Position numbers and translations under genes: made by a program | Notes under the pieces: generated by a model | The model's database searches: none | What the model was told of the DNA's origin: nothing | Seen by the model: only the letters and a program-made list of their open reading frames with translations | UHGV virus genome: UHGV-0212524 | Length of the DNA: 64,000 bases | Strand: one strand, 5' to 3' | Source of the DNA: a virus | Shown here: positions 1 through 64,000 of the stretch, in pieces | How positions within the stretch are numbered: the first letter of the stretch is position 1 | Layout of the letters: the number at the start of each line of letters is the position of its first letter

Positions 1-2
1 GA

Positions 3-230
3 TTGTTGTACGACCACTCGGATAGTTCAGAGTTAGCGTTTACCATTGAGACGCTCTCGGTACGTAAAGATTTGGATAACGTGGGTAAAGGGAAGTGGTC
101 TATTGAACGCGTAGAGGAGATTCTCGGCCACTTTAAAGCCAACAACAAATTTAAACGTTGGTGTACATTACCTGAGTTAGTAGAAGAGTTGAAAAAGCGG
201 GATTGCAAGCCGCTACCTTTTAACCCGTAG
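3..230 (+). CDS. hypothetical protein (5' end may lie outside the window)
   Basis: 75-aa ORF reaching the window edge; no recognisable motif. Confidence 0.35.
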   Translation: MLYDHSDSSELAFTIETLSVRKDLDNVGKGKWSIERVEEILGHFKANNKFKRWCTLPELVEELKKRDCKPLPFNP

Positions 231-276
231 TCTTTTTTACAACTGCGGCTATTTTAATGATTAGGAGAATATAGAG

Positions 277-672
277 ATGACCGCAATATTAGGTATAATG
301 TCAAGAAAAGCTGATGTCATTGAGACATTTATTGACCAATATAACAACTCACCGTATACGCGTCTTAGATTGCGTATACCCCAGAATAGCACAGAATGGG
401 TTCGTTGGTTTAGGATTTGGGATAAAACAATAAGTAAAATTGATCCGTTATTTAGAATTAGGGTTGAACCTGCTTATTGGATTGTAATGGAAATTTCGCT
501 ACTACGTATTATCGAAAAACGTCCTATTGACACCATGACGATGTTTGGGAAAGATACGTATAAAATGTTGACCAACGGTTTTGTAGGTAATGGAGAACAC
601 ACCTTGTATCAGGCAATGCTGGAAATGTGTTTGTTCGATTTAGTTACTTACGAATTGGGGATTTCAAAATGA
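277..672 (+). CDS. hypothetical protein
   Basis: 131-aa ORF; ATG preceded by AGGAG-type RBS; first of a tightly packed co-directional array. Confidence 0.55.
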   Translation: MTAILGIMSRKADVIETFIDQYNNSPYTRLRLRIPQNSTEWVRWFRIWDKTISKIDPLFRIRVEPAYWIVMEISLLRIIEKRPIDTMTMFGKDTYKMLTNGFVGNGEHTLYQAMLEMCLFDLVTYELGISK

Positions 673-1133
673 ATTGCTTCGAATCTAAAGAAATTGTTGA
701 GTTGTTTAAACAGCGTGAGAAAACCACTTTCCGTGACTTGTACGATTCCGATTACCGTCCTCTGTTTGCGGTATTGCTGAAACTGGATAAAGAACCCGAA
801 ATTGCATTAGCAGAAGTTCAACATCACCACATCAGTTTCGTATTAACTGAAAACAAGGAACGTTGGGTAGATGACATACTGGGTCGTATTGCGCTTTTGG
901 AAACACCACATCGTTGGGAAGTGGTTATTCAGAAATCGCTGTTCCCACGGGAAGATATTTTCAACAATTATCGTCCGAAACAGTATTACAACCACGACGG
1001 GTCGCCAAAACGTGCTTTCCTGGCACCGCAACACTTCGTAACCTACGTAACGTTGCGTTATAAAGACACCGTGGTGCCGTTTGACACCTACCTGGAAATG
1101 CGTGAGATAATTTTAGGGAAGAGTCCGTCATGA
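669..1133 (+). CDS. hypothetical protein
   Basis: ATG at 669 overlaps the upstream stop (ATGA) with GGGGA RBS; ORF track frame extends to 627. Confidence 0.5.
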   Translation: MNCFESKEIVELFKQREKTTFRDLYDSDYRPLFAVLLKLDKEPEIALAEVQHHHISFVLTENKERWVDDILGRIALLETPHRWEVVIQKSLFPREDIFNNYRPKQYYNHDGSPKRAFLAPQHFVTYVTLRYKDTVVPFDTYLEMREIILGKSPS

Positions 1134-1612
1134 TTCAATTTTCTGTTGGCGCAGAAAGACTGGCGTCGTTTAAAGAACGTGCTCAGTCTGCAATCAAAAA
1201 CGGTTACATTGAGAAAGGTGTTCGTGATACCTGTAAACTAATCAACGACCATCCGCACCTGGCGACAATGTGGAGCTGTGAAGGTCACGGTATGTATTCT
1301 AAGTCACCTGGAAATCTGCATATCGTTTTTGCAACAGACGCTATTGGAAGTCAGATTCCAATGCAGGTTATGACCGAACTTGCAAAATCAGATTTACCGA
1401 ATTTCTGGAATCTTAGTTTGTGTCGTCTTTATATACCAGACGCATACACGGATTTGGTATATCTTGAACCTGACTATGGATTAAATACCGATGACACGTC
1501 TTACTGGTCTTGGAAAATCGGATACATGTGCTTGATTAATCGGCCTGTATTAATTGAAGCACGTCAAGCTCTTTACAAAGCATTTCACACAGTATTAGTT
1601 GAGAATAAATAA
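1130..1612 (+). CDS. hypothetical protein
   Basis: 160-aa ORF; ATGA start/stop overlap with upstream gene. Confidence 0.55.
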   Translation: MIQFSVGAERLASFKERAQSAIKNGYIEKGVRDTCKLINDHPHLATMWSCEGHGMYSKSPGNLHIVFATDAIGSQIPMQVMTELAKSDLPNFWNLSLCRLYIPDAYTDLVYLEPDYGLNTDDTSYWSWKIGYMCLINRPVLIEARQALYKAFHTVLVENK

Positions 1613-2304
1613 TGGCTACCAAACAAAAGAAACCTCGTAACAAAAAGTATAACCCGAAAGCGGCTGCTAACCGTACTGCGCACACCATTGCTGAAAATGC
1701 GCTAAACCGTATTACTTTCGTCGGTAGCTCTATTCGTCCTATTGGTCCGTACGCAGGTCGTGGTTTCCAGTTCACAACGTCACCGCGTATGCGCATGGCA
1801 GCGACTGATATGTTAATCGGTGGTTTGTTTGACGAACCACGTAACTGGAAACTCTGGGTTGCGCATCTGTACGAAACAGATAATGGTGTACAAGCAGAAA
1901 CCGTCGTGGCCACGCTTGACGACTACACGTTAAGTGACTTCTGTCAGCACGGCGACAAAATCATCAAGTCGCTACGTGAGACAGAAGAAAACTACTTCGG
2001 CTATGCTTTCGTTGCTGCGCCTAATGAACGCTATGATTTCGACCAGGGAGAAGAACGCTTACTGGAAAACTTCATGCATTCTGGACTATTAGACAAATCC
2101 TTACACTTACCTGAAGAGGAACTGATGGTTTCGCGTAAGGATATGGTAACGTTGCTGTTAGCCGACCGTGGTCGTTTTGATATCACCGAGCCACATGTAC
2201 GTAAAGTACAGAAACTCGTGGATAAAGTAGACGAAACTGACCTGGACACTAATGAAGTCGCAACACGTATTCAAAGTGTAGTAAACCAGATTGAGGATTA
2301 CTAA
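1612..2304 (+). CDS. hypothetical protein with basic N-terminus
   Basis: 230-aa ORF; start coupled to upstream stop; N-terminal KQKKPRNKKYNPK. Confidence 0.55.
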   Translation: MATKQKKPRNKKYNPKAAANRTAHTIAENALNRITFVGSSIRPIGPYAGRGFQFTTSPRMRMAATDMLIGGLFDEPRNWKLWVAHLYETDNGVQAETVVATLDDYTLSDFCQHGDKIIKSLRETEENYFGYAFVAAPNERYDFDQGEERLLENFMHSGLLDKSLHLPEEELMVSRKDMVTLLLADRGRFDITEPHVRKVQKLVDKVDETDLDTNEVATRIQSVVNQIEDY

Positions 2305-2306
2305 AC

Positions 2307-2837
2307 GTGATAGCACGACTTGTGGGTTGGTTTAAGCAATGTCGTGCAAAGGCGGTCGAATGGCCGCCTATTACGCATGACGAGAAAGTGGCTCTTTTTT
2401 TGAGATATAACAAAGACTTGAAGAGATTAGGTGGATTAATGCGCTTAACGGAACGTCAGGTTTTTGCTAAGATTTCGAGCAGCGAGTTGCGTAAAGAAGT
2501 AATTCCACACCTATCCTTTTTAGGGCAGGTTTATGCAATGACGACAGAGGAATTTTTATCAACCCAAGGTAGCGAACGGCCACATATTCGGTTTTCCGTC
2601 GTAGGTGAACCTGATACGGTAGGTGAAATCGATTTTAAGATGCTGTATCGCAGAATAAAAGATGATGGGTTTATACATGTTAAACGATTATCAGAAACTT
2701 CTGTGGTGATTTATCATCGCACTGATCAGGATTTGTTAGGGTGTGTTATAAGGCTAACAAATTTACGTAGTTTTTACGTTGATTTACTTACAGACTTTTA
2801 TCCGGAACCTTGGTGTTTTATAGATGAAAATAAATGA
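2307..2837 (+). CDS. hypothetical protein
   Basis: 176-aa ORF; apparent GTG start 3 nt after upstream stop. Confidence 0.45.
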   Translation: MIARLVGWFKQCRAKAVEWPPITHDEKVALFLRYNKDLKRLGGLMRLTERQVFAKISSSELRKEVIPHLSFLGQVYAMTTEEFLSTQGSERPHIRFSVVGEPDTVGEIDFKMLYRRIKDDGFIHVKRLSETSVVIYHRTDQDLLGCVIRLTNLRSFYVDLLTDFYPEPWCFIDENK

Positions 2838-3036
2838 CGGATATATCATTTCAGCAATCGTTTCAACTGCGTTGATTGTAGCGATGTTGATGTTCTACGT
2901 TAAGACGTCTGACGAATCACGTAGAGACTCCCTTTATCGTGAATGTATGTCAGGCACTACTGTAGATAATCCACGCTACGCTGAATTAGTAATGGCGTGT
3001 ACGGAATACGCTAATCGAATGGGAGGAGGGAAATGA
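2824..3036 (+). CDS. small membrane protein
   Basis: 70 aa; single N-terminal hydrophobic helix; two spaced Cys; paralogous pattern with next ORF. Confidence 0.45.
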   Translation: MKINDGYIISAIVSTALIVAMLMFYVKTSDESRRDSLYRECMSGTTVDNPRYAELVMACTEYANRMGGGK

Positions 3037-3230
3037 AAATTTGGTTGCCGATTCTAGTTTTTATCGTTATTGCAGGGGCACTCGCAAGTGCTGAGTTAGA
3101 TAGCCGTACTTTAGAAACGAAACGTGAATTGTACCAGGACTGTATAAAGGATTATACACCGGGTACAGAGCTTCATGCACAAGCTGTAAAAAGTTGTGCG
3201 TTGATGGCTGAATCGCAGACTCGCTCCTAA
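3033..3230 (+). CDS. small secreted/membrane protein (paralog of 2824..3036)
   Basis: 65 aa; N-terminal signal-like hydrophobic segment; ATGA overlap with upstream gene. Confidence 0.45.
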   Translation: MKIWLPILVFIVIAGALASAELDSRTLETKRELYQDCIKDYTPGTELHAQAVKSCALMAESQTRS

Positions 3231-3604
3231 TGCGTATCTGGACGCTACAACTCGCTAAGTGGCGGTTAGCTAAGCAGAAAGGATTTCACGCGGTGGATAT
3301 CACCGTGAAGTCAGGTCGAAAGGAACTCGCCCCCGACTGGGATTTCCTAATGGCGTATAAATCTTCTGTCAAGGACGCTGCCGCTGAACGTGAGTACACG
3401 ATAAAGTATTTGTACAAACTCGAACGACTGTTAGATACTGATGCCGAAGTTTTAGTGTCGTTACTCAGACACGATGACTTGGTTTTGATGTGTTATTGTC
3501 CCGCAGGTAAGTTTTGTCATCGACACTTACTGGCGAACAAACTTCAAGAAGTGGGAATGATGTTTGGTATCGACGTTGTGTTGTGTGGAGAATTAACCGA
3601 ATAA
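3230..3604 (+). CDS. hypothetical protein with Cys/His cluster
   Basis: 124 aa; CYCPAGKFCHRH near C-terminus suggests metal binding; terminator follows. Confidence 0.5.
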   Translation: MRIWTLQLAKWRLAKQKGFHAVDITVKSGRKELAPDWDFLMAYKSSVKDAAAEREYTIKYLYKLERLLDTDAEVLVSLLRHDDLVLMCYCPAGKFCHRHLLANKLQEVGMMFGIDVVLCGELTE

Positions 3605-3670
3605 AAAATTCTATCGAAATCTTCCGGAAAAATCACTAATCATTCTTGATTTTTAACTACAGAATAGTCT

Positions 3671-3714
3671 CCTACCGCCCGATTCTATGGGCGGTAGGTG
3701 TTTTATTTTTTTTT
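3671..3714 (+). terminator. rho-independent terminator
   Basis: CCTACCGCCC..GGGCGGTAGG hairpin followed by a 14-nt T-rich run. Confidence 0.7.
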
Positions 3715-3730
3715 GATCTCGGAGGGTTAA

Positions 3731-4294
3731 GTGGCCACACCATACGTACCTGATTTGAGTCTGACCTCAGCAGAGCTAGTGGTCGCTTTAATCAATCACG
3801 ATAATGGGTTACAGCTTACGCTAAACGAAATACGTATTAGCGGGACCGTAACAAACTCATCTCCAACAACTTCGCGTCGTAACACCATTACCGAAATCAG
3901 TAAAATCAGAAAACCAGATGGTGCGTCTGTTGTGGTTTATTACGACAGACTCGACGCAGATGAAGTATTAACGTATGAACCCATTCTGATTTCGTTAGAC
4001 GGTACTGAAGACAACGTTCGTGACATTCTTAGTGTTGTAAATGAATTCTGCGGAACGAACTTACAACCCGAGGATTTACGTGCTTCAGATATCACTTTAG
4101 GTAACGATCCCATTTCCGTTAACGTTGCCGACGATTCTCCTGCGTGGATGAACGCGTTTATGGTGACGTTGTTTGATACAACCGAACGGGCATTAGCAAA
4201 CGAAGAAGATGCAATCTTCTGTATTGGTGACAATGCCGTTCTTACATTCGAGGTTACAGATGGCGACAGCACTGAAGAAGACGAGACTCCATGA
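3731..4294 (+). CDS. hypothetical protein, PDLSLTS paralog family (upstream flank of adhesin module)
   Basis: 187 aa; N-terminus ...PDLSLTSAELVVALINHD... and YYDRL / CGTNLQPEDL segments paralogous to 13858..14370. Confidence 0.6.
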   Translation: MATPYVPDLSLTSAELVVALINHDNGLQLTLNEIRISGTVTNSSPTTSRRNTITEISKIRKPDGASVVVYYDRLDADEVLTYEPILISLDGTEDNVRDILSVVNEFCGTNLQPEDLRASDITLGNDPISVNVADDSPAWMNAFMVTLFDTTERALANEEDAIFCIGDNAVLTFEVTDGDSTEEDETP

Positions 4295-4721
4295 GCTCGA
4301 AAGCTACGCAGGCACACCGCAGGGCGGGGTACTGCTGTATAGCAAAGACAATAAAGAATATAAAATTGATGTTGATAAGTTAGCCCCGGTTGCGACAGTC
4401 ACCACGGTTAACGGTTCGAATAATGCCGCCACGTTGGATTTCAATACCAGCACTGACATTATTCTGGTGTTAAACGATCCCACTACTACGGTGACGTTCG
4501 CAGCCCTTACTAACGTTGCGGAAAATACCCGTTTCGAAGTAATGCTAACGTTTAAGCAGGGAACAGGGGCGAATAAAGTAACCTGGCCTGAAAACGTTAA
4601 GTGGCCTCACGGTGCAAAACCGGTTTTATCCTACACGGCAAATGCGGAAGACACTCTGTCGCTTTATACCCTTGACGGGGGTGCCACTTGGAAAGGTTCT
4701 CTTCTTGCAGCGGGTTACTAA
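4260..4721 (+). CDS. short fibre-like protein sharing N-terminal anchor motif with the long tail fiber
   Basis: ATG at 4260 with GAGG RBS; N-terminal MATALKKTRLHELESYAGTPQGGVLLYSKDNKEYKI matches N-terminus of 7806..12272. Confidence 0.55.
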   Translation: MATALKKTRLHELESYAGTPQGGVLLYSKDNKEYKIDVDKLAPVATVTTVNGSNNAATLDFNTSTDIILVLNDPTTTVTFAALTNVAENTRFEVMLTFKQGTGANKVTWPENVKWPHGAKPVLSYTANAEDTLSLYTLDGGATWKGSLLAAGY

Positions 4722-7700
4722 ATGAGAAAACATTTTCAGCGTCACGCGATTAGCTACGCGTTATCGTTAGCTTACGGTCACCAATCCTTCGTTACCCGGA
4801 ATACGGGAACGACTAACGACGCACATATCGATCATTACATTCAAAACGAAGAAGGTGTTCTGTCGAATAACCGTCATTTCATCGCTGATACCATGGCGGA
4901 ATACCAACCGAACGGTGACGCAACGACCGAGGGTCAGTCGTTACACATTATCGGTTATTGCCACATGTATATCGCAACAAAAGACGAAAGATGGTTAGAT
5001 GCTGCGAAACACGCCTGGGATGCGTACAACACGTACTTCTACGCCGGACAGCCTATTCCGACAACACCCCAGCGTCGGATTTGTAACTGGTTAGTAAACG
5101 GGAAAGAACCGGTATTAGCACACTATCCTATTCACCCTACGGAACCTACCAACGGCGGGTATAAATGTGTTCCTGTAAGGTTTACAAATGGCCAATGTAA
5201 GATACCGCACGGTGCACCTTTCTGGGGAGAGTATTTGGATATCTGTACGTTTGCATATCGTGGCCACCCTGCCTGGGCCGCGATTAACGCAGATGTACAG
5301 ATTATCAAGGAAGACAAAGAAGGGTCGATTAATTGGGAAGACGTTTTAACTCACGTTATTACTAATCCTGATAAGCCTTACGAAAGCACAGCTTGGGTCG
5401 ATTGGCCAACACTGCTAAATAATACTACAGGTTACACCCCGCTTTGGGGCGGCTCTGCAACAAAAGCTCCTAAACACGACGTTGACTGGATAATTGCCTG
5501 GACGGGTAACAAAATCCAGGATGGTGAAATTATTGAGACGGGATTAGCAGACGCTGATAAAGGTACCGTACAGTTAAAAGACACACAGTTAAACGGTGTC
5601 TATTTAATTAACTACGCGGTAAAACTTCCTGTCGAACACGGCGGTTACGAATTTAAACGTAATGAGCCGTGGCACAACCGTCCGGTCCACACACCGTTCT
5701 TAGGGTCGAAAAACCAATACGGTAACGCCGCTGATGCTGAACTGTGGTTTATCGACGCCTGTTATTTGCTGTGGCGAATCACAGGTGAAGAGAAATACAA
5801 ACAAGCATTAGACTGTGCTTTCTACACCGCACATGAGTACACGTATATTGATGCGACAGATAAATTCTTCCGTCGTTCTACCGCTGCGGATACACCGTTT
5901 ACTGACGGTATTTCGTACGATTTCGATTACCCAGATACCGTAAGTGCCACCTACGGCCGTGATGAGAATGGAGACATTACCATCCACGTGCCTGAAGCGG
6001 CGCAGCACTTTATGGAGCAAAAAGCGGTTAGGTTCAGGATTAACAAAGACTCTAAACTACGTGTCACGTACGGTGGAGTTTGTAAGAATGGCGATCCTGT
6101 CTACTGTAAAGTGATGGTGAACATTAACCCTGCGAAAGCTGATACCGAGGAGGTAAACTGGTACGGTTTAACCTTACCTCGGTCTACGGTAAATACCGTT
6201 AAACAGTACGATGTTGACTTAGGCCAACTTTCCCGTATTACCACCCCAGAAGGGGGAGACTACCTGATAGCTGAAGCCCGTGCGTGTTCGGACTACGGTG
6301 GTTGTACGTGGGAAGAACGTTTTGAGGATAGCATTTACGATGGTCGCGCGGGTACCGTGGTAGAAGCGGAATTTCCTGATGACAGTGCCGGGTTTATTAT
6401 CGGGTTTTGGTTAACCGCTGAAGAGAAGGTAAAACCCGTTTCTATTGTTTACCGTGCAGACGCAGATTTTAACTTGCGTTTAGTCGACAGTGATAACTGG
6501 CTTTGGTGGTGGATGTTACCCAACACAAACAACGAATGGCGTCAGGTAACGTTGAATCCGGATGAAGCCACACTTTCCGGTTATCAGCCAGACCACACAG
6601 ACGCTGACCCTAAACCTTCAGCACCGAATTTCGATAAGGTGGATCAGGTCACGATTCTTCCTGACTCCACAGTTGACCATGCACACTTTGCTTACTATTG
6701 TGTTAACGATGTCCCACCGGTCTTTAATAAAGACGATGGTTATATTTTAACCTTCCGTATTGCCTTACGCGGTGGTGCAGAGTTTGATGCAAAGGTGGGT
6801 GATTGTACGATTGTAGATTACCGATTGGATTCGTTAGCGTACTGTCCGGGTACGATACCGTTCACGAACAGCTACTTAGAAGGTTCAGAACAGTTAGGTG
6901 CTTGGCACGGGATGCCTTATCCAGGTTATCAGTATCCGTTTATGTACAGTATCCACAAAGACGACCGGTATAAGTTGTGGTTAGATAACCAGATTCAATT
7001 CCTGCACGATTCGCAGTTGGCTTACCAACAGCAAATTGGGGAATTAGGACCTGGTTGCGCAGCTTATATCTGGAACCGTTGGGACAACTACAGCTACGGA
7101 GAAGCGGATACCTGGACGACGTTCCATTGGGGTGATGACCATCCTTGGGCAGGGTATCAGCCTCGCGCGTTTCATGCTGCGTGTCGGTGTTGGTACGAAC
7201 TGAAACTGCGAGGTAAAGACGTTCCCGAGGCGTTAACAACCTATATTGACAACTGGGTGAATTGGCTAGGTGGGTTTGTGGATCGGTTTAACGGCCACAC
7301 TCCTAACGAGTTCCCTACAGCACCGGATAAAGCTGTTTGGGTGGAAAACGACTTCACCGCACATATGTGTGGGTTGTGGTTAGCAGGGTGTTGCTGGGCA
7401 TTACTCGCCGGTGCAACGAATCCGAACTACGAAAAAGTGGTTAATGCGGCAATTAAGGAGTTAGGTGAAGGGTTTACGATTACCTCAATTCCGAATAAGC
7501 CGATTAATGGAGCGTGGTCTCCAGCCGCTCGAGAGTCTTCTGATAACGGAATGGCTTATGGGTTCTACACTGGAGAAGTGCTACGTGCGTTAGGTCTCTA
7601 CGTTACTTATAAAACCTACGGACCCAACGCTAATATTTATCGTGACTTAGCGATTACTGACCACAGTCAAGCGGTCTTAGACGTTACGTTAACGATAGAA

Positions 7701-7727
7701 GATGTTCCATTAAAACCGGAGCAATAA
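4722..7727 (+). CDS. large structural protein (1001 aa), function unknown
   Basis: ATG directly abuts upstream stop; Trp/Tyr-rich; sits between fibre-anchor gene and long tail fiber; terminator follows. Confidence 0.6.
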   Translation: MRKHFQRHAISYALSLAYGHQSFVTRNTGTTNDAHIDHYIQNEEGVLSNNRHFIADTMAEYQPNGDATTEGQSLHIIGYCHMYIATKDERWLDAAKHAWDAYNTYFYAGQPIPTTPQRRICNWLVNGKEPVLAHYPIHPTEPTNGGYKCVPVRFTNGQCKIPHGAPFWGEYLDICTFAYRGHPAWAAINADVQIIKEDKEGSINWEDVLTHVITNPDKPYESTAWVDWPTLLNNTTGYTPLWGGSATKAPKHDVDWIIAWTGNKIQDGEIIETGLADADKGTVQLKDTQLNGVYLINYAVKLPVEHGGYEFKRNEPWHNRPVHTPFLGSKNQYGNAADAELWFIDACYLLWRITGEEKYKQALDCAFYTAHEYTYIDATDKFFRRSTAADTPFTDGISYDFDYPDTVSATYGRDENGDITIHVPEAAQHFMEQKAVRFRINKDSKLRVTYGGVCKNGDPVYCKVMVNINPAKADTEEVNWYGLTLPRSTVNTVKQYDVDLGQLSRITTPEGGDYLIAEARACSDYGGCTWEERFEDSIYDGRAGTVVEAEFPDDSAGFIIGFWLTAEEKVKPVSIVYRADADFNLRLVDSDNWLWWWMLPNTNNEWRQVTLNPDEATLSGYQPDHTDADPKPSAPNFDKVDQVTILPDSTVDHAHFAYYCVNDVPPVFNKDDGYILTFRIALRGGAEFDAKVGDCTIVDYRLDSLAYCPGTIPFTNSYLEGSEQLGAWHGMPYPGYQYPFMYSIHKDDRYKLWLDNQIQFLHDSQLAYQQQIGELGPGCAAYIWNRWDNYSYGEADTWTTFHWGDDHPWAGYQPRAFHAACRCWYELKLRGKDVPEALTTYIDNWVNWLGGFVDRFNGHTPNEFPTAPDKAVWVENDFTAHMCGLWLAGCCWALLAGATNPNYEKVVNAAIKELGEGFTITSIPNKPINGAWSPAARESSDNGMAYGFYTGEVLRALGLYVTYKTYGPNANIYRDLAITDHSQAVLDVTLTIEDVPLKPEQ

Positions 7728-7748
7728 TAACCCGCTTATAAAAATGTT

Positions 7749-7780
7749 GGGGGAGGTGCTTTACCTCCCCCAGATCTTTT
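7749..7780 (+). terminator. hairpin terminator
   Basis: GGGGGAGGT..ACCTCCCCC hairpin after the 1001-aa gene; weak T tract. Confidence 0.55.
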
Positions 7781-7805
7781 AGCTCCCGATAGAGAATTAA
7801 ATATC

Positions 7806-10800
7806 ATGGCTAAAGCGGTAAAGAAAATTCGTTTACACGATTTACGTCCATACACCGGGGATATAGGTGAAGGTGTTTTACTTTTTTCCAAGGATGAGAA
7901 AGATTATAAGTTACCTGTCCGTGAGATCGTTGCAGATATTGACACCGTACGTAATGCGGTGTCTGATGCACAAACAGCAGCAACACAATCACAAGAAGCT
8001 GCAACTCAGGCTACACAAGCAAAGAATTTAGCAGAAACAGCAAAACAACAAACTGACACCGTTGCGGCTACAGTTGCTCAACAAGCGCAAACTGTAACCG
8101 AAAAAGCAACTGAAGTCGGTACAAAACACACTGAAGTGTTAGCCGCGAAAACGGCGGTAGATACCCAGGTTGTGTCCGTTAATGAGAAAGCGCAAGCGGT
8201 AGCGGCAAGCGAGGCCAACGTCACACAAGCGGTGACTACCGTTACGAAGAAAGCAGAAACTGTTGCCACACAAGCCGGTCAAGTCGAACAGTCGCTTACG
8301 GCAGTTAACGAAGCTGTCGCGTCGGTAGAGTCGTCAAAAGCCGCTGTAGAAGCTACAGCAACGCAAGTTACCACAGACAAAGAAACCGCAGAGAATGCGG
8401 CAACGCGTTCTGAGGCAGCGGCTAAGCGTGCAGAAGAAATCGCTGCAAAAGGTAACGTTGATGCAACAACGACCAGTAAAGGTATCGTTAGACTTAATAA
8501 TACCTTAAGCAGTGACTCTGTTACTGAAGCGGCTACGCCGTCAACGGTTAAGCAGTTAAATGAAGATTTGCAGTTAAAAGCAAACCGTCACAACCCAACT
8601 TTTACCGGTGTGGTAAAAGCACCAACACCTGCTTCGGATTCTAACGACACGAGCGTCTCAACGACCGCATGGGTACGGCAAGCGATTGCTGAATTAGTGG
8701 ACTCTTCACCCGAGACGTTAGATACGTTATCAGAAATTGCAGCTGCGTTAGGAAACGATCCTAACTTTGCGACAACGATGACGAACCAACTCGCGGGTAA
8801 ACAGCCGTTAAGTCCGTTACTGACAGCGATTGCCGCAGTCACCACCGCTGCAAACAAACTCCCTTACTTTACCGGTAGTAATCAGGTAGGGTTAGCGGAT
8901 TTCACCTCGACTGCGCGTGATTTGTTAGCGAAAGGGTCGACGGCAGATATCATTAACTTCCTGGGTTTGAAAACCACTGTTGATAAAGCTGCGGGTGCTA
9001 TGCAACGCAGTTCTAACGGTGCCGATATTCCAGATAAAGTCACCTTCGCGAAGAACATCGGGTTGTCAGCAGAGACGTATTTGAAGTTTAATGGGGAAAT
9101 GGCAGTAGATGCGGATATCAACACCTTCGGCCCAGTCGAAGCGTTTATGGGTGTCTGGTCTAAAGCCACGTCTACGAATGCAACAATTGCAAAGAACTTC
9201 CCGGAAGACGATGCAGTTGGTTACTTAGAGGTATTCAAAGCAGGTAACTACAGCGGAAGCCAACGTTTTACCATACGTAACGGTAACGTCTATACTCGTC
9301 GTTTAACAGGAACCTGGAACGGTACTAACGGCCCTTGGTCGCCCTGGAGAATGACAACTACCGCGAACCGTCCGCTCTCCACCACTATTGACCTTAACAC
9401 TTTAGGTGGTGTTGAACACATGGGTCAGTGGCGTAACTCCAGTTCTTCTCTTGCGACGTTCGATCGTCATTATCCCGAAGAAGGTGGTAATGCTCAAGGT
9501 GTATTAGAAGTAATGGAAGGTGGTCTCTACGGACGTATGCAACGTTACACCACTCGTCGTGGTACGATGTATGTCCGTGGGTTGACTGCGACTTGGGATG
9601 CGTCTAATCCACAGTGGGAAGATTGGATTCAAGTTGGGTATCAGGTAGACGGTGCCTACTATAAGGGTAGCTTTAATGACTTAACTAAACCTGGTCGTTT
9701 TAGTGTTACCGGTGAGGCTACTGACGGTCCGTTAACAGACTCTGCTGGCGCAACCTTGTTAGGTGTTTGCGAAGTTACCTTACGCTTAGACGGTTCAGGC
9801 GTTGAACAAAATTATACCACATACGGTACAGGCGCAACTACGAAAGGTCGCAAGTTCCAACGAATTCGTACAGGAAACGCCTGGAGCGAATGGCGAGAGA
9901 TTTTCACATCCTATTCACTCCCGTTGGCTTTAGGGATCGGTGGGGTTGCTGCCAAGGTCGATCCGTTAGACTGGCAAACCTTCGATTTCGTTCCTGGCCA
10001 GATGATAAGTACACCGTTGAATACCATGAAAAACATTCCTGCGGGAATGGATTGGGGTGTTATTGACGGTAACTTGGTCAGTATTCTCGTAGGGGCGTCA
10101 GAGGACACCGGTACTGGTCGGAGTATGTTGGTCTGGCGCGGTACAGTGTCTACTGCTAACTATCGCTTCTTTGCAGTACGTATCGCTGGCGAGAAGGGTA
10201 GCCGTACGATTACGCCACGACAGATGCCTGTGTTGAACGCAGCCCACACTTGGGCAGAGAAACAGACCTTTGCAAAAGGGTTAGCAGGTGAGTTAACCGG
10301 CAATGCTTCAACCGCCACTAAGCTCCAGACTGCGCGTAGAATTGGCGGGGTCGCTTTCGACGGCAGCGGCGACGTTAACCTCCCAGGTGTTAACCAACAA
10401 GGTAATCAAAACACCACAGGTAACGCCGCGACAGCCACTAAACTTCAAACCGCCAGAAATATTAACGGTGTGAAATTCGATGGCTCTGGAGACATCAATA
10501 TCAACACCTTGGTAGGTCGTGGACGGGTTACCGCTCTGACCGGGTCGAACAAGGGTACACCTGGTATCCAGATGTACGAAGTTTACAATAACGGTTATCC
10601 AACCGCCTATGGTAACTTGCTGCACTTAGGTGGTGCTAATGCGCTAGGCGAAGGTGAGTTGTTAATTGGTTGGTCGGGCACGAGTGGTGCACACGCACCC
10701 GTTTATATTCGTAGTCGACGCGATACGGCTGATGCGCCGTGGTCAGATTGGGCACAAGTTTATACTGCCCGTGACAGTATTCCTGGTGTAAATACCACCG

Positions 10801-12272
10801 GTAATCAGGATACTACTGGCAATGCCGCTACCGCGACGAAACTGAAAACCGCTCGCAGAATCGGCGGCGTTACCTTTGACGGTACTGGGGATATCAATTT
10901 ACCGGGGGTTAACCAGCAAGGCAACCAGAATACGACAGGTAATGCAGCGACCGCTACTAAGTTACAAACAGCACGTAAGATCGGCGGTGTTAACTTTGAC
11001 GGTTCGCAAGACATTAGTCTGCCCGGTGTAAACCAGACGGGTAATCAGTCGACTACCGGAAACGCAGCCACGGCAACAAAGTTGCAGACAGCGCGTACCA
11101 TTAACGGTATCGCATTTGACGGTACTAGAAATATATCGTTAGGGCCTGCCGATATAGGTTGTCCGGCTTCGCCCACTGGTTGGTTGGAGACTGGTAAAGA
11201 CGGCGGCGCAATAACTACAGCACAGCTAGTGACGTTATTGCAAAATAACGGCGCGTTTACCACAAAATCATGGGTTGCTCGCTGTGCATGGGCTTATGCT
11301 GCTAGTGCGTCCATACCGAACAGCGAGACGGGTTGTGGTGTTATTCCGTTAGCTGGGGCTGTTATAGAAGTGATTAGTAACAGCGCAAACAACTACACGA
11401 TCCGTATAACGACCCCCACAACGACGAGCGTCGGCGGCGCACTCACTAATGCGGAGTTTATCTACGTAAATAACGGTGATGCTTACTCACCAGGTTGGCG
11501 TCGCGCTTACAATACGAAAAACAAGCCAACTGCTGCGGATGTTGGGGCGTTGCCATTATCTGGCGGTCAATTGAATGGTGTGCTGACGCTGCAAAATGTG
11601 AGTCAGCCTCTCAAGACGCCGGGTGGCGGCATTCTGGCAAATGATGGAAATTTATACATCAATAAGTCAGGATTTGCAGGCTGGATTGATGCGCTGTTTT
11701 TGAAGAACAGCGGCGGTACTGTCACTGGCGATTTAACGGTTAACGGTAAACTGGTTACGAAGTATGCTGATTTCCGAATCGCTTACGGTAGCTGCGGTTT
11801 CATTTTACGTAATGATGGTGCCAATACCTATTTCTTAGTAACCGACTCCGGACAAGCCGCAACGGGTTCCTGGAACGGACTACGTCCGTTGTATTTTAAT
11901 AACTCTAACGGTCAAGTAACCTTTGGTCATAACATTTCTAGCAACGGTAACGGTTCGTTTAACGACGTACAGATTCGTTCTGACCGTCGCAACAAACGTA
12001 ATCTGGTGAAGCTGGATAAGGCTTTGGATCGGTTAGAAGCGCTTACCGGCTATCTGTACGAGGTTCAACATCCAGACGACGGTTGGAACACTTCGGTAGG
12101 TCTAATTGCTCAAGACGCATTAGAAGCGTTACCTGAACTTGTGTCTGAGGATGATGATGCCATTTCAGGCGAAAAACGTTTACGTCTAAACTACAATGGC
12201 GTTATTGCGCTGTTAGTAGAGGGTATGAAAGCGTTGCGTCAAGAGGTTAACGAAATTAAAGGAAGATCCTAA
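7806..12272 (+). CDS. long tail fiber protein with C-terminal intramolecular chaperone (peptidase S74-like) domain
   Basis: 1488 aa; A/T/Q-rich shaft; five tandem ~40-aa fibre repeats (TGNAATATKLQTAR.IGGV.FDGSGD); C-terminal SDRRNK (Ser-Lys dyad spacing) + LDKALDRLEAL. Confidence 0.85.
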   Translation: MAKAVKKIRLHDLRPYTGDIGEGVLLFSKDEKDYKLPVREIVADIDTVRNAVSDAQTAATQSQEAATQATQAKNLAETAKQQTDTVAATVAQQAQTVTEKATEVGTKHTEVLAAKTAVDTQVVSVNEKAQAVAASEANVTQAVTTVTKKAETVATQAGQVEQSLTAVNEAVASVESSKAAVEATATQVTTDKETAENAATRSEAAAKRAEEIAAKGNVDATTTSKGIVRLNNTLSSDSVTEAATPSTVKQLNEDLQLKANRHNPTFTGVVKAPTPASDSNDTSVSTTAWVRQAIAELVDSSPETLDTLSEIAAALGNDPNFATTMTNQLAGKQPLSPLLTAIAAVTTAANKLPYFTGSNQVGLADFTSTARDLLAKGSTADIINFLGLKTTVDKAAGAMQRSSNGADIPDKVTFAKNIGLSAETYLKFNGEMAVDADINTFGPVEAFMGVWSKATSTNATIAKNFPEDDAVGYLEVFKAGNYSGSQRFTIRNGNVYTRRLTGTWNGTNGPWSPWRMTTTANRPLSTTIDLNTLGGVEHMGQWRNSSSSLATFDRHYPEEGGNAQGVLEVMEGGLYGRMQRYTTRRGTMYVRGLTATWDASNPQWEDWIQVGYQVDGAYYKGSFNDLTKPGRFSVTGEATDGPLTDSAGATLLGVCEVTLRLDGSGVEQNYTTYGTGATTKGRKFQRIRTGNAWSEWREIFTSYSLPLALGIGGVAAKVDPLDWQTFDFVPGQMISTPLNTMKNIPAGMDWGVIDGNLVSILVGASEDTGTGRSMLVWRGTVSTANYRFFAVRIAGEKGSRTITPRQMPVLNAAHTWAEKQTFAKGLAGELTGNASTATKLQTARRIGGVAFDGSGDVNLPGVNQQGNQNTTGNAATATKLQTARNINGVKFDGSGDININTLVGRGRVTALTGSNKGTPGIQMYEVYNNGYPTAYGNLLHLGGANALGEGELLIGWSGTSGAHAPVYIRSRRDTADAPWSDWAQVYTARDSIPGVNTTGNQDTTGNAATATKLKTARRIGGVTFDGTGDINLPGVNQQGNQNTTGNAATATKLQTARKIGGVNFDGSQDISLPGVNQTGNQSTTGNAATATKLQTARTINGIAFDGTRNISLGPADIGCPASPTGWLETGKDGGAITTAQLVTLLQNNGAFTTKSWVARCAWAYAASASIPNSETGCGVIPLAGAVIEVISNSANNYTIRITTPTTTSVGGALTNAEFIYVNNGDAYSPGWRRAYNTKNKPTAADVGALPLSGGQLNGVLTLQNVSQPLKTPGGGILANDGNLYINKSGFAGWIDALFLKNSGGTVTGDLTVNGKLVTKYADFRIAYGSCGFILRNDGANTYFLVTDSGQAATGSWNGLRPLYFNNSNGQVTFGHNISSNGNGSFNDVQIRSDRRNKRNLVKLDKALDRLEALTGYLYEVQHPDDGWNTSVGLIAQDALEALPELVSEDDDAISGEKRLRLNYNGVIALLVEGMKALRQEVNEIKGRS
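10296..11160 (+). repeat. in-frame tandem coding repeats (phage tail-fibre repeat units) inside the long tail fiber gene
   Basis: Five degenerate ~120-nt units each encoding TGNAATATKL(Q/K)TAR.I(G/N)G(V/I).FDG(S/T)(G/Q/R)(D/N). Confidence 0.8.
11982..12269 (+). other. predicted autoproteolytic intramolecular chaperone domain (C-terminal 96 aa of tail fiber)
   Basis: Begins at D following Ser in IRS|DRRNK; Ser...Lys spacing of 5 as in S74 chaperone domains; location read from sequence. Confidence 0.6.
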
Positions 12273-13054
12273 TGGCAGTTGTCGGCGTAGGTGGTTGGAT
12301 TGGTTCTTCAGCAAAAGCTGAAACTGGTAACGATTGGATGTCTGGCGCGATGCGCACACTTGGTGTGCCGGTTCCAGGCTGGATGTCGCAATTGGCGGGA
12401 AAATCAAAAGAGGTTCAGTATTCGATCGGGGCTAATCACAATTACAATAAAGATACGCTTATTAACTATTTACGTTCTATAGGCTCTAATGCTGTCGTTG
12501 TGACCATTACAGGGGATTTAGTGTCTTATAGTAGCGGGGTTCCTTGTTTAGAATTCCCTAGCAATCTTCCAAATTCGTATATTACACTCATCATCAATCC
12601 TGGGGTTACAGTATACGGCAGAGGAGGCAACGGCGGTTCTAACTCACCAGGCGGTGCAGGTGGAACCGCAATACAGAACGGAATAGGAAACAGACTGCGT
12701 ATAACCAACCGTGGCGCTATTGCCGGAGGCGGTGGCGGCGGTGGCGGCGGTAACAGGGGTAGACTAATATTTGGTGGTGGCGGTGGTCGCCCATTCGGTG
12801 CTGGTGGGTCTTCCTCACATATGAGTTCCGGTGCAGCTGCTGGTACTATTTCCGCTCCTGGTAGAGGATCTGTTGGTGAGGGGTCTCTTAGTGCATATAC
12901 AGGCGGTTCGGGTGGTAATGTCGGTGCTGCTGGAGGAAGATGTAATACTCATGGTAACGGTACAGAATATAACGGCGGAGCCGCTGGTGCAGCCGTTAGA
13001 GGTAATGCGCCAAGATGGGACGCAGTAGGTGCAATATATGGTTCACGTGTTTAA
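12272..13054 (+). CDS. 38: tail fiber tip adhesin, gp38-like (T2/S16 type) with glycine-rich motifs
   Basis: 260 aa; N-terminus MAVVGVGGWIGSSAKAETGNDWMS and ITGDLVSYS as recalled for T2-type gp38; C-terminal half has multiple poly-Gly motifs. Confidence 0.7.
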   Translation: MAVVGVGGWIGSSAKAETGNDWMSGAMRTLGVPVPGWMSQLAGKSKEVQYSIGANHNYNKDTLINYLRSIGSNAVVVTITGDLVSYSSGVPCLEFPSNLPNSYITLIINPGVTVYGRGGNGGSNSPGGAGGTAIQNGIGNRLRITNRGAIAGGGGGGGGGNRGRLIFGGGGGRPFGAGGSSSHMSSGAAAGTISAPGRGSVGEGSLSAYTGGSGGNVGAAGGRCNTHGNGTEYNGGAAGAAVRGNAPRWDAVGAIYGSRV

Positions 13055-13114
13055 TTTGAAAAAGTATGGGGATACTCACTCCCCTCCTCACACCTTTCAA
13101 AAGGATAGGGTATA

Positions 13115-13618
13115 ATGGGGGTAGCATCTGGATGGGTCGGTTCTTCGGCCAAGAACGAAACGGGCGAACAATGGATGAGTGCTGCTGGTAGTAAATTAGG
13201 ATTGGGTAGACCTTTTATGATGAGTCAAATGGTGGGCCGATCTCTTGGCTGTAAAATCGCAACTGCTGCATATAGCGATTCAATGGCTAAATTTTGGGGT
13301 GCGGTGGGACCAAACTGGCCGTTAGCGCAGAAAAATAAAGGGACTATTCAGAATCCTGGTAGCTGCGGCGTAGGCACACTTATTGGTATCCAACTACTAT
13401 TGATCACATTGGCTGCTGATGCAAAACCAAGTTTAGCGGTCTATTTACAAGGTGGGAGAGCTTCTAACATCACCGTAAATCTAGGCGGCAACACTTGTAC
13501 GGTAGCCTATCAGCAGGTTATTAATGGTCAACATTATTACTGGACCTCTAACATTAGCACTGCTTTCCAAAACGTGATGAAATCAACCGGCACATTAAGA
13601 GATTTGAAGATTAGTTAA
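13115..13618 (+). CDS. gp38 N-domain paralog with unrelated, non-glycine-rich C-terminal domain
   Basis: 167 aa; N-terminus MGVASGWVGSSAKNETGEQWMSAAG parallels 12272..13054; C-terminal half lacks Gly-rich motifs. Confidence 0.6.
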   Translation: MGVASGWVGSSAKNETGEQWMSAAGSKLGLGRPFMMSQMVGRSLGCKIATAAYSDSMAKFWGAVGPNWPLAQKNKGTIQNPGSCGVGTLIGIQLLLITLAADAKPSLAVYLQGGRASNITVNLGGNTCTVAYQQVINGQHYYWTSNISTAFQNVMKSTGTLRDLKIS

Positions 13619-13639
13619 TAATTTTCAAGCGAATGTGCT

Positions 13640-13900
13640 TGAAAACGTAATCGGGGGGGGGGGTGAAATGTTTTTAGCCACCATTTTATGTCTCCCCAAG
13701 CATAGGAGGTAACCATACGTGGAACATTTCACGCCTGTTTGGGCGTTAACTTAAGTAAAAAACGATCACTCGAATCTGCTATAAAAAGCAATCGGGGGGT
13801 GGTGAAATGTTTATAGACAACTTTTTATGTCTCTCCAATCATAGGAGGTAACCATACGTGGAACAATTCACGCCTGATTTGTCGTTAACTTCACTTAACA
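13640..13900 (+). repeat. ~110-bp tandem duplication (two diverged copies) ahead of 13858..14370, with homopolymeric G tracts
   Basis: 13651..13757 and 13791..13897 align (ATCGGGGGG..GTGAAATGTTT..CATAGGAGGTAACCATACGTGGAAC..); first copy has G11 run and a start remnant that terminates after 11 codons. Confidence 0.8.
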
Positions 13901-14370
13901 TGGTTATTTCACTGGTTAACCATGACCTCCAGCTCGACCTGCAAGAGAACGAGGTTGAAGTCAGCGACGTAAAGACCAGTAACGAAATGGATCGTGACAC
14001 CACTGCTGTTGTAAAGATAAAACGTCCTGGTAACAGAACGTTACAAATCTATTACAACCGTTTAACCGCAGAGCGGTGGTTAAACCAGCAACCTATTCTG
14101 GTAAAGGTTTCCGGTAATGGTTTTACCGCACACGATCTAATCGACGGAATTAACGCGGCTTGCGGTTGTAATTTACAACCCGACGATCTTACCGACGAAT
14201 CATTTACCGTAGGGAAAGACGCTGTAACGTTACAGGTTTCACCCAACTCGTTAGGTTATAAAGGCCAATTCTCCGTTCTGGTTTTCGGTAACGACGAAGA
14301 AGCCGCTGTAGTAAAAGACAACGATTTAATCGTTACCGCAGATAATCGCGTCTTAACCTTTGGTGGTTAA
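13858..14370 (+). CDS. hypothetical protein, PDLSLTS paralog family (downstream flank of adhesin module)
   Basis: 170 aa; GTG start with AGGAGG RBS; N-terminus and YYNRL / CGCNLQPDDL paralogous to 3731..4294. Confidence 0.6.
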   Translation: MEQFTPDLSLTSLNMVISLVNHDLQLDLQENEVEVSDVKTSNEMDRDTTAVVKIKRPGNRTLQIYYNRLTAERWLNQQPILVKVSGNGFTAHDLIDGINAACGCNLQPDDLTDESFTVGKDAVTLQVSPNSLGYKGQFSVLVFGNDEEAAVVKDNDLIVTADNRVLTFGG

Positions 14371-14529
14371 TAGTGGCTGAACTGGTAGGAAAGGTACGCA
14401 TTCGCGAGCTACCGACACTTTCAGAAGACATCACTGGTGTGGTGGTGTTAGCGTCTATTGCCTGTTAAGATCGTTATTACGCATCTTACAGGGACAACGC
14501 TTTCTCAGAACGGAATGAAATAAATATTA

Positions 14530-14573
14530 GGTAGTAGGGGCTAAGCCCCTACTACCTTTCTTTTTTATTTTTT
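14530..14573 (+). terminator. rho-independent terminator
   Basis: GTAGTAGGGG-CTAA-GCCCCTACTAC hairpin + TTTCTTTTTTATTTTTT. Confidence 0.75.
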
Positions 14574-14574
14574 C

Positions 14575-14619
14575 TCAGATATATATTACCTAGGGGAGAG
14601 CGAAATTTACATTCGCTCT
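14575..14619 (+). promoter_or_regulatory. conserved promoter-like motif with stem-loop (copy 1 of 4)
   Basis: TCAGATATATATTACCTAGG followed by inverted repeat AGAGCGAA..TTCGCTCT; directly after a terminator. Confidence 0.5.
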
Positions 14620-14744
14620 ATTAGTTATAGCCGAAAGGAGGATTAGTTCTATCACCCGTATTATCTGTTCTGGTGAATTGGGTGAAGATAAAAAATCGTG
14701 TTTGATAAATTAGTTGAAGACTACGTTAAGAAAGAGGGACAATT

Positions 14745-15188
14745 ATGAAACCAAATACTACTAACGGCATTATGTTACTTTGTGATTCTGAAACGTTAGC
14801 AAATCGTATTCGTGGTTTGATGCAAGTACGTTGGCAGCAAAAGGTTTGCGTGGACTATGCTGCACCGTTTGTTCACGTTACCTGGCTACCAGAAGCTAAC
14901 GATTTTAAAGAGAGTATAACCACGAGAAGAATTAAAGATTGGTTAATGGCAATCATTAACAAACGGATTACCGTTATCAATTTCCAGTTGTTCGGTAGTA
15001 AAGAAGAACACGATACCTTAAAACGCTGTTTAAGGGGATTGGATCTTGCCTTTTCTGTTCGTGGAAACTGTTACACAGCGTTCTTCATCGGTTCTCTTGA
15101 GTTATTTCAGGGAACATTAAACATTCAACTAAAAGAAGATTACGGGATCGTAAATAAGATTGATTTCGAATTCCCAGCAATGATTTAA
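14745..15188 (+). CDS. hypothetical protein
   Basis: 147-aa ORF; AGAGGG RBS; first gene after terminator and promoter-like motif. Confidence 0.55.
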   Translation: MKPNTTNGIMLLCDSETLANRIRGLMQVRWQQKVCVDYAAPFVHVTWLPEANDFKESITTRRIKDWLMAIINKRITVINFQLFGSKEEHDTLKRCLRGLDLAFSVRGNCYTAFFIGSLELFQGTLNIQLKEDYGIVNKIDFEFPAMI

Positions 15189-15199
15189 GGAGGAGTAGC

Positions 15200-16042
15200 A
15201 TGTTTCAGTTCGAACTCACCGAAGAAGAAAAGGTTATCAACAAGTTTAAAATTTCCCCTATCCCTACTGAGGATCAAATTAAAGAAATCACTGAGCTACA
15301 AAACACGTACACGTTTTACTATAAAGTTAAATCAGAAGCGTTTAACATTTTCTGGGTAGAAGGCGAGGTCGATTTCCCTAACAAGCTCATTAGTGCGGTT
15401 ATGGATATTTTAGTACGGGCTGTTGAGACGCCTAAAGATCCAGAAATTCCGGATCAAATGACTTGTAGGCTAAAAGACAAGCCAACTGCGAAAGACGTCG
15501 CTTACTTCACAGACGAGATTCCACTTACCCCCAAACAGGCAGGTAAAATCGGTTCGATATTATACCTTTTTTACAACGACAAATTCACTTATCTGGTTGA
15601 AAACAACGTGCTTAAAGTGAACTATGAAGGTGCTACTTATCGCGCTTTTTTAAATAACCTATTGAATGACATAGAGAAAGAAAATATTCTGCTATTTACA
15701 GTTGAGGATATTAGCGAGGCCGATGCTGCCGAGTTTATTCGCGCAGTGAAAGATGAACACGAACACCATCTATTTATAATTTATCAAAGCAAATATCTTG
15801 AAGGTAACCTGAATCTCTTGATCCCAAACAAACCATGGGTTCTTAAAGTTCTGGAACCCCTTGCGCAGAAAATTAAGAGAGATGGTGAATATTTTAAACA
15901 CGTTCTCAAGAAATACGAAAAAGAAATCAGCGAACGACTTTCACGCCACTTTTTTGGACAGCTAGAAGCTCACGTTGGCGAATACGCCCAGCTGTTTGAT
16001 AGATTTTGTAACGAGATGAGAGAAGTTCGGAATCTTAAATAA
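15200..16042 (+). CDS. hypothetical protein (EAD..EF.R motif family)
   Basis: 280 aa; AGGAGG RBS; VEDISEADAAEFIRAVKDEHEH resembles repeats in 20001..21167. Confidence 0.55.
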   Translation: MFQFELTEEEKVINKFKISPIPTEDQIKEITELQNTYTFYYKVKSEAFNIFWVEGEVDFPNKLISAVMDILVRAVETPKDPEIPDQMTCRLKDKPTAKDVAYFTDEIPLTPKQAGKIGSILYLFYNDKFTYLVENNVLKVNYEGATYRAFLNNLLNDIEKENILLFTVEDISEADAAEFIRAVKDEHEHHLFIIYQSKYLEGNLNLLIPNKPWVLKVLEPLAQKIKRDGEYFKHVLKKYEKEISERLSRHFFGQLEAHVGEYAQLFDRFCNEMREVRNLK

Positions 16043-16084
16043 CGAAGGCTTAATTACCCCACTATTTACCTAAAGGAGCATTAA

Positions 16085-16600
16085 ATGTCTGTAACAATCA
16101 ACATGAATCTTTATACCAAACGTGAACGTCAAATCTTGGCTAATCAGCCAGGTGTTACTACGATTGACGGTAAACCTATCGACCCATTAAAAGTCGTTGT
16201 CGCACACAACTGTTTCGAGAAAGACTGGGACATCATGTATTTCCGTTGCCGTTCTGTCGCCAACGCACTTACCCAGCTCTCGAATTATCATCCTGGCCCA
16301 GTATTAAAAGACTGGGTTTGGTTAGTCCCTAAAACACCTTCAGCGATTGAGTATCCGTCGGGTATGGTCTATATTCGTCCTGTCGCTTATCCAGAACGTT
16401 TAAAAGAATATCTGGAGGTTATCTGGGACCGACCTCGTAAAGAGCTGGTGACGATTATCCGTTTACTTCAAATGTGCGATATCCCCAATGTTTCGAATCT
16501 GAAACTTACGTCTCGCGATATTAACCAGGCTTACTGGGAACTAGAGTGGACAGAACCGAAATTCGAAAACACTAACCGTATTTTCTTGCACCGGGGGTAA
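16085..16600 (+). CDS. hypothetical protein
   Basis: 171-aa ORF with AAGGAG RBS. Confidence 0.55.
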   Translation: MSVTINMNLYTKRERQILANQPGVTTIDGKPIDPLKVVVAHNCFEKDWDIMYFRCRSVANALTQLSNYHPGPVLKDWVWLVPKTPSAIEYPSGMVYIRPVAYPERLKEYLEVIWDRPRKELVTIIRLLQMCDIPNVSNLKLTSRDINQAYWELEWTEPKFENTNRIFLHRG

Positions 16601-16602
16601 AA

Positions 16603-16884
16603 ATGTTAGATTGGTTGTTGGGTTTAATTAACTCACGTCAACAGGAGCTTTATAAAGAAAACACGCGGTTACGGCAGCAGCTTAGTAACAATCGTCAAAC
16701 CAAACGACAGTTAATTCGGATGGTAAAACAACAGGCGCGCTGTATACGCGATATCGATTATCAGTATCACCGTCTGAATACCTTAGACCCAACAACAAAA
16801 GCTTTAGGCAGTACGATTGGACACGCACGGAAAGTCAGTCACGACGCGTTAGTTCGAATCGACACAATAGAAGAGAAGCTGTGA
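16603..16884 (+). CDS. small coiled-coil protein
   Basis: 93 aa; heptad-like Q/R/L-rich N-terminus; start 3 nt after upstream stop. Confidence 0.5.
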   Translation: MLDWLLGLINSRQQELYKENTRLRQQLSNNRQTKRQLIRMVKQQARCIRDIDYQYHRLNTLDPTTKALGSTIGHARKVSHDALVRIDTIEEKL

Positions 16885-16926
16885 TATAACCCCTCTCAGG
16901 AATTCCTGAGAGGGTGGAGTAACAAT

Positions 16927-17301
16927 ATGTCATTACTGTTATACAAATTCAGATGTTGGCTAGACACCTCGTTTAAAACCTGGGCTTGTGGTGAGAATGT
17001 CAGAACGATCGTTAAAGCAACAGACTGGTATACCGAAATTGTGGTACTCCCTGACGGTAAACTAATTAATGTTCAGGTACGCAATATCACCGTCAGGATA
17101 GGTCGTAAAGGCGGTGCTATTTTTCTTCCCGAACTCTATCTGGTTTCTGCATTGGAACTGAAAGCAGGACCGATGTTATTTGGTCGAACAGCGCAACACT
17201 ATTTCGATACGCTTATTAAACTTAGTAATAGTGTAAAGAAATTAGGTGAGTCGGTCCATAGATTTATTAAAGAAACTGAACGAACTACGGTGGAGATTTA
17301 A
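16927..17301 (+). CDS. hypothetical protein
   Basis: 124-aa ORF; GGAG RBS. Confidence 0.55.
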   Translation: MSLLLYKFRCWLDTSFKTWACGENVRTIVKATDWYTEIVVLPDGKLINVQVRNITVRIGRKGGAIFLPELYLVSALELKAGPMLFGRTAQHYFDTLIKLSNSVKKLGESVHRFIKETERTTVEI

Positions 17302-17304
17302 AAG

Positions 17305-17613
17305 ATGGAAAGTAAAATCACGAACACATCAGCACCTGAGAACATTGTCAACTATATTCTCAGTGGCGGATTGTTAGAAGACAATAAAGAAACGTGCGAT
17401 AAACTCGTTTCTCAACTACTGCCGATTCGTTCAGAATACTGCGAAGTCGTTATCTTGGGTTCTGAGTATTGCGTACGTTCTTACTGTCGTCGTTTCGAAG
17501 CCTTACGTGTTCCACGTACGTTAGGTGGCGTGATACTCTTAGTCTCTAACTTTCACAATGCACACGTTCGTGTTGCAACCTGGATTGCTAACGGTGGTAA
17601 CAATGGTTTTTAA
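17305..17613 (+). CDS. hypothetical Cys-containing small protein
   Basis: 102 aa; several Cys (CDK..CEVV..YCVRSYC). Confidence 0.5.
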   Translation: MESKITNTSAPENIVNYILSGGLLEDNKETCDKLVSQLLPIRSEYCEVVILGSEYCVRSYCRRFEALRVPRTLGGVILLVSNFHNAHVRVATWIANGGNNGF

Positions 17614-17911
17614 ATTGTTAGGTTTCGGAAAATGCAAAGAGTGTGCAAAGCACGAAGAATATATCAAGTTATTAGAAGAAACAGTTGAAACGCAAAAAGA
17701 ACTTATCTCTGAATACCGCGCGAAAACCGGTTCAGTGGAATATCTGACCATCCTTGTTTGTGCTATTGCTGAATTGGGTTGTGAGGGAAAATTACCTAAA
17801 GAAGAGATATTAAAATTATTAAAAGAAAAAACAGAGTTCTACCGTAAAGAAATTGATGATTATAAACGTGAAGTTATAAGAGCGAATTGGGAGGTTATTA
17901 ATGAAGCGTGA
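17603..17911 (+). CDS. hypothetical protein with N-terminal CxxC
   Basis: ATG at 17603 overlapping upstream gene end; KCKEC motif; Lys/Glu-rich. Confidence 0.45.
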   Translation: MVFKLLGFGKCKECAKHEEYIKLLEETVETQKELISEYRAKTGSVEYLTILVCAIAELGCEGKLPKEEILKLLKEKTEFYRKEIDDYKREVIRANWEVINEA

Positions 17912-18182
17912 AACGGTTGTATTTCGTAGTAATGGTGATGTGGTTTTGTATCGTGGTAAGAAACGTATTCGTACGTTAGAATACCGAGAAGCAAAACGTT
18001 TTGTTGAAGAGTGTGCATGGTTAATGCATTACGAAGGGAACTATCGTGCTATCTTAGAAGCACCGCGTTTAGAACGTGCGGTTGCACAGATGGCGATAGG
18101 TAATCCTAAGAACTGTTACCTGGCACGTAAGCCAAAATACCTACAGCGGCTTTCGTTAGGTAGCTTTATTGCGGGGTTTTAA
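17901..18182 (+). CDS. hypothetical protein
   Basis: 93-aa ORF; GGGAGG RBS. Confidence 0.5.
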   Translation: MKRETVVFRSNGDVVLYRGKKRIRTLEYREAKRFVEECAWLMHYEGNYRAILEAPRLERAVAQMAIGNPKNCYLARKPKYLQRLSLGSFIAGF

Positions 18183-18193
18183 TAAAAATAATT

Positions 18194-18255
18194 TCAGATA
18201 TATATTACCTAGGTGAGAGTTCAGCTACTCTCACTTAACTAAAACCATTTTAGGA
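18194..18255 (+). promoter_or_regulatory. conserved promoter-like motif + stem-loop + conserved 5'UTR/RBS (copy 2 of 4)
   Basis: TCAGATATATATTACCTAGG + GTGAGAGT..ACTCTCAC + CTTAACTAAAACCATTTTAGGAG immediately before ATG 18265. Confidence 0.55.
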
Positions 18256-18264
18256 GCATATACC

Positions 18265-18759
18265 ATGAACTTCACTAGACTTGATTACACTAACGAATTA
18301 GTTGACAAAGAAAAATACAAATTCACCGTTGACTTGGGTTACGGATTACTGGACGTAGAAAAAGATGTTCTGCACAAAGAATTCCGTGAGCAGTTCGGTG
18401 CTTTGTTCTGCGCAGGTTTCCGCAGAAACACTATTGATATCGGTTACAGCGCAACAGCGTATACCGATGAAGAAATGTTTAAGCTGGTAACACAGATTAT
18501 CGGAACGCGTGGAGCTAATCGTCTTAATTATTCCAACGAACTTGTTTCGAAAGAGCATTACAAGTTCACCGTTAGACTACCTGCACACCTCACAGAAGAA
18601 GATAAGAACATCCTCTACAAAGCCCTCCAAACCGAATTCGGTAAATCGCTCAAAGTAGGGTTCCGTAGTCGTAGTATCGATATCGGAATTAGTGTGGATG
18701 TGTGTAGTGACGATGACCTTTACGAATTAGTTTCGGAAGTTATCGGAAAACATCTCTAA
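18265..18759 (+). CDS. hypothetical protein made of two tandem ~80-aa repeats
   Basis: 164 aa; halves align (L.Y.NELV.KE.YKFTV.L...GFR.R.IDIG......D..L..LV...IG); preceded by conserved promoter-like motif. Confidence 0.6.
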   Translation: MNFTRLDYTNELVDKEKYKFTVDLGYGLLDVEKDVLHKEFREQFGALFCAGFRRNTIDIGYSATAYTDEEMFKLVTQIIGTRGANRLNYSNELVSKEHYKFTVRLPAHLTEEDKNILYKALQTEFGKSLKVGFRSRSIDIGISVDVCSDDDLYELVSEVIGKHL

Positions 18760-18805
18760 ACCTAAATTAACACTTCGACTTGTAAATCTAAAAGGAAAAA
18801 TAAAA

Positions 18806-19570
18806 ATGAAAACTATCGAATTCAAAAACAGCAACGTACGCGAGCAAGGACACATTATCACGAGCTTCCTGAAAAATTCTACACCGCATTTAGCTTATCA
18901 ATTCTACGGGAACGAACTTAAGATTGCCGGTTTTGATGAAGTTGAATTAAATAGGGCAAACGAATTCATTACCGACGTTATTGCCGACGAAGCTACCTGT
19001 TTAGTTCTGAACTTTGTTAAACCTGGAGAAGACATAAAGTCTGCCGAGAAGTTATTTATGGCAGTTTCTGAGAAACTATACGGTATCGTTGAGGTTGATA
19101 GCAATAACTATATTGTTTATTTTAAGCATTCTCCAAAGAAAAACCTCACTAAACTCAGAGAGTTTTTTGAACACAACCCTTCATACTGCGTAGATCTTTA
19201 CACCCTCGCTTACGACGGAAAAGTACATCCTAACAACCTTATTCGTTATGACTATATTCCGCATGTACCGGGAAGATTCGAGGCTACGGAATGGTTCTTA
19301 TTACACAAAGATCGGATTGCTTATTACAATTACGAAGAGATCAAAGGAATTGTAGACAAAATCAATGACGACTACTTACAAACTCGCGAAATGTTTTGCG
19401 TGACTGTAAGAGCTAACGGATTAACTTCGTTCACTTGTGACAACCGCGTCGGTCGTCGCGTCTACGATCTGCTAATAAAGGAACTCGACAAACTTACTCC
19501 GGTAAAAGTTGGTGTTAACTATTTAAATTGGATAAAGGCAGGATTAATTGATGAAAACCCTAAATTCTGA
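18806..19570 (+). CDS. hypothetical protein
   Basis: 254-aa ORF; AAGGAAA RBS. Confidence 0.55.
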   Translation: MKTIEFKNSNVREQGHIITSFLKNSTPHLAYQFYGNELKIAGFDEVELNRANEFITDVIADEATCLVLNFVKPGEDIKSAEKLFMAVSEKLYGIVEVDSNNYIVYFKHSPKKNLTKLREFFEHNPSYCVDLYTLAYDGKVHPNNLIRYDYIPHVPGRFEATEWFLLHKDRIAYYNYEEIKGIVDKINDDYLQTREMFCVTVRANGLTSFTCDNRVGRRVYDLLIKELDKLTPVKVGVNYLNWIKAGLIDENPKF

Positions 19571-19979
19571 TTTGCGTGATTACATTCGTAAATACCCAGC
19601 CAGTATTCCGGTACTGGCTTCACTCTCTTTATCGGGTATGGACCTTAATACCTTAACGGTAGAAAAATTCCACGAAGTGGTGAAGTCGTCGTATCAAATT
19701 GTTACCGATATGTCAGTGCGGAAACGTGCTGACTACCCAGACGGCGATTTCGGTACAGAGATGTTCACAGACTACGCAGTTGCGTATCTGATGGGACGTC
19801 ACTTTATCGATAAACTCAATACGGCTGTAGAAGGAGAAACAGTCACGGAAATTGTTAATGCTTGGCAGCAACGTATTGTGAGTGACGCTTACTGTCGTCA
19901 AGCCTTAAAGAAAATGTCGGCGGTAGCATTAACCAATGACCAACGTGCTTTAGAGTTCCTTAAGCACAACTACGAATAA
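19551..19979 (+). CDS. hypothetical protein (paralog of 21237..21668)
   Basis: ~142 aa; N-terminus L..D(L/I)R(D/N)YIR..P and overall length parallel 21237..21668. Confidence 0.55.
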   Translation: MKTLNSDLRDYIRKYPASIPVLASLSLSGMDLNTLTVEKFHEVVKSSYQIVTDMSVRKRADYPDGDFGTEMFTDYAVAYLMGRHFIDKLNTAVEGETVTEIVNAWQQRIVSDAYCRQALKKMSAVALTNDQRALEFLKHNYE

Positions 19980-20000
19980 TTTACCAAAAGGAAAAGTACC

Positions 20001-21167
20001 ATGTTTAATATTGAGATTACACCGCTCGTTAAAACTGAAATCCGTCCGGTTCCTGAAGCACAGTTACTCGATCAACTTTATCGTATATTCCTGGATAAAG
20101 GTGTGCATTTCCGTGTAGAACAAGTCAACGATGAAAGCATCGTGTTCTACTGGACTCACAGCAACGATTACCTTTGCGACACTATCGCGGTGGAAATCGG
20201 TGAGTTGCTCAACCCGGTAGAAACAACCGAGACAGAGCAACCGAAAGTCGAAGAGCAGCAGAAAGACGAACCGCACGTCCTCTGGTACGAAGGCGAAAAG
20301 ATTAAGGATATTAAAGAGGCGTTAGAGACCTTCTATCCCGATGATTTAGGCATTTACTGGGATAACAGCAAACTCGTCGTTCGATTGAAGAATGACGATC
20401 GTAACCTCATGGAAGAAGTACGTTCTGTCGCTGAGCTGATCGATAACGACACCGTTCGACTTATTTCGTTTCAAGGTATCGGAAAAGGTGAAGCGGACGA
20501 ATTCATGCGTATAGTTGTTCACGAACACAAGGAGAAAATTCGCCAGTCTAATTATGCTGGCGATACTCTAACTGTGCTTGTTGATAATGACCCTGTTGTT
20601 ATTAATCAACTGAACATCTGTATGCGTAAGTTAACAAAGAAAATTTTTCTTAACCAACTCGAAGAAGGGGAGCAACCGCGTGAAGAGTCCGATGTGTTGA
20701 AAGCCTTTACATACACTGGTCCAGATGCCGAAGCGATTAATGACACTTTGACAGCATTCTATTCTACCAAGGTAGAGACCAAACTCGAGGGCGAAAAACT
20801 CACCTTTAAATGGAAATGGTGGAACATTGCTTTTGAAGAAGAAATTCATAGTCTCATTAATGAGATTGTTGACAACCGTCTACGTCTTCTAACAATCACT
20901 ACTATTGGGAAAGAAGATGCCGATACGTTTATGCGTGATATCACTCGTTGGTTTCCTGAGAAAGTCCGTCAGTGGACTTACAAAAACGATACACTTACCA
21001 TTCTACTCAACTATGAACCCGGTATTATTGGAAAGTTAAAAACTCATCTGCGTGACTTGTGGTCAGTTCGTTTTCTTAATAATAACGAGCACTTACTCGA
21101 CGCGTACTTTAGAGAAATATCTTCTGGCGTAGGTTGCAACTGCCCTAACTGTCAGAAGCATCGCTAA
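20001..21167 (+). CDS. hypothetical protein with internal duplication and C-terminal CNCPNC
   Basis: 388 aa; two copies of ..IGKGEADEFMRIVVHEHKEKIRQ..DTLTVL.. / ..IGKEDADTFMRDITRWFPEKVRQ..DTLTIL..; ends GCNCPNCQKHR. Confidence 0.6.
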   Translation: MFNIEITPLVKTEIRPVPEAQLLDQLYRIFLDKGVHFRVEQVNDESIVFYWTHSNDYLCDTIAVEIGELLNPVETTETEQPKVEEQQKDEPHVLWYEGEKIKDIKEALETFYPDDLGIYWDNSKLVVRLKNDDRNLMEEVRSVAELIDNDTVRLISFQGIGKGEADEFMRIVVHEHKEKIRQSNYAGDTLTVLVDNDPVVINQLNICMRKLTKKIFLNQLEEGEQPREESDVLKAFTYTGPDAEAINDTLTAFYSTKVETKLEGEKLTFKWKWWNIAFEEEIHSLINEIVDNRLRLLTITTIGKEDADTFMRDITRWFPEKVRQWTYKNDTLTILLNYEPGIIGKLKTHLRDLWSVRFLNNNEHLLDAYFREISSGVGCNCPNCQKHR

Positions 21168-21184
21168 TTAACTAAAATCGTCCA

Positions 21185-21216
21185 AGGGGTGGTAAACCAC
21201 CCCTCTATTATTGTAT
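21185..21216 (+). terminator. hairpin terminator
   Basis: AGGGGTGG-TAAA-CCACCCCT followed by a T-rich stretch. Confidence 0.6.
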
Positions 21217-21236
21217 TTACCTAAAGGAGCATTAAA

Positions 21237-21668
21237 ATGTTTTTCGTATTAAAAGATGATATCCGTAACTACATTCGCAACAACCCGATTGCCCTGGGCG
21301 TTTTAGCAGGTTTCTGTCGTCCAAATACTGATTTCGATTTAGTTAAGTTAGAAGAATATCAGGAAATTGTGAATACTAACTACATGCACATCTGTAGCTG
21401 GGGTAAACGTCCTCGTGAAGAGTATCCCGCAGGTGAATTAGGCGACTCTATGCATCGTGACCAGAATCTGATGCACGAATTCGTTGAATACACACTGGAA
21501 AATCTTAACTATCCGCTTTTAGTCGACACTGTACCAGAAATGGTTGACGAGTGGTTAAGTCGTGTTTACAACGACCCTACTGCCAGCACTCTACTGAGTC
21601 AGATGTCGCAAACTTCTCGTGATATCGACACCCGGACCCTGATGTACCTAGCACACAACGTTCGCTAA
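21237..21668 (+). CDS. hypothetical protein (paralog of 19551..19979)
   Basis: 143 aa; AAGGAG RBS; terminator follows. Confidence 0.55.
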   Translation: MFFVLKDDIRNYIRNNPIALGVLAGFCRPNTDFDLVKLEEYQEIVNTNYMHICSWGKRPREEYPAGELGDSMHRDQNLMHEFVEYTLENLNYPLLVDTVPEMVDEWLSRVYNDPTASTLLSQMSQTSRDIDTRTLMYLAHNVR

Positions 21669-21675
21669 CCTCTCT

Positions 21676-21730
21676 CCGCTATAGGCTTCGGTCTATAGCG
21701 GAATTAATTTTCTTTCCCTTTTCTTTTTTG
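21676..21730 (+). terminator. rho-independent terminator
   Basis: CCGCTATAG..CTATAGCGG hairpin followed by a long T-rich tract. Confidence 0.65.
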
Positions 21731-21834
21731 TTATTTTGACGCTACTTTACTTACACCCTACCCGACTATTCCTATGCTGGCTGAGGGATGTAAAACGACC
21801 TCTTAAACCTTTTTACTTACTGTGAGTTAACGCG

Positions 21835-22683
21835 ATGTCTCTTACGTCAAAACAGAAACTGCTAAAACTCATCAACACTGAAAACAATATTAGTCCACCG
21901 TTGACTTTCAGTGATGTTGATATCGGAGAACCTACCGGTACTGGGGTTGATACCCAGGTGGTTCTGACCTCTAAACTCAAAGGCGATGAGTCTACTACTT
22001 TAACAGTGACTTACCACCGTCGTAATTTACCTGACTACTTAACCGGTGAGTTGGTATTCGGTAACGACAGTGTGGTAACCGCATCAGATTTGCTTAATGC
22101 GATCAACGCAAAATACAGCCTAAATATTTTACCCTCGGATATCGTTGACGCAAAAGTTGAAGGCGAAACCCATCAGCTTACCGCTAACGAGAAATCTTAC
22201 GAGTGGTGCGGTGTAGTAACGCTTACGCTGCATGATCCTATTGACCTGACTGAACTTTTACCAGTTACTCAATTAGAGAATCTGGTAGAGTATCCGTCCA
22301 CTAAGAAAGGTAACGCTGCGGTTTATTCACACCCGATTGATTTCACCGCAGAAAAAGATTACCTTGACCCGATTACTATCAACGACACCGTAGACTTGGT
22401 AGAGTTAGCCTCTAAACTGGATGGCGTCGTTGATGAGAAATGGGTAAGTGTACCTAAGAACGCGGCTAACAACCTGTACGGTGCTAAAGTTATTTACGAT
22501 GGTCCAACCGCAGGTTACGAAGGCGCAAATACGAAGTTCACTCGTGTGTTGGTGCTAACGCTCAGCCCGCTGTGTTCTAACCTGACCGGTAACCTGTTAA
22601 TTCACTTTAACGGTACCGATCGTCCGAAGTCGAAGATTGAATTAGCACAGACTAATCCGGTCTTACCGGGATTCTTAGATTAA
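21835..22683 (+). CDS. hypothetical protein, Y.(R/N)R family
   Basis: 282 aa; paralogous segments with 22697..23176 (DLL.(A/V)IN..YSL); weak RBS. Confidence 0.5.
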   Translation: MSLTSKQKLLKLINTENNISPPLTFSDVDIGEPTGTGVDTQVVLTSKLKGDESTTLTVTYHRRNLPDYLTGELVFGNDSVVTASDLLNAINAKYSLNILPSDIVDAKVEGETHQLTANEKSYEWCGVVTLTLHDPIDLTELLPVTQLENLVEYPSTKKGNAAVYSHPIDFTAEKDYLDPITINDTVDLVELASKLDGVVDEKWVSVPKNAANNLYGAKVIYDGPTAGYEGANTKFTRVLVLTLSPLCSNLTGNLLIHFNGTDRPKSKIELAQTNPVLPGFLD

Positions 22684-22696
22684 GAGGATTACAGTA

Positions 22697-23176
22697 ATGA
22701 CCAATCAAGAAACTATCTTCGACCTTATTAAAAAGGCTAACCCGGACGCTGAGTTCGACACCACCAAAGTCACGCTGGGCGATCCGGTTGTGACCACCGG
22801 TACTTACAATACCGAAATCACAGTTGCGTCAATTAAGAATCTCGGTTACACTAACGAACAAACGTTCCAGTATAACCGCATTGACGCAGGTTTGTATTTC
22901 CTGAACGTATTACCGAAACTGTTGGTAGAATCTGCAACGACTACCGCTGACTTACTGCCCGTCATTAACGAGCAGTACAGCCTAACCCTTACAGAAGACG
23001 ACGTGTGGGTAGAACAGGTTGGTGAGTTACCGTTGGACGGTAGCGCAATCGAACACGGTATTTTCTTCCGTCCTGAGTGTCTGACTTGGGTCGGCGGTTT
23101 TACGGTGCGTGTTGCACGTAAACCGGCTGTTGAAACACCGCCAGCTAAGCCATCACGCGCTAAGAAGAAAAAATAA
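22697..23176 (+). CDS. hypothetical protein, Y.(R/N)R family, Lys-rich C-terminus
   Basis: 159 aa; GAGG RBS; ends PAKPSRAKKKK; terminator follows. Confidence 0.55.
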   Translation: MTNQETIFDLIKKANPDAEFDTTKVTLGDPVVTTGTYNTEITVASIKNLGYTNEQTFQYNRIDAGLYFLNVLPKLLVESATTTADLLPVINEQYSLTLTEDDVWVEQVGELPLDGSAIEHGIFFRPECLTWVGGFTVRVARKPAVETPPAKPSRAKKKK

Positions 23177-23180
23177 TTAC

Positions 23181-23216
23181 AGGGTGGGGGTAATCCCCAC
23201 CCTCTTTTCTTTTTTG
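23181..23216 (+). terminator. rho-independent terminator
   Basis: AGGGTGGGG-GTAAT-CCCCACCCT + TCTTTTCTTTTTTG. Confidence 0.75.
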
Positions 23217-23239
23217 TGTAAAAGAGGAGTTAAACGAAA

Positions 23240-23830
23240 ATGGCTGAACGTTGGTCTAAAGAAGGTATCATTGAATCCAAAACCGATTTGGAAGGCGGGT
23301 ACGTCAACGACCCTGACGACTTAGGTGCAGAAACGAACCACGGTATCACGGTAACGACTGCACGTGAGTACGGTTACACAGGGAAGATGAAAGACCTTAC
23401 CCGTGCACAAGCATTCGATATCTACGATCGCGGTTGGTGGAAGAAGCTCAAACTTGATGAGATTTTCGCTATCTCACCGTTACTCGCGGACCGGATGTTT
23501 GATTTTGGTATTAACGCAGGTCGTGCCAACTGCGTGAAATCGCTACAGCGTATTCTCAACGTGTTGAACAACGAAGGTAAACTCTACGCGGACATCGATA
23601 CCGACGGCGGTATGGGGCCTAAAACGCTGGGCGCGTTGAACGCGTACCTGAAATATCGTAAAGATGAAGGGCTAAGCATTTTAATCTTTGCGTTAATCTC
23701 GCACCAAGTAACTTACTACACGGAAATCTCCGAAAAACGTAAGAGAAACGAGAAATACACCTACGGTTGGTACGGCCGCGTCTTCAGAGAAATGGCAGAT
23801 TATGCGGTAAAAGCGGGGTTAGTAAAATGA
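23240..23830 (+). CDS. endolysin candidate, GH108-type lysozyme domain with peptidoglycan-binding region
   Basis: 196 aa; EGGYVNDPDDLGAETNHGIT fits the GH108 N-terminal signature as recalled; AGAGGAG RBS. Confidence 0.65.
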   Translation: MAERWSKEGIIESKTDLEGGYVNDPDDLGAETNHGITVTTAREYGYTGKMKDLTRAQAFDIYDRGWWKKLKLDEIFAISPLLADRMFDFGINAGRANCVKSLQRILNVLNNEGKLYADIDTDGGMGPKTLGALNAYLKYRKDEGLSILIFALISHQVTYYTEISEKRKRNEKYTYGWYGRVFREMADYAVKAGLVK

Positions 23831-23931
23831 ACTGGTTTGCTAAACTCTTAGCGTTATTGTGGAAAGCGTTAACGTCTGGACGGAAACGTAAAGACGAAAA
23901 ACGTGGACAAGAGTTCTTCTGGTTTTTGTAA
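23827..23931 (+). CDS. small amphipathic peptide (34 aa), possible lysis-associated membrane peptide
   Basis: ATG overlaps endolysin stop; MNWFAKLLALLWKALTSGRKRKDEKRGQEFFWFL; below ORF-track length cut-off. Confidence 0.3.
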   Translation: MNWFAKLLALLWKALTSGRKRKDEKRGQEFFWFL

Positions 23932-23946
23932 GGAAAGGTGTGGGTA

Positions 23947-24612
23947 ATGGAAAAGCTTCAATATAAACGTTTAGATAATAAGTGGTTTGTATTAACGGAG
24001 GATTACCATTATCCGTTTACGTTACGTGAGATTTATCACGACCACGTACACTTAGACCGTGCGGTTTATTTAACCGGTGTATTACCTGACACGCAACTGT
24101 GGTTAACCGCTCCGAAAGGGTTCGTTACCGATTTAGCGTCAATTCCTGAACACTTACAGGGAATTTTCCATCCTGACGGACCGTGGGCACCTGCGGCCTG
24201 CATTCACGACTTACTCTATCAAAAATGTAACACGGAGCGTAGCTATCCCATGACACCGGGTGGTAACGTTTCGCGTATTATCGATAAAGAGTTCTCTGAC
24301 TTAACATTCCTGCGTATTATGCAGTCGTTGGAAATCTCGCCGTATATCTGCCAAACATTTTATAAAGCCGTGGCGGGGTTCGGTTGGGATGCTTACGTAG
24401 ACCCTAACGCGAAGCCGTCTTATACCACTAACGATTACCGTACGTTAGATTACAATCGAAACTATTTGTTCGTTCGTGAGTTTAAGGAGCCTGCTATTCC
24501 TGACCACGAACGTGTTGATATCACCACAGGTTGTCCCGTTAATGTCAAATACTTGAACATCAAACGGGCTTTTCTGTCTGGGAGGGAAGATGTTTCATCC
24601 AAATCCGAGTAA
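23947..24612 (+). CDS. hypothetical protein, possibly DUF1353-like
   Basis: ATG at 23947 with AGGAAAGG RBS; GFVTDLASIP resembles the DUF1353 signature as recalled. Confidence 0.45.
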   Translation: MEKLQYKRLDNKWFVLTEDYHYPFTLREIYHDHVHLDRAVYLTGVLPDTQLWLTAPKGFVTDLASIPEHLQGIFHPDGPWAPAACIHDLLYQKCNTERSYPMTPGGNVSRIIDKEFSDLTFLRIMQSLEISPYICQTFYKAVAGFGWDAYVDPNAKPSYTTNDYRTLDYNRNYLFVREFKEPAIPDHERVDITTGCPVNVKYLNIKRAFLSGREDVSSKSE

Positions 24613-25105
24613 CTTTAAACTCAAAGAGTTAGTACCACAATCGTACATCGCCAAATACGGTGATTCTGCAATTCGGTTTATGAACCCGTTGTTAATGATT
24701 TCGCTACAACAGATTCGTAACCGTTTCGGCAGAATGGTGATTAACTCGTCTGCTGCGCAACAGCGTGGCCTAAGAACCTTAGACTTTTTCATCAACCAAG
24801 AAAAGCCTAAGGGTGGTAACTATAAACAACGTGCGTTACAACTCTACTCTGATTCAGGGAGTCAGCACAAGTTCGGTAATGCATTTGACGCAACACTGTT
24901 AGACTCAACGGTAAAACAAGTCCACGACTATATCGCCGCTAATCCTGACGAATTTCCGTTCATTCACTTTATCGAATGCGACATCAGTTGGTTACATATC
25001 GACGTTCGTAACCAACCGAATATCACGTTCTGGTCACCGAATCGCGGTACTGTGAAAGTCGTGAAACAAAGCCCTATCGATTGGAGCGCCTTAGTTAAAA
25101 TCTAA
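24590..25105 (+). CDS. putative cell-wall peptidase (M15-like metallopeptidase)
   Basis: 171 aa; GGAGGG RBS; SQHKFGNAFD (H..G.A.D) and WLHIDVR resemble M15 Zn-ligand motifs. Confidence 0.45.
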   Translation: MFHPNPSNFKLKELVPQSYIAKYGDSAIRFMNPLLMISLQQIRNRFGRMVINSSAAQQRGLRTLDFFINQEKPKGGNYKQRALQLYSDSGSQHKFGNAFDATLLDSTVKQVHDYIAANPDEFPFIHFIECDISWLHIDVRNQPNITFWSPNRGTVKVVKQSPIDWSALVKI

Positions 25106-25195
25106 GCGCATAATCCTTAACTTAGGGTGATTGTACATTATTTTGTATAAACTGTCTTAGAACGCATTCTAGAGCGTTTTACGGACAAAATAAGC

Positions 25196-25222
25196 CTACC
25201 CTCCTGCTAAGCAGGAGGGTAT
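25196..25222. terminator. bidirectional hairpin between convergent genes
   Basis: TACCCTCCTGC..GCAGGAGGGTA inverted repeat between plus gene end (25105) and minus gene end (25226). Confidence 0.6.
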
Positions 25223-25225
25223 TTA

Positions 25226-25705
25226 TTATTCTACCGGGTGCAACATAGTGCCGGTATCCGGAATGCTGCCTTCGTGACATCTGAAGAACGTTACACCTTT
25301 ACCTTCACCCGTTTTGTAGTTGACGGTAGAATACGCAAACGTTGGGGTTTTCGACAGTAACCCGTTTACACGGTAATAGCGCTCACCGGTAACAACGTTT
25401 AAGTTACCGTCCACCTTGCCTAACAGGTCTTTATAAAGTTGCGGAGATTCAATTTTACCTTCGTCCCATGTAGCGACCCAATTCGCCCCTGTATCCATGA
25501 CTAACACCGAAAGGGGCATCAGTTTTAGGCTAGACGGTACCGGTTTAAAATCGTCGAATTCTTGAGAAGCAGCTGTACAGGTGTAAATGACCATATCGTG
25601 TTGGTCAACAGGTACGGTGGAGAACTGACCTTCTGCGTTCGGCTGAATAGCACAACTTGCCAATGTCATTACAAAAGCAACGACCACGAGAATGCGTTTT
25701 AGCAT
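25226..25705 (-). CDS. lipoprotein (signal peptide with lipobox LASC)
   Basis: Start at internal Met (MLKRILVVVAFVMTLASC) with AAGGGTGAG RBS; isolated on opposite strand between terminators. Confidence 0.6.
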   Translation of the reverse strand: MLKRILVVVAFVMTLASCAIQPNAEGQFSTVPVDQHDMVIYTCTAASQEFDDFKPVPSSLKLMPLSVLVMDTGANWVATWDEGKIESPQLYKDLLGKVDGNLNVVTGERYYRVNGLLSKTPTFAYSTVNYKTGEGKGVTFFRCHEGSIPDTGTMLHPVE

Positions 25706-25843
25706 AATCTCACCCTTATTAAAATTAAGAAAAATTAATTTTTTCAGGTTAGCGCCTACTGCCAACCGTCATATCTATATTTTAGGAAATGTCTAAAATA
25801 ACATTCTTATGCAATCCACCCCTACCACTTACGAGGTAAAAAG

Positions 25844-26380
25844 ATGGCTAAAACCTTCAAACTGCAGTTCGTCGAAGCTGTAATTGCTAAAAACCCAGGA
25901 ACCGCTTCTAATCTGACGGTTGATGATGTCGATTTTGGTGCTGTCGAAGCGCACAGCGGTACCGGTGGTCGTAACACCAAAATTACGCTGACCGCCAAGG
26001 CAGAAAGCCAGAACTTCAAAGGCGAGAAAGAATTCCACTACATTCGTCTGGCTTCTCAAGACCTGATCGGTGCCAAAGCTTACGAAAAAGCCGGTAGCCT
26101 CGATCTGGAAAACTCTGCCATTGTAACCAAACTGAACGAAGAAATGGTTACTAAAGGTTATGTCGATGACTATTTCGCTGAAAGCGAACTGACCATTGAG
26201 AAAACTGACGGGGATAGTGGTGCTAAAGTTTACACTGTCAAAGTAAACGATGCACACATTAAATTCCTGGCTGGTACTATTGCCACCTTCACTTATTCCA
26301 ACCCAGCTCCTGAGAAGGTAGCGCTGAGCGGTCTGGAAGGTGAACTTGATGGCTTCACTGCACCGGGTGTCGGTGGCTAA
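25844..26380 (+). CDS. hypothetical protein, LDGFTA paralog family
   Basis: 178 aa; NTKITLTA..NFKGEKEFHYIRL and C-terminal GELDGFTA shared with 26450..26980. Confidence 0.6.
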   Translation: MAKTFKLQFVEAVIAKNPGTASNLTVDDVDFGAVEAHSGTGGRNTKITLTAKAESQNFKGEKEFHYIRLASQDLIGAKAYEKAGSLDLENSAIVTKLNEEMVTKGYVDDYFAESELTIEKTDGDSGAKVYTVKVNDAHIKFLAGTIATFTYSNPAPEKVALSGLEGELDGFTAPGVGG

Positions 26381-26389
26381 GTAAGTTAA

Positions 26390-26422
26390 ATCGGGGGGGG
26401 TGACCTCCCCCGATATTTCTCT
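26390..26422 (+). terminator. hairpin terminator with G-run stem
   Basis: ATCGGGGGGGG-TGACC-TCCCCCGAT between the two LDGFTA paralogs. Confidence 0.55.
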
Positions 26423-26449
26423 AACTTGTTCTATTAAGGACCTAAGATA

Positions 26450-26980
26450 ATGGCCGCTACTAACCAGATGATGTTGGTCGCGCTTTATAATGCTGCTAAC
26501 GCTGAGCTACCGCATCAGATTACAGATAAAGAAGTGTCCTTTGGTCTCCCTACTGCGCTGGAAGGCGAAAGTAAGAATACCAAAGTTACCATGACCGCAC
26601 TACCGGGTTCTGAGAATTTCAAAGGCGAAATCGAACTGCATTACGATCGTCTGGAGCCGGGTGTTGTAGGACGGATTGAACTAACTGACGATCTGTCTCG
26701 TTGGGTTCAAGAAAATGAACTCCGCGCTTGGTTACAGCTATACATCAACAAAGTAAAACCTGACGACGCTATCGCGCCAGGTGACGTTGTGTACAGCACC
26801 GAAGACCAGAAAGACGAACATGAAAACGTCACTCTGCGTACCGTGACATGCACCGTTACTGAACAGAACCTCCGTTATAAACCGGGTGTAATGGCAACTT
26901 TCGTAATTACACCGAAGGTAGTCGATAATCGTATTGACCTGGCCACCACCGACGGTGAATTGGACGGTTTTACTGCTTAA
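26450..26980 (+). CDS. hypothetical protein, LDGFTA paralog family
   Basis: 176 aa; NTKVTMTA..NFKGEIELHYDRL and C-terminal DGELDGFTA. Confidence 0.6.
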   Translation: MAATNQMMLVALYNAANAELPHQITDKEVSFGLPTALEGESKNTKVTMTALPGSENFKGEIELHYDRLEPGVVGRIELTDDLSRWVQENELRAWLQLYINKVKPDDAIAPGDVVYSTEDQKDEHENVTLRTVTCTVTEQNLRYKPGVMATFVITPKVVDNRIDLATTDGELDGFTA

Positions 26981-27019
26981 CCGCTAAGTCAACTACTATA
27001 ACAAAAAATAATAAGTTTA

Positions 27020-27050
27020 CCTACCTCCTTTACGGAGGTAGGTATTTTTT
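27020..27050. terminator. bidirectional rho-independent terminator
   Basis: CCTACCTCC..GGAGGTAGG hairpin flanked by A-run and T-run; between convergent operons. Confidence 0.75.
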
Positions 27051-27723
27051 ATTCTAATCCCATTTCCAGCGCAAGTGCACGGATCGTGTCGTAGTCACGC
27101 TGTTCGGCGTACTGACGAATTTCACTTTTCTGGGCAGACATCGCGTTGTGTAGCTGTTGGTCACGTTTCACAATAGCCGCCATTAACGCTTTACATTGCT
27201 CCAGCGTAAACGGTTCTATACGTGTATTCGACGTGTCCAGCCAATAATCCGGTGCAGTTTCAGACTGGATATATTGACCCAGCATCTGACGAGAGGTTTC
27301 ATCCGCTTGGAAATGATGGCCGTCAACTTCGATATAACCGTGACGCTGGTCTTCGTATCGGTGTTCAATTTCCAACATGATTTTCTGGATATCTAAATAG
27401 ATATAGCGAGACGTCGAGCGCATATTCGAACGAATCTCGTCCAGGTTAATCTCCAGAACGTCAGTAATGAATTCTTTTGCTTTGTTCAGTGTAAACTTCG
27501 CCTCAATAGGAGACATTTCGTAAGTTTGCATCTGAGCTAAAGCTTCTTCATCACTCATCCCTTCAATCAACTTATAGTGCAGTAATGCACAGAACCCCGT
27601 ACGACCACGGTCTTCGTTACCTACACGTTCCATGTAGTTACCGTGGCGGTCAATTGGCAGATCGTGCGCGAAATAACGCGCCCGAATCTCTTCTTTCGTT
27701 AAGCTTTTGTTAGAAGCAGACAT
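27049..27723 (-). CDS. hypothetical protein, last gene of the radical-SAM/Cys-peptide operon
   Basis: 224 aa; overlaps upstream gene by 25 nt; bidirectional terminator follows. Confidence 0.6.
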   Translation of the reverse strand: MSASNKSLTKEEIRARYFAHDLPIDRHGNYMERVGNEDRGRTGFCALLHYKLIEGMSDEEALAQMQTYEMSPIEAKFTLNKAKEFITDVLEINLDEIRSNMRSTSRYIYLDIQKIMLEIEHRYEDQRHGYIEVDGHHFQADETSRQMLGQYIQSETAPDYWLDTSNTRIEPFTLEQCKALMAAIVKRDQQLHNAMSAQKSEIRQYAEQRDYDTIRALALEMGLE

Positions 27724-28265
27724 TCTTCTTCTCCAACCATACCTAATTCTTGCAGCAAGCCAAAATCAACCAACTGGAAGGTTTCAGAGAGATCGTTTGA
27801 CCACACCACGTTTGCAATGTCGCGTTCTTCATCCGTTAACTGTGGTAACACATTTTCGTTGAACGTCTGATGCTCTACGTAATAAGCATCGTAGATAGAC
27901 GTAGAACGCAAGCAACGGATTGGCAGACGCGGGAAAGACACCGCTAATGCAGCAATAGATGCGCTACTCGGATTCTCCGCAGAATAACGAAGCAATTCGA
28001 TCTTGTGGCGTGGGTAATCCAGTACGCGTTGTTCGAAACCCGGATTACGTTTTTCGATTTCCACAACGGACTCATGGCCTGTCTCTGTACAGTAAACGGG
28101 AATCATCACGTTTAGCCCGTACTTAATCAACAGAGGTTTAATCTCATCTGTAAAGTCTTCACCAGGGATAATGGCGTGAACGTTATAGAGTTTGTGTTTG
28201 CGCAGAAAACGCTCAACCAGGTGGAGTTTACGCTTCGTAAAATTGTGGATCAGAATTGATTTCAT
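27699..28265 (-). CDS. hypothetical protein
   Basis: Start at internal ATG 28265 (GAGG RBS); overlaps the radical SAM gene 3' end. Confidence 0.55.
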   Translation of the reverse strand: MKSILIHNFTKRKLHLVERFLRKHKLYNVHAIIPGEDFTDEIKPLLIKYGLNVMIPVYCTETGHESVVEIEKRNPGFEQRVLDYPRHKIELLRYSAENPSSASIAALAVSFPRLPIRCLRSTSIYDAYYVEHQTFNENVLPQLTDEERDIANVVWSNDLSETFQLVDFGLLQELGMVGEEECLLLTKA

Positions 28266-29562
28266 TATTTGCCTCAGTAGGTTGTGCATTTAACGCACGT
28301 TTAGCTTGCTCACGCTCACGCGTACATTTCGGACAGTAACAAACAGACGAATCGTGCAGTGACGATGCGTGGACGGTGCCTGTACGTTGACGCCAGTATT
28401 CTGCCGCCATCAGTTTTGCGGTCGTCCAACCACATTGACGTCGTTCAGCGTGGTACGCCTTACGGTCTTCCAGTGTCCCTTCACCGTTTTCGTAGGAAGC
28501 AGCTGCACAGCTCCCACAACCGTGTTTCATCGGACAACCTAAGCACGTTTCAGGATAGTTGGTGTATTGCGTCTGAATCTCTTCCAGCAGTTTCCCGCCG
28601 TCTAAGCTAACAAACTCACGACCGACTAACTCAAACACCGCAGAGCGTGACGTTACCGTTGACATGAATCGGTTACAACCATACACCTTACGGTCAAAAC
28701 CTAAACAAGTCATAAACGTCAACGTCCCACAGAACGGACGTAAACGTTCAGGGTTATAACGGTGCGTGTCGTCGTACAGCAGTTTATCACGCCAATCTGG
28801 GTCCCAAATCTGACGGAAATCCAGACCTTCAGGAATGATGTGGGACAACACGTTACGTGGATTGGTGTGCAGCCCTTTCTCAATCCAATAATCCATCACC
28901 TCGATCATCTGCAACGCAATATCCGTTGCCATGCTCCGTGGAAGGATATCTTCGTACGTCACGTTACCCGAAATCGTACCACCACCCGCAATATCGATTA
29001 ACGACTTCATACTCGCCGCGTAATGCGGGAGGGTTTCGGTTGTAAAGGTTGCCTTGATACCCAGTTCAGCAATACCCACTTCTTTTAAGTAGTTATAGCC
29101 ACGAACAGCGGCTTCGTAAGAACCCTGACGCGTCGTGGTAAAGATACGATAACGGTCATGGACTTCTGGCAGCCCGTCGATAGACACACCGATGGAGAGT
29201 TTGTCTTTCCAACGCTCGACGATCTCACGGTTTAACGGACGGTCTAACAACGTCCCGTTCGTGGAGATACTGAACATATACGGTCGATTATGCTCCTTAC
29301 ACAACTGTTCTGCGGTTTCAAACGCCGCTAACAGCAGTTTCGGTTGCATAAAAGGTTCGCCGCCGATGATATCAATAATGACGTCGATGTTCGGAATATC
29401 TTTATCACGCTCAAAACAGGCGTGTAAGAAATCCACGATATCCGCCGCTTTGTTATTACGCGGATACTTACGTTCGTAACAATACTCACAGTCTAAGTTA
29501 CAAGACAGGTTCGTTACCACCTGGTAAGTACGTTGTGAACGTGGTGCTTCATTATTGCTCAT
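28228..29562 (-). CDS. radical SAM enzyme with C-terminal SPASM-like Cys cluster
   Basis: 444 aa; CNLDCEYC (Cx3Cx2C) near N-terminus, GGEP motif, C-terminal CLGCPMKHGCGSC plus further Cys. Confidence 0.8.
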   Translation of the reverse strand: MSNNEAPRSQRTYQVVTNLSCNLDCEYCYERKYPRNNKAADIVDFLHACFERDKDIPNIDVIIDIIGGEPFMQPKLLLAAFETAEQLCKEHNRPYMFSISTNGTLLDRPLNREIVERWKDKLSIGVSIDGLPEVHDRYRIFTTTRQGSYEAAVRGYNYLKEVGIAELGIKATFTTETLPHYAASMKSLIDIAGGGTISGNVTYEDILPRSMATDIALQMIEVMDYWIEKGLHTNPRNVLSHIIPEGLDFRQIWDPDWRDKLLYDDTHRYNPERLRPFCGTLTFMTCLGFDRKVYGCNRFMSTVTSRSAVFELVGREFVSLDGGKLLEEIQTQYTNYPETCLGCPMKHGCGSCAAASYENGEGTLEDRKAYHAERRQCGWTTAKLMAAEYWRQRTGTVHASSLHDSSVCYCPKCTREREQAKRALNAQPTEANNEINSDPQFYEA

Positions 29563-30469
29563 CTTTGCTTATCCTTTTACGCTCTGCATAAATCACGCGT
29601 TTAATGTACTCGTAAGCACCTACCCCGATAGAGCAAGCAAGCTGATTGCACCCACCGTTTAAGATAGCCGGTGCATTCTGAAGCTGATGTTCTGTTCCAT
29701 CTGCGTTCAAATACAACTCTTCGCTACAGACATTACACTCGTTTTCGAAAATCTTGCTGACAGACACGCCGCACGATTCTCCGGTTTGGACGTTCAGCCG
29801 TTCCATATTCTCCTGAATCTTTAAATAACCATAAACGAAGTTCATGATGTGATCGGGAGACAACGGTTTTGGCATTTGGGCATCAAACATCAGAGAAAAC
29901 GCACGGGGACGATAGTGGTACATCGCACGATGTAAATCCACAATATCTTCATACCAGCGCTTATCGGCTAACTGGTCACGCGTAATCACAGCCCAGGTTT
30001 GGAAGTTATCGAGTTCGTATAACGCTTCCAGTGCTTCGTGGCTATCCTCTTCAATAAAGCGCATAAAAGGGCGCTCAGAACGTTTGTAGCCATCAATTGA
30101 TACAAACACATGCTCAAAGTCTTTTAGCAGCGTAAGATGCGATTTACGCAGTTTTAAGCCGTTGGTATACAAGTGATGCTCAAGGTGCGGATGAGACACT
30201 TTCAGTTCGTTAACGAAATCCTCAATCTTACGTTGGACGAGTAGCGGTTCACCACCCGTCCAATGTATTTCCTTAATAGCTGGATTCTCTTGTAGTAATT
30301 CCAGGATACGTTCGCGTTGAAAAGCACGAGACGAATCTTCACGATTCATGTAGTAGGCTCCACCGCAGAAACTACAGTCTAGGTTACACTTAGACGTCGT
30401 AACTACGGACAATATAGTGGGTTTATCGTACAACTTCGTCGAGATCCTGGATTCCACATTGTCTATCAT
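29552..30469 (-). CDS. radical SAM enzyme (second, shorter; possible twitch/partial SPASM)
   Basis: 305 aa; CNLDCSFC (Cx3Cx2C), TGGEPLL, C-terminal Cys (C..CNVC..GGCNQLAC); 11-nt overlap with next gene. Confidence 0.75.
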   Translation of the reverse strand: MIDNVESRISTKLYDKPTILSVVTTSKCNLDCSFCGGAYYMNREDSSRAFQRERILELLQENPAIKEIHWTGGEPLLVQRKIEDFVNELKVSHPHLEHHLYTNGLKLRKSHLTLLKDFEHVFVSIDGYKRSERPFMRFIEEDSHEALEALYELDNFQTWAVITRDQLADKRWYEDIVDLHRAMYHYRPRAFSLMFDAQMPKPLSPDHIMNFVYGYLKIQENMERLNVQTGESCGVSVSKIFENECNVCSEELYLNADGTEHQLQNAPAILNGGCNQLACSIGVGAYEYIKRVIYAERKRISKDEQ

Positions 30470-30489
30470 TGCAGGTTGCTCCAGTATTT

Positions 30490-31377
30490 TTAAATATAAT
30501 CGATGGCGAATAAAGGATCTTCGTCGAAGTTAACACCGGGTTTTAAAATCAGTGGCGAATTATACGCTTCCAGTAAACGGTTAAGTTCGTTGTAGCGGCT
30601 ATTCATCCGTTTGAGGTCTTCTAAGGTCACAACACGGTCAAGCATCGGCTTAACTGCTTCGGCTTCTTCGTCAGTCAGTTTAACTTTCGACAGCAAGAAG
30701 CTGACGAGTTTGGAAATGTCCGCTTCGGTAGCTGGGCTCTGACCAAAACGTACCTGAACCATATGCTGCATCCACGGTTTACGAATGCGTTTCGTAATCA
30801 CGTGTTCGTCAGTGATGGCTTTCCAAACCGAACGTTCACGAATCCATTCGAACTTATAGCTGTACGCCATTAAGTCGGCCAGATGCGTAATTCCGAGTTC
30901 TTGATAGCCTTCAATATCGATATACGGTTCCGTATCAAAATACTCTTTGGTATCTTTTTCAACCAACGCGTAATAGTTAGGGAACGCACCCAGGTAGTCT
31001 GGACTCCACCAACGACGGGCCATTGGTTTAGCATCGAGTTCTTCAAACGGTGTGAACATAAGTTCTAAGTCAACTGTATTATTTAACACACCGTCGCTAA
31101 AGAAATATTTACCGTCGATAAGTTTACCGCGTTGTGAGTTGTCACCGGTAAAGACAACGATGCTTTCGCCAACCATATCACGAATTTTGAACGTATTCTC
31201 AACCGTAAAGTTGTCACGATTAGCGATATGACGACCACGCACTTTCGGCCATTCCCCAGGAATCATGGCAATTAAGCGTACATCATCAGCAAGATGGTGA
31301 CGTACCGAATCAGGGGAAGAGATGTGAAGTGGATGATTGAACGTTGTCGTATATGCAAGATGTAGATCGTTCTTCAT
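30490..31377 (-). CDS. hypothetical protein between Cys-rich peptide genes and radical SAM enzymes
   Basis: 295 aa; GGAG RBS; no recognisable motif. Confidence 0.6.
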   Translation of the reverse strand: MKNDLHLAYTTTFNHPLHISSPDSVRHHLADDVRLIAMIPGEWPKVRGRHIANRDNFTVENTFKIRDMVGESIVVFTGDNSQRGKLIDGKYFFSDGVLNNTVDLELMFTPFEELDAKPMARRWWSPDYLGAFPNYYALVEKDTKEYFDTEPYIDIEGYQELGITHLADLMAYSYKFEWIRERSVWKAITDEHVITKRIRKPWMQHMVQVRFGQSPATEADISKLVSFLLSKVKLTDEEAEAVKPMLDRVVTLEDLKRMNSRYNELNRLLEAYNSPLILKPGVNFDEDPLFAIDYI

Positions 31378-31498
31378 TGATTACTCCAATTATTTCACGG
31401 GTAGTATCTTTAGCGTCTAGCTCAGACCCAACATAAACAGCAGCTTTGTTATCAAGGATGGTTTCGAAGGGCTTGGTATGGAACCACCACCAGAAGAC

Positions 31499-31708
31499 TT
31501 ACCTGCCTCCCCCTGCACCTTTACTACAGCTACCACTGCACGCCCAGCTACAACTCCCATTACAGTTATAGTGAGTTAACGGTAATCCTGCCAAGTTATT
31601 CGTTGAGGACACCGTACCCTGATTAGCAATATAGTTATTCGCATCTGTGGTTTTAATGTAGCCTTCAACCTGACCGATTCTGTCTCGAATATTTTTGAGG
31701 GAAATCAC
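31499..31708 (-). CDS. Cys-rich precursor-like peptide C (leader + short CxxxC core)
   Basis: 69 aa; GTG start with AGGAGGTGA RBS; leader MISLKNIRDRIGQVEG...; core YNCNGSCSWACSGSCSKGAGGGR. Confidence 0.7.
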   Translation of the reverse strand: MISLKNIRDRIGQVEGYIKTTDANNYIANQGTVSSTNNLAGLPLTHYNCNGSCSWACSGSCSKGAGGGR

Positions 31709-31718
31709 TTCTCACCTC

Positions 31719-32114
31719 CTATCGTCCTGTGCACGACGAGCAGCCACCGGTACAGCTACTGGAGCACGATGCTGTACAGCCGCCCGTACAAGTGCCCGAG
31801 CACGCATTAGCGCACCCACCCGAACAACTCCCCGAACACCCTGAACAGCTACTTGAACACCCTGACGTACAGTTTGCAGAGCATGAAGAACCGCAACCAC
31901 CAGACGCGTTCCCTGTACAGCCACCAGAGCAACTCGAGCAGGTAAAGGAACACGTGCCCGCACAGTCATAATGCGCACGATTCCGACCACCGAACAGGTC
32001 CGCGTTATTCGTGGCCTTATTGCGGATGTAGTTCTGTACACCTGTGGTGTTTTTCAGCGCGATACTATCGACGTTATTAAGACGTCTTACTAATTCAGCT
32101 AATCCAACCGCCAT
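31719..32114 (-). CDS. Cys-rich precursor-like peptide B (leader + long CxxxC-repeat core)
   Basis: 131 aa; AGGGGGA RBS; ~55-aa leader then ~75 aa of C/S/G/T/A/N with ~20 Cys mostly spaced Cx3C; ends GR. Confidence 0.7.
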   Translation of the reverse strand: MAVGLAELVRRLNNVDSIALKNTTGVQNYIRNKATNNADLFGGRNRAHYDCAGTCSFTCSSCSGGCTGNASGGCGSSCSANCTSGCSSSCSGCSGSCSGGCANACSGTCTGGCTASCSSSCTGGCSSCTGR

Positions 32115-32123
32115 TTCTTCCCC

Positions 32124-32516
32124 CTATCGACCAGAGCAACCGCCGGAGCAAGCACCCGAACAGTTATGCGAACAACGCCCAGTACAACTTCCAGTACAGG
32201 TACTTGTACAACTGCTAGAACAAGCCCCCGAGCAGCCAGAGCATCCCGAACAGTTGCCCCCACAGGACGAAGAGCAGCTACCCACGCACGACGCTGAACA
32301 GTTTCCTGAACAGCTCGAGCAACCGTGAGTACATCCGTTAGAACATGTCCACGAACACGCTCCTCCGCAGTCTAAACGCGAAGGCGTCCAACCGGAAAAC
32401 GAATCTGCCGCGTTATGCGCTTTCGATGCGACCTGCGCATTGACACGAGGGCCGGTAGCGACTGTATTTTCTACTGTGGTTAACCGATCGCGCATTTGTT
32501 TAACACTAATCGCCAT
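32124..32516 (-). CDS. Cys-rich precursor-like peptide A (leader + long CxxxC-repeat core)
   Basis: 130 aa; AAGGA RBS; leader MAISVKQMRDRLTTVEN...; core DCGGACSWTCSNGCTHGC...; ends GR. Confidence 0.7.
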   Translation of the reverse strand: MAISVKQMRDRLTTVENTVATGPRVNAQVASKAHNAADSFSGWTPSRLDCGGACSWTCSNGCTHGCSSCSGNCSASCVGSCSSSCGGNCSGCSGCSGACSSSCTSTCTGSCTGRCSHNCSGACSGGCSGR

Positions 32517-32540
32517 TACGCTTCCTTAAAATTAAAATAG

Positions 32541-32573
32541 AGGAGGAACCAGCCATAAGCATAGTTCCTCCTG
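32541..32573 (-). terminator. intra-operon hairpin (attenuator/terminator) between fibre gene and Cys-peptide genes
   Basis: AGGAGGAAC..GTTCCTCCT inverted repeat followed on the minus strand by a T-rich run, then RBS of peptide A. Confidence 0.5.
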
Positions 32574-32581
32574 TAATTAAA

Positions 32582-33787
32582 TTATTTCGTACCCGCTTCC
32601 GCCTGTACGTCATCACGAGACGTCAGGTTAGCGTTAACGTGTACTGGGGCCTGAACCACACCACCGTATCTCTTGTGGAGATAACCGGTGTGCGGGTTAT
32701 CTGCCGCGATGTGGTTTTGTAGGTTCTGGTTCGCTTGACTGATTGCGTTCGTGTTATTGTTAACTTGCTGTTTAAGCGCATCCAGGTTCTGTTGTACCTG
32801 ATCGATTTTCTGATCGGTTTCTTGACCCTGTTGCTCTAACGCGGCAACACGCTGAATAACCTGATTCAGTTTTGTGTTTAAATCGTTGATGCTCTTTTGC
32901 AGTTGTAACACTAACGAGTTCAGGTTCGCTAACGCTAAGGCCATTTTCTGGTAGTTTTGAGCAACCACGTTAAGTTGGTCGTTCCACGCTTCCAGAGAGT
33001 TGACAACAGCGTCAATACGCTTACCTAAAGCTTCGTCCGCTTTCTTCAGTGCATTGATTTCCGTAATCGTTGCGTCGATGGCAGACTGGACGTCACGAAT
33101 AAGCGCACGGATTTCAGTTTCTGTTAACCCGTTAACCTGATGAATATCAAGATGGTGAACGTTACCGGTTGCGTTGATGTGTGCATTTAAAGCGTCTAAG
33201 AAGTCATTTTTCAGGCTTTCTAAAATCGCTTTAATGTTCTCTAACTGTACCGCGTCACCGGAACTGATCGCATCTTTAATACCCGCCAATACGGTAATGA
33301 TATATTCAAAACCGTAGATGTCACCCACGTCTTTATACGTCGGTGCAGATGGGAATGTATCCGGTACGTTACGCAGGTCTTTAAACGCAATCGTACGGTT
33401 ATCGAGGTTTAATTCAGCAATCGCCTGTTCGATAGCCACAATGTTCGCAGACTGTGGACCACCAACGACCTGCGCAGATACCGTAATATCTGTTGGAATC
33501 GCTGTGTTAGTGACCACCACCGCCATAACAATCTCGCGGTTTTTAGTCAGCTTTTCATAAGTCGGGTGTGCAAAAATCAACTCATAATCGGTACCACGTT
33601 CGTAGGTTGCATCCGGTCGGTTAGCAACACGTAAACGGAACGTGTCCGCAAAGAACGGGCCGTCAGGAAAAGCAAAAGCACGGTTTACTTTACCTGTACC
33701 TAACGTAATCTGACGCTCTACAGCGTTAGACGTTAGCGAGCCCGTTAAATCTAAAGGATATTGATAAACAATGGAGGCCATGGCCAC
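32582..33787 (-). CDS. tail fibre-like protein with coiled-coil C-terminal half
   Basis: 401 aa; N-terminal FPDGPFF..RLRV....TDYEL module shared with three upstream giants; Q/N/L-rich coiled coil. Confidence 0.7.
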   Translation of the reverse strand: MAMASIVYQYPLDLTGSLTSNAVERQITLGTGKVNRAFAFPDGPFFADTFRLRVANRPDATYERGTDYELIFAHPTYEKLTKNREIVMAVVVTNTAIPTDITVSAQVVGGPQSANIVAIEQAIAELNLDNRTIAFKDLRNVPDTFPSAPTYKDVGDIYGFEYIITVLAGIKDAISSGDAVQLENIKAILESLKNDFLDALNAHINATGNVHHLDIHQVNGLTETEIRALIRDVQSAIDATITEINALKKADEALGKRIDAVVNSLEAWNDQLNVVAQNYQKMALALANLNSLVLQLQKSINDLNTKLNQVIQRVAALEQQGQETDQKIDQVQQNLDALKQQVNNNTNAISQANQNLQNHIAADNPHTGYLHKRYGGVVQAPVHVNANLTSRDDVQAEAGTK

Positions 33788-33821
33788 TCTCCTTTATTCG
33801 AGACGTCCTTGTCTCGAGTCA

Positions 33822-36800
33822 TTAAGATGTAAACATAAGATTGAACTGGAGTTTGTCGATATCGCGAGTTTCCGCCGGATTCACGGCATCGTACGCGGTC
33901 GCTACGTAAACGGTTAGCGTACCGTTAGCGTAAGACGATTTCACCGGTGGGTTAGTTCCGGTCTGACCATCTCGGACAATGAGCGTAGGTTCACTCGGGA
34001 GATTGTCAAACTGACCCTTGACCGCTTTATACACCAAACCAGATTGCGCAGCCAGTTCAGTGTCCGTAAAGACAAAGAACGGTGTGTCGATATCAGCCTG
34101 CTTGACGATGGTGTTCGATTCAACGTCAATCAACTGTACCGCCCCAAACTTCGTACGATAACTTTCATACTCGTTCTTCGGAATAACGAACGTGACATGA
34201 ACACGAACCTCCTCGGCAGGTTTAAACCCACTGTGCTCTTTTTCCAGGTACTGGTTGGCGGTTAACGTTACCGTTTGTTCAGTCATCGTACCACCGGCCT
34301 GGTTTAATGCATACCGAGCTTCAACAATACCGGTTGGTGCAGCAAGTCGTAGTTTCAGAGCACGATTCGCCGTTCCTGGATTACCTGGCACCTGAACACG
34401 CAAACTCAATGCTAAGTAAGCATTCGTTCCGGTAGTCGGTTTCGTATACGCACCAATCCATTTCATGTTCGCAGACGCTGCCTGCATGTTCTCAGAAGCA
34501 GTGGCTGTCGCAATGTTAGCAGCTACCGCTTTCTGCCAGAATTGGTCAGCGCAGTTCTCATACGCTACCCTGGCCACGCTCTTATAACCCGAATACGTTT
34601 CCTGAATTGGTAACTTAGGACGCGTCGTAATGCCGGACAGTGAACCCCATTTCTGACCGTCAACATACCCTTCACCTTTCGACGCAGACGCCGTAGGTGC
34701 TTTAACGGGCTTGTTAACCAGTGTTAATAGAGGACCCGTCTTTCTGTCAAACGCTGCTGCTACATCGTGTTGGTCGATAATTGCTGCGTGGTCTTCCAGT
34801 TCTTTCACACGACCCAAACGTTTTACTTTGTCGATACTGATACCAGTAATACGGCTGGAATCGGTGGTTACTGTCCCAACGAACAGTCTTGTTGAGGTAT
34901 CGGCTAACTGCTCCAAACCGATGCGGTATTGCGCGGTAGAACCCGACACCTCAGCGTGCACGTAGAACGTCTGGTTAGCGTGATTGGATGGGAACTCACT
35001 GCTTAAATCCACAGACCACGTTGGGAGTGTGTAACTGCTGCTACCGAAATCTAATTTGACTTCTTCTGTCAAATACAGAATCCAACCTTCCGCTGTTTCC
35101 ACACCGGCAATAATAACCGCCTGACCTCCGGTTGAGAACGTCGTGTCGTTAACGAACTCTGCGGCTGTATACGCGTTACCTGAACAGAAAACACGGTCAG
35201 CTTTAGAGTAAATCAACGCCATCTTGTCCCAATCACCGGCACCCATATAGCACCCAGATTCTGGTCTATGTTCAGGGGCCATCTGCCGTAACTGTGATTT
35301 ACCTGCAACGCGTGTCCAACCTGAACCAGGGTCGAAGGTATATTTAGCAGCGTAGCCCAGGGCGTTTAAGTCCCCGATATTTCGGGTAGTTAACGTATAA
35401 GGTAACCAGATACCGAAGTTAGTTCCATCCGCAGATGCAAAAATAGGCTGCCCCACGCGCCTCGTTTTACCTCCCGCTCCCCCATTTAGTGACTGATAAC
35501 TTAAACCATAATCGAGGTCTAAGAACCAGTCCACCAACTTAAAGGTGGCTGAGTTGAAACGTAAGTAGCCGTTCTCTTTAGATGGGCTCACCATGAAGTA
35601 ATAGATGTCAAGAATTCGACGTCCGTTACTTGAGGTTTTCATGCACGAAACTTGCAACAAGTCAAATTCGCACACGGTGTTGATACCCAACATCCAAAGA
35701 GCAAACAATGCATTACCGGTTTGATGTGCAGCACTAATACGTTCGTTCGCGTAACCATTTGCTTGACCAGATGGCGCACCGTCAACGATCATCCGAATCA
35801 TTTTCTGCCGATCGGCTTCTTCTAGCGTTAAGCGTTCGGAAGACAATGCGAAGTTACCGTAGATGTTACGATACGGGAACGTTTCTGCTTTGGTCAAATA
35901 CCAGCCGTTCAACTGTCCATGACGCTCCTCAGGGATCATGCACGCAGCCATACAGCTAAGCTGCTCGTAAAGCGTTGGATCGACTTCACGACGGTTGTTG
36001 TTCGGACCGTACCCACTATACCCAGAAACATCGTAAGGTTTGTTCGGATCAACTTCCACTTCGATCGTGTAACGGTTACGAGGGTTCGATAACCAGACCT
36101 TATTCGAACCACCAATCCCTACTGGATAAGACAAACCGATGGTGTAAATGGAGCCACGGCCTTTATCCCAGGTAAACGTTCCTTCGCCCGAGGTGTTGTT
36201 TGGGTTATCGTAACGCAGATAATCGAAAAGCTCTCTGCCTTGTGTACTCTTAATAGAAACATTAGGCATTTGGTCCGCATCGGCAATTTGCCAACAGGAA
36301 AGCATCATTCCTGTACCGTTGGGTTTAGCATACGTCGCGAAACAACGGTTGTTTGCCTGGCCACCACCCCACTTACGATTGGTTCCTACAGTTGAACCAT
36401 CTGCGAACGAGAGTGTAGTAGTAGCATCAGCCTTGATGGGGAAGCGTTCGCGGCCTTCTAACGTAACCTTGCCCGTCAACGTATCGATTGTAAAACTTGT
36501 TGCCCATTGAAGGAAATTAATCGTCGTACCGTCGGCCGCTGCAAACCACACGGTAGGCATATGGTTCACACGAATCACGCTATCGCGCACAGCACACGCG
36601 TGGTTACATTCTGGACCGTGAACAAAGTTACGCCCGATCGTCCATTTAGCACGACCCTCCGGTGTGAGATATGTAAAGAATTGACCCGTTTGCGACTCTT
36701 CGGTTTTCTGACCAATACGCAAGCAGAGGTTATCTCCGAATTGTCCCATCTCGCCGGTTAGAGTTACACGTTCAAATTCTAACGTAGTGTTAGTAGACAA

Positions 36801-39008
36801 ATCGGCCTTACGTAGACGCCAAGCTGCTACGGCGTAAGCGGAGTTATTTACCGTTGAACGGAGAAGATAAACGTAGTCCTCAACCAACACGACATCGTCA
36901 GCTTCCGGCCACGGGTTCCAGGTTTGTTCCACAGTACCACTGGGGTTGCCGTTACGGTACACGGGCATCGTAACGCGACATACCACCGTGTGCTTAGTGT
37001 GGTCCATCGAGCCATTAAACAGCACCAAATAACGGTTATTGTCAGAACCCAGGCAAATAATCGCTTCCTGGCCACCGATCAATATCGCTATTAGGGTCAC
37101 CCCAGGATATTTACTCATCCCGGCAGGGTGATATTTCACTGAGGTCTGCTGCGGATTTACAAACGCGTTTGACGTGTCAATGTCAGCATAGCCGTAATAA
37201 ATAGCTTCCGTACCCGGCACGCCGTTAGAACCGTTACGGAGCGAATAAACCTTACCCTGCTGATACCCAACAACCCCTTTCTGGTAGGACTGGTTTTTGG
37301 TATAGCCTGCGTAGTTACCTAACGCTGGGATAGGTAAGAAGTTCTTGTTACCGAATTTCGCTCCACCTACCGTCCACGCCGGTAAGATGGTATTCAGTTT
37401 ATCAGAGACCTTCTTAATCTCTTTTGCGAACAACCAGCCTTGACGCGACGTGACAGCTTTATCGTTAGTGGTGTCAATTGCATCCCAGAGCTGTAAGATA
37501 CCGTCAACCGTTGCACTACCAATCGGGACGTTATCCAAGTCAGCAGTGGTGTGGGTGTGCGTTTTCAAACTCTTGTTTTTCAACACGTTCGTTAACGCTT
37601 TTGTCACAGGCTTATCACTCGGTATGGTGTTATCCATCTTATCGATACCGAAATCGGTTTTCGTTAAGGTTAACACCATATTGTCGCCTGTTTTAACAAA
37701 CCCTTTACCGTTAACGGTATAGTCATCGTCAACGTACAAGTCCAAGCGGTCTTTTAATTCTGTTACAGCTTTCTGGGAGATAGCAGTACCTAACGCCGCA
37801 GACGTAGAGATATTCGTAATCGAGAACAACCCATAAACTGATTCGGACGCCGTGGGAATATTCGCGTTTAACGTAACCGGGTTAGTCTGTTTTGCGGTAC
37901 CGTACGGTTTTACAGTGTCTGACGCTTTGAAATACGCGTTTGCTTCAAGCAACGTTACTGACGTCAGATACATGTTCACCATTTCTGGTGTAACCAGGTA
38001 CACGGAGTTATAAACTGGCGCTAATACGTCCTGTTCCGACCCCGAGTGAACCCAAAGCGTATTCAGACCCGCACTGAATTCAACCGCTAAACCCGATTCG
38101 TTGTTGTCCTGGTCTGCTTTAATCACCAACGGTTGTGGCGAGGTAATTAACCACTTATCACCACGAATACTGATGATGTGGCCACCTGACGTTTTAAACG
38201 TTAATTCATTACCGTTCGTGGTACCCCATCGACCGTAAACGGTGCCGAGGGCTTCACCCATTAACTGGTCAACGTCCGATTGCTCAATACCCGCTGAACC
38301 CATCAGCGTAGCCAACTCGTCAATCGTCAACCCAAACGCTTTTGTAGCGTCAACAGCACGACCTAATACCGGGAGAGCAGCAATGTCATCAGTGGTATAA
38401 TGATGCGCGTTAGGGTTACGGTGATGCTGGTATAACTCTTCGTCGAAAACCTTTTTACCGTTCTCGTAAATCAAGTTAGTGACTTCACTGAACGCAGCAT
38501 CTAATTCCGTAGAACGTTTGATGATTTTCTTGCGAATGTCTTCTAACGCCTTAACAACCTCATCCCTCAGAATCGCTTCTTCTAAGTTAGCAGGCGGGTC
38601 GATAGGCTGAATAACCGGCGCATACGCCATTAGTTCAGACCAGTCCACGTTACGTGGGTCTTTCAGGTCAGTACGAACTAAGAACTTCCCGATTTCAGAT
38701 TGCGGTACACGGTATTGACGTGCTACCCCTAAAATCTCATATTCGATTTCTGTTGCAGTAAGCAACATAAACCCGCCGTAAATCTGATCTTGTTCAGCTT
38801 CTGCGAGTTCTTTAAAGTAATAGCCTAAATAGTAGTCCAACCCCTCAATCAGAGTACGACGTCCGTTAGGCGCGGTATCGTCGGCTACTGTGAGTTTTAA
38901 TCCGATACGATAAAAAGGTCCTTCAGGCGGAATGACCACGTTAAATCGGTTAGGGTACGTCGCTGTGCTTAGCGTACCGTTAAACTGCGCCGCGTCTTCT
39001 CTCGGCAT
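33822..39008 (-). CDS. giant tail fibre/spike-like structural protein (1728 aa)
   Basis: N-terminal IPPEGPFY..LKLTV....GLDYYL module; AGGAG RBS. Confidence 0.75.
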   Translation of the reverse strand: MPREDAAQFNGTLSTATYPNRFNVVIPPEGPFYRIGLKLTVADDTAPNGRRTLIEGLDYYLGYYFKELAEAEQDQIYGGFMLLTATEIEYEILGVARQYRVPQSEIGKFLVRTDLKDPRNVDWSELMAYAPVIQPIDPPANLEEAILRDEVVKALEDIRKKIIKRSTELDAAFSEVTNLIYENGKKVFDEELYQHHRNPNAHHYTTDDIAALPVLGRAVDATKAFGLTIDELATLMGSAGIEQSDVDQLMGEALGTVYGRWGTTNGNELTFKTSGGHIISIRGDKWLITSPQPLVIKADQDNNESGLAVEFSAGLNTLWVHSGSEQDVLAPVYNSVYLVTPEMVNMYLTSVTLLEANAYFKASDTVKPYGTAKQTNPVTLNANIPTASESVYGLFSITNISTSAALGTAISQKAVTELKDRLDLYVDDDYTVNGKGFVKTGDNMVLTLTKTDFGIDKMDNTIPSDKPVTKALTNVLKNKSLKTHTHTTADLDNVPIGSATVDGILQLWDAIDTTNDKAVTSRQGWLFAKEIKKVSDKLNTILPAWTVGGAKFGNKNFLPIPALGNYAGYTKNQSYQKGVVGYQQGKVYSLRNGSNGVPGTEAIYYGYADIDTSNAFVNPQQTSVKYHPAGMSKYPGVTLIAILIGGQEAIICLGSDNNRYLVLFNGSMDHTKHTVVCRVTMPVYRNGNPSGTVEQTWNPWPEADDVVLVEDYVYLLRSTVNNSAYAVAAWRLRKADLSTNTTLEFERVTLTGEMGQFGDNLCLRIGQKTEESQTGQFFTYLTPEGRAKWTIGRNFVHGPECNHACAVRDSVIRVNHMPTVWFAAADGTTINFLQWATSFTIDTLTGKVTLEGRERFPIKADATTTLSFADGSTVGTNRKWGGGQANNRCFATYAKPNGTGMMLSCWQIADADQMPNVSIKSTQGRELFDYLRYDNPNNTSGEGTFTWDKGRGSIYTIGLSYPVGIGGSNKVWLSNPRNRYTIEVEVDPNKPYDVSGYSGYGPNNNRREVDPTLYEQLSCMAACMIPEERHGQLNGWYLTKAETFPYRNIYGNFALSSERLTLEEADRQKMIRMIVDGAPSGQANGYANERISAAHQTGNALFALWMLGINTVCEFDLLQVSCMKTSSNGRRILDIYYFMVSPSKENGYLRFNSATFKLVDWFLDLDYGLSYQSLNGGAGGKTRRVGQPIFASADGTNFGIWLPYTLTTRNIGDLNALGYAAKYTFDPGSGWTRVAGKSQLRQMAPEHRPESGCYMGAGDWDKMALIYSKADRVFCSGNAYTAAEFVNDTTFSTGGQAVIIAGVETAEGWILYLTEEVKLDFGSSSYTLPTWSVDLSSEFPSNHANQTFYVHAEVSGSTAQYRIGLEQLADTSTRLFVGTVTTDSSRITGISIDKVKRLGRVKELEDHAAIIDQHDVAAAFDRKTGPLLTLVNKPVKAPTASASKGEGYVDGQKWGSLSGITTRPKLPIQETYSGYKSVARVAYENCADQFWQKAVAANIATATASENMQAASANMKWIGAYTKPTTGTNAYLALSLRVQVPGNPGTANRALKLRLAAPTGIVEARYALNQAGGTMTEQTVTLTANQYLEKEHSGFKPAEEVRVHVTFVIPKNEYESYRTKFGAVQLIDVESNTIVKQADIDTPFFVFTDTELAAQSGLVYKAVKGQFDNLPSEPTLIVRDGQTGTNPPVKSSYANGTLTVYVATAYDAVNPAETRDIDKLQFNLMFTS

Positions 39009-39042
39009 CGTAAAGACTCCTACTTTTAAATAAAATGGATAC

Positions 39043-39064
39043 CCCTCCCCATTACAGGGAGGGG
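39043..39064 (-). terminator. intra-operon hairpin between two giant structural genes
   Basis: CCCCTCCC..GGGAGGGG inverted repeat; T-rich tract follows on the minus strand before the next RBS. Confidence 0.5.
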
Positions 39065-39102
39065 TTACCTACGGACACACAACTGCCCGCAGGCAGCCTG
39101 TC

Positions 39103-42100
39103 CTAAGTACGATCCCCTAACTGCTTCCCGTTAAGTTCACGTTTCAGTACAGAAAGTATCCATTTCCACGCTTTACTCGTGATATGGTACGGATTGCGTT
39201 TCTCCATTAAGAACTGCTTTTCACCGCTACGCAGTTCGAAGCTCTGCGCATTAAGCTGATCCTGACGAGTGCTTTGCTCATCAGTCACGTCTAACGAACA
39301 GGTAAAGTTAAGCTCGTAACCTTCGGGATTATCACCCGGCGGGTCTAAGACAATATAGATGTCCTGACCTACACGTAAGTCGGTGGCCGTGATACTAATC
39401 GCTTTACCTACGTCAGCACTGGTTGACAGAGCAAACTCTGCGCTATCAGTAGACGCTAAGAATGGGTCTTTCCCTGCGTCGCCGATAATCACCTTACCTG
39501 GCCAGTTACTTTTTATCGTTCCTGACACTTTTGCAATTCGGTACTGTTGTTTATCGGCACCTTGTGCAAAACGGAGAATGAGTTTGTGACGATAACGACT
39601 TGCAGCAGCCTTAGTCGTACTCCACTCGTTGTTCCAGGAAGTATGCAGTTCGTTTTTCTTCGCCATCAGCGCACCGCGAGACAGCTTACGATCAAAGAAC
39701 TGCGCAGGTAACTGCCCATCGTGAGAAACCGCAACGTTTCCCTGACCAGTTGGCAAGGCAATGCTCTCCGTGGCACGGTATTTTTGACTAATCTCATAAG
39801 TCGCAGGGTCAATCACAGACTGACTATAATCAGCGTCTTTGTTATCAGCCAAATACCCAACGGATGAATCCAAATACGACTCAAACAACGAACGTAAGTA
39901 ATGATACTTATCAATGTCGATGTTGTTCGTAACCGGATCAATCAGTGCGTGGCTAATTGTTACTCGGCATTTCGCGCTCAGTTCTTTAAACGACAACCCT
40001 ATTCCGTCACCGGTGAAATAATCCACCAAGTCAAACGGGAATTGAATCTCCAATTGACGTTGTTTAACTGTCGTCGTCCCAAACTGCGAGAACGACAACG
40101 CTAAACGTAACACACGCGTACTTACGTTATAACGGTAACGAATCATCCCACGAGGTGCATGGTTTGCAGAGATTTTATCTCGGGTGGCACCCCAGCCAAT
40201 CAAATCGAGAATCGCGGGGTTGGTTTCTTCACCGTTGAACAACACGTCCTTAAACGTTGCATTCACCGCTGTTTCCCCAGACTCTTCCATTACCAACGGA
40301 ATGTCAGTAACGTCTGAAACTGAACGGGAACCAATCCCCAACTTACACGCTTTGTCCGTCAGGTCAATACGTACATAACGACGTTTAACACTCGCCCCTT
40401 GCGTTGACGTACATAGCACCAAATCTGGTGCGGCAGTAAGTGCTTGTGTTCCACCGACGTCGTCAACATCGAATGCAAACGAACCTTCGAACGTCGGTGC
40501 GTTGTTTTCTTTCGGGTTAAACGGTGTAAACCAGCAATACGGTGTAGCACCTTCAGGCATCACAACGTACTGAAGACTGGACTTCACGTTTTGGTTGTGT
40601 GCGTAAGTATAAAGACCGCGACTGACAAGATGGAAAACATCACCTGTTCCGGCTGTTAACGCTTTCCTAAAGATACACGCTCTTGGTTCGGCAATAGCAC
40701 GGTTTAATAACGGCAAACGTGGGTTATCCGTTAACGCCCAGTCCACAGAACTGAGTCCGTGTGCTTTACGCGTGTCGATGTGTTCACTAACCTCGGCACT
40801 TTTCCCGAAATCAAACGTGGTTTCGAACCCTACCGTTTTATTCGCGTAATTCTCACCAGCAACAATATCAACGTAACCGATATAACCACGTTCAGGATCA
40901 ACTGCGATGCTCTGAATCGGTTCAGCACGCGAATACAGAGAGCCTGTGAGCATGTTAACGTACAGATAGTGACGAATCCCTACGTGCGTGGTAACAAACT
41001 CCTGGAGAAGCTCTACGCGCGTTTCAGGGCCACTGAAGTAAACAGGGTAATCCCCATCGTAAACTTCAAACTGTACCGCTGCGGACTTAGCCGTGTCACT
41101 ACATTCAGCTTTAACCGCAATCGTGTAGTTTTCAACGTCTGCTGACGTTTCATACACTGCAACGAGTGGAGATTCGCCTGAAGCTGCTAGGTTACCGTTG
41201 ATATAAACGGTTACCGGTCCGCCCCCTGCGGCATAAACCCAGAGCTTCGATTGGTACGCCCTTACACGCGTTTTTGCCAGAACCGTAACGACTGACTGGT
41301 CACCCATCTGTGTAGCAGTTTTACCTACCGGGACAGACTGGAACCCCATCAACGGCGGTTCTTCAATACCCGTCCAGTTGATTCCCGTACCGTTACTCAC
41401 CTTACCCGTAGGCCAGGTCAGTTCAAGCTGGTTATTCGGTGAGAACCAGTTAAACATCGGGGTGGTTTGCAGGTCAATCGCACCAGTAACGGTGCTGTCG
41501 CCTTTCGTCCCGTCCAGCAAATAGAAATATTTCAAATCCTGAACGGAGATTGACGTACCCTGGCTATTAAAGCGCCAGTCTGCACCTTTCACAGCAGCAA
41601 AATCAGTTACCGTGCCTTCTTTCGCGTTTGCAATTGCAGCAGCCACCACATCTAAACGGGCTGAAAGCTCTTTTAAGATGTTCGGTACCACCGCACGGTT
41701 TTCAACTAAGCCGTTCTGGTTAGTTGCGTAACGACCGATGCCGTAAATCGACTGCGAGGCTTTATAAATGCCTAACTCTGACCAGTCGTGATGGTGTCCG
41801 ACGTCTGCTAAACCACTAACCGAAGCATTCAGTGCGGTTGACAACGGTTTGTCGAGGTCTGCGGTGTTATCCGCTTGCCCTAATCCCAGGTCAGCTTTTG
41901 TGATTGTCCTGGAACCGTCGTTCATCGGTTTACCGTTAATCATGGTCGTTTTAGTCACGTACCCTGATAAGTCGGTTGAATACGGCGTTAATGACGCAGG
42001 GGTTGCAGCAACCCCAACCGTTTCTGTGCCTTTACCGGTTTTAAGTTTAACAACACCTTTTTCAGCGGTGGTCGCTTTCGTCGGGTCGATAGTCCCCACG

Positions 42101-43287
42101 ATAGGATCGGCACGAGAACCTTTACCGGTAAAACTAATCCCGTTACGGCCTTCGATATACACTTTGGAGTCATCAGGATCGCTACCGCCACTCCCGCCAG
42201 CATCAGGGTCTTGCTGATACTCCATCAGCGCTGTGGTGGTCAACAACGGGTTACCGTTCAGAGTGAGTTTGTTCATCCCTAAAGCGTCACCGGTTGACTC
42301 GATACGTAAGGTGTTTTTACCCGCACGCCAGTTAATGTAACGTCCCGCACCTGTGCCTTCCAGATGCCCTACCGCCAATACCACAGAACCGTTGGATTTT
42401 AACGTAAAGCCATCATTCGCAAAAATGATTTCGGACTCACCATTTTTCGAACGGAACTGTGCGCGGTTTCCAGACACCGTACAGTTAAACACGCCCCGTA
42501 CTTCCGAAGAAATCCAGTGGGAGATATACGTGTCAATAACTGACTGTGGTAAACGAAACGCTTTCAGTTCTTCCGTTAACGCTTTTAATTTTAACCCGTA
42601 CGCCATAAAGGTGTCAGGTGTTTTCAGGTTAACGGGATGGGCATTAATTTGTGCGCTCGTGGTTTCGTGCGGGTTCGTCGCGGCGATATGTGCTGGGTAG
42701 TTAAACGCTTCGATTTCTTTCCCCAACGCAGCCACTAGCGCTTTAACTTCGGCTAATTTATCTTTAATTAGCTGGTTAGCATCATCGGTTTTCAGCTCGA
42801 TATCGTGAATCGCTGACGCTAAATATTTTTTGTTCAGCAAGTCCGCCCAGGACGTTGCCGCTGGCGTAGCCGGGTATAACGACGGTCTACCGTCTAACAA
42901 CAGCCAGTCTGCACTGACCGGGTTATTCAAATATTTCACCAGCTCGTCGAGCATGTCAACGAACGGGTCGTAGAACGTACCGCCGAGCATTTGCCCTTCA
43001 AAGGTTACAATGCCTTTGATGGATGGGTTGATAAGGTGTACCCCACAATACACGTTGGCTGCTACCGAGTCATCCAGTTCCGTCAGCTGATATTGCAGTT
43101 CGTAATCCACCCCACGGCTCAGTGGGGTGGTTGAACCTGGTTGTCTGACGACTAAGTCTTCAAAGAACGGGCGATGGTCTAAAATCACCACCCGGTCGTT
43201 GTTGTTTTCTGACCCGATGATACGCTCCTCTAAGAAGTGATTCTCGGTTTTCGTCCCCCGAGGATCGTAAGGATACGCTTTCATCAA
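39103..43287 (-). CDS. giant tail fibre/spike-like structural protein (1394 aa)
   Basis: N-terminal DHRPFFEDLVV......GVDYEL module. Confidence 0.75.
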   Translation of the reverse strand: MMKAYPYDPRGTKTENHFLEERIIGSENNNDRVVILDHRPFFEDLVVRQPGSTTPLSRGVDYELQYQLTELDDSVAANVYCGVHLINPSIKGIVTFEGQMLGGTFYDPFVDMLDELVKYLNNPVSADWLLLDGRPSLYPATPAATSWADLLNKKYLASAIHDIELKTDDANQLIKDKLAEVKALVAALGKEIEAFNYPAHIAATNPHETTSAQINAHPVNLKTPDTFMAYGLKLKALTEELKAFRLPQSVIDTYISHWISSEVRGVFNCTVSGNRAQFRSKNGESEIIFANDGFTLKSNGSVVLAVGHLEGTGAGRYINWRAGKNTLRIESTGDALGMNKLTLNGNPLLTTTALMEYQQDPDAGGSGGSDPDDSKVYIEGRNGISFTGKGSRADPIVGTIDPTKATTAEKGVVKLKTGKGTETVGVAATPASLTPYSTDLSGYVTKTTMINGKPMNDGSRTITKADLGLGQADNTADLDKPLSTALNASVSGLADVGHHHDWSELGIYKASQSIYGIGRYATNQNGLVENRAVVPNILKELSARLDVVAAAIANAKEGTVTDFAAVKGADWRFNSQGTSISVQDLKYFYLLDGTKGDSTVTGAIDLQTTPMFNWFSPNNQLELTWPTGKVSNGTGINWTGIEEPPLMGFQSVPVGKTATQMGDQSVVTVLAKTRVRAYQSKLWVYAAGGGPVTVYINGNLAASGESPLVAVYETSADVENYTIAVKAECSDTAKSAAVQFEVYDGDYPVYFSGPETRVELLQEFVTTHVGIRHYLYVNMLTGSLYSRAEPIQSIAVDPERGYIGYVDIVAGENYANKTVGFETTFDFGKSAEVSEHIDTRKAHGLSSVDWALTDNPRLPLLNRAIAEPRACIFRKALTAGTGDVFHLVSRGLYTYAHNQNVKSSLQYVVMPEGATPYCWFTPFNPKENNAPTFEGSFAFDVDDVGGTQALTAAPDLVLCTSTQGASVKRRYVRIDLTDKACKLGIGSRSVSDVTDIPLVMEESGETAVNATFKDVLFNGEETNPAILDLIGWGATRDKISANHAPRGMIRYRYNVSTRVLRLALSFSQFGTTTVKQRQLEIQFPFDLVDYFTGDGIGLSFKELSAKCRVTISHALIDPVTNNIDIDKYHYLRSLFESYLDSSVGYLADNKDADYSQSVIDPATYEISQKYRATESIALPTGQGNVAVSHDGQLPAQFFDRKLSRGALMAKKNELHTSWNNEWSTTKAAASRYRHKLILRFAQGADKQQYRIAKVSGTIKSNWPGKVIIGDAGKDPFLASTDSAEFALSTSADVGKAISITATDLRVGQDIYIVLDPPGDNPEGYELNFTCSLDVTDEQSTRQDQLNAQSFELRSGEKQFLMEKRNPYHITSKAWKWILSVLKRELNGKQLGDRT

Positions 43288-43297
43288 AAAATTCTCC

Positions 43298-46200
43298 TTA
43301 ATCGCGAATGATTACCGCCTGCACTTTATTGTTGGTGTCGATAAACGACATTACGCGCTCCTTGTTAAGATAAGGAGGTATCGGTAACGCAGCGTAATCC
43401 GCCAGGCTGTTATTAAACTCGGTTGCCACTAGCGCATTAAGCGTTTCAGGGTCTGAGCTTGTCCCGGCCAATTCCATGACGCGTACACGATTTAACGAGG
43501 AGTAGTTGCTGATATAATCCAACAGCGTACCGTAGAGTTTGTTCCCGGTTATGCTGTCTGTCGTAGAACGGATATTAGCACGCACTTCGTCCTCATAAAG
43601 TCCCCCTAAACCGTAGTAAATAGGGGTGTACGGATCGTTAACGATAGGCGCGAGGTTGAACCCAGTTAAACGGTCGGTCAGCGAGATTTTCTGCGTAGTA
43701 CCACCTGCCGCCGTACAGCTTACGTATTTATCTGCCGCAGACAAATACACCACAATAGTGTAAACAGTACCTGCTAAGGTCAGCGTTGCGTTAAACGTTA
43801 ATTCGTTATTCGCACCACGCGTGTGGGTAAATGATACGTCAGGATGTAACGTACTCCACGGTGCTGGGGTAACGCGTTTGGTCGGCGTGAAACCTAACAC
43901 CACGGATTTCCCGTTACCGAAGTTTAAACCAAACCCGGCGTAACAATACTCACCGTTACTGTCGGTTAAACGATAACCACGGGTGATAAGTAACGACAAC
44001 CGCATAAACTCGTCTTCGGTATTTTTCCAGCAAGCCAGGATGGTTTCTAGCACCGTTCCGGTTTTTGCGTTGCTTTCGGTTTCCCAACTGACTCGCATCC
44101 CCGCATTGTTAAATACCGGGAACAGGTTGTGGATAAACCCGTGAACGTTATCACTTACCCCTTTTGCATCAAACACCCACTTCGACGCAAGCTGGTCGTA
44201 TTTCACACCATCGAGTGCTTTATATCCACCGCCAACCACATAACGCCAGTCTGCTTCGCCACGCACAACCGCTTGAAGTCCAGAAGCCCAGCAGGGCGCA
44301 CCTACTGTTAAATTGCTTAACCCCAGCACTGCACGTGAAGCAGAACGCTGAATGTGTGCGTTATCATTGGCGACGTGGTCTTTCAGCTCACGGAAATCGC
44401 CTAACCGTGTCACGTTACGTAGTTCAGTAACGAACACTTCAGAAAGGTCGTTAATACCGATTAGACCCACGCGCGTCATGGTATCCGTTTCAGCCTGACT
44501 GTAGCTGTCGTGAATAATGTACTTCGCTTTGTTATCGACAATGTCAACAAAAATCCCTGCGTAAATTTCCTTATTCAGATTCGGGAAACGTTCAGTGACG
44601 TTAACCGACATCAACGGCACGTCGTACGTTTCGCCGCCAACGAAATACGTGGAAGCAGGAAGTGTCACTAGGATTTTGTCTTTAACCGTAACGTCAATTA
44701 GGTCGTTACCGGACTTACCAAAGCGAATAATGTCAACGCGCGCACCCGAGTCAACCCCGCCGACGGTATTCTCCAAATCTTCAATCTGGGAAGTCTGCGC
44801 CATCACCACACTACCGTCGAGCGCTAAAGTGGCATCATCCACTTCCAGACCGAATTTAATCAGGCCCCGTTTCGTGGTGTCTGCGTTCGCAACACCGAAT
44901 ACGGAAGACGGGTGTTGGTGAACCTTCGGTGAGTATTTGTCCAGCTCGGTCTGCTGTGCAACAGAAATCGGTAAGTCAACGTCCGGGGTATTCGCAACGT
45001 TACCTAAACCAAAGGTAATTTTGTCGATAGTAACCGAACTGGTAAGCTGCATGTCGTTGATGTACGACTTGGCGGCAACTAACTTACCGGTAAACTCTGC
45101 GTCCAGTTTTTCAATTAACGCAGGGGTTGCTGCGAGGTTTTCAGCCGTACCGAATTCGTCCGTTAACTGCCAACACGCTAACGTAGTAACGTCTTCGGCA
45201 ACCGGAAGAATAAACGTTGCGACAAACGGCGACGCTTTAATCCCGCTACCCGTAAGTTCCACTGTAGCTGTAGTTGCACCGTAGAATAATCCCGTACCGC
45301 CTGCGGTATTGCCCGGCAAATACGGCGCTACCGTAGTGGGGTCTAAGAGTTTCTTACCGCGCCACAGTAATCCACGGTCATCAGGATATAGCACAAGCTG
45401 GTTATCTCCCGCTTGCAACGTTACCGGGTTGTTACCCACGTTAACGTCAGTAGAACCTTGACCGATGAACTTAATGGATTTCGGATCAACGACAAACTGA
45501 GCACCTAAACGTCTCTCGTCAACAACGCCAGGTGCTTTCTTAATGGTAACCGTGTTACCTTTGTTTTGCGAACTAATATTGACGCCGTCAGCAACATTAT
45601 TGATCAGCGATTTAAAGTGGTGCTGATTCTCTAATGCTTCTAACGCAGCGTCCATGTTATTGAAGTTAATCCGACCGCTATACGTTTTACTGTTTACGGT
45701 AATAACGACGTCAAACACATTCCCTGTACGCTTCAGTTGAAAACGTAGCGTAAAATCCCCATCCGGTATTGCCGGATTAGGAGCTTGCGAAATATACCGA
45801 ACTGCCGGTACAGGACTACCGTAACCGTGCAACGCCAGTTCGATAGTAAGAGTACCGGACCAGACTTCACCGGTAATCTCTACGTACTTACCGGAGTTAC
45901 TACCGGGATTTTCGTAGAAACGAAAACCAACCCTACCGACCGCTTCATTACCAGACGCTGTTTTACGTCCGGTAACAATAAAGTCAATATCTTGCAGGTT
46001 GGCAGGTACCGCATTAAAGTTAGCACTGAAACCGCTTTTCGTTCCTGTATAACGAAGCGCACCGTGATATCTGTGGCCACTACTAACATAGCTTTCACTA
46101 AAATAAGGACTCACGTACTTCGACATCGACACTGGGTCGACTTCAGTAGTAAATGACGTAAAGCCGGGGAGCGTTGTAATCGTGCCGTTAACGTTCTTGC

Positions 46201-47620
46201 TCGCTGATTCACGAAGCAGTTTTTTCTGGGCGGTTAACGTTGCCTGCGTTGGGTACTTAGCGTTTACGTAATCGGTTAATTGCTCCTTAGTTTTCCCGTA
46301 GGCTAATGCTGCGTCGGATGCAATGCCGTTTAATTCTAACGCACGAATCGGACCCCAGGTGTCAGCGTGTGGGTTATCCTTACGGGTGACGTGTTCGTGC
46401 GCAGGCGCGTTGCGATAGAGCTGTTCTACTAACTGATGGTACTTAACGATTAACTGATAAACGTCGTTACTTACGTCTGCTTCTGGCGCACCAGGTAACG
46501 CAAGGAATTGAGCATAATCGTTCTCAGCCGCCCACCAGTTTAAGTTAACGTTGGTTTTGTACTTCAGCCACTTCGCAACATCCGTTTTGGTGTAACCTGC
46601 TGAGAATTCGTCTGGCGGTGTGTCAACGTTAAAGGTGTAGTCCATGGACTGTTTGTTAGTCGTCACCTCGATAACGTATACACCGTTACCCGGTTGACGA
46701 ACAACGCTAAACGTTAATTCGCCTTTTAATTCATCGTCGGTCAAACCGTTGATTAACGTATAATCATAATCGGTCGAACCACTGCCTAACGCAACTGTCA
46801 GTCGTAGGCTGATTTTACGTTGTTTTAATTGGAGACGAAGGATACTTGCGCCACCGTTCGCGTAGCACAACATCCAATCGATTTGTTCGTTCGGATTAAT
46901 ACTCCCCATATTCGGAAAAATAGCCGGAATACGGTATTTCATCGACAGGGAATATTCATTTAACGTGGTGGTTTTGTACGTAACGGAGAAACGGCGTTTA
47001 GCGGTATTGTAAGTATACCCACCTTTGTTGTCGTACGTTGCGTACTGTTCAGACGTGATAACCGTACCATTAGCACGATGCTCGATATCTAACGTGTTAC
47101 GTGCAATCGGGTCTACCCGATTCACCACGTTACCTAACGAATCACCTAAGCCTGCAATGGCCTGCATTAATTCCAGTTCACCTTTCCAGTTTTCCCAGTC
47201 GAACTGAATATCGACCGGTGGAAAGTAAACTTCGCCGATAACGGTATCCCATTGACACGCAGACGGGTATTTATCTTTATTGAGTTCGCGTTCTGCGGTA
47301 ATCTGTTCTTGGGTCGCTTCACCACAACCTACGGCGTGGTAATCTACCGTGAAATTCGATTTGTATTTGTCATTAACAATCCAAATCATCCCGTGCACGA
47401 GATAGGCTGTGCGCAACATACCGGTCTCGTACGGGTGTGTAATAACGTAATCGTCGCCTAAGGTCAGTATTTTGCCGCCGCTCTTGACCACCAGGGATGT
47501 GGTGAAAAAAGGGGCGTGGGCAGGTACCAACATTCGGTACTTCGTACCAATGACGGCGACCGCTTCACCGGTTATTTTATTCCCCGGTTCTTTGAAGTGT
47601 GGGTCTAGGACGACAGCCAT
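43298..47620 (-). CDS. giant tail fibre/baseplate-like structural protein (1440 aa), first gene of minus-strand operon
   Basis: N-terminal PAHAPFFTTSLVV......GDDYVI module; 10-nt gap to next gene. Confidence 0.75.
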   Translation of the reverse strand: MAVVLDPHFKEPGNKITGEAVAVIGTKYRMLVPAHAPFFTTSLVVKSGGKILTLGDDYVITHPYETGMLRTAYLVHGMIWIVNDKYKSNFTVDYHAVGCGEATQEQITAERELNKDKYPSACQWDTVIGEVYFPPVDIQFDWENWKGELELMQAIAGLGDSLGNVVNRVDPIARNTLDIEHRANGTVITSEQYATYDNKGGYTYNTAKRRFSVTYKTTTLNEYSLSMKYRIPAIFPNMGSINPNEQIDWMLCYANGGASILRLQLKQRKISLRLTVALGSGSTDYDYTLINGLTDDELKGELTFSVVRQPGNGVYVIEVTTNKQSMDYTFNVDTPPDEFSAGYTKTDVAKWLKYKTNVNLNWWAAENDYAQFLALPGAPEADVSNDVYQLIVKYHQLVEQLYRNAPAHEHVTRKDNPHADTWGPIRALELNGIASDAALAYGKTKEQLTDYVNAKYPTQATLTAQKKLLRESASKNVNGTITTLPGFTSFTTEVDPVSMSKYVSPYFSESYVSSGHRYHGALRYTGTKSGFSANFNAVPANLQDIDFIVTGRKTASGNEAVGRVGFRFYENPGSNSGKYVEITGEVWSGTLTIELALHGYGSPVPAVRYISQAPNPAIPDGDFTLRFQLKRTGNVFDVVITVNSKTYSGRINFNNMDAALEALENQHHFKSLINNVADGVNISSQNKGNTVTIKKAPGVVDERRLGAQFVVDPKSIKFIGQGSTDVNVGNNPVTLQAGDNQLVLYPDDRGLLWRGKKLLDPTTVAPYLPGNTAGGTGLFYGATTATVELTGSGIKASPFVATFILPVAEDVTTLACWQLTDEFGTAENLAATPALIEKLDAEFTGKLVAAKSYINDMQLTSSVTIDKITFGLGNVANTPDVDLPISVAQQTELDKYSPKVHQHPSSVFGVANADTTKRGLIKFGLEVDDATLALDGSVVMAQTSQIEDLENTVGGVDSGARVDIIRFGKSGNDLIDVTVKDKILVTLPASTYFVGGETYDVPLMSVNVTERFPNLNKEIYAGIFVDIVDNKAKYIIHDSYSQAETDTMTRVGLIGINDLSEVFVTELRNVTRLGDFRELKDHVANDNAHIQRSASRAVLGLSNLTVGAPCWASGLQAVVRGEADWRYVVGGGYKALDGVKYDQLASKWVFDAKGVSDNVHGFIHNLFPVFNNAGMRVSWETESNAKTGTVLETILACWKNTEDEFMRLSLLITRGYRLTDSNGEYCYAGFGLNFGNGKSVVLGFTPTKRVTPAPWSTLHPDVSFTHTRGANNELTFNATLTLAGTVYTIVVYLSAADKYVSCTAAGGTTQKISLTDRLTGFNLAPIVNDPYTPIYYGLGGLYEDEVRANIRSTTDSITGNKLYGTLLDYISNYSSLNRVRVMELAGTSSDPETLNALVATEFNNSLADYAALPIPPYLNKERVMSFIDTNNKVQAVIIRD

Positions 47621-47687
47621 TATCTACTCCTATAGTCCGTGGGCGTCGAGTTCATACTATGACTTGAATCTATTGAGGAAAAGAGCT

Positions 47688-48950
47688 GTGACTACTGCTT
47701 ATCAAGTGCGGCCTGACAGCGCTTTTGGCTTCTCTCGAGAGACCCGTACCTGGGGAGCCATCGACGTCACGCAACCCTTAGAAACCTTGTGTTCTGATTA
47801 CCATATTTTCGAAGTCGGTCTGAGTGCGCTTGGTAAAGACTATACGTTAATTAGCCAATATCACCTCGCTGACTTACAAAACCGTACCGATACGTTACAA
47901 GACTGGCTGAATGAAAAAGCCGGTGTGGTTATCTCTGCGTTGAAAGACGGTTTACCGACGTTAGAGTTTGATTGGGCACACTACCAATCGATTAATGCCG
48001 ATGTTCCAGTAGAAACCTACCTGTGTCCTCCCGGTTACCATTACAGTCAAGATTTCAGTATAGACGATGCTGACGACGTTGTGATTGTTTGCGAAGATAA
48101 ATGGAAAGACAAATACCGTAACGGGGTGTTGTACAACATCAACGGTCAATGGGTACCACATCAGTCGGATACAGTTGGTGTACGTTTACCGGGCGCGGGT
48201 AAGATAGTACGTCGTGCAGGGACACCGGATATCGGCTGCATGGTCTTTAGTAAATTGGGGAATGTTAAAACGTACCCCATTGCTAACTTGACCCTAAACA
48301 AACTCGACACCACCCGTGACTATTATTCCACGTTAATGATTTCTTTACCGGAATCTATTACGGGTAAAACCGTGGGGTTTGTTATCGGGGGTCTGATACA
48401 CTGGTTACCGGTTACTGGGTACTTCTCCGACAAAGCCATTATGGTCTCGTTACCGAACTTTGACGTTGCGCGTACTGTGTTAGAAACCCGACGTTATTAC
48501 GACTGGGATAGCATCGGTGTTGGCGATCTGTCATCCCCGACCAGCGTACAGCGTATCCGCAACCCAGAAACATTAAAGGCGCTTTTAACCCACGAGTCGT
48601 CGTTTATCTTTACGGTGGATAATCCGTATCTGGAAGAAGAAGTTGTGGGGGTTTCTCACAACGCTATCTGGGGACGTTTATACCTTAAAGATCCTAATGA
48701 CCCTGATGGGGAAAAACAGCTGGGCTATCTGTTAAACCGCTTCGGTAAAACCGTTGCTTATTGGCCGACGTGGGAAGAAGGGGAATGGGTATTTAACACC
48801 ACGGAATTCGACAGTCAAAACTACGTGTTCCGTGAGGCCCGTTGGTATAACCAGAAGAAAATTAACGATGCACAGGCAATCGTAGGACCTTTCGGTCCCT
48901 GGGAAAAAGTCTATTTGGAAATGCATCGTTTCCGTGCAAGAAAAAAATAA
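47688..48950 (+). CDS. hypothetical protein (421 aa), divergent from structural operon
   Basis: GTG at 47688 with GAGGA RBS preferred over 47472, which would overlap the minus gene by ~150 nt. Confidence 0.55.
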   Translation: MTTAYQVRPDSAFGFSRETRTWGAIDVTQPLETLCSDYHIFEVGLSALGKDYTLISQYHLADLQNRTDTLQDWLNEKAGVVISALKDGLPTLEFDWAHYQSINADVPVETYLCPPGYHYSQDFSIDDADDVVIVCEDKWKDKYRNGVLYNINGQWVPHQSDTVGVRLPGAGKIVRRAGTPDIGCMVFSKLGNVKTYPIANLTLNKLDTTRDYYSTLMISLPESITGKTVGFVIGGLIHWLPVTGYFSDKAIMVSLPNFDVARTVLETRRYYDWDSIGVGDLSSPTSVQRIRNPETLKALLTHESSFIFTVDNPYLEEEVVGVSHNAIWGRLYLKDPNDPDGEKQLGYLLNRFGKTVAYWPTWEEGEWVFNTTEFDSQNYVFREARWYNQKKINDAQAIVGPFGPWEKVYLEMHRFRARKK

Positions 48951-48955
48951 GTAAC

Positions 48956-48995
48956 CTCCTACCCTCTAAGAGGGTAGGAGTAGCACGTTTTTTTC
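48956..48995. terminator. bidirectional rho-independent terminator
   Basis: CTCCTACCCTC..GAGGGTAGGAG hairpin with flanking A and T runs between convergent genes. Confidence 0.65.
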
Positions 48996-48997
48996 AC

Positions 48998-49207
48998 TTA
49001 GTCTTTTTTGTAGACAATCGCGTTACCGTGCAGTTTGTTGTTACCGGAAATACCGATAACTTTAAACGCTTCACCGCCGATCTTTTCAGCTTCGACAGCC
49101 AGCTTAGCAGTAACGTCGTCTACGGTATCACCGAAAGCGCTTACGTTACCAATTTTCTTGAACTCTTCAGGAATGTGTTCAGCAGAAGAGAATTCTTTAA
49201 TAGCCAT
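48998..49207 (-). CDS. small DUF1471-like (YhcN/BhsA-like) protein lacking a signal peptide
   Basis: 69 aa; AFKVIGISGNNKLHGNAIVYKK resembles the conserved core of enterobacterial DUF1471 proteins as recalled. Confidence 0.45.
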   Translation of the reverse strand: MAIKEFSSAEHIPEEFKKIGNVSAFGDTVDDVTAKLAVEAEKIGGEAFKVIGISGNNKLHGNAIVYKKD

Positions 49208-49267
49208 AGCTACTCTCCAGTTAAAGAAAGGAAGGACTGTATCGTGTTACAACCAAAGCATAAGATA

Positions 49268-49289
49268 GCTCCTCCCCGAAGGGAGGAGT
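49268..49289. terminator. intergenic hairpin
   Basis: GCTCCTCCC-CGAA-GGGAGGAG stem-loop between two minus-strand genes. Confidence 0.4.
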
Positions 49290-49406
49290 GAGTGCGCGAA
49301 AAAAGTGGCCTGCTTAACTAAACGATGAGGTTTAAGAAAAGTGTTGATAAGAAGCTTACCAACGTCAGGTCACAATATATAATACCAGCGTAAGAAAAAG
49401 GGGAAA

Positions 49407-50372
49407 TCAGCGTGGGCCTGAAGTTGGGCCATGGACGCCGTCGTGGATGTGTACGCTGAAGGTAATACCGGAAATCACCGCATCCTTAACCGTAAAGATA
49501 CCCACGCCTTCGCCCGTACCACCGTATTTGAAGTTCTTAGCAACTTCCAAATTACCGGTGAACATCGCTTCGTTACCTTCTTGCTTAAAGTTCGGCGTTT
49601 TATACGTTGTTGAACCAGAAGCTTCAGTTAGCCAGGTTTCTGTTTTAAAGGTAACCGATTTCGACGCTTCGGTATTCCGAACTTCGCATTTCTCATTAAT
49701 CGTTTTCGTTTCCAGGTTAATCGAACGTTTTGCGTAAATGAACGCATCTTCTTTGTTGATGTTCACTTTCGAGAGCATCGCGTTCTCAAAACCTAAATCG
49801 TCTTCCACCGAGTTAATGTAATACTTATTCCCTTTATGGTCAACGCACTGCCACGACCCGTTAGCGTTATCGAATTGGAATAACCACGCCGCTTTCTCCC
49901 CATTCACCATACTTGTTCTTAGGGTAACGTGTTTGTCAATCGTTGAGACGTTTAACACATACGCGTTCGACAAGTCATCCGCCATCTGGTTTTCCGGGTC
50001 AGCCGACCACGCGTAAACCGCATCCTCTAATCGCTTAACGTTAGCGAAATTCAAATCAATCCAAAAATAAATATCAGTTTGCCCTAGACGTAGCAAGATA
50101 ACGTAATCTTCTCGCTTAACGTCTGGGGAATTAATTCGGTTGGAATTAAATTTCCACCACTTTGCAGTAATCGTGTTACCGGTTTTAATCGTTAGGTTGT
50201 CGATAGCACCCCCAGTATCGTGTACCTTTTCAGCGGTTGAGGAAACTGATTGTACAACGGTAGGGTTCGCAAAGTTGGTTTCAATTGGTATCACTTTTAC
50301 CCGATCTGTACCACGGGGTTTGTCTTCCGCGACGATACCAATCGAGAAAAAGTCAACGCTGGATTTCTCCAT
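49407..50372 (-). CDS. hypothetical structural protein with C-terminal HxH motif (possible central spike)
   Basis: 321 aa; C-terminus FSVHIHDGVHGPTSGP; assignment speculative. Confidence 0.5.
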   Translation of the reverse strand: MEKSSVDFFSIGIVAEDKPRGTDRVKVIPIETNFANPTVVQSVSSTAEKVHDTGGAIDNLTIKTGNTITAKWWKFNSNRINSPDVKREDYVILLRLGQTDIYFWIDLNFANVKRLEDAVYAWSADPENQMADDLSNAYVLNVSTIDKHVTLRTSMVNGEKAAWLFQFDNANGSWQCVDHKGNKYYINSVEDDLGFENAMLSKVNINKEDAFIYAKRSINLETKTINEKCEVRNTEASKSVTFKTETWLTEASGSTTYKTPNFKQEGNEAMFTGNLEVAKNFKYGGTGEGVGIFTVKDAVISGITFSVHIHDGVHGPTSGPR

Positions 50373-50400
50373 TAGGTCGTTCCTTAGATCGGAAATGAAT

Positions 50401-50453
50401 TCAGATATATTTTACTTAAGTGAATAGGGGCTGAACTCGCACTTCAGCCCCTA
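50401..50453 (+). promoter_or_regulatory. conserved promoter-like motif with downstream stem-loop (copy 3 of 4, diverged)
   Basis: TCAGATATATTTTACTTAAG + hairpin TAGGGGCTGAA..TTCAGCCCCTA; ~50 nt upstream of small ORF 50505..50582. Confidence 0.45.
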
Positions 50454-50504
50454 TGGGCACGTTTCTTTCGAAACGGAGTTACCATGTGATTAGGAGACAG
50501 ACCA

Positions 50505-50582
50505 ATGTCTACTGAGAAGAAAAGCGGATTGGACGAAGTCATCGTACTGTTCAAACGCTACAACCCGGCTATTCCTCGGTAA
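50505..50582 (+). CDS. small ORF (25 aa)
   Basis: ATG with AGGAGA RBS downstream of promoter-like motif; MSTEKKSGLDEVIVLFKRYNPAIPR. Confidence 0.25.
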   Translation: MSTEKKSGLDEVIVLFKRYNPAIPR

Positions 50583-50758
50583 TCATAGTATTACTTAAAA
50601 TTTACAGATTGTCCCTTTATTCTGCTACTCGGGATACCGGTAGGGGGTAGGGGGCAATATGTATACGGATATAAATAGCGGAGGTATACGTAGTATACCG
50701 ACATACTCTTCCCAGAGGAACGTAGTGACTCCCTTATTCCATTTTAGGAGAATATATC
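50583..50758. promoter_or_regulatory. non-coding region with direct repeat GGTAGGG x2 and palindrome GGTATAC-gta-GTATACC
   Basis: 176-bp gene-free stretch ahead of the 50759 paralog cluster; tandem GGTAGGG (50639..50652); perfect 7-bp inverted repeat (50683..50699); extra GTATAC at 50662. Confidence 0.35.
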
Positions 50759-51316
50759 ATGATTACTATCGAAATGAAACAACAAGCTATTGAGTTTGTT
50801 AAGCTGGGTGCAGGTAAACACCAACTTGATTATCCTTGCGTTATACAGTCTAACGTTATCCGGCCAGGTACAATGATTACCGGTCTTCAAGTTGAAGAAT
50901 TTGATGGAGATGCTGTGGTTTGGGAACGCCGTTTCTCACGACTTAATTATCATAGTGTCGGAGATAGTTTTACCGAAATATTCCGTCATCTGTTTTCCGG
51001 TACCGGATGGAAAGTAACGAGTGCGTTCTACGGTGGCAATGTTATTACCCTTCTAGACAGAGGAGATGCACGTTATCTCGTGAACTTTACTTTCGCAAGA
51101 CGCTACGCATATTTCCCTAACCCACTTACGTGTACGTTAAGTAACCCAGGAATACTACTAACAGATAAAGAAGCAGAGGCACTACTTACAGAACTGAAAA
51201 AGGACGGTTGTGATATTGATGACTGGGAAACATTGGTAGGGACAGCAAAAGCACACGGTTGGCATACAGTGCGCAAACTCGGTCAGCAACTGTTGTTCTT
51301 AGCTTATAACGTTTAA
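50759..51316 (+). CDS. hypothetical protein, GW..V...G.QLLF C-terminal module family
   Basis: 185 aa; AGGAG RBS; C-terminus GWHTVRKLGQQLLFLAYNV. Confidence 0.6.
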   Translation: MITIEMKQQAIEFVKLGAGKHQLDYPCVIQSNVIRPGTMITGLQVEEFDGDAVVWERRFSRLNYHSVGDSFTEIFRHLFSGTGWKVTSAFYGGNVITLLDRGDARYLVNFTFARRYAYFPNPLTCTLSNPGILLTDKEAEALLTELKKDGCDIDDWETLVGTAKAHGWHTVRKLGQQLLFLAYNV

Positions 51317-51345
51317 GTAACGAACAACCCTAAAGGAGAGTAAAA

Positions 51346-52497
51346 ATGCGAAATATTATTTCTAAACCAGGACATGTCAAGATCCTAAAAGAACTGATGG
51401 ACAGATGCTATAATCAGACTTGGCCTCTGCCAAGCTTAACCATCGAGTCTTCATTACAACGCGAGTTGTTTGGTTATAACTTGGGCTGCTGTGTACTGAG
51501 TGAATACGATGAGATTATCGCGCCTGTCGATGTCTGTACTTACGATGAAGAAATTGAAGGTTACCAGTTCGAGGTTTACACAAATTCTGGACTAAATTAC
51601 CGTAAACTCGTTGTTAGAGAAAAGAGTAGCGGCCGGAAGATTATGTTTAAGGTCTTCCCAAGCGGTAAAGTCAGTAGTTTATGTTTTCAGCTTGAGCAAG
51701 TGTCCTTTCACGGTGCAGCTATTTTAACTAAACCAGAACTCGCGTTATTAAGTGGGTTAATTGGTTTTGAAGCAAAAACCATCAAAGTTGAGCAGGAACT
51801 CACACGAAACGATTTCGGCTCGACCTGGTACGAAAGTTTCTTCCGCTACGAAATGTTAAGTGATAAAGCTATCAAGCTCACTTACCGTTCTACCGACGAT
51901 CTCGTTTACCACATTTTAATTAGCGGCGAACCCCACCTGATTATTGAAGACAAAGGAGAAAATCAAATGTCTGCCTTAAGAGACGAATTAGCCCAATTCA
52001 TTCGTGACGTCGAAGAGAAAAGCAAGAGCGAACACATTTTCTCACAACGCTATCCTGAACTTATTGACGAGACCACCGATAGTGTCGTCGACGGTATACG
52101 CATTTTCCCAAGTGGTCTTGCAATCTACCGACTGCCCAGCGTTAACCAGCTTAAAGTCATGGAAATGCTAAAAGACGTTTTAGCAGAAGCGGGTTGGGAA
52201 TATCGTTTCGATTGCAATTTCGAAGGGATGGCGTTATTCGTTACAAAGAAAAATTATACGTTGTCAATCGATCTGCCCAAAAGTCAATATTACAGTTTCT
52301 TCCCGAAAGCGGATGACCGCACTGAAAAAGAACCTGCGTTGTTACTCGATGCGGCAGAATCCAATACGCTAATGATGCGTCTGCGGATGGTTGACAAAAA
52401 GTTAAATACCGGCCATTTAACGACGATCGGTAAAGATTACGGTTGGAAATCTGTCGAACCGTACGGCAGTCAGCTGCTGTTTGTTGCTGACCTTTAA
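51346..52497 (+). CDS. hypothetical protein, GW..V...G.QLLF C-terminal module family
   Basis: 383 aa; AGGAG RBS; C-terminus GWKSVEPYGSQLLFVADL. Confidence 0.6.
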   Translation: MRNIISKPGHVKILKELMDRCYNQTWPLPSLTIESSLQRELFGYNLGCCVLSEYDEIIAPVDVCTYDEEIEGYQFEVYTNSGLNYRKLVVREKSSGRKIMFKVFPSGKVSSLCFQLEQVSFHGAAILTKPELALLSGLIGFEAKTIKVEQELTRNDFGSTWYESFFRYEMLSDKAIKLTYRSTDDLVYHILISGEPHLIIEDKGENQMSALRDELAQFIRDVEEKSKSEHIFSQRYPELIDETTDSVVDGIRIFPSGLAIYRLPSVNQLKVMEMLKDVLAEAGWEYRFDCNFEGMALFVTKKNYTLSIDLPKSQYYSFFPKADDRTEKEPALLLDAAESNTLMMRLRMVDKKLNTGHLTTIGKDYGWKSVEPYGSQLLFVADL

Positions 52498-52523
52498 TAA
52501 GTGAAAATACACTTTCTCTAACT

Positions 52524-52547
52524 GCCGCGCTTTAGTCGCGGCTTTTG
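52524..52547 (+). terminator. rho-independent terminator
   Basis: GCCGCG-CTTTAGT-CGCGGC + TTTTG. Confidence 0.6.
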
Positions 52548-52564
52548 TTAAGAAGGAAATAGAA

Positions 52565-53338
52565 ATGAAAGTCCATTTAGACGATATCTTTAAAACCGAA
52601 CCGTATATGATCGAAGGCCCGCTAACGTCGCTACTATTTGCCGATAGACTAGATCGAACGTTGCAATTACAATCGGTCGAATCTGCACCGATTAACGATG
52701 TAGAGCGCTACGAGCGCATCAACCATACGCGGGGTGAGTATCGTCGCTATAAGCCAAACTCACTAACCATCAAGCTTTGGAAAGTGAGCACAGGTAAAGT
52801 ATTAACTTATCGCGCTGTTGGTAGTTATTACATTCAACAGGCCAAAGAGTGGTTAGAAAAAGTTAAAGAACTGAACTTCGATCTACTGAGCAAAAAACTG
52901 CGCGATCATAACGCCAGTTTGCCGATACGTAATTATTTCTCCACGATTGAAAATAGTCGTTGCTTCGTTTCCAGCAAGTCTATGATATCGCCTGGGGCTG
53001 ATGTTCAAACAACACTGAAAGATGTGATTGTGAAGAAAATCTTTCATGAATCTGAACACGTTGGATTTCGTATCTATTTAACGCACAAGAGGCCATTTAC
53101 CGTGATTCATGTTGTTACCGCACCCGAAGGCTCGGCAGTCGTACGTGAACTTCCTGACGCACGTGACCGTAGCCCTAATGAGCCACTTTACTTAATGTCA
53201 GGAACAAAATCAGAATCTTTGATGTCCCGTTACAGCATGGTTGATGTTGTTGATACTGCTATGAAGTTAGGTTGGAAAGAAGTACAGCAGCACGGCAAAC
53301 AATTGCTGTTTATCGCAGATGTAAATCTCAATAACTAA
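52565..53338 (+). CDS. hypothetical protein, GW..V...G.QLLF C-terminal module family
   Basis: 257 aa; C-terminus GWKEVQQHGKQLLFIADV. Confidence 0.6.
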   Translation: MKVHLDDIFKTEPYMIEGPLTSLLFADRLDRTLQLQSVESAPINDVERYERINHTRGEYRRYKPNSLTIKLWKVSTGKVLTYRAVGSYYIQQAKEWLEKVKELNFDLLSKKLRDHNASLPIRNYFSTIENSRCFVSSKSMISPGADVQTTLKDVIVKKIFHESEHVGFRIYLTHKRPFTVIHVVTAPEGSAVVRELPDARDRSPNEPLYLMSGTKSESLMSRYSMVDVVDTAMKLGWKEVQQHGKQLLFIADVNLNN

Positions 53339-53350
53339 AGAGGTGGTACC

Positions 53351-53929
53351 GTGTACCGATTAATAGAAATGAGAAAAGACGTTTGGTTGGAAAACCTCGT
53401 CGATGGGGAGCTTGAGGGAATAGAGCTTTCCTTACCAGAGAGAGCGGACACGGTATTGGCCTTTCTGGTAAAACAGGCAGACCGTGAGCCGGTAGGAATT
53501 TTCACTGTGGACTATAAAGATCCGCGAGGAATTCATTTACGGAACATTTGCAGTGGTTTGGAAAACTTACCGGCTAATCCGTTCTTAAACTACGCAAAAC
53601 GTAAACTCCAACCGGGACAACACCTCTGGGTAACGTTATCGCCTGACGTTAGGATCATACGTGACGATTACTCGGCGTTTGTACAGGCAACGAAAGTCAG
53701 TCTGTATAACCCGAACGCAGAGCGTACCGATATGCCGTTTATAATTACCTTAGAAGACGATGGAACGCAAGAAGGTATCGAGGCAATTACGGAATTAGTA
53801 AACTCTTATCCGGTTGCCACTATCGAGATAGAAAACCCAAGCCGTTTACAATTGGGTGACCTGCTCGAATGGATCGAACTGAATACAGAATTCTTAATCA
53901 ATTCTCGTCAGTATCGATTCGACGTTTAA
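53351..53929 (+). CDS. hypothetical protein
   Basis: 192 aa; GTG start with AGAGGTGG RBS; terminator follows. Confidence 0.5.
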   Translation: MYRLIEMRKDVWLENLVDGELEGIELSLPERADTVLAFLVKQADREPVGIFTVDYKDPRGIHLRNICSGLENLPANPFLNYAKRKLQPGQHLWVTLSPDVRIIRDDYSAFVQATKVSLYNPNAERTDMPFIITLEDDGTQEGIEAITELVNSYPVATIEIENPSRLQLGDLLEWIELNTEFLINSRQYRFDV

Positions 53930-53933
53930 CAAC

Positions 53934-53962
53934 GGTGGGGTGTAAACCCCACCTTTTTTTTG
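53934..53962 (+). terminator. rho-independent terminator
   Basis: GGTGGGG-TGTAAA-CCCCACC + TTTTTTTT. Confidence 0.8.
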
Positions 53963-53984
53963 TTCTCTAACATTAAAAATAATC

Positions 53985-54046
53985 TCAGATATATATTACT
54001 TAGGTGAGAGTACAAAAGCTCTCACTTAACTAAAACCATTTTAGGA
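53985..54046 (+). promoter_or_regulatory. conserved promoter-like motif + stem-loop + conserved 5'UTR/RBS (copy 4 of 4)
   Basis: TCAGATATATATTACTTAGG + GTGAGAG..CTCTCAC + CTTAACTAAAACCATTTTAGGAG before ATG 54056; near-identical to copy 2. Confidence 0.55.
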
Positions 54047-54055
54047 GTATTAACG

Positions 54056-54427
54056 ATGAAAAGCGAATTGTTCAAAGACCCGTTTGTTGTATTACTGATC
54101 GTTACTCGCGCTGCCACTAACCCAGAAGACCTGAAACGTTTACTTGCCAACGAAGCATACCTTATCGAACAGCGTGACGCGCAGTTAGCCAAACCACACG
54201 CTGAAGGCCAGGTGAAAGACCTTATCTCTATTTTCCGTAACGAAGAATGGCGTAAAAACAACCAGCTGTCCGACAACCTGACGGTTGCAATTGCAAAACT
54301 CTTGACACTGTTCAATCTTGACAAAGACATTAACCAAAGCCTTTCTACAGAAGAACGTCTGGAGATGATAAGAGGTATCGGAGATAGCTATACGCAGATT
54401 AAAGCATTCCCCAACACAGTTATTTAA
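54056..54427 (+). CDS. hypothetical protein
   Basis: 123 aa; TAGGAG RBS within conserved promoter/5'UTR unit. Confidence 0.55.
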   Translation: MKSELFKDPFVVLLIVTRAATNPEDLKRLLANEAYLIEQRDAQLAKPHAEGQVKDLISIFRNEEWRKNNQLSDNLTVAIAKLLTLFNLDKDINQSLSTEERLEMIRGIGDSYTQIKAFPNTVI

Positions 54428-54473
54428 TTTCATGTTTTGTGGGAACTTCCCCATAACCCGAAGGAGCATTTCA

Positions 54474-54935
54474 ATGAAAACCTTTACCACATTCTTAATA
54501 ACCATTTTAACTTTCGGCCTCAATAGCGCACACGCCGCTATCAATAGCTGGGAACAAATACAAAACCCTGGCCAGGTAGTTTACGAAATCGAAGACACCG
54601 CCGGAAACGGACTGTCTATCAACTGTGACACTGAAACTGCGAATCGCAAATTTTACGGTCGGATGGTTTGGTATTACGGGGAACCCGTAGGTGCAACTAA
54701 CGCTGAAGATAACACGATGGATATTGTCGTAAACGGCAAAACCTATAACATCCCTACCGTGGACGGTAGTGACAAAGCAGAACTCGCTTGGGTTGCTTTC
54801 GTTAATGCTATCGGTAATGCCAAAACTTTCAGTGTGAGTATCAATGGTAACGATGCCGCTAACTTTACCGTAGAAGGCGATCGTTTATCTGAAACTTTCT
54901 TCCAGAACTGTGGACACACCCGTCCTAACAAATAA
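54474..54935 (+). CDS. secreted small protein (signal peptide), first of five
   Basis: Start at internal ATG with AAGGAG RBS; MKTFTTFLITILTFGLNSAHA signal-like N-terminus. Confidence 0.55.
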   Translation: MKTFTTFLITILTFGLNSAHAAINSWEQIQNPGQVVYEIEDTAGNGLSINCDTETANRKFYGRMVWYYGEPVGATNAEDNTMDIVVNGKTYNIPTVDGSDKAELAWVAFVNAIGNAKTFSVSINGNDAANFTVEGDRLSETFFQNCGHTRPNK

Positions 54936-54963
54936 CTAATAATCTTTTTTAGAGTGCGTGAAA

Positions 54964-55350
54964 ATGAATATCAGAACTATACTTTATACCATCATTATTT
55001 TCTGTGCAATCGGTATTACTGGCACTTATGCTTTCGGCGATTCGGACGTCCGCCATTACGAACCGGCTCCTGACTCACCCATTATCAACCCGGACGAGTC
55101 ACCTACGTTAATGCGCAGTTTCGGTAAACTGCAAGTTTATCGCTTAGTACGCGGTGAAACGTGTACCGGATTACTCATTGCCGACACCCGTGCACAAGTC
55201 TACCAACGTCTGACGGATATCGCCTGCGAACAACCAAAAGTCATGTCGGTCAGTATTCATCCGTTAGAGGTCGGAAACTATACTGCTGTGGACTTCTTCC
55301 ATAATGCAGAACTGATTGGCCGTATTACTTTAAATCGTAGCGCTGAATAA
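54964..55350 (+). CDS. secreted small protein (signal peptide)
   Basis: MNIRTILYTIIIFCAIGITGTYAFG hydrophobic N-terminus; 2 Cys in mature part; start uncertain (54958 GTG or 54964 ATG). Confidence 0.5.
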   Translation: MNIRTILYTIIIFCAIGITGTYAFGDSDVRHYEPAPDSPIINPDESPTLMRSFGKLQVYRLVRGETCTGLLIADTRAQVYQRLTDIACEQPKVMSVSIHPLEVGNYTAVDFFHNAELIGRITLNRSAE

Positions 55351-55368
55351 TTTAATGGAGAATTTACA

Positions 55369-55851
55369 ATGAAACGTTTACATACCCTGATGTTCTTCGT
55401 GGCTATTCTGTTCACAGGCTTTACCTTTAACGCAGAAGCGGCTACCGTAAAACAAGCACTTAGCTGTAACCCGGAAGCCTGGGCTGAACAACCTGGAGCG
55501 TGTCCTGATATCAACACACTCTATACTGACGATGCGACTTATAAAGCCGCAATCGATAAAGCGTTGAAACCGGTCGGACTAGACGGATTATTCGGTAAAG
55601 ATGGTGTAATGAATGGTCCTGGCGGCGATGTTATTCCCGTGCAAATCAACGGCAAAGTCTGGCTTGAGTCTACCGCTTGCAAAAGCAATGCTTGTGGTTG
55701 GGAATACATCACGACGCTTTATAACCCTCAGACCCATGTCGTAGTAGGTTACTATTACAACGTCGACCCAGGTTATCTGGTTTGGTTTGGCGATATCGGC
55801 GTTAATGAATTCGCCTATCTGGTTAAGAAATACGTAGCTGCGGTTAACTAA
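55369..55851 (+). CDS. secreted small protein (signal peptide)
   Basis: MKRLHTLMFFVAILFTGFTFNAEA signal peptide with AxA-like site; 4 Cys in mature part. Confidence 0.55.
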   Translation: MKRLHTLMFFVAILFTGFTFNAEAATVKQALSCNPEAWAEQPGACPDINTLYTDDATYKAAIDKALKPVGLDGLFGKDGVMNGPGGDVIPVQINGKVWLESTACKSNACGWEYITTLYNPQTHVVVGYYYNVDPGYLVWFGDIGVNEFAYLVKKYVAAVN

Positions 55852-55866
55852 TTTAAGGAGTCTGTC

Positions 55867-56277
55867 ATGAAAACGTTTATCAAAACTTTACTCGTTGCTG
55901 TAACTGTTCTGTTCTCTCTTAACGTAGCAGCAAAAACAGTAAAACTACCGGCGGGTATCAAATACGTCAACAGTACCGACGAATTCTACTGCACAGAAAT
56001 TGACGGTCTGTATTGCCAGACAAAGAATTTGTTTGAATACAAAGGTAACAGGTATGTTTTCGTTGTTGAGCAAGGCGGTGCCTGGTGCTACGACAGCCCT
56101 ATGTCGGTGCTCAATCTGGAAACTTGGAAAGCACAGAAAATTGAATACAAAGACAACCAACTGTGTTCAGGCGAAAACAAACCGTTCTTCAAAATCAAAA
56201 ATGGTGTGCCGACTGTAGGTGTTATCGACACCTCTGGAGCACCCATCGTTGTCGCTCAGGACAAACTTAAAATCTAA
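55867..56277 (+). CDS. secreted small protein (signal peptide)
   Basis: MKTFIKTLLVAVTVLFSLNVAA signal peptide; 4 Cys; AAGGAG RBS. Confidence 0.55.
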   Translation: MKTFIKTLLVAVTVLFSLNVAAKTVKLPAGIKYVNSTDEFYCTEIDGLYCQTKNLFEYKGNRYVFVVEQGGAWCYDSPMSVLNLETWKAQKIEYKDNQLCSGENKPFFKIKNGVPTVGVIDTSGAPIVVAQDKLKI

Positions 56278-56287
56278 GGAGTAAACC

Positions 56288-56677
56288 ATGCGTCTTATCT
56301 GCGCTTTGTTGGCGTTTTTCTCAATCGGAGTTATGGCTTCTACACACATCGACGATTTATTACTTACCCCGGCAACGAACACAGACTATCACTACAACCC
56401 ACCGGGTTTTGAAGTCTGCGAAGGCGATGCAGGCGAGTGCCAAGAAGTTGGCGCAGATGGACGCTATATACTCGTAAAAGCAGACGGCGGAACAACCTGC
56501 CCTGCGGGTTATTATTTCGTACTTGACGCTGTAGCAAAAGAGGTGCTTCCTGTAACGACCAAAACGTGTGACCCCACAGTTGTACTAACGCTTGCGAAAA
56601 GCAAATCACGTGACCGTCATCTTATCGTCATCGAAGAACGCGGTGAGATGCTAGGCGCTATCGAATTAGATTACTGA
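56288..56677 (+). CDS. secreted small protein (signal peptide)
   Basis: MRLICALLAFFSIGVMAS signal-like N-terminus; 4 Cys; AAGGAG RBS; terminator follows. Confidence 0.55.
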   Translation: MRLICALLAFFSIGVMASTHIDDLLLTPATNTDYHYNPPGFEVCEGDAGECQEVGADGRYILVKADGGTTCPAGYYFVLDAVAKEVLPVTTKTCDPTVVLTLAKSKSRDRHLIVIEERGEMLGAIELDY

Positions 56678-56688
56678 TGTGTAGTCTT

Positions 56689-56726
56689 GACCCCGGTTCG
56701 TTCCGATTCGTCCGGGGTCCTTTTTA
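56689..56726 (+). terminator. rho-independent terminator
   Basis: GACCCCGG..CCGGGGTC hairpin + CTTTTTAC after the secreted-protein cluster. Confidence 0.7.
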
Positions 56727-56756
56727 CGACCTGTTTTACCTAAAGGAGAATTAAAA

Positions 56757-57233
56757 ATGCGTTTATCTAATGTTTATCAAGCGGCCCAATTCCATCACGA
56801 ACTGACGGCTAAGCCTGAGTATATTCGCCACAACTTAACGGTGGCTTGGAAACTGTTATTGATTGCTGATGCAGCACGACACAACGACCAGGAAACTATT
56901 ATCAAAACCGTGCGTACTTTACGCCCTATTGATCTGGAAACAATTTGGTCGTTTGACTTAACTCGAATTTATCATCGTCGCTTTAATGCGGCGGTGGATG
57001 CGATACGTCCTTATTTCCACTATTTGCAAGCAACATCAGACTGTGGTCCATCCTTAGAGTGGGTCTTGGTACAAAGCGTATGGAGCGATTACATTTATCT
57101 CCTATCTTTAGAGACGGGTGAATGCATTATCGCTAACGAGGTATTCTCAACCAACGCTGAAATGTATCGTTCCCACGCTACTATCCAGGGTGTCTCACAG
57201 CCTATCTTATCACTCACGCACTTAGGGCTGTGA
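56757..57233 (+). CDS. hypothetical protein
   Basis: 158 aa; AAGGAG RBS; flanked by terminators. Confidence 0.55.
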   Translation: MRLSNVYQAAQFHHELTAKPEYIRHNLTVAWKLLLIADAARHNDQETIIKTVRTLRPIDLETIWSFDLTRIYHRRFNAAVDAIRPYFHYLQATSDCGPSLEWVLVQSVWSDYIYLLSLETGECIIANEVFSTNAEMYRSHATIQGVSQPILSLTHLGL

Positions 57234-57241
57234 TTAGCCCG

Positions 57242-57270
57242 GCCCCGCTGTGTACGGGGCTTCTTTTTTG
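57242..57270 (+). terminator. rho-independent terminator
   Basis: GCCCCG-CTGTGTA-CGGGGC + TTCTTTTTTG. Confidence 0.75.
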
Positions 57271-57287
57271 CCCAAGGAAACTGAAAC

Positions 57288-57896
57288 ATGAACGAAATTA
57301 CTTTGGTTCGTTTTATTGAAGCGATGCGTCAAAACGAAGCTAATCCACACTCTCCGTTATTTATTGATTTGATGGAAGAAGAAGTAGAAGGGTTCTTAGC
57401 GTACCCGCGTTTGAAAGCATATTTTGAACGTAAAACACCAACCGCTTACGAAAAGCTAATGTACGCGTTAGATAACCGTACTACGTTGAACACCACACCG
57501 TTTAAAGCGCTGGAAGCAATAGACCCTACCGGGGGTGCAGGTATCCCACAACGTGTTGTGTTCTACTACATCGACAACGGGCGTATTAAGGCCGACGTTG
57601 TAAATTGGATCTCTGAAGGGGAAATCCCAGAAACGCGTACCTTTAACCTCTGCCCAGTGGAAGAAGGTTGGGTTGCAGGAACACATTATTCCTATCCGTA
57701 CCAAAGCATCAAATCGCCATATCTGTATCCGGTGTATTTGGATGACGTTACACCAGGGAAATGTGTTCCCGTTACCAATCTGATTTGTTTACTGACGATG
57801 GAAGTTGTTGCGTCAGATGCAGGCCAGGCTTGGGTTGAGCAATCGAAAAATATCCAAAACTGGCAGGAGATGGGTTACAAACTCTACCAGCCGTAA
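57288..57896 (+). CDS. hypothetical protein
   Basis: 202 aa; AAGGAAA RBS; terminator follows. Confidence 0.55.
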   Translation: MNEITLVRFIEAMRQNEANPHSPLFIDLMEEEVEGFLAYPRLKAYFERKTPTAYEKLMYALDNRTTLNTTPFKALEAIDPTGGAGIPQRVVFYYIDNGRIKADVVNWISEGEIPETRTFNLCPVEEGWVAGTHYSYPYQSIKSPYLYPVYLDDVTPGKCVPVTNLICLLTMEVVASDAGQAWVEQSKNIQNWQEMGYKLYQP

Positions 57897-57902
57897 TACC
57901 GC

Positions 57903-57950
57903 GAGAGAACCTTCGGGTTCTCTCCCTTCTCTTTTATTTTTTTTCTTTTT
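57903..57950 (+). terminator. rho-independent terminator
   Basis: GAGAGAACC-TTCG-GGTTCTCTC + long T-rich tract. Confidence 0.8.
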
Positions 57951-57980
57951 ACACCACGCTCCGTGAATATGGAGGTGGAC

Positions 57981-60485
57981 ATGTTAAAAGTTGAACGTAT
58001 TGTACTTAAAGGATTTACCGGAATGGGGTTACACGAAATCGAAACCTTCGATTTTACTATCCATTCCCCAACCACCATTATCCTCGGTGGTAACGGCTGC
58101 GGTAAGACCAGCTTACTGTCCGTGTTTCTACCTATCGCACCTTCGAAATCCGAATTCCGTGACGGGGGTTCTTACACCAATATCTGTTTGGTTAACGACC
58201 ATCGTTACAAATTTAAGGTTGCACGTAAAGGCAACTCATTGGTTTGCGATATCGAGAACCTGACGACGGGTACCAAAATCGTCGAGCAAGGTAATGCGAA
58301 AGTGTATAACTCTCGCGTAGAAGAAATCACGGGCATTACAAAAGAGATTAAAGAGTTACTGAACGGGGAAGTGCTTTTAACGGATGCAGGAACGGAACTG
58401 CGCCGTAAGTGGTTCTACCGTTTAAGTACGTCAGACTTAACTTACGCGTTAGGTTTTTATCAACGTTTACGAAAAAACCTGACGATGCTAAACGGTGGTA
58501 TTGAAATCACCAGCCGCAAGATTGCAGAGTTGCGTACCCGCGTAATTGATAACGAAGAGGAACGTCAGCAATTAGCAACGCGGTTAAAAGCGTTAGAAGC
58601 GGATTTACGTGAACTCAACAAACAGATTGAACAACTGCCTGGTCTGAATCGTGACGTTACGGTGGCAACGATTCAATCGCTATTGCTTAAAATCGAAGCA
58701 CCGATTAATGCTATCTTGGAACACCGTGGCGGATTACCTACGGAAGAACAAGTAGAGGAAGCACGACGGATTGAAGCCACTGCCCGTGAAGCGGTGGTCT
58801 CTGCTGAAACAGAACTATCCATGCTAAACAAAGATTTGTCTTTGTTGATGGACGAGTCCACTCGCCAAGATTACCTGATGCGGAATCACGAGGGGTTAAA
58901 AAACACGGTTGCGAAACTACGCGAGTTAATAAAGCAGTGGGACACTGAGCACCTTTTCCCTGAACTGTTTGCAGAGACCGTTAACATCGACCAGCTTAAA
59001 GCAGCAACCGATGCGCGTGTCTGGGGACAACGTTTAGGAACAACACTGGATGCTATTAAGTCAACGGAGCGGTTGAACGTACTGGAAGAGAAACTGTTGA
59101 CCTTAGACCAAAACTCATCTGGGTTGCGTGACAGGTTACAGCGTGTTGAAAATGTATTGCAGAATCTCAACCACGAACGGAATCACTATTTGGAAACCGC
59201 CGAGGTTGATTGTCCGCAGTGTCAATTTAAATTCCGTCCGGGTGTCCGTCGTTCTTTGCCTGAATTGGAAGAAGCCATTCGTGGACAAATGGAGCAACGT
59301 AATACGTTACAGACTCAACTTGATTCCGTATTGCGAGACCGTACGGAATTAGAGTCGGACGTTAATTACATGCGTCAAGTACGGGAAATCGTTTTAACAT
59401 ACTCGAAAGACCCGGTATTGAGTTTGTTCTTTAAACGTCTCCAGGAGCGGAATGTCTTTACGGATAACCGCAGTCAGTTTGGCAGTCTGTGCGCAGAGTT
59501 CGATCGTGAACTTTATTCCGCAATTGAGTACCACGAAACGAAACAGCGTTTTGCTAAAGCGGAAAAAGAGTGGGAAAATGCGGTTGCAGCGGTAGGTAAC
59601 GTTGACGGTGCACTACAGCAGAAAATTGCCTTCCAGCAGGAACGTTTGGGTAAGGCAACAGAAACGCTCTCAGAGCGCCGTAGAGAGCACGCAGTTGCTA
59701 ATGATACCTTTTGTTATCTAAACGAACTTAAAGTCACTGTAGACAATTTTAATGCGGTTTTTGAGCGTTTAGAGAACGACGTTAAGGTAACATTAACCAA
59801 CACGGTGGTCGAAACGTTATTAAACGCCCGAGAAAACAAGTTGGATGCGTTCACCACAGCACGGGAAAGGTACCGTCAGATGGAAAACGAACTCAACCAA
59901 CTTACTGCGTTAGAAAAGGAGTTATCGGATTTACAAGCGCAGCAATTTAATAACAAGCTGATGATTCAAGCGTTCTCGCCCGAGAAAGGGGTATTACGCA
60001 AATACTTCTACAACGCTATCGTGAGAATCACAGAATTAATGACGCGATATATCGAACAAGTCTGGACCTACCCTATGCGGGTCATGCCGTGTGACTTAAC
60101 CGACGGTGACTTAGACTACACGTTCCCAGTGCAGTTGAAAACTCATCCTGAACCGGTACCTGACGTGCGGAAAGGGTCGAAAGCGCAGCGGGCCATCTTT
60201 AATTTGATGTTTCGTTTAACCGCTTACAAAGCCCTGAAACTTCATCAGTATCCGCTACTGTTGGATGAACCGTCAGAAGGGATGGATGAGGAACACCGAA
60301 ATAATCTTGTCGGGTTTATTAAAACCCTGGCGAATTCCGGTGAGTTCTCTCAGTTACTGGTGGTATCTCACGAAGCAGAAATTCATTCAAAACTTAACGA
60401 AGCCGCATACTGTGTTATTGAACCTGAAGGCGTAACACTGCCTGCGGTTTACAACGAAGGAGTAAAAATTGTCTACGCAAACTGA
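57981..60485 (+). CDS. Rad50/SbcC-like ATPase (Walker A/B, coiled coil, central CxxC zinc hook)
   Basis: Start at ATG 57981 (GGAGGTG RBS); GGNGCGKTS Walker A; long coiled coil; central CPQC; LLLDEPSEGMD Walker B; VVSHEAE. Confidence 0.6.
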   Translation: MLKVERIVLKGFTGMGLHEIETFDFTIHSPTTIILGGNGCGKTSLLSVFLPIAPSKSEFRDGGSYTNICLVNDHRYKFKVARKGNSLVCDIENLTTGTKIVEQGNAKVYNSRVEEITGITKEIKELLNGEVLLTDAGTELRRKWFYRLSTSDLTYALGFYQRLRKNLTMLNGGIEITSRKIAELRTRVIDNEEERQQLATRLKALEADLRELNKQIEQLPGLNRDVTVATIQSLLLKIEAPINAILEHRGGLPTEEQVEEARRIEATAREAVVSAETELSMLNKDLSLLMDESTRQDYLMRNHEGLKNTVAKLRELIKQWDTEHLFPELFAETVNIDQLKAATDARVWGQRLGTTLDAIKSTERLNVLEEKLLTLDQNSSGLRDRLQRVENVLQNLNHERNHYLETAEVDCPQCQFKFRPGVRRSLPELEEAIRGQMEQRNTLQTQLDSVLRDRTELESDVNYMRQVREIVLTYSKDPVLSLFFKRLQERNVFTDNRSQFGSLCAEFDRELYSAIEYHETKQRFAKAEKEWENAVAAVGNVDGALQQKIAFQQERLGKATETLSERRREHAVANDTFCYLNELKVTVDNFNAVFERLENDVKVTLTNTVVETLLNARENKLDAFTTARERYRQMENELNQLTALEKELSDLQAQQFNNKLMIQAFSPEKGVLRKYFYNAIVRITELMTRYIEQVWTYPMRVMPCDLTDGDLDYTFPVQLKTHPEPVPDVRKGSKAQRAIFNLMFRLTAYKALKLHQYPLLLDEPSEGMDEEHRNNLVGFIKTLANSGEFSQLLVVSHEAEIHSKLNEAAYCVIEPEGVTLPAVYNEGVKIVYAN

Positions 60486-60669
60486 TTGGTGGCGTCAGTT
60501 ACTAAGCGTTTTAGGGTTTAGCGTCATGGTGCTGGTTGCCATTCTGTACGTGCTATTTTGTATAACGGCGATTTTATGGGTGGTCTTAGCGTACGCGATT
60601 AGACTCGCCTGGGGTTCAATTTGGCACCAACGCGAATGTGAGTGGCGGTGTGTTGGAGGGAAGTCATGA
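60469..60669 (+). CDS. small membrane protein (two hydrophobic helices)
   Basis: 66 aa; TTG start with GAAGGAG RBS; overlaps ATPase gene end. Confidence 0.4.
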   Translation: MSTQTDWWRQLLSVLGFSVMVLVAILYVLFCITAILWVVLAYAIRLAWGSIWHQRECEWRCVGGKS

Positions 60670-60776
60670 TTGAGGGTATTCTGTTAACACTTGGGTCGTT
60701 GTGGGTTATTGGGAAATCTCTCAACTGGCTGATTAATAAGTACGGATGGGCTTTCAAAGGCTCTACGCACAGTTAA
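60666..60776 (+). CDS. small hydrophobic peptide (36 aa)
   Basis: ATGA overlap with upstream stop; MIEGILLTLGSLWVIGKSLNWLINKYGWAFKGSTHS. Confidence 0.3.
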   Translation: MIEGILLTLGSLWVIGKSLNWLINKYGWAFKGSTHS

Positions 60777-60784
60777 GTTAGAAC

Positions 60785-60814
60785 CCCCTCCTGGGTAACT
60801 GGGAGGGCGTTTTA
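60785..60814 (+). terminator. hairpin terminator
   Basis: CCCTCC..GGAGGG stem + GCGTTTTAC. Confidence 0.5.
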
Positions 60815-60826
60815 CGAGGGAAAACC

Positions 60827-60955
60827 ATGACTGTTGTCAATACTACCAATGCTGCAATCGGCGCTTTATATAACGCGGAACTAACATGGGGTGCGGGTTT
60901 TATTACCGTACTGCTTCTCGCCGCAGCCGCTTTTATCATTGGACGTTGGTTTTAA
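60827..60955 (+). CDS. small hydrophobic peptide (42 aa)
   Basis: ATG after hairpin; MTVVNTTNAAIGALYNAELTWGAGFITVLLLAAAAFIIGRWF. Confidence 0.3.
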   Translation: MTVVNTTNAAIGALYNAELTWGAGFITVLLLAAAAFIIGRWF

Positions 60956-60987
60956 TTTCATCTTTTTGCGTCTGTAAGGTCTGATAA

Positions 60988-61431
60988 ATGGAAATTTATT
61001 TGTTGAACGCACTTTCTAAAATCGGTGAAGAACAAGCGAAAGATTTACTCGCACTCCATTACCGTTACTTAGATCACCAAGCAACGATGCTGAAAATCAA
61101 AACCGCTGTACCGAAATTAAACGTGCGTCAACTGATCGAAGGCAACTGTGTTGTTCTGATTTATATCGACGATGTTGCGGTAGGTTATTGCAGTTACCGT
61201 AATCGCAACGGGGTACTCAAAATTCGTTCGTTATACGTGCTGCCTGATTACCGTCAGCGCGGGGTAATGAAAGAAATCTTCAAAGCGATAGCCGCTGATG
61301 AAGCATTCGGTGAAATTGCCATTGGGATGTACACGAAGTGCAAAGAAGCGAAAGAGTATTTCATTCGTCGTGGCTACAAAGCAACCTATTCTCACGATAA
61401 AGAATGGGTGGATTTCAGCAAAACTTTCTAA
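60988..61431 (+). CDS. GNAT-family acetyltransferase-like protein
   Basis: 147 aa; VLPDYRQRGVMKEIFKAI resembles the GNAT acetyl-CoA-binding motif. Confidence 0.45.
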   Translation: MEIYLLNALSKIGEEQAKDLLALHYRYLDHQATMLKIKTAVPKLNVRQLIEGNCVVLIYIDDVAVGYCSYRNRNGVLKIRSLYVLPDYRQRGVMKEIFKAIAADEAFGEIAIGMYTKCKEAKEYFIRRGYKATYSHDKEWVDFSKTF

Positions 61432-61497
61432 AACAATAAAGGCTCTCTTGACGTTCCTCACTATGAGTGTGAGATTTTTACGTCAGGAGAGCTACTT

Positions 61498-61734
61498 ATG
61501 TTAAACAGTTTCGGTGTAGGTGGAATGGATACAAGCATTTGCTGGAAAGAATACGAACGCGCAAAAGCATTTCTCCAGCATCCCAACGTGGGCAAGATCG
61601 GTCAGGTGTGTTTTGGTAAACCTGAACTGACGGCCTGTATTCAAGGCGCGTTAGGAACGCTGCCACCTGAATCACCTTTCGAGCCTAAGGAGAATCCAGA
61701 TGTTACCAGGAACCCAAACCCCGTACCTATTTAG
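61498..61734 (+). CDS. hypothetical protein
   Basis: 78 aa; AGGAGAG RBS. Confidence 0.45.
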   Translation: MLNSFGVGGMDTSICWKEYERAKAFLQHPNVGKIGQVCFGKPELTACIQGALGTLPPESPFEPKENPDVTRNPNPVPI

Positions 61735-62074
61735 TGAACCACTGGATAACAGCGACATCTTACAAATCTGTTATCAGTGTCACGAAATCGGTGGCAGTGA
61801 ACTTACGCGGGTTAATAAACTACTGTGGCTGATTCCAGAAATCGAATTACCGTTCGTTAAACCGAGTTTGTGGCGTCGTGGTGCGTGTCGTGAAGCGTAT
61901 ATGCTGTCAAGATTTAACATTAATCTGGAGAAGGTCTGGGAGAAGATGAACGACGCCCAAACCCGAGAACAGATTACGCACACGCTGGAATTGCACCTTG
62001 CCATGAAACGCCTCGGTCTCGAGCATGAAGGGCTAGAGTCCGTTATCAGTCAATGGGTGAAAAGGAATCGTTAA
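61700..62074 (+). CDS. hypothetical protein
   Basis: 124 aa; AAGGAG RBS; overlaps upstream ORF end. Confidence 0.5.
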   Translation: MLPGTQTPYLFSEPLDNSDILQICYQCHEIGGSELTRVNKLLWLIPEIELPFVKPSLWRRGACREAYMLSRFNINLEKVWEKMNDAQTREQITHTLELHLAMKRLGLEHEGLESVISQWVKRNR

Positions 62075-62147
62075 TGTCTAAAACGTATATAGCGATTTTG
62101 GTTGAGTTAGCGATTGGCGGAACGCGGTTTATCCCTGTGCATCAATT

Positions 62148-62672
62148 ATGCTTACCTCACTCGGTAAGACCGTTATGCTAACGATACTTCCAGAATCGGT
62201 TATTGACAACGACCTGTTTAACGCCCCTGAGCGCTTCAAGGTCGTTACGATAAATTGCGTAGGGGCAATGGGTCGGGGTATCGCTTTAGCGTGCAGAGAA
62301 CGCTATCCTGAGCTTTATCAGGACTACCGAGAACGTTGCTTCGCTAACGAAATACGAATAGGGAATGTGTACGTTTATCCCGAGGAAAACTGCATTCTCT
62401 TACCAACAAAAACACATTGGAAACTGAAATCCCAGGTTTCTTATGTTATCGCGGGTATCACCGCGTTGGCAGATGCCGCAGAAAACTTAGAGGGTGGGGT
62501 GGCTTTACCGCCGTTAGGGATGGCTAACGGTTGGTTGACAAAAGCTGAACGTCAACAAATCTTTTTGTTTATCGAAAAGAAACTCGTACCAAGGAGACAA
62601 CAATACTGTTTCTATTTACCCGATACGCTTTACCAAGAAGCAAAACCTTTAATTCCAAACCTTTTTAAATAG
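62148..62672 (+). CDS. macro-domain-like protein (putative ADP-ribose binding/hydrolase)
   Basis: 174 aa; VVTINCVGAMGRGIALA and GVALPPLGMANGWL resemble the two glycine-rich macro-domain loops; start uncertain. Confidence 0.45.
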   Translation: MLTSLGKTVMLTILPESVIDNDLFNAPERFKVVTINCVGAMGRGIALACRERYPELYQDYRERCFANEIRIGNVYVYPEENCILLPTKTHWKLKSQVSYVIAGITALADAAENLEGGVALPPLGMANGWLTKAERQQIFLFIEKKLVPRRQQYCFYLPDTLYQEAKPLIPNLFK

Positions 62673-62772
62673 ATATTATCATTAGGGCACACAACAAAGG
62701 AGTTCCAGCTGTCCGCGCCGTGATTTCGTTCTACGGAACACGGAAATGTATAAATCCAACTGGAGAACTAGT

Positions 62773-63459
62773 ATGTTTCGTATTTTCTTTCTTTTACTGG
62801 TAACACTTTTCGCGTTTAACGCATACGCATCCAAATCCGCGCCCAATGCCAAACACCATCGTGAATTCGAAATGATTCAAGACCGTTTCGAACGGGTAAA
62901 ACCGTTGATTGTGGAAATCTCTCGAAAGCAGGGTGTCGATCCTAATTTGATGACCACGCTAATCTATCGAGAGTCACGGTTTAATCCGAAGGCGTATAAT
63001 CGAACGTCTAAAGCGCACAGTCTGGTTCAGATGCTACCGAGCACAAAGCGCAATTTGCTAAAACTCTACGGTGCCGAAATCGGACTTAGTCGCAATGCGG
63101 ATTTGTACAATCCTCGTAATGCGGTGCTATTGGCTTCCGTCTACGTTAAACATTTAGAAAAGGGGTTGACTAAACGACTCAAACGCAAGCCCACTATTGC
63201 AGAAATTGCATTGGCTTATCACTGGGGTGAAAGTGGTGCACACGCCAGGATTAAAAGCAAGTCTCGGGCAGCACAACGAGAAATGGCGAGCTTTATGAAA
63301 GATGCAACGTTCTACAGTGCGAAAATCGACAAGCCTGTAGCATCTCGTCAGCTTGCGTTTGCGAAGAAACCAGAACGCCAGATTCAGTTAGCGGAAGTTA
63401 ACCGAATTTGGGATACGATAAACACCAGTTTTCCATTTAAACAAGGAGTCACCCTTTGA
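62773..63459 (+). CDS. secreted lytic transglycosylase (SLT domain)
   Basis: Start at internal ATG (GGAGAA RBS); signal peptide MFRIFFLLLVTLFAFNAYA; YRESRFNPKAYN...LVQMLPST fits SLT ES..NP..Q motif. Confidence 0.6.
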   Translation: MFRIFFLLLVTLFAFNAYASKSAPNAKHHREFEMIQDRFERVKPLIVEISRKQGVDPNLMTTLIYRESRFNPKAYNRTSKAHSLVQMLPSTKRNLLKLYGAEIGLSRNADLYNPRNAVLLASVYVKHLEKGLTKRLKRKPTIAEIALAYHWGESGAHARIKSKSRAAQREMASFMKDATFYSAKIDKPVASRQLAFAKKPERQIQLAEVNRIWDTINTSFPFKQGVTL

Positions 63460-63965
63460 GCATCGTTGTAACCGATTGGTATAAAGGTATCACTAAGGCT
63501 ACCCAACTTACTGCCCAGGACGTATATAGCATCGTTCGTAGCAGTAGCGAAGACCAGATAAAGTCCGACGAAGACTTTGCAACGCGTCATGAGTTTTACG
63601 ATGCCCTTAAAACGGCTTTCGGTGATGACGAAGAAGAAGGTTTAGAGTTTGACTGGAACGTCAACCTTGCCTTGTTGTGGATTTGCGGATTACGTCCGAG
63701 TGTGAAAGACACGGAGCAAGGGAAAGTTCTGTTGTGGCACTACACCGGTAAATACAATCCAAACCAGGTCTTTAAAGAAGCGTATATGGAAGCCACTGTA
63801 GAGTTACAGAATCTGCTGTTGGGTGAGAACACCTACTGCCAGCGTAGCTTCCTGACGATTCTGGAGAAACTGGCGACTACGCACAAAATCTGGCGTCAGG
63901 CAGATGCCCCTGAACACATCTTCGTTCTGGAATTTGCCGTGATTCCAAACCAGCCGTTCTTTTAA
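63456..63965 (+). CDS. hypothetical acidic protein
   Basis: 169 aa; TTG start with AAGGAG RBS overlapping upstream stop; hairpin follows. Confidence 0.45.
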   Translation: MSIVVTDWYKGITKATQLTAQDVYSIVRSSSEDQIKSDEDFATRHEFYDALKTAFGDDEEEGLEFDWNVNLALLWICGLRPSVKDTEQGKVLLWHYTGKYNPNQVFKEAYMEATVELQNLLLGENTYCQRSFLTILEKLATTHKIWRQADAPEHIFVLEFAVIPNQPFF

Positions 63966-63970
63966 TACTT

Positions 63971-63996
63971 GCCCCTAATCCGATTGGATTAGGGGT
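63971..63996 (+). terminator. hairpin at window end
   Basis: CCCCTAATCC-GATT-GGATTAGGGG perfect hairpin after last CDS. Confidence 0.5.
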
Positions 63997-64000
63997 ACTT

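Follow-up and report, generated by a model that had tools for sequence, protein, structure and literature searches.

What does a short open reading frame (ORF) close to the end of a 64,000-nucleotide stretch of virus DNA encode, and which process in the infected host would its product act upon? The stretch comes from UHGV virus genome UHGV-0212524 and is referred to here, at its full length, as the window. An earlier note on this DNA, made from the letters alone, had read the ORF as a macro-domain-like protein and as a candidate anti-defence factor that reverses ADP-ribosylation. This reading can be made more specific, with DNA ADP-ribosylation by the toxin-antitoxin system DarTG2 as the target. 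The gene is very probably an orthologue of AdfM, or 'anti-darT factor macro', the name given to a family of phage proteins by Morgan et al. (Cell Rep 2026, PMC13309987), and its product would use residues K79 and N27 to hydrolyse thymidine-linked ADP-ribose on phage single-stranded DNA (ssDNA), acting against DarTG2 as a pure eraser.

The ORF proposed by the earlier note, 62148 to 62672 on the plus strand, is present and encodes 174 amino acids, yet its start most likely has to be moved. In an alignment of the upstream DNA with four related loci, the ATG at 62148 is replaced by ATA in a relative that is 92% identical (L003) and the segment that would hold it is deleted in a relative that is 77% identical (L004), whereas the ATG at 62175 is invariant, Erwinia phage Asesino included. 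Full-length proteins among 46 database homologues measure 161 to 166 amino acids (166 in Asesino gp217), apart from one 174-amino-acid call on a 98%-identical contig and one protein of 153 amino acids. Because the upstream ATG is not conserved, the downstream ATG is invariant and the homologues mostly fall within this narrow range of lengths, the start at 62148 was rejected, and the true gene most likely runs from 62175 to 62672 and encodes 165 amino acids. Residues are numbered here from the start at 62175 (N27 and K79 correspond to N36 and K88 of the long ORF), and the features of the locus are collected in Table 1.

Table 1. Features of the macro-domain locus, with positions counted from the first letter of the window
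Feature	Position	Strand	Remarks
Conserved hydrophobic mini-ORF of 35 amino acids (MSKTYIAILVELAIGGTRF...)	62074..62181	+	Overlaps the upstream stop and the macro start; also called in related locus L005
In-frame 9-codon extension 5′ of the conserved start	62148..62174	+	Probably untranslated; upstream ATG not kept
AdfM-like gene, predicted stand-alone DarG2-type macrodomain	62175..62672	+	165 amino acids plus stop; conserved start; profile, PDB and AlphaFold2 matches
Loop 1, NCVGAMGRGIA, predicted ADP-ribose-binding loop	62253..62285	+	Holds Asn27, equivalent to TaqDarG N22 and PhiKZ AdfM N23 (alignment)
Predicted catalytic Lys codon AAA, K79, within PTKTHW	62409..62411	+	Equivalent to TaqDarG K80 and PhiKZ K78 (alignment)
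Loop 2, PPLGMANGW, predicted diphosphate-gripping loop	62508..62534	+	Equivalent to TaqDarG residues 117-122 (alignment)

Against the generic macro-domain profile of Pfam (PF01661) the protein scores 20.1 bits (E = 6.3e-4), which falls slightly short of the gathering score of 22 and leaves membership of that family below threshold if judged by score alone; a precomputed PF01661 match is on record for several homologues that are 77-78% identical. The earlier note had held that its reading would fail if profile searches returned no macro-domain hit, and with this profile such an outcome came close, whereas profiles specific to DarG, the antitoxin of the DarTG systems, match strongly. The NCBIfam model NF048014 (antitoxin DNA ADP-ribosyl glycohydrolase DarG) scores 109.7 bits (E = 1.7e-31) in its macro half only, the PADLOC DarG model matches at 6.8e-32 and PHROG 335 at 2e-30, and the DarG-specific profiles cover residues 20-164 of the long ORF. 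Since the generic score falls below its threshold, the assignment was made to rest upon these profiles and upon structure.

A phmmer search against all PDB sequences returns 5M3I at 2.6e-21 and 5M31/5M3E at 2.3e-18, and these three entries are the macrodomains of the DarG antitoxins of Thermus aquaticus and Mycobacterium tuberculosis (PMC5179494). The best macrodomain outside DarTG proteins in the same search is yeast Poa1p, at E = 0.02. The AlphaFold2 model, built from a 32-sequence alignment, reaches a pLDDT of 94.3 and a pTM of 0.90 and has the three-layer alpha/beta/alpha macro fold. Foldseek places the same DarG entries (5M3E, 5M31 and 5M3I) at the top of its PDB matches, with E-values of 1.4e-13 to 2.1e-12, TM-scores of 0.75-0.83 and rmsd values of 2.2-2.5 Å, the best superposition being upon Thermus DarG with bound ADP-ribose (5M3E; TM 0.77/0.83). 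These are followed by the Thermosipho DarT-DarG fusion 7OMU and then by human TARG1, and the best 50 of the 174 PDB matches at E <= 1e-3 are nearly all macrodomains or designed proteins on a macro scaffold. In phmmer and Foldseek, DarG macrodomains lead every other macrodomain by about six to nineteen orders of magnitude. The DarG profiles, the DarG macrodomains of the PDB and the modelled fold thus agree with the earlier description of a macro-domain-like protein, and by sequence and model the protein is assigned to the DarG2/TARG1 type, the hydrolytic clade of macrodomains.

The two glycine-rich loops on which the first reading had been founded align position by position with two motifs, N-x-V-G-x-M-G-x-G and P-P-L-G-x-x-N-G, that occur in PhiKZ AdfM and in the DarG macrodomains of Thermus and Mycobacterium. 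In this alignment, the residues of T. aquaticus DarG (TaqDarG) N22, K29, K80, H82, W83 and G119 correspond to N27, R34, K79, H81, W82 and A117, so that the His and Trp that follow K79 in PTKTHW match H82 and W83 of the Thermus enzyme. Mutational work on TaqDarG (Jankevicius et al., PMC5179494) found that K80A is inactive, that N22A has the next strongest effect, with markedly lower activity, that K29E and G119E have marked inhibitory effects as well, and that H82A and W83A have little or no effect; W83 has been proposed to stack on the thymine. Across 32 homologues of 35% to 92% identity, K79, the preceding T78, the P-P-L-G motif and the G119-W120 pair are invariant, and N27 and H81 nearly so. 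The thymine-stacking position holds Trp in the window protein and Phe in many homologues. Loop 2 carries a Trp at the position of TaqDarG G122 and an Ala at that of TaqDarG G119, the latter as in the active AdfM of PhiKZ. Judged by its residues, the window protein carries everything expected of an active DarG/TARG1-type hydrolase.

The housekeeping role implied by existing annotation, in which the protein would serve as an ADP-ribose-1''-phosphate phosphatase or an O-acetyl-ADP-ribose deacetylase and clear away metabolites derived from NAD (from tRNA repair or NAD turnover in the infected cell, for instance), is very unlikely. Homologues do bear the labels 'putative Appr-1-p processing protein' or 'phosphatase' in GenBank and PHROG, and a GNAT acetyltransferase gene is conserved two genes upstream; such labels, however, go back to the name of a generic domain rather than to experimental work. 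The weak matches to yeast Poa1p (E = 3e-6 in Foldseek, in addition to the phmmer match above) point the same way as the labels, but DarG is matched about 19 orders of magnitude more strongly in phmmer, and the active site is that of the Lys-nucleophile DarG/TARG1 type. Scans of the window's ORFs also found no Tpt1/KptA or RNA ligase family.

Kinship with DarG raises the question of whether the protein is itself an antitoxin. It is matched by NF048014 only at profile positions 7-154 of 338, with a score well short of the equivalog cutoff of 250 bits, and the 165-amino-acid protein has no counterpart of the C-terminal domain with which DarG2 binds DarT. A Pfam scan of 64 window ORFs found no DarT (DUF4433), other ADP-ribosyltransferase, NADAR or Tpt1 family, a PADLOC scan of 50 ORFs among the 64 found no partner ADP-ribosyltransferase or DarT, and none of these families occurs among the genes called in the syntenic loci. 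A DarG antitoxin proper is ruled out by the missing C-terminal domain, the equivalog score below cutoff and the lack of a DarT in these scans. With neither the DarT-binding domain nor a DarT found, the protein is better described as an orphan antitoxin-like enzyme.

The same PADLOC scan returned matches for other ORFs of the window, including pVip-like ones (radical-SAM proteins), JetC, LmuB and similar models. The JetC and LmuB kind presumably stem from long coiled-coil proteins, the aggregate table giving these matches without the names of the ORFs. They are generic domain similarities with no relation to the macro gene.

The wider family is consistent with a derivation from toxin-antitoxin systems. 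When 1.84 billion cluster representatives were searched with a profile, 4,223 relatives emerged at E <= 1e-10, among which about a dozen stand-alone proteins of about 160 amino acids are followed by matches that are mostly 290-375 amino acids long and carry the macrodomain at the N-terminus. Of ten relatives that were scanned, three exceeded the DarG cutoff of 250 bits, namely two full-length DarG proteins (399.6 and 381.3 bits) and a tandem-macro protein (273.9 bits), and one further relative (P0073) proved to be a fusion of DarT with a macrodomain. The full-length DarG proteins and this fusion count among the nearest relatives outside phages. By sequence, this make-up fits an origin of the family from DarTG2 systems. 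Such DarT-macro fusions, together with some Streptomyces and Arthrobacter phage matches that lie under genes annotated as ADP-ribosyltransferase, could be taken to mean that the protein is an antidote to an ADP-ribosyltransferase or DarT-like toxin which the phage itself directs against the host. This is highly improbable, given that no ADP-ribosyltransferase, DarT or NADAR was found in the scanned ORFs of the window or among the genes called in the loci syntenic with it, and that loss of AdfM from PhiKZ is harmless on hosts without DarTG2 (PMC13309987).

At the nucleotide level, the region from 60000 to 64000 of the window has no match among 50,697 phage records, and protein-level searches were therefore used to place the phage. 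Homologues from Erwinia phages Asesino and Stratton and from Salmonella phages STsAS, SPFM19 and SEGD1 share 61-65% identity with the macro protein, and those from phiKZ-like Pseudomonas phages about 35%; in BLASTP the macro protein shares 62% identity with Asesino gp217 over 164 amino acids, its full length (7e-78), and 35% with PhiKZ gp104 (4e-28). By PHROG, the large ORFs of the window encode jumbo-phage tail and virion proteins, and the best matches of the window's proteins lie in SPN3US-like and Asesino-like jumbo phages, the highest identity for a structural protein being about 52%, as seen for a 1,440-amino-acid virion protein against its homologues in SPN3US and SEGD1. The phage is an SPN3US/Asesino-like jumbo phage, probably of enterobacteria. 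Asesino and SPN3US are classified in the Chimalliviridae, the nucleus-forming phages. The chimallin (ChmA) of Asesino is gp039, far from gp217, and the window is without chimallin or PicA, so that nucleus formation and the placement in this family are taken over from the relatives.

Seven consecutive genes, encoding an SMC/SbcC-like protein, a GNAT protein, orf78, orf124, the macro protein, an SLT endolysin and orf169, follow the order of Asesino gp207-gp219, with identities of 39-70%, and the same order recurs at 77-98% identity in metagenomic contigs and in contigs from Salmonella assemblies. This collinear block makes the macro gene the positional orthologue of Asesino gp217.

In several of the SPFM Salmonella phages, the annotation breaks the homologue into fragments of 123 and 152 amino acids, which suggests that in some lineages the gene may not be needed and may be in decay. 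Extended to the window, these fragments would speak for a decaying gene, or for a catalytically dead module that reads or binds ADP-ribose. The window's own ORF, however, is intact, its key catalytic and binding residues are all kept and its model is confidently folded, and this reading is accordingly given next to no credence.

Orthology connects the gene to a counter-defence that has been characterized experimentally. AdfM proteins comprise PhiKZ gp104, PhiPA3 gp108, Goslar gp83 and Asesino gp217, the last of these being explicitly labelled AdfM in an alignment figure, and an AdfM homologue is encoded by about half of the chimalliviruses (PMC13309987). PhiKZ gp104 removes the ADP-ribose that DarT2 installs on the second T of the TNTC motif in ssDNA, an activity that is reduced in the N23A variant, and it fully rescues E. 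coli from DarT2 toxicity; when PhiKZ and PhiPA3 mutants lacking AdfM are plated on hosts that express DarTG2, their titres fall by three to six logs (PMC13309987). Fused to GFP, the proteins of PhiKZ, PhiPA3 and Asesino localize to the phage nucleus, PicA-dependent import has been demonstrated for PhiKZ gp104, and the surface residues that PicA recognizes co-evolve with their cognate PicA (PMC13309987). Within the SPN3US/Asesino sub-clade, Asesino gp217 has been tested for localization only, the enzymology coming from PhiKZ (PMC13309987).

On this basis, the following course of events may be proposed for the window's phage. In an infected host that carries DarTG2, DarT2 would ADP-ribosylate thymidines within TNTC-type motifs of phage ssDNA, and this modification would block replication and packaging of the phage. 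The phage macrodomain would bind the ADP-ribose by way of its two glycine-rich loops, K79 would act as the catalytic residue in cleaving the bond between thymidine and ribose while N27 positions the substrate, and the restored, unmodified DNA would allow replication and packaging to resume. The toxin would thus be countered by erasure of its modification rather than by sequestration, since the protein corresponds to the enzymatic half of DarG2 only and is without the DarT-binding domain. Import of the protein into the phage nucleus, in which the DNA resides, is probable; this is a weaker inference that leans on the Asesino orthologue. The role in anti-defence put forward in the earlier note is thereby lent support by membership in the DarG/TARG1 clade, by the kept Lys and Asn and by orthology to AdfM, and the likely substrate can be named as ADP-ribosylated thymidine installed by DarT2 in ssDNA, rather than ADP-ribosylated proteins.

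Several points count against the assignment to AdfM, among them that identity to the biochemically characterized PhiKZ protein is only 35%, that the Pfam Macro score is below threshold, and that an invariant loop Trp stands where TaqDarG and PhiKZ have Gly. The last of these could, to go by the loop sequence, alter substrate specificity, and an eraser of broader or different range may be envisaged, which like TARG1 would take ADP-ribose off proteins or RNA that other ADP-ribosyltransferase defences or toxins of the host have modified (mRNA-ADP-ribosylating systems, for example), instead of or besides DarT2-modified DNA. TARG1 shares the catalytic lysine and is the next structural neighbour after DarG, and the substrate-loop Trp that is invariant in the sub-clade is absent from the characterized enzymes. 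This possibility is nevertheless unlikely, in view of the distance of about six to nineteen orders of magnitude by which DarG macrodomains outscore other macrodomains, the presence of a Trp at the thymine-stacking position (though it is Phe in many homologues) and the published statement that DarG2 macrodomains counter DNA ADP-ribosylation exclusively (PMC13309987).

On the preferred reading, hydrolysis of DarT2-installed ADP-ribose, the window gene is a new copy of a counter-defence already known, AdfM having been characterized in 2026, and does not represent a new mechanism. It extends the AdfM family to an SPN3US/Asesino-like jumbo phage, and it renders outdated the labels 'Appr-1-p processing protein', 'phosphatase' and 'hypothetical protein' that members of the family carry in GenBank and PHROG. 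Phages with an AdfM-like gene should resist hosts bearing DarTG2, which would be of use in predicting host range and in choosing therapeutic phages. The locus also serves as a case in which a first-pass reading of raw sequence picked out an anti-defence gene correctly.

The closest known system is AdfM itself, with which the window protein shares the stand-alone DarG2-like macrodomain of about 160 amino acids, the setting in a jumbo phage of chimallivirus type and the conserved active-site Asn and Lys. The sub-clade to which it belongs departs from PhiKZ AdfM in several respects. Its second loop reads GMANGW, where PhiKZ has GCANGG and TaqDarG has GAGNGG; it is without the 9-residue acidic insertion of PhiKZ; and it possesses a conserved C-terminal YLP...IPN tail that sets it apart from both PhiKZ AdfM and TaqDarG. 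In addition, the window's lineage differs from Asesino in having the mini-ORF over the start of the gene. This mini-ORF overlaps its neighbours on both sides, with the stop codon of the upstream gene in TAATG and the macro gene's start in ATGCTAA, an arrangement suggesting that it may be translationally coupled to the macro gene. Comparison of its first 25 codons with those of the 77%-identical relative (L004) gives 12 synonymous and 3 non-synonymous codon differences, and this excess of synonymous changes suggests that it encodes a real micro-protein.

Room for novelty is left only by the loop Trp, the missing insertion, the C-terminal tail and the mini-ORF, and there is but a slim chance that these make the SPN3US/Asesino-type sub-clade something other than a simple functional copy of PhiKZ AdfM. 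Were this so, the Trp of GMANGW, the YLP...IPN tail and the apparently coupled micro-protein could mark an altered substrate range (other bases, RNA or proteins that defences other than DarTG2 have ADP-ribosylated), or could instead mark a dedicated partner or an import determinant.

The DarG2 antitoxins of T. aquaticus and M. tuberculosis belong to the same macrodomain clade as the window protein and share its fold and the equivalents of N22, K80, H82 and W83, and the chemistry, hydrolysis of thymidine-linked ADP-ribose on ssDNA, is presumably the same. The window protein differs in being encoded by a phage, in lacking the DarT-binding domain and in having no adjacent DarT, and so resembles the enzymatic half of DarG. 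Human TARG1 (C6orf130; 4J5Q and 4J5S) is the next-closest solved fold and has the Lys-nucleophile mechanism in common, but it is only about 17% identical in sequence, is eukaryotic and has been described as acting on glutamate-linked protein ADP-ribose.

Among the phage counter-defences against DarTG, AdfN of T4-like phages (PMC11825919) is the nearest in principle, as it too is an antitoxin-like orphan, a glycohydrolase that clears phage DNA of the ADP-ribose placed there by DarT; however, it has the unrelated NADAR fold, its target is the guanine-linked ADP-ribose made by DarT1, and it is found in phages that do not form a nucleus. AdfA of T-even phages and AdfB (ICP1 gp145) likewise counter DarTG, yet they are not macrodomains and are direct, non-enzymatic inhibitors that bind DarT, whereas the protein described here would leave the toxin alone and remove the mark that it makes.

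The start of the AdfM-like gene is overlapped by a conserved hydrophobic mini-ORF of 35 aa (Table), which is preceded by an AGGA ribosome-binding site. Its start overlaps the stop of the upstream gene (TAATG), and its end overlaps the start of the AdfM-like gene (ATGCTAA). The related loci L002-L005 all carry the mini-ORF, and over codons 1-25 the differences from L004, a 77%-identical relative, are synonymous at 12 codons and non-synonymous at 3. In the locus comparison with Erwinia phage Asesino, the 35-aa mini-ORF was absent upstream of gp217, the AdfM orthologue.

Coordinates of the features discussed (window positions unless an accession is given)
Feature	Coordinates	Strand	Match or remark
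T-even-type receptor-binding module	7806..13618	+	
Gp38 adhesin, after long tail fibre	12272..13054	+	PF05268, 3.1e-69
Second protein with Gp38_N domain	13115..13618	+	
Radical-SAM gene 1	28228..29562	-	Pfam Radical_SAM, 4.7e-14
Radical-SAM gene 2	29552..30469	-	Pfam Radical_SAM, 8.3e-15
Series of virion paralogues, very large	32582..47620	-	401, 1,728, 1,394 and 1,440 aa
GNAT acetyltransferase	60988..61431	+	Pfam Acetyltransf_1, 2e-8
Hydrophobic mini-ORF, 35 aa	62074..62181	+	MSKTYIAILVELAIGGTRFIPVHQLCLPHSVRPLC
SLT-domain transglycosylase	62746..63459	+	directly downstream of macro gene
SPFM-series AdfM-like match (H2)	LR535916.1 51448..51939		

Further upstream, the GNAT acetyltransferase gene is conserved: all relatives inspected have it ahead of their macrodomain gene. 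Its product is 39% identical to the Asesino ORF at the gp212 position. An N-acyltransferase gene also adjoins a macrodomain gene in Serratia phage Moabite, and the pairing of macrodomain and acetyltransferase may be a recurring association. On the downstream side, the SLT transglycosylase is syntenic with Asesino gp218, annotated as 'putative endolysin'. A separate protein with Glyco_hydro_108 and PG_binding_3 domains was found elsewhere in the window, among 50 ORFs scanned together, and the window encodes two different peptidoglycan hydrolases.

Among the Salmonella phages of the SPFM series, the AdfM-like gene of SPFM1, SPFM6, SPFM8, SPFM12 and SPFM20 (database homologues P0040-P0042, P0045 and P0046) is annotated as two fragments of 123 and 152 aa, labelled 'hypothetical protein x2'. 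In SPFM19, 94% of the query is aligned in one piece by tblastn. The split could be an annotation artefact, or the gene could be frameshifted or a pseudogene in part of the isolates.

No nucleotide match to positions 60000..64000 was found in a collection of 50,697 phage records. The closest contigs come from the Logan assemblies SRR29013974 (98% protein identity) and ERR12526631 (92%), followed at 77% protein identity by phage contigs inside Salmonella enterica assemblies, including a 226-kb contig in GCA_014613015.1. The window phage probably represents a new genus-level chimallivirus of enterobacteria.

This chimallivirus-like jumbo phage carries a receptor-binding module of the T-even type, in which the gene for a long tail fibre (1,488 aa), with matches to tail-fibre PHROGs of the T4 type, is followed by the two Gp38-related genes. 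The presence of this module suggests modular exchange between the window phage and T4-like phages, and likewise suggests an enterobacterial host.

Within the structural gene region, two neighbouring, slightly overlapping radical-SAM genes match PHROG 1802. The first also matches a pVip-like PADLOC model (5e-12), the best of the two matching members reaching 1.9e-12. DUF7941 was detected in 6 of the 50 window ORFs scanned together, an aggregate count in which the ORFs are not individually named. The very large virion proteins cross-match common PHROGs (2163, 7449, 7557 and 8078), and their run is reminiscent of the arrays of paralogues in phages related to SPN3US.
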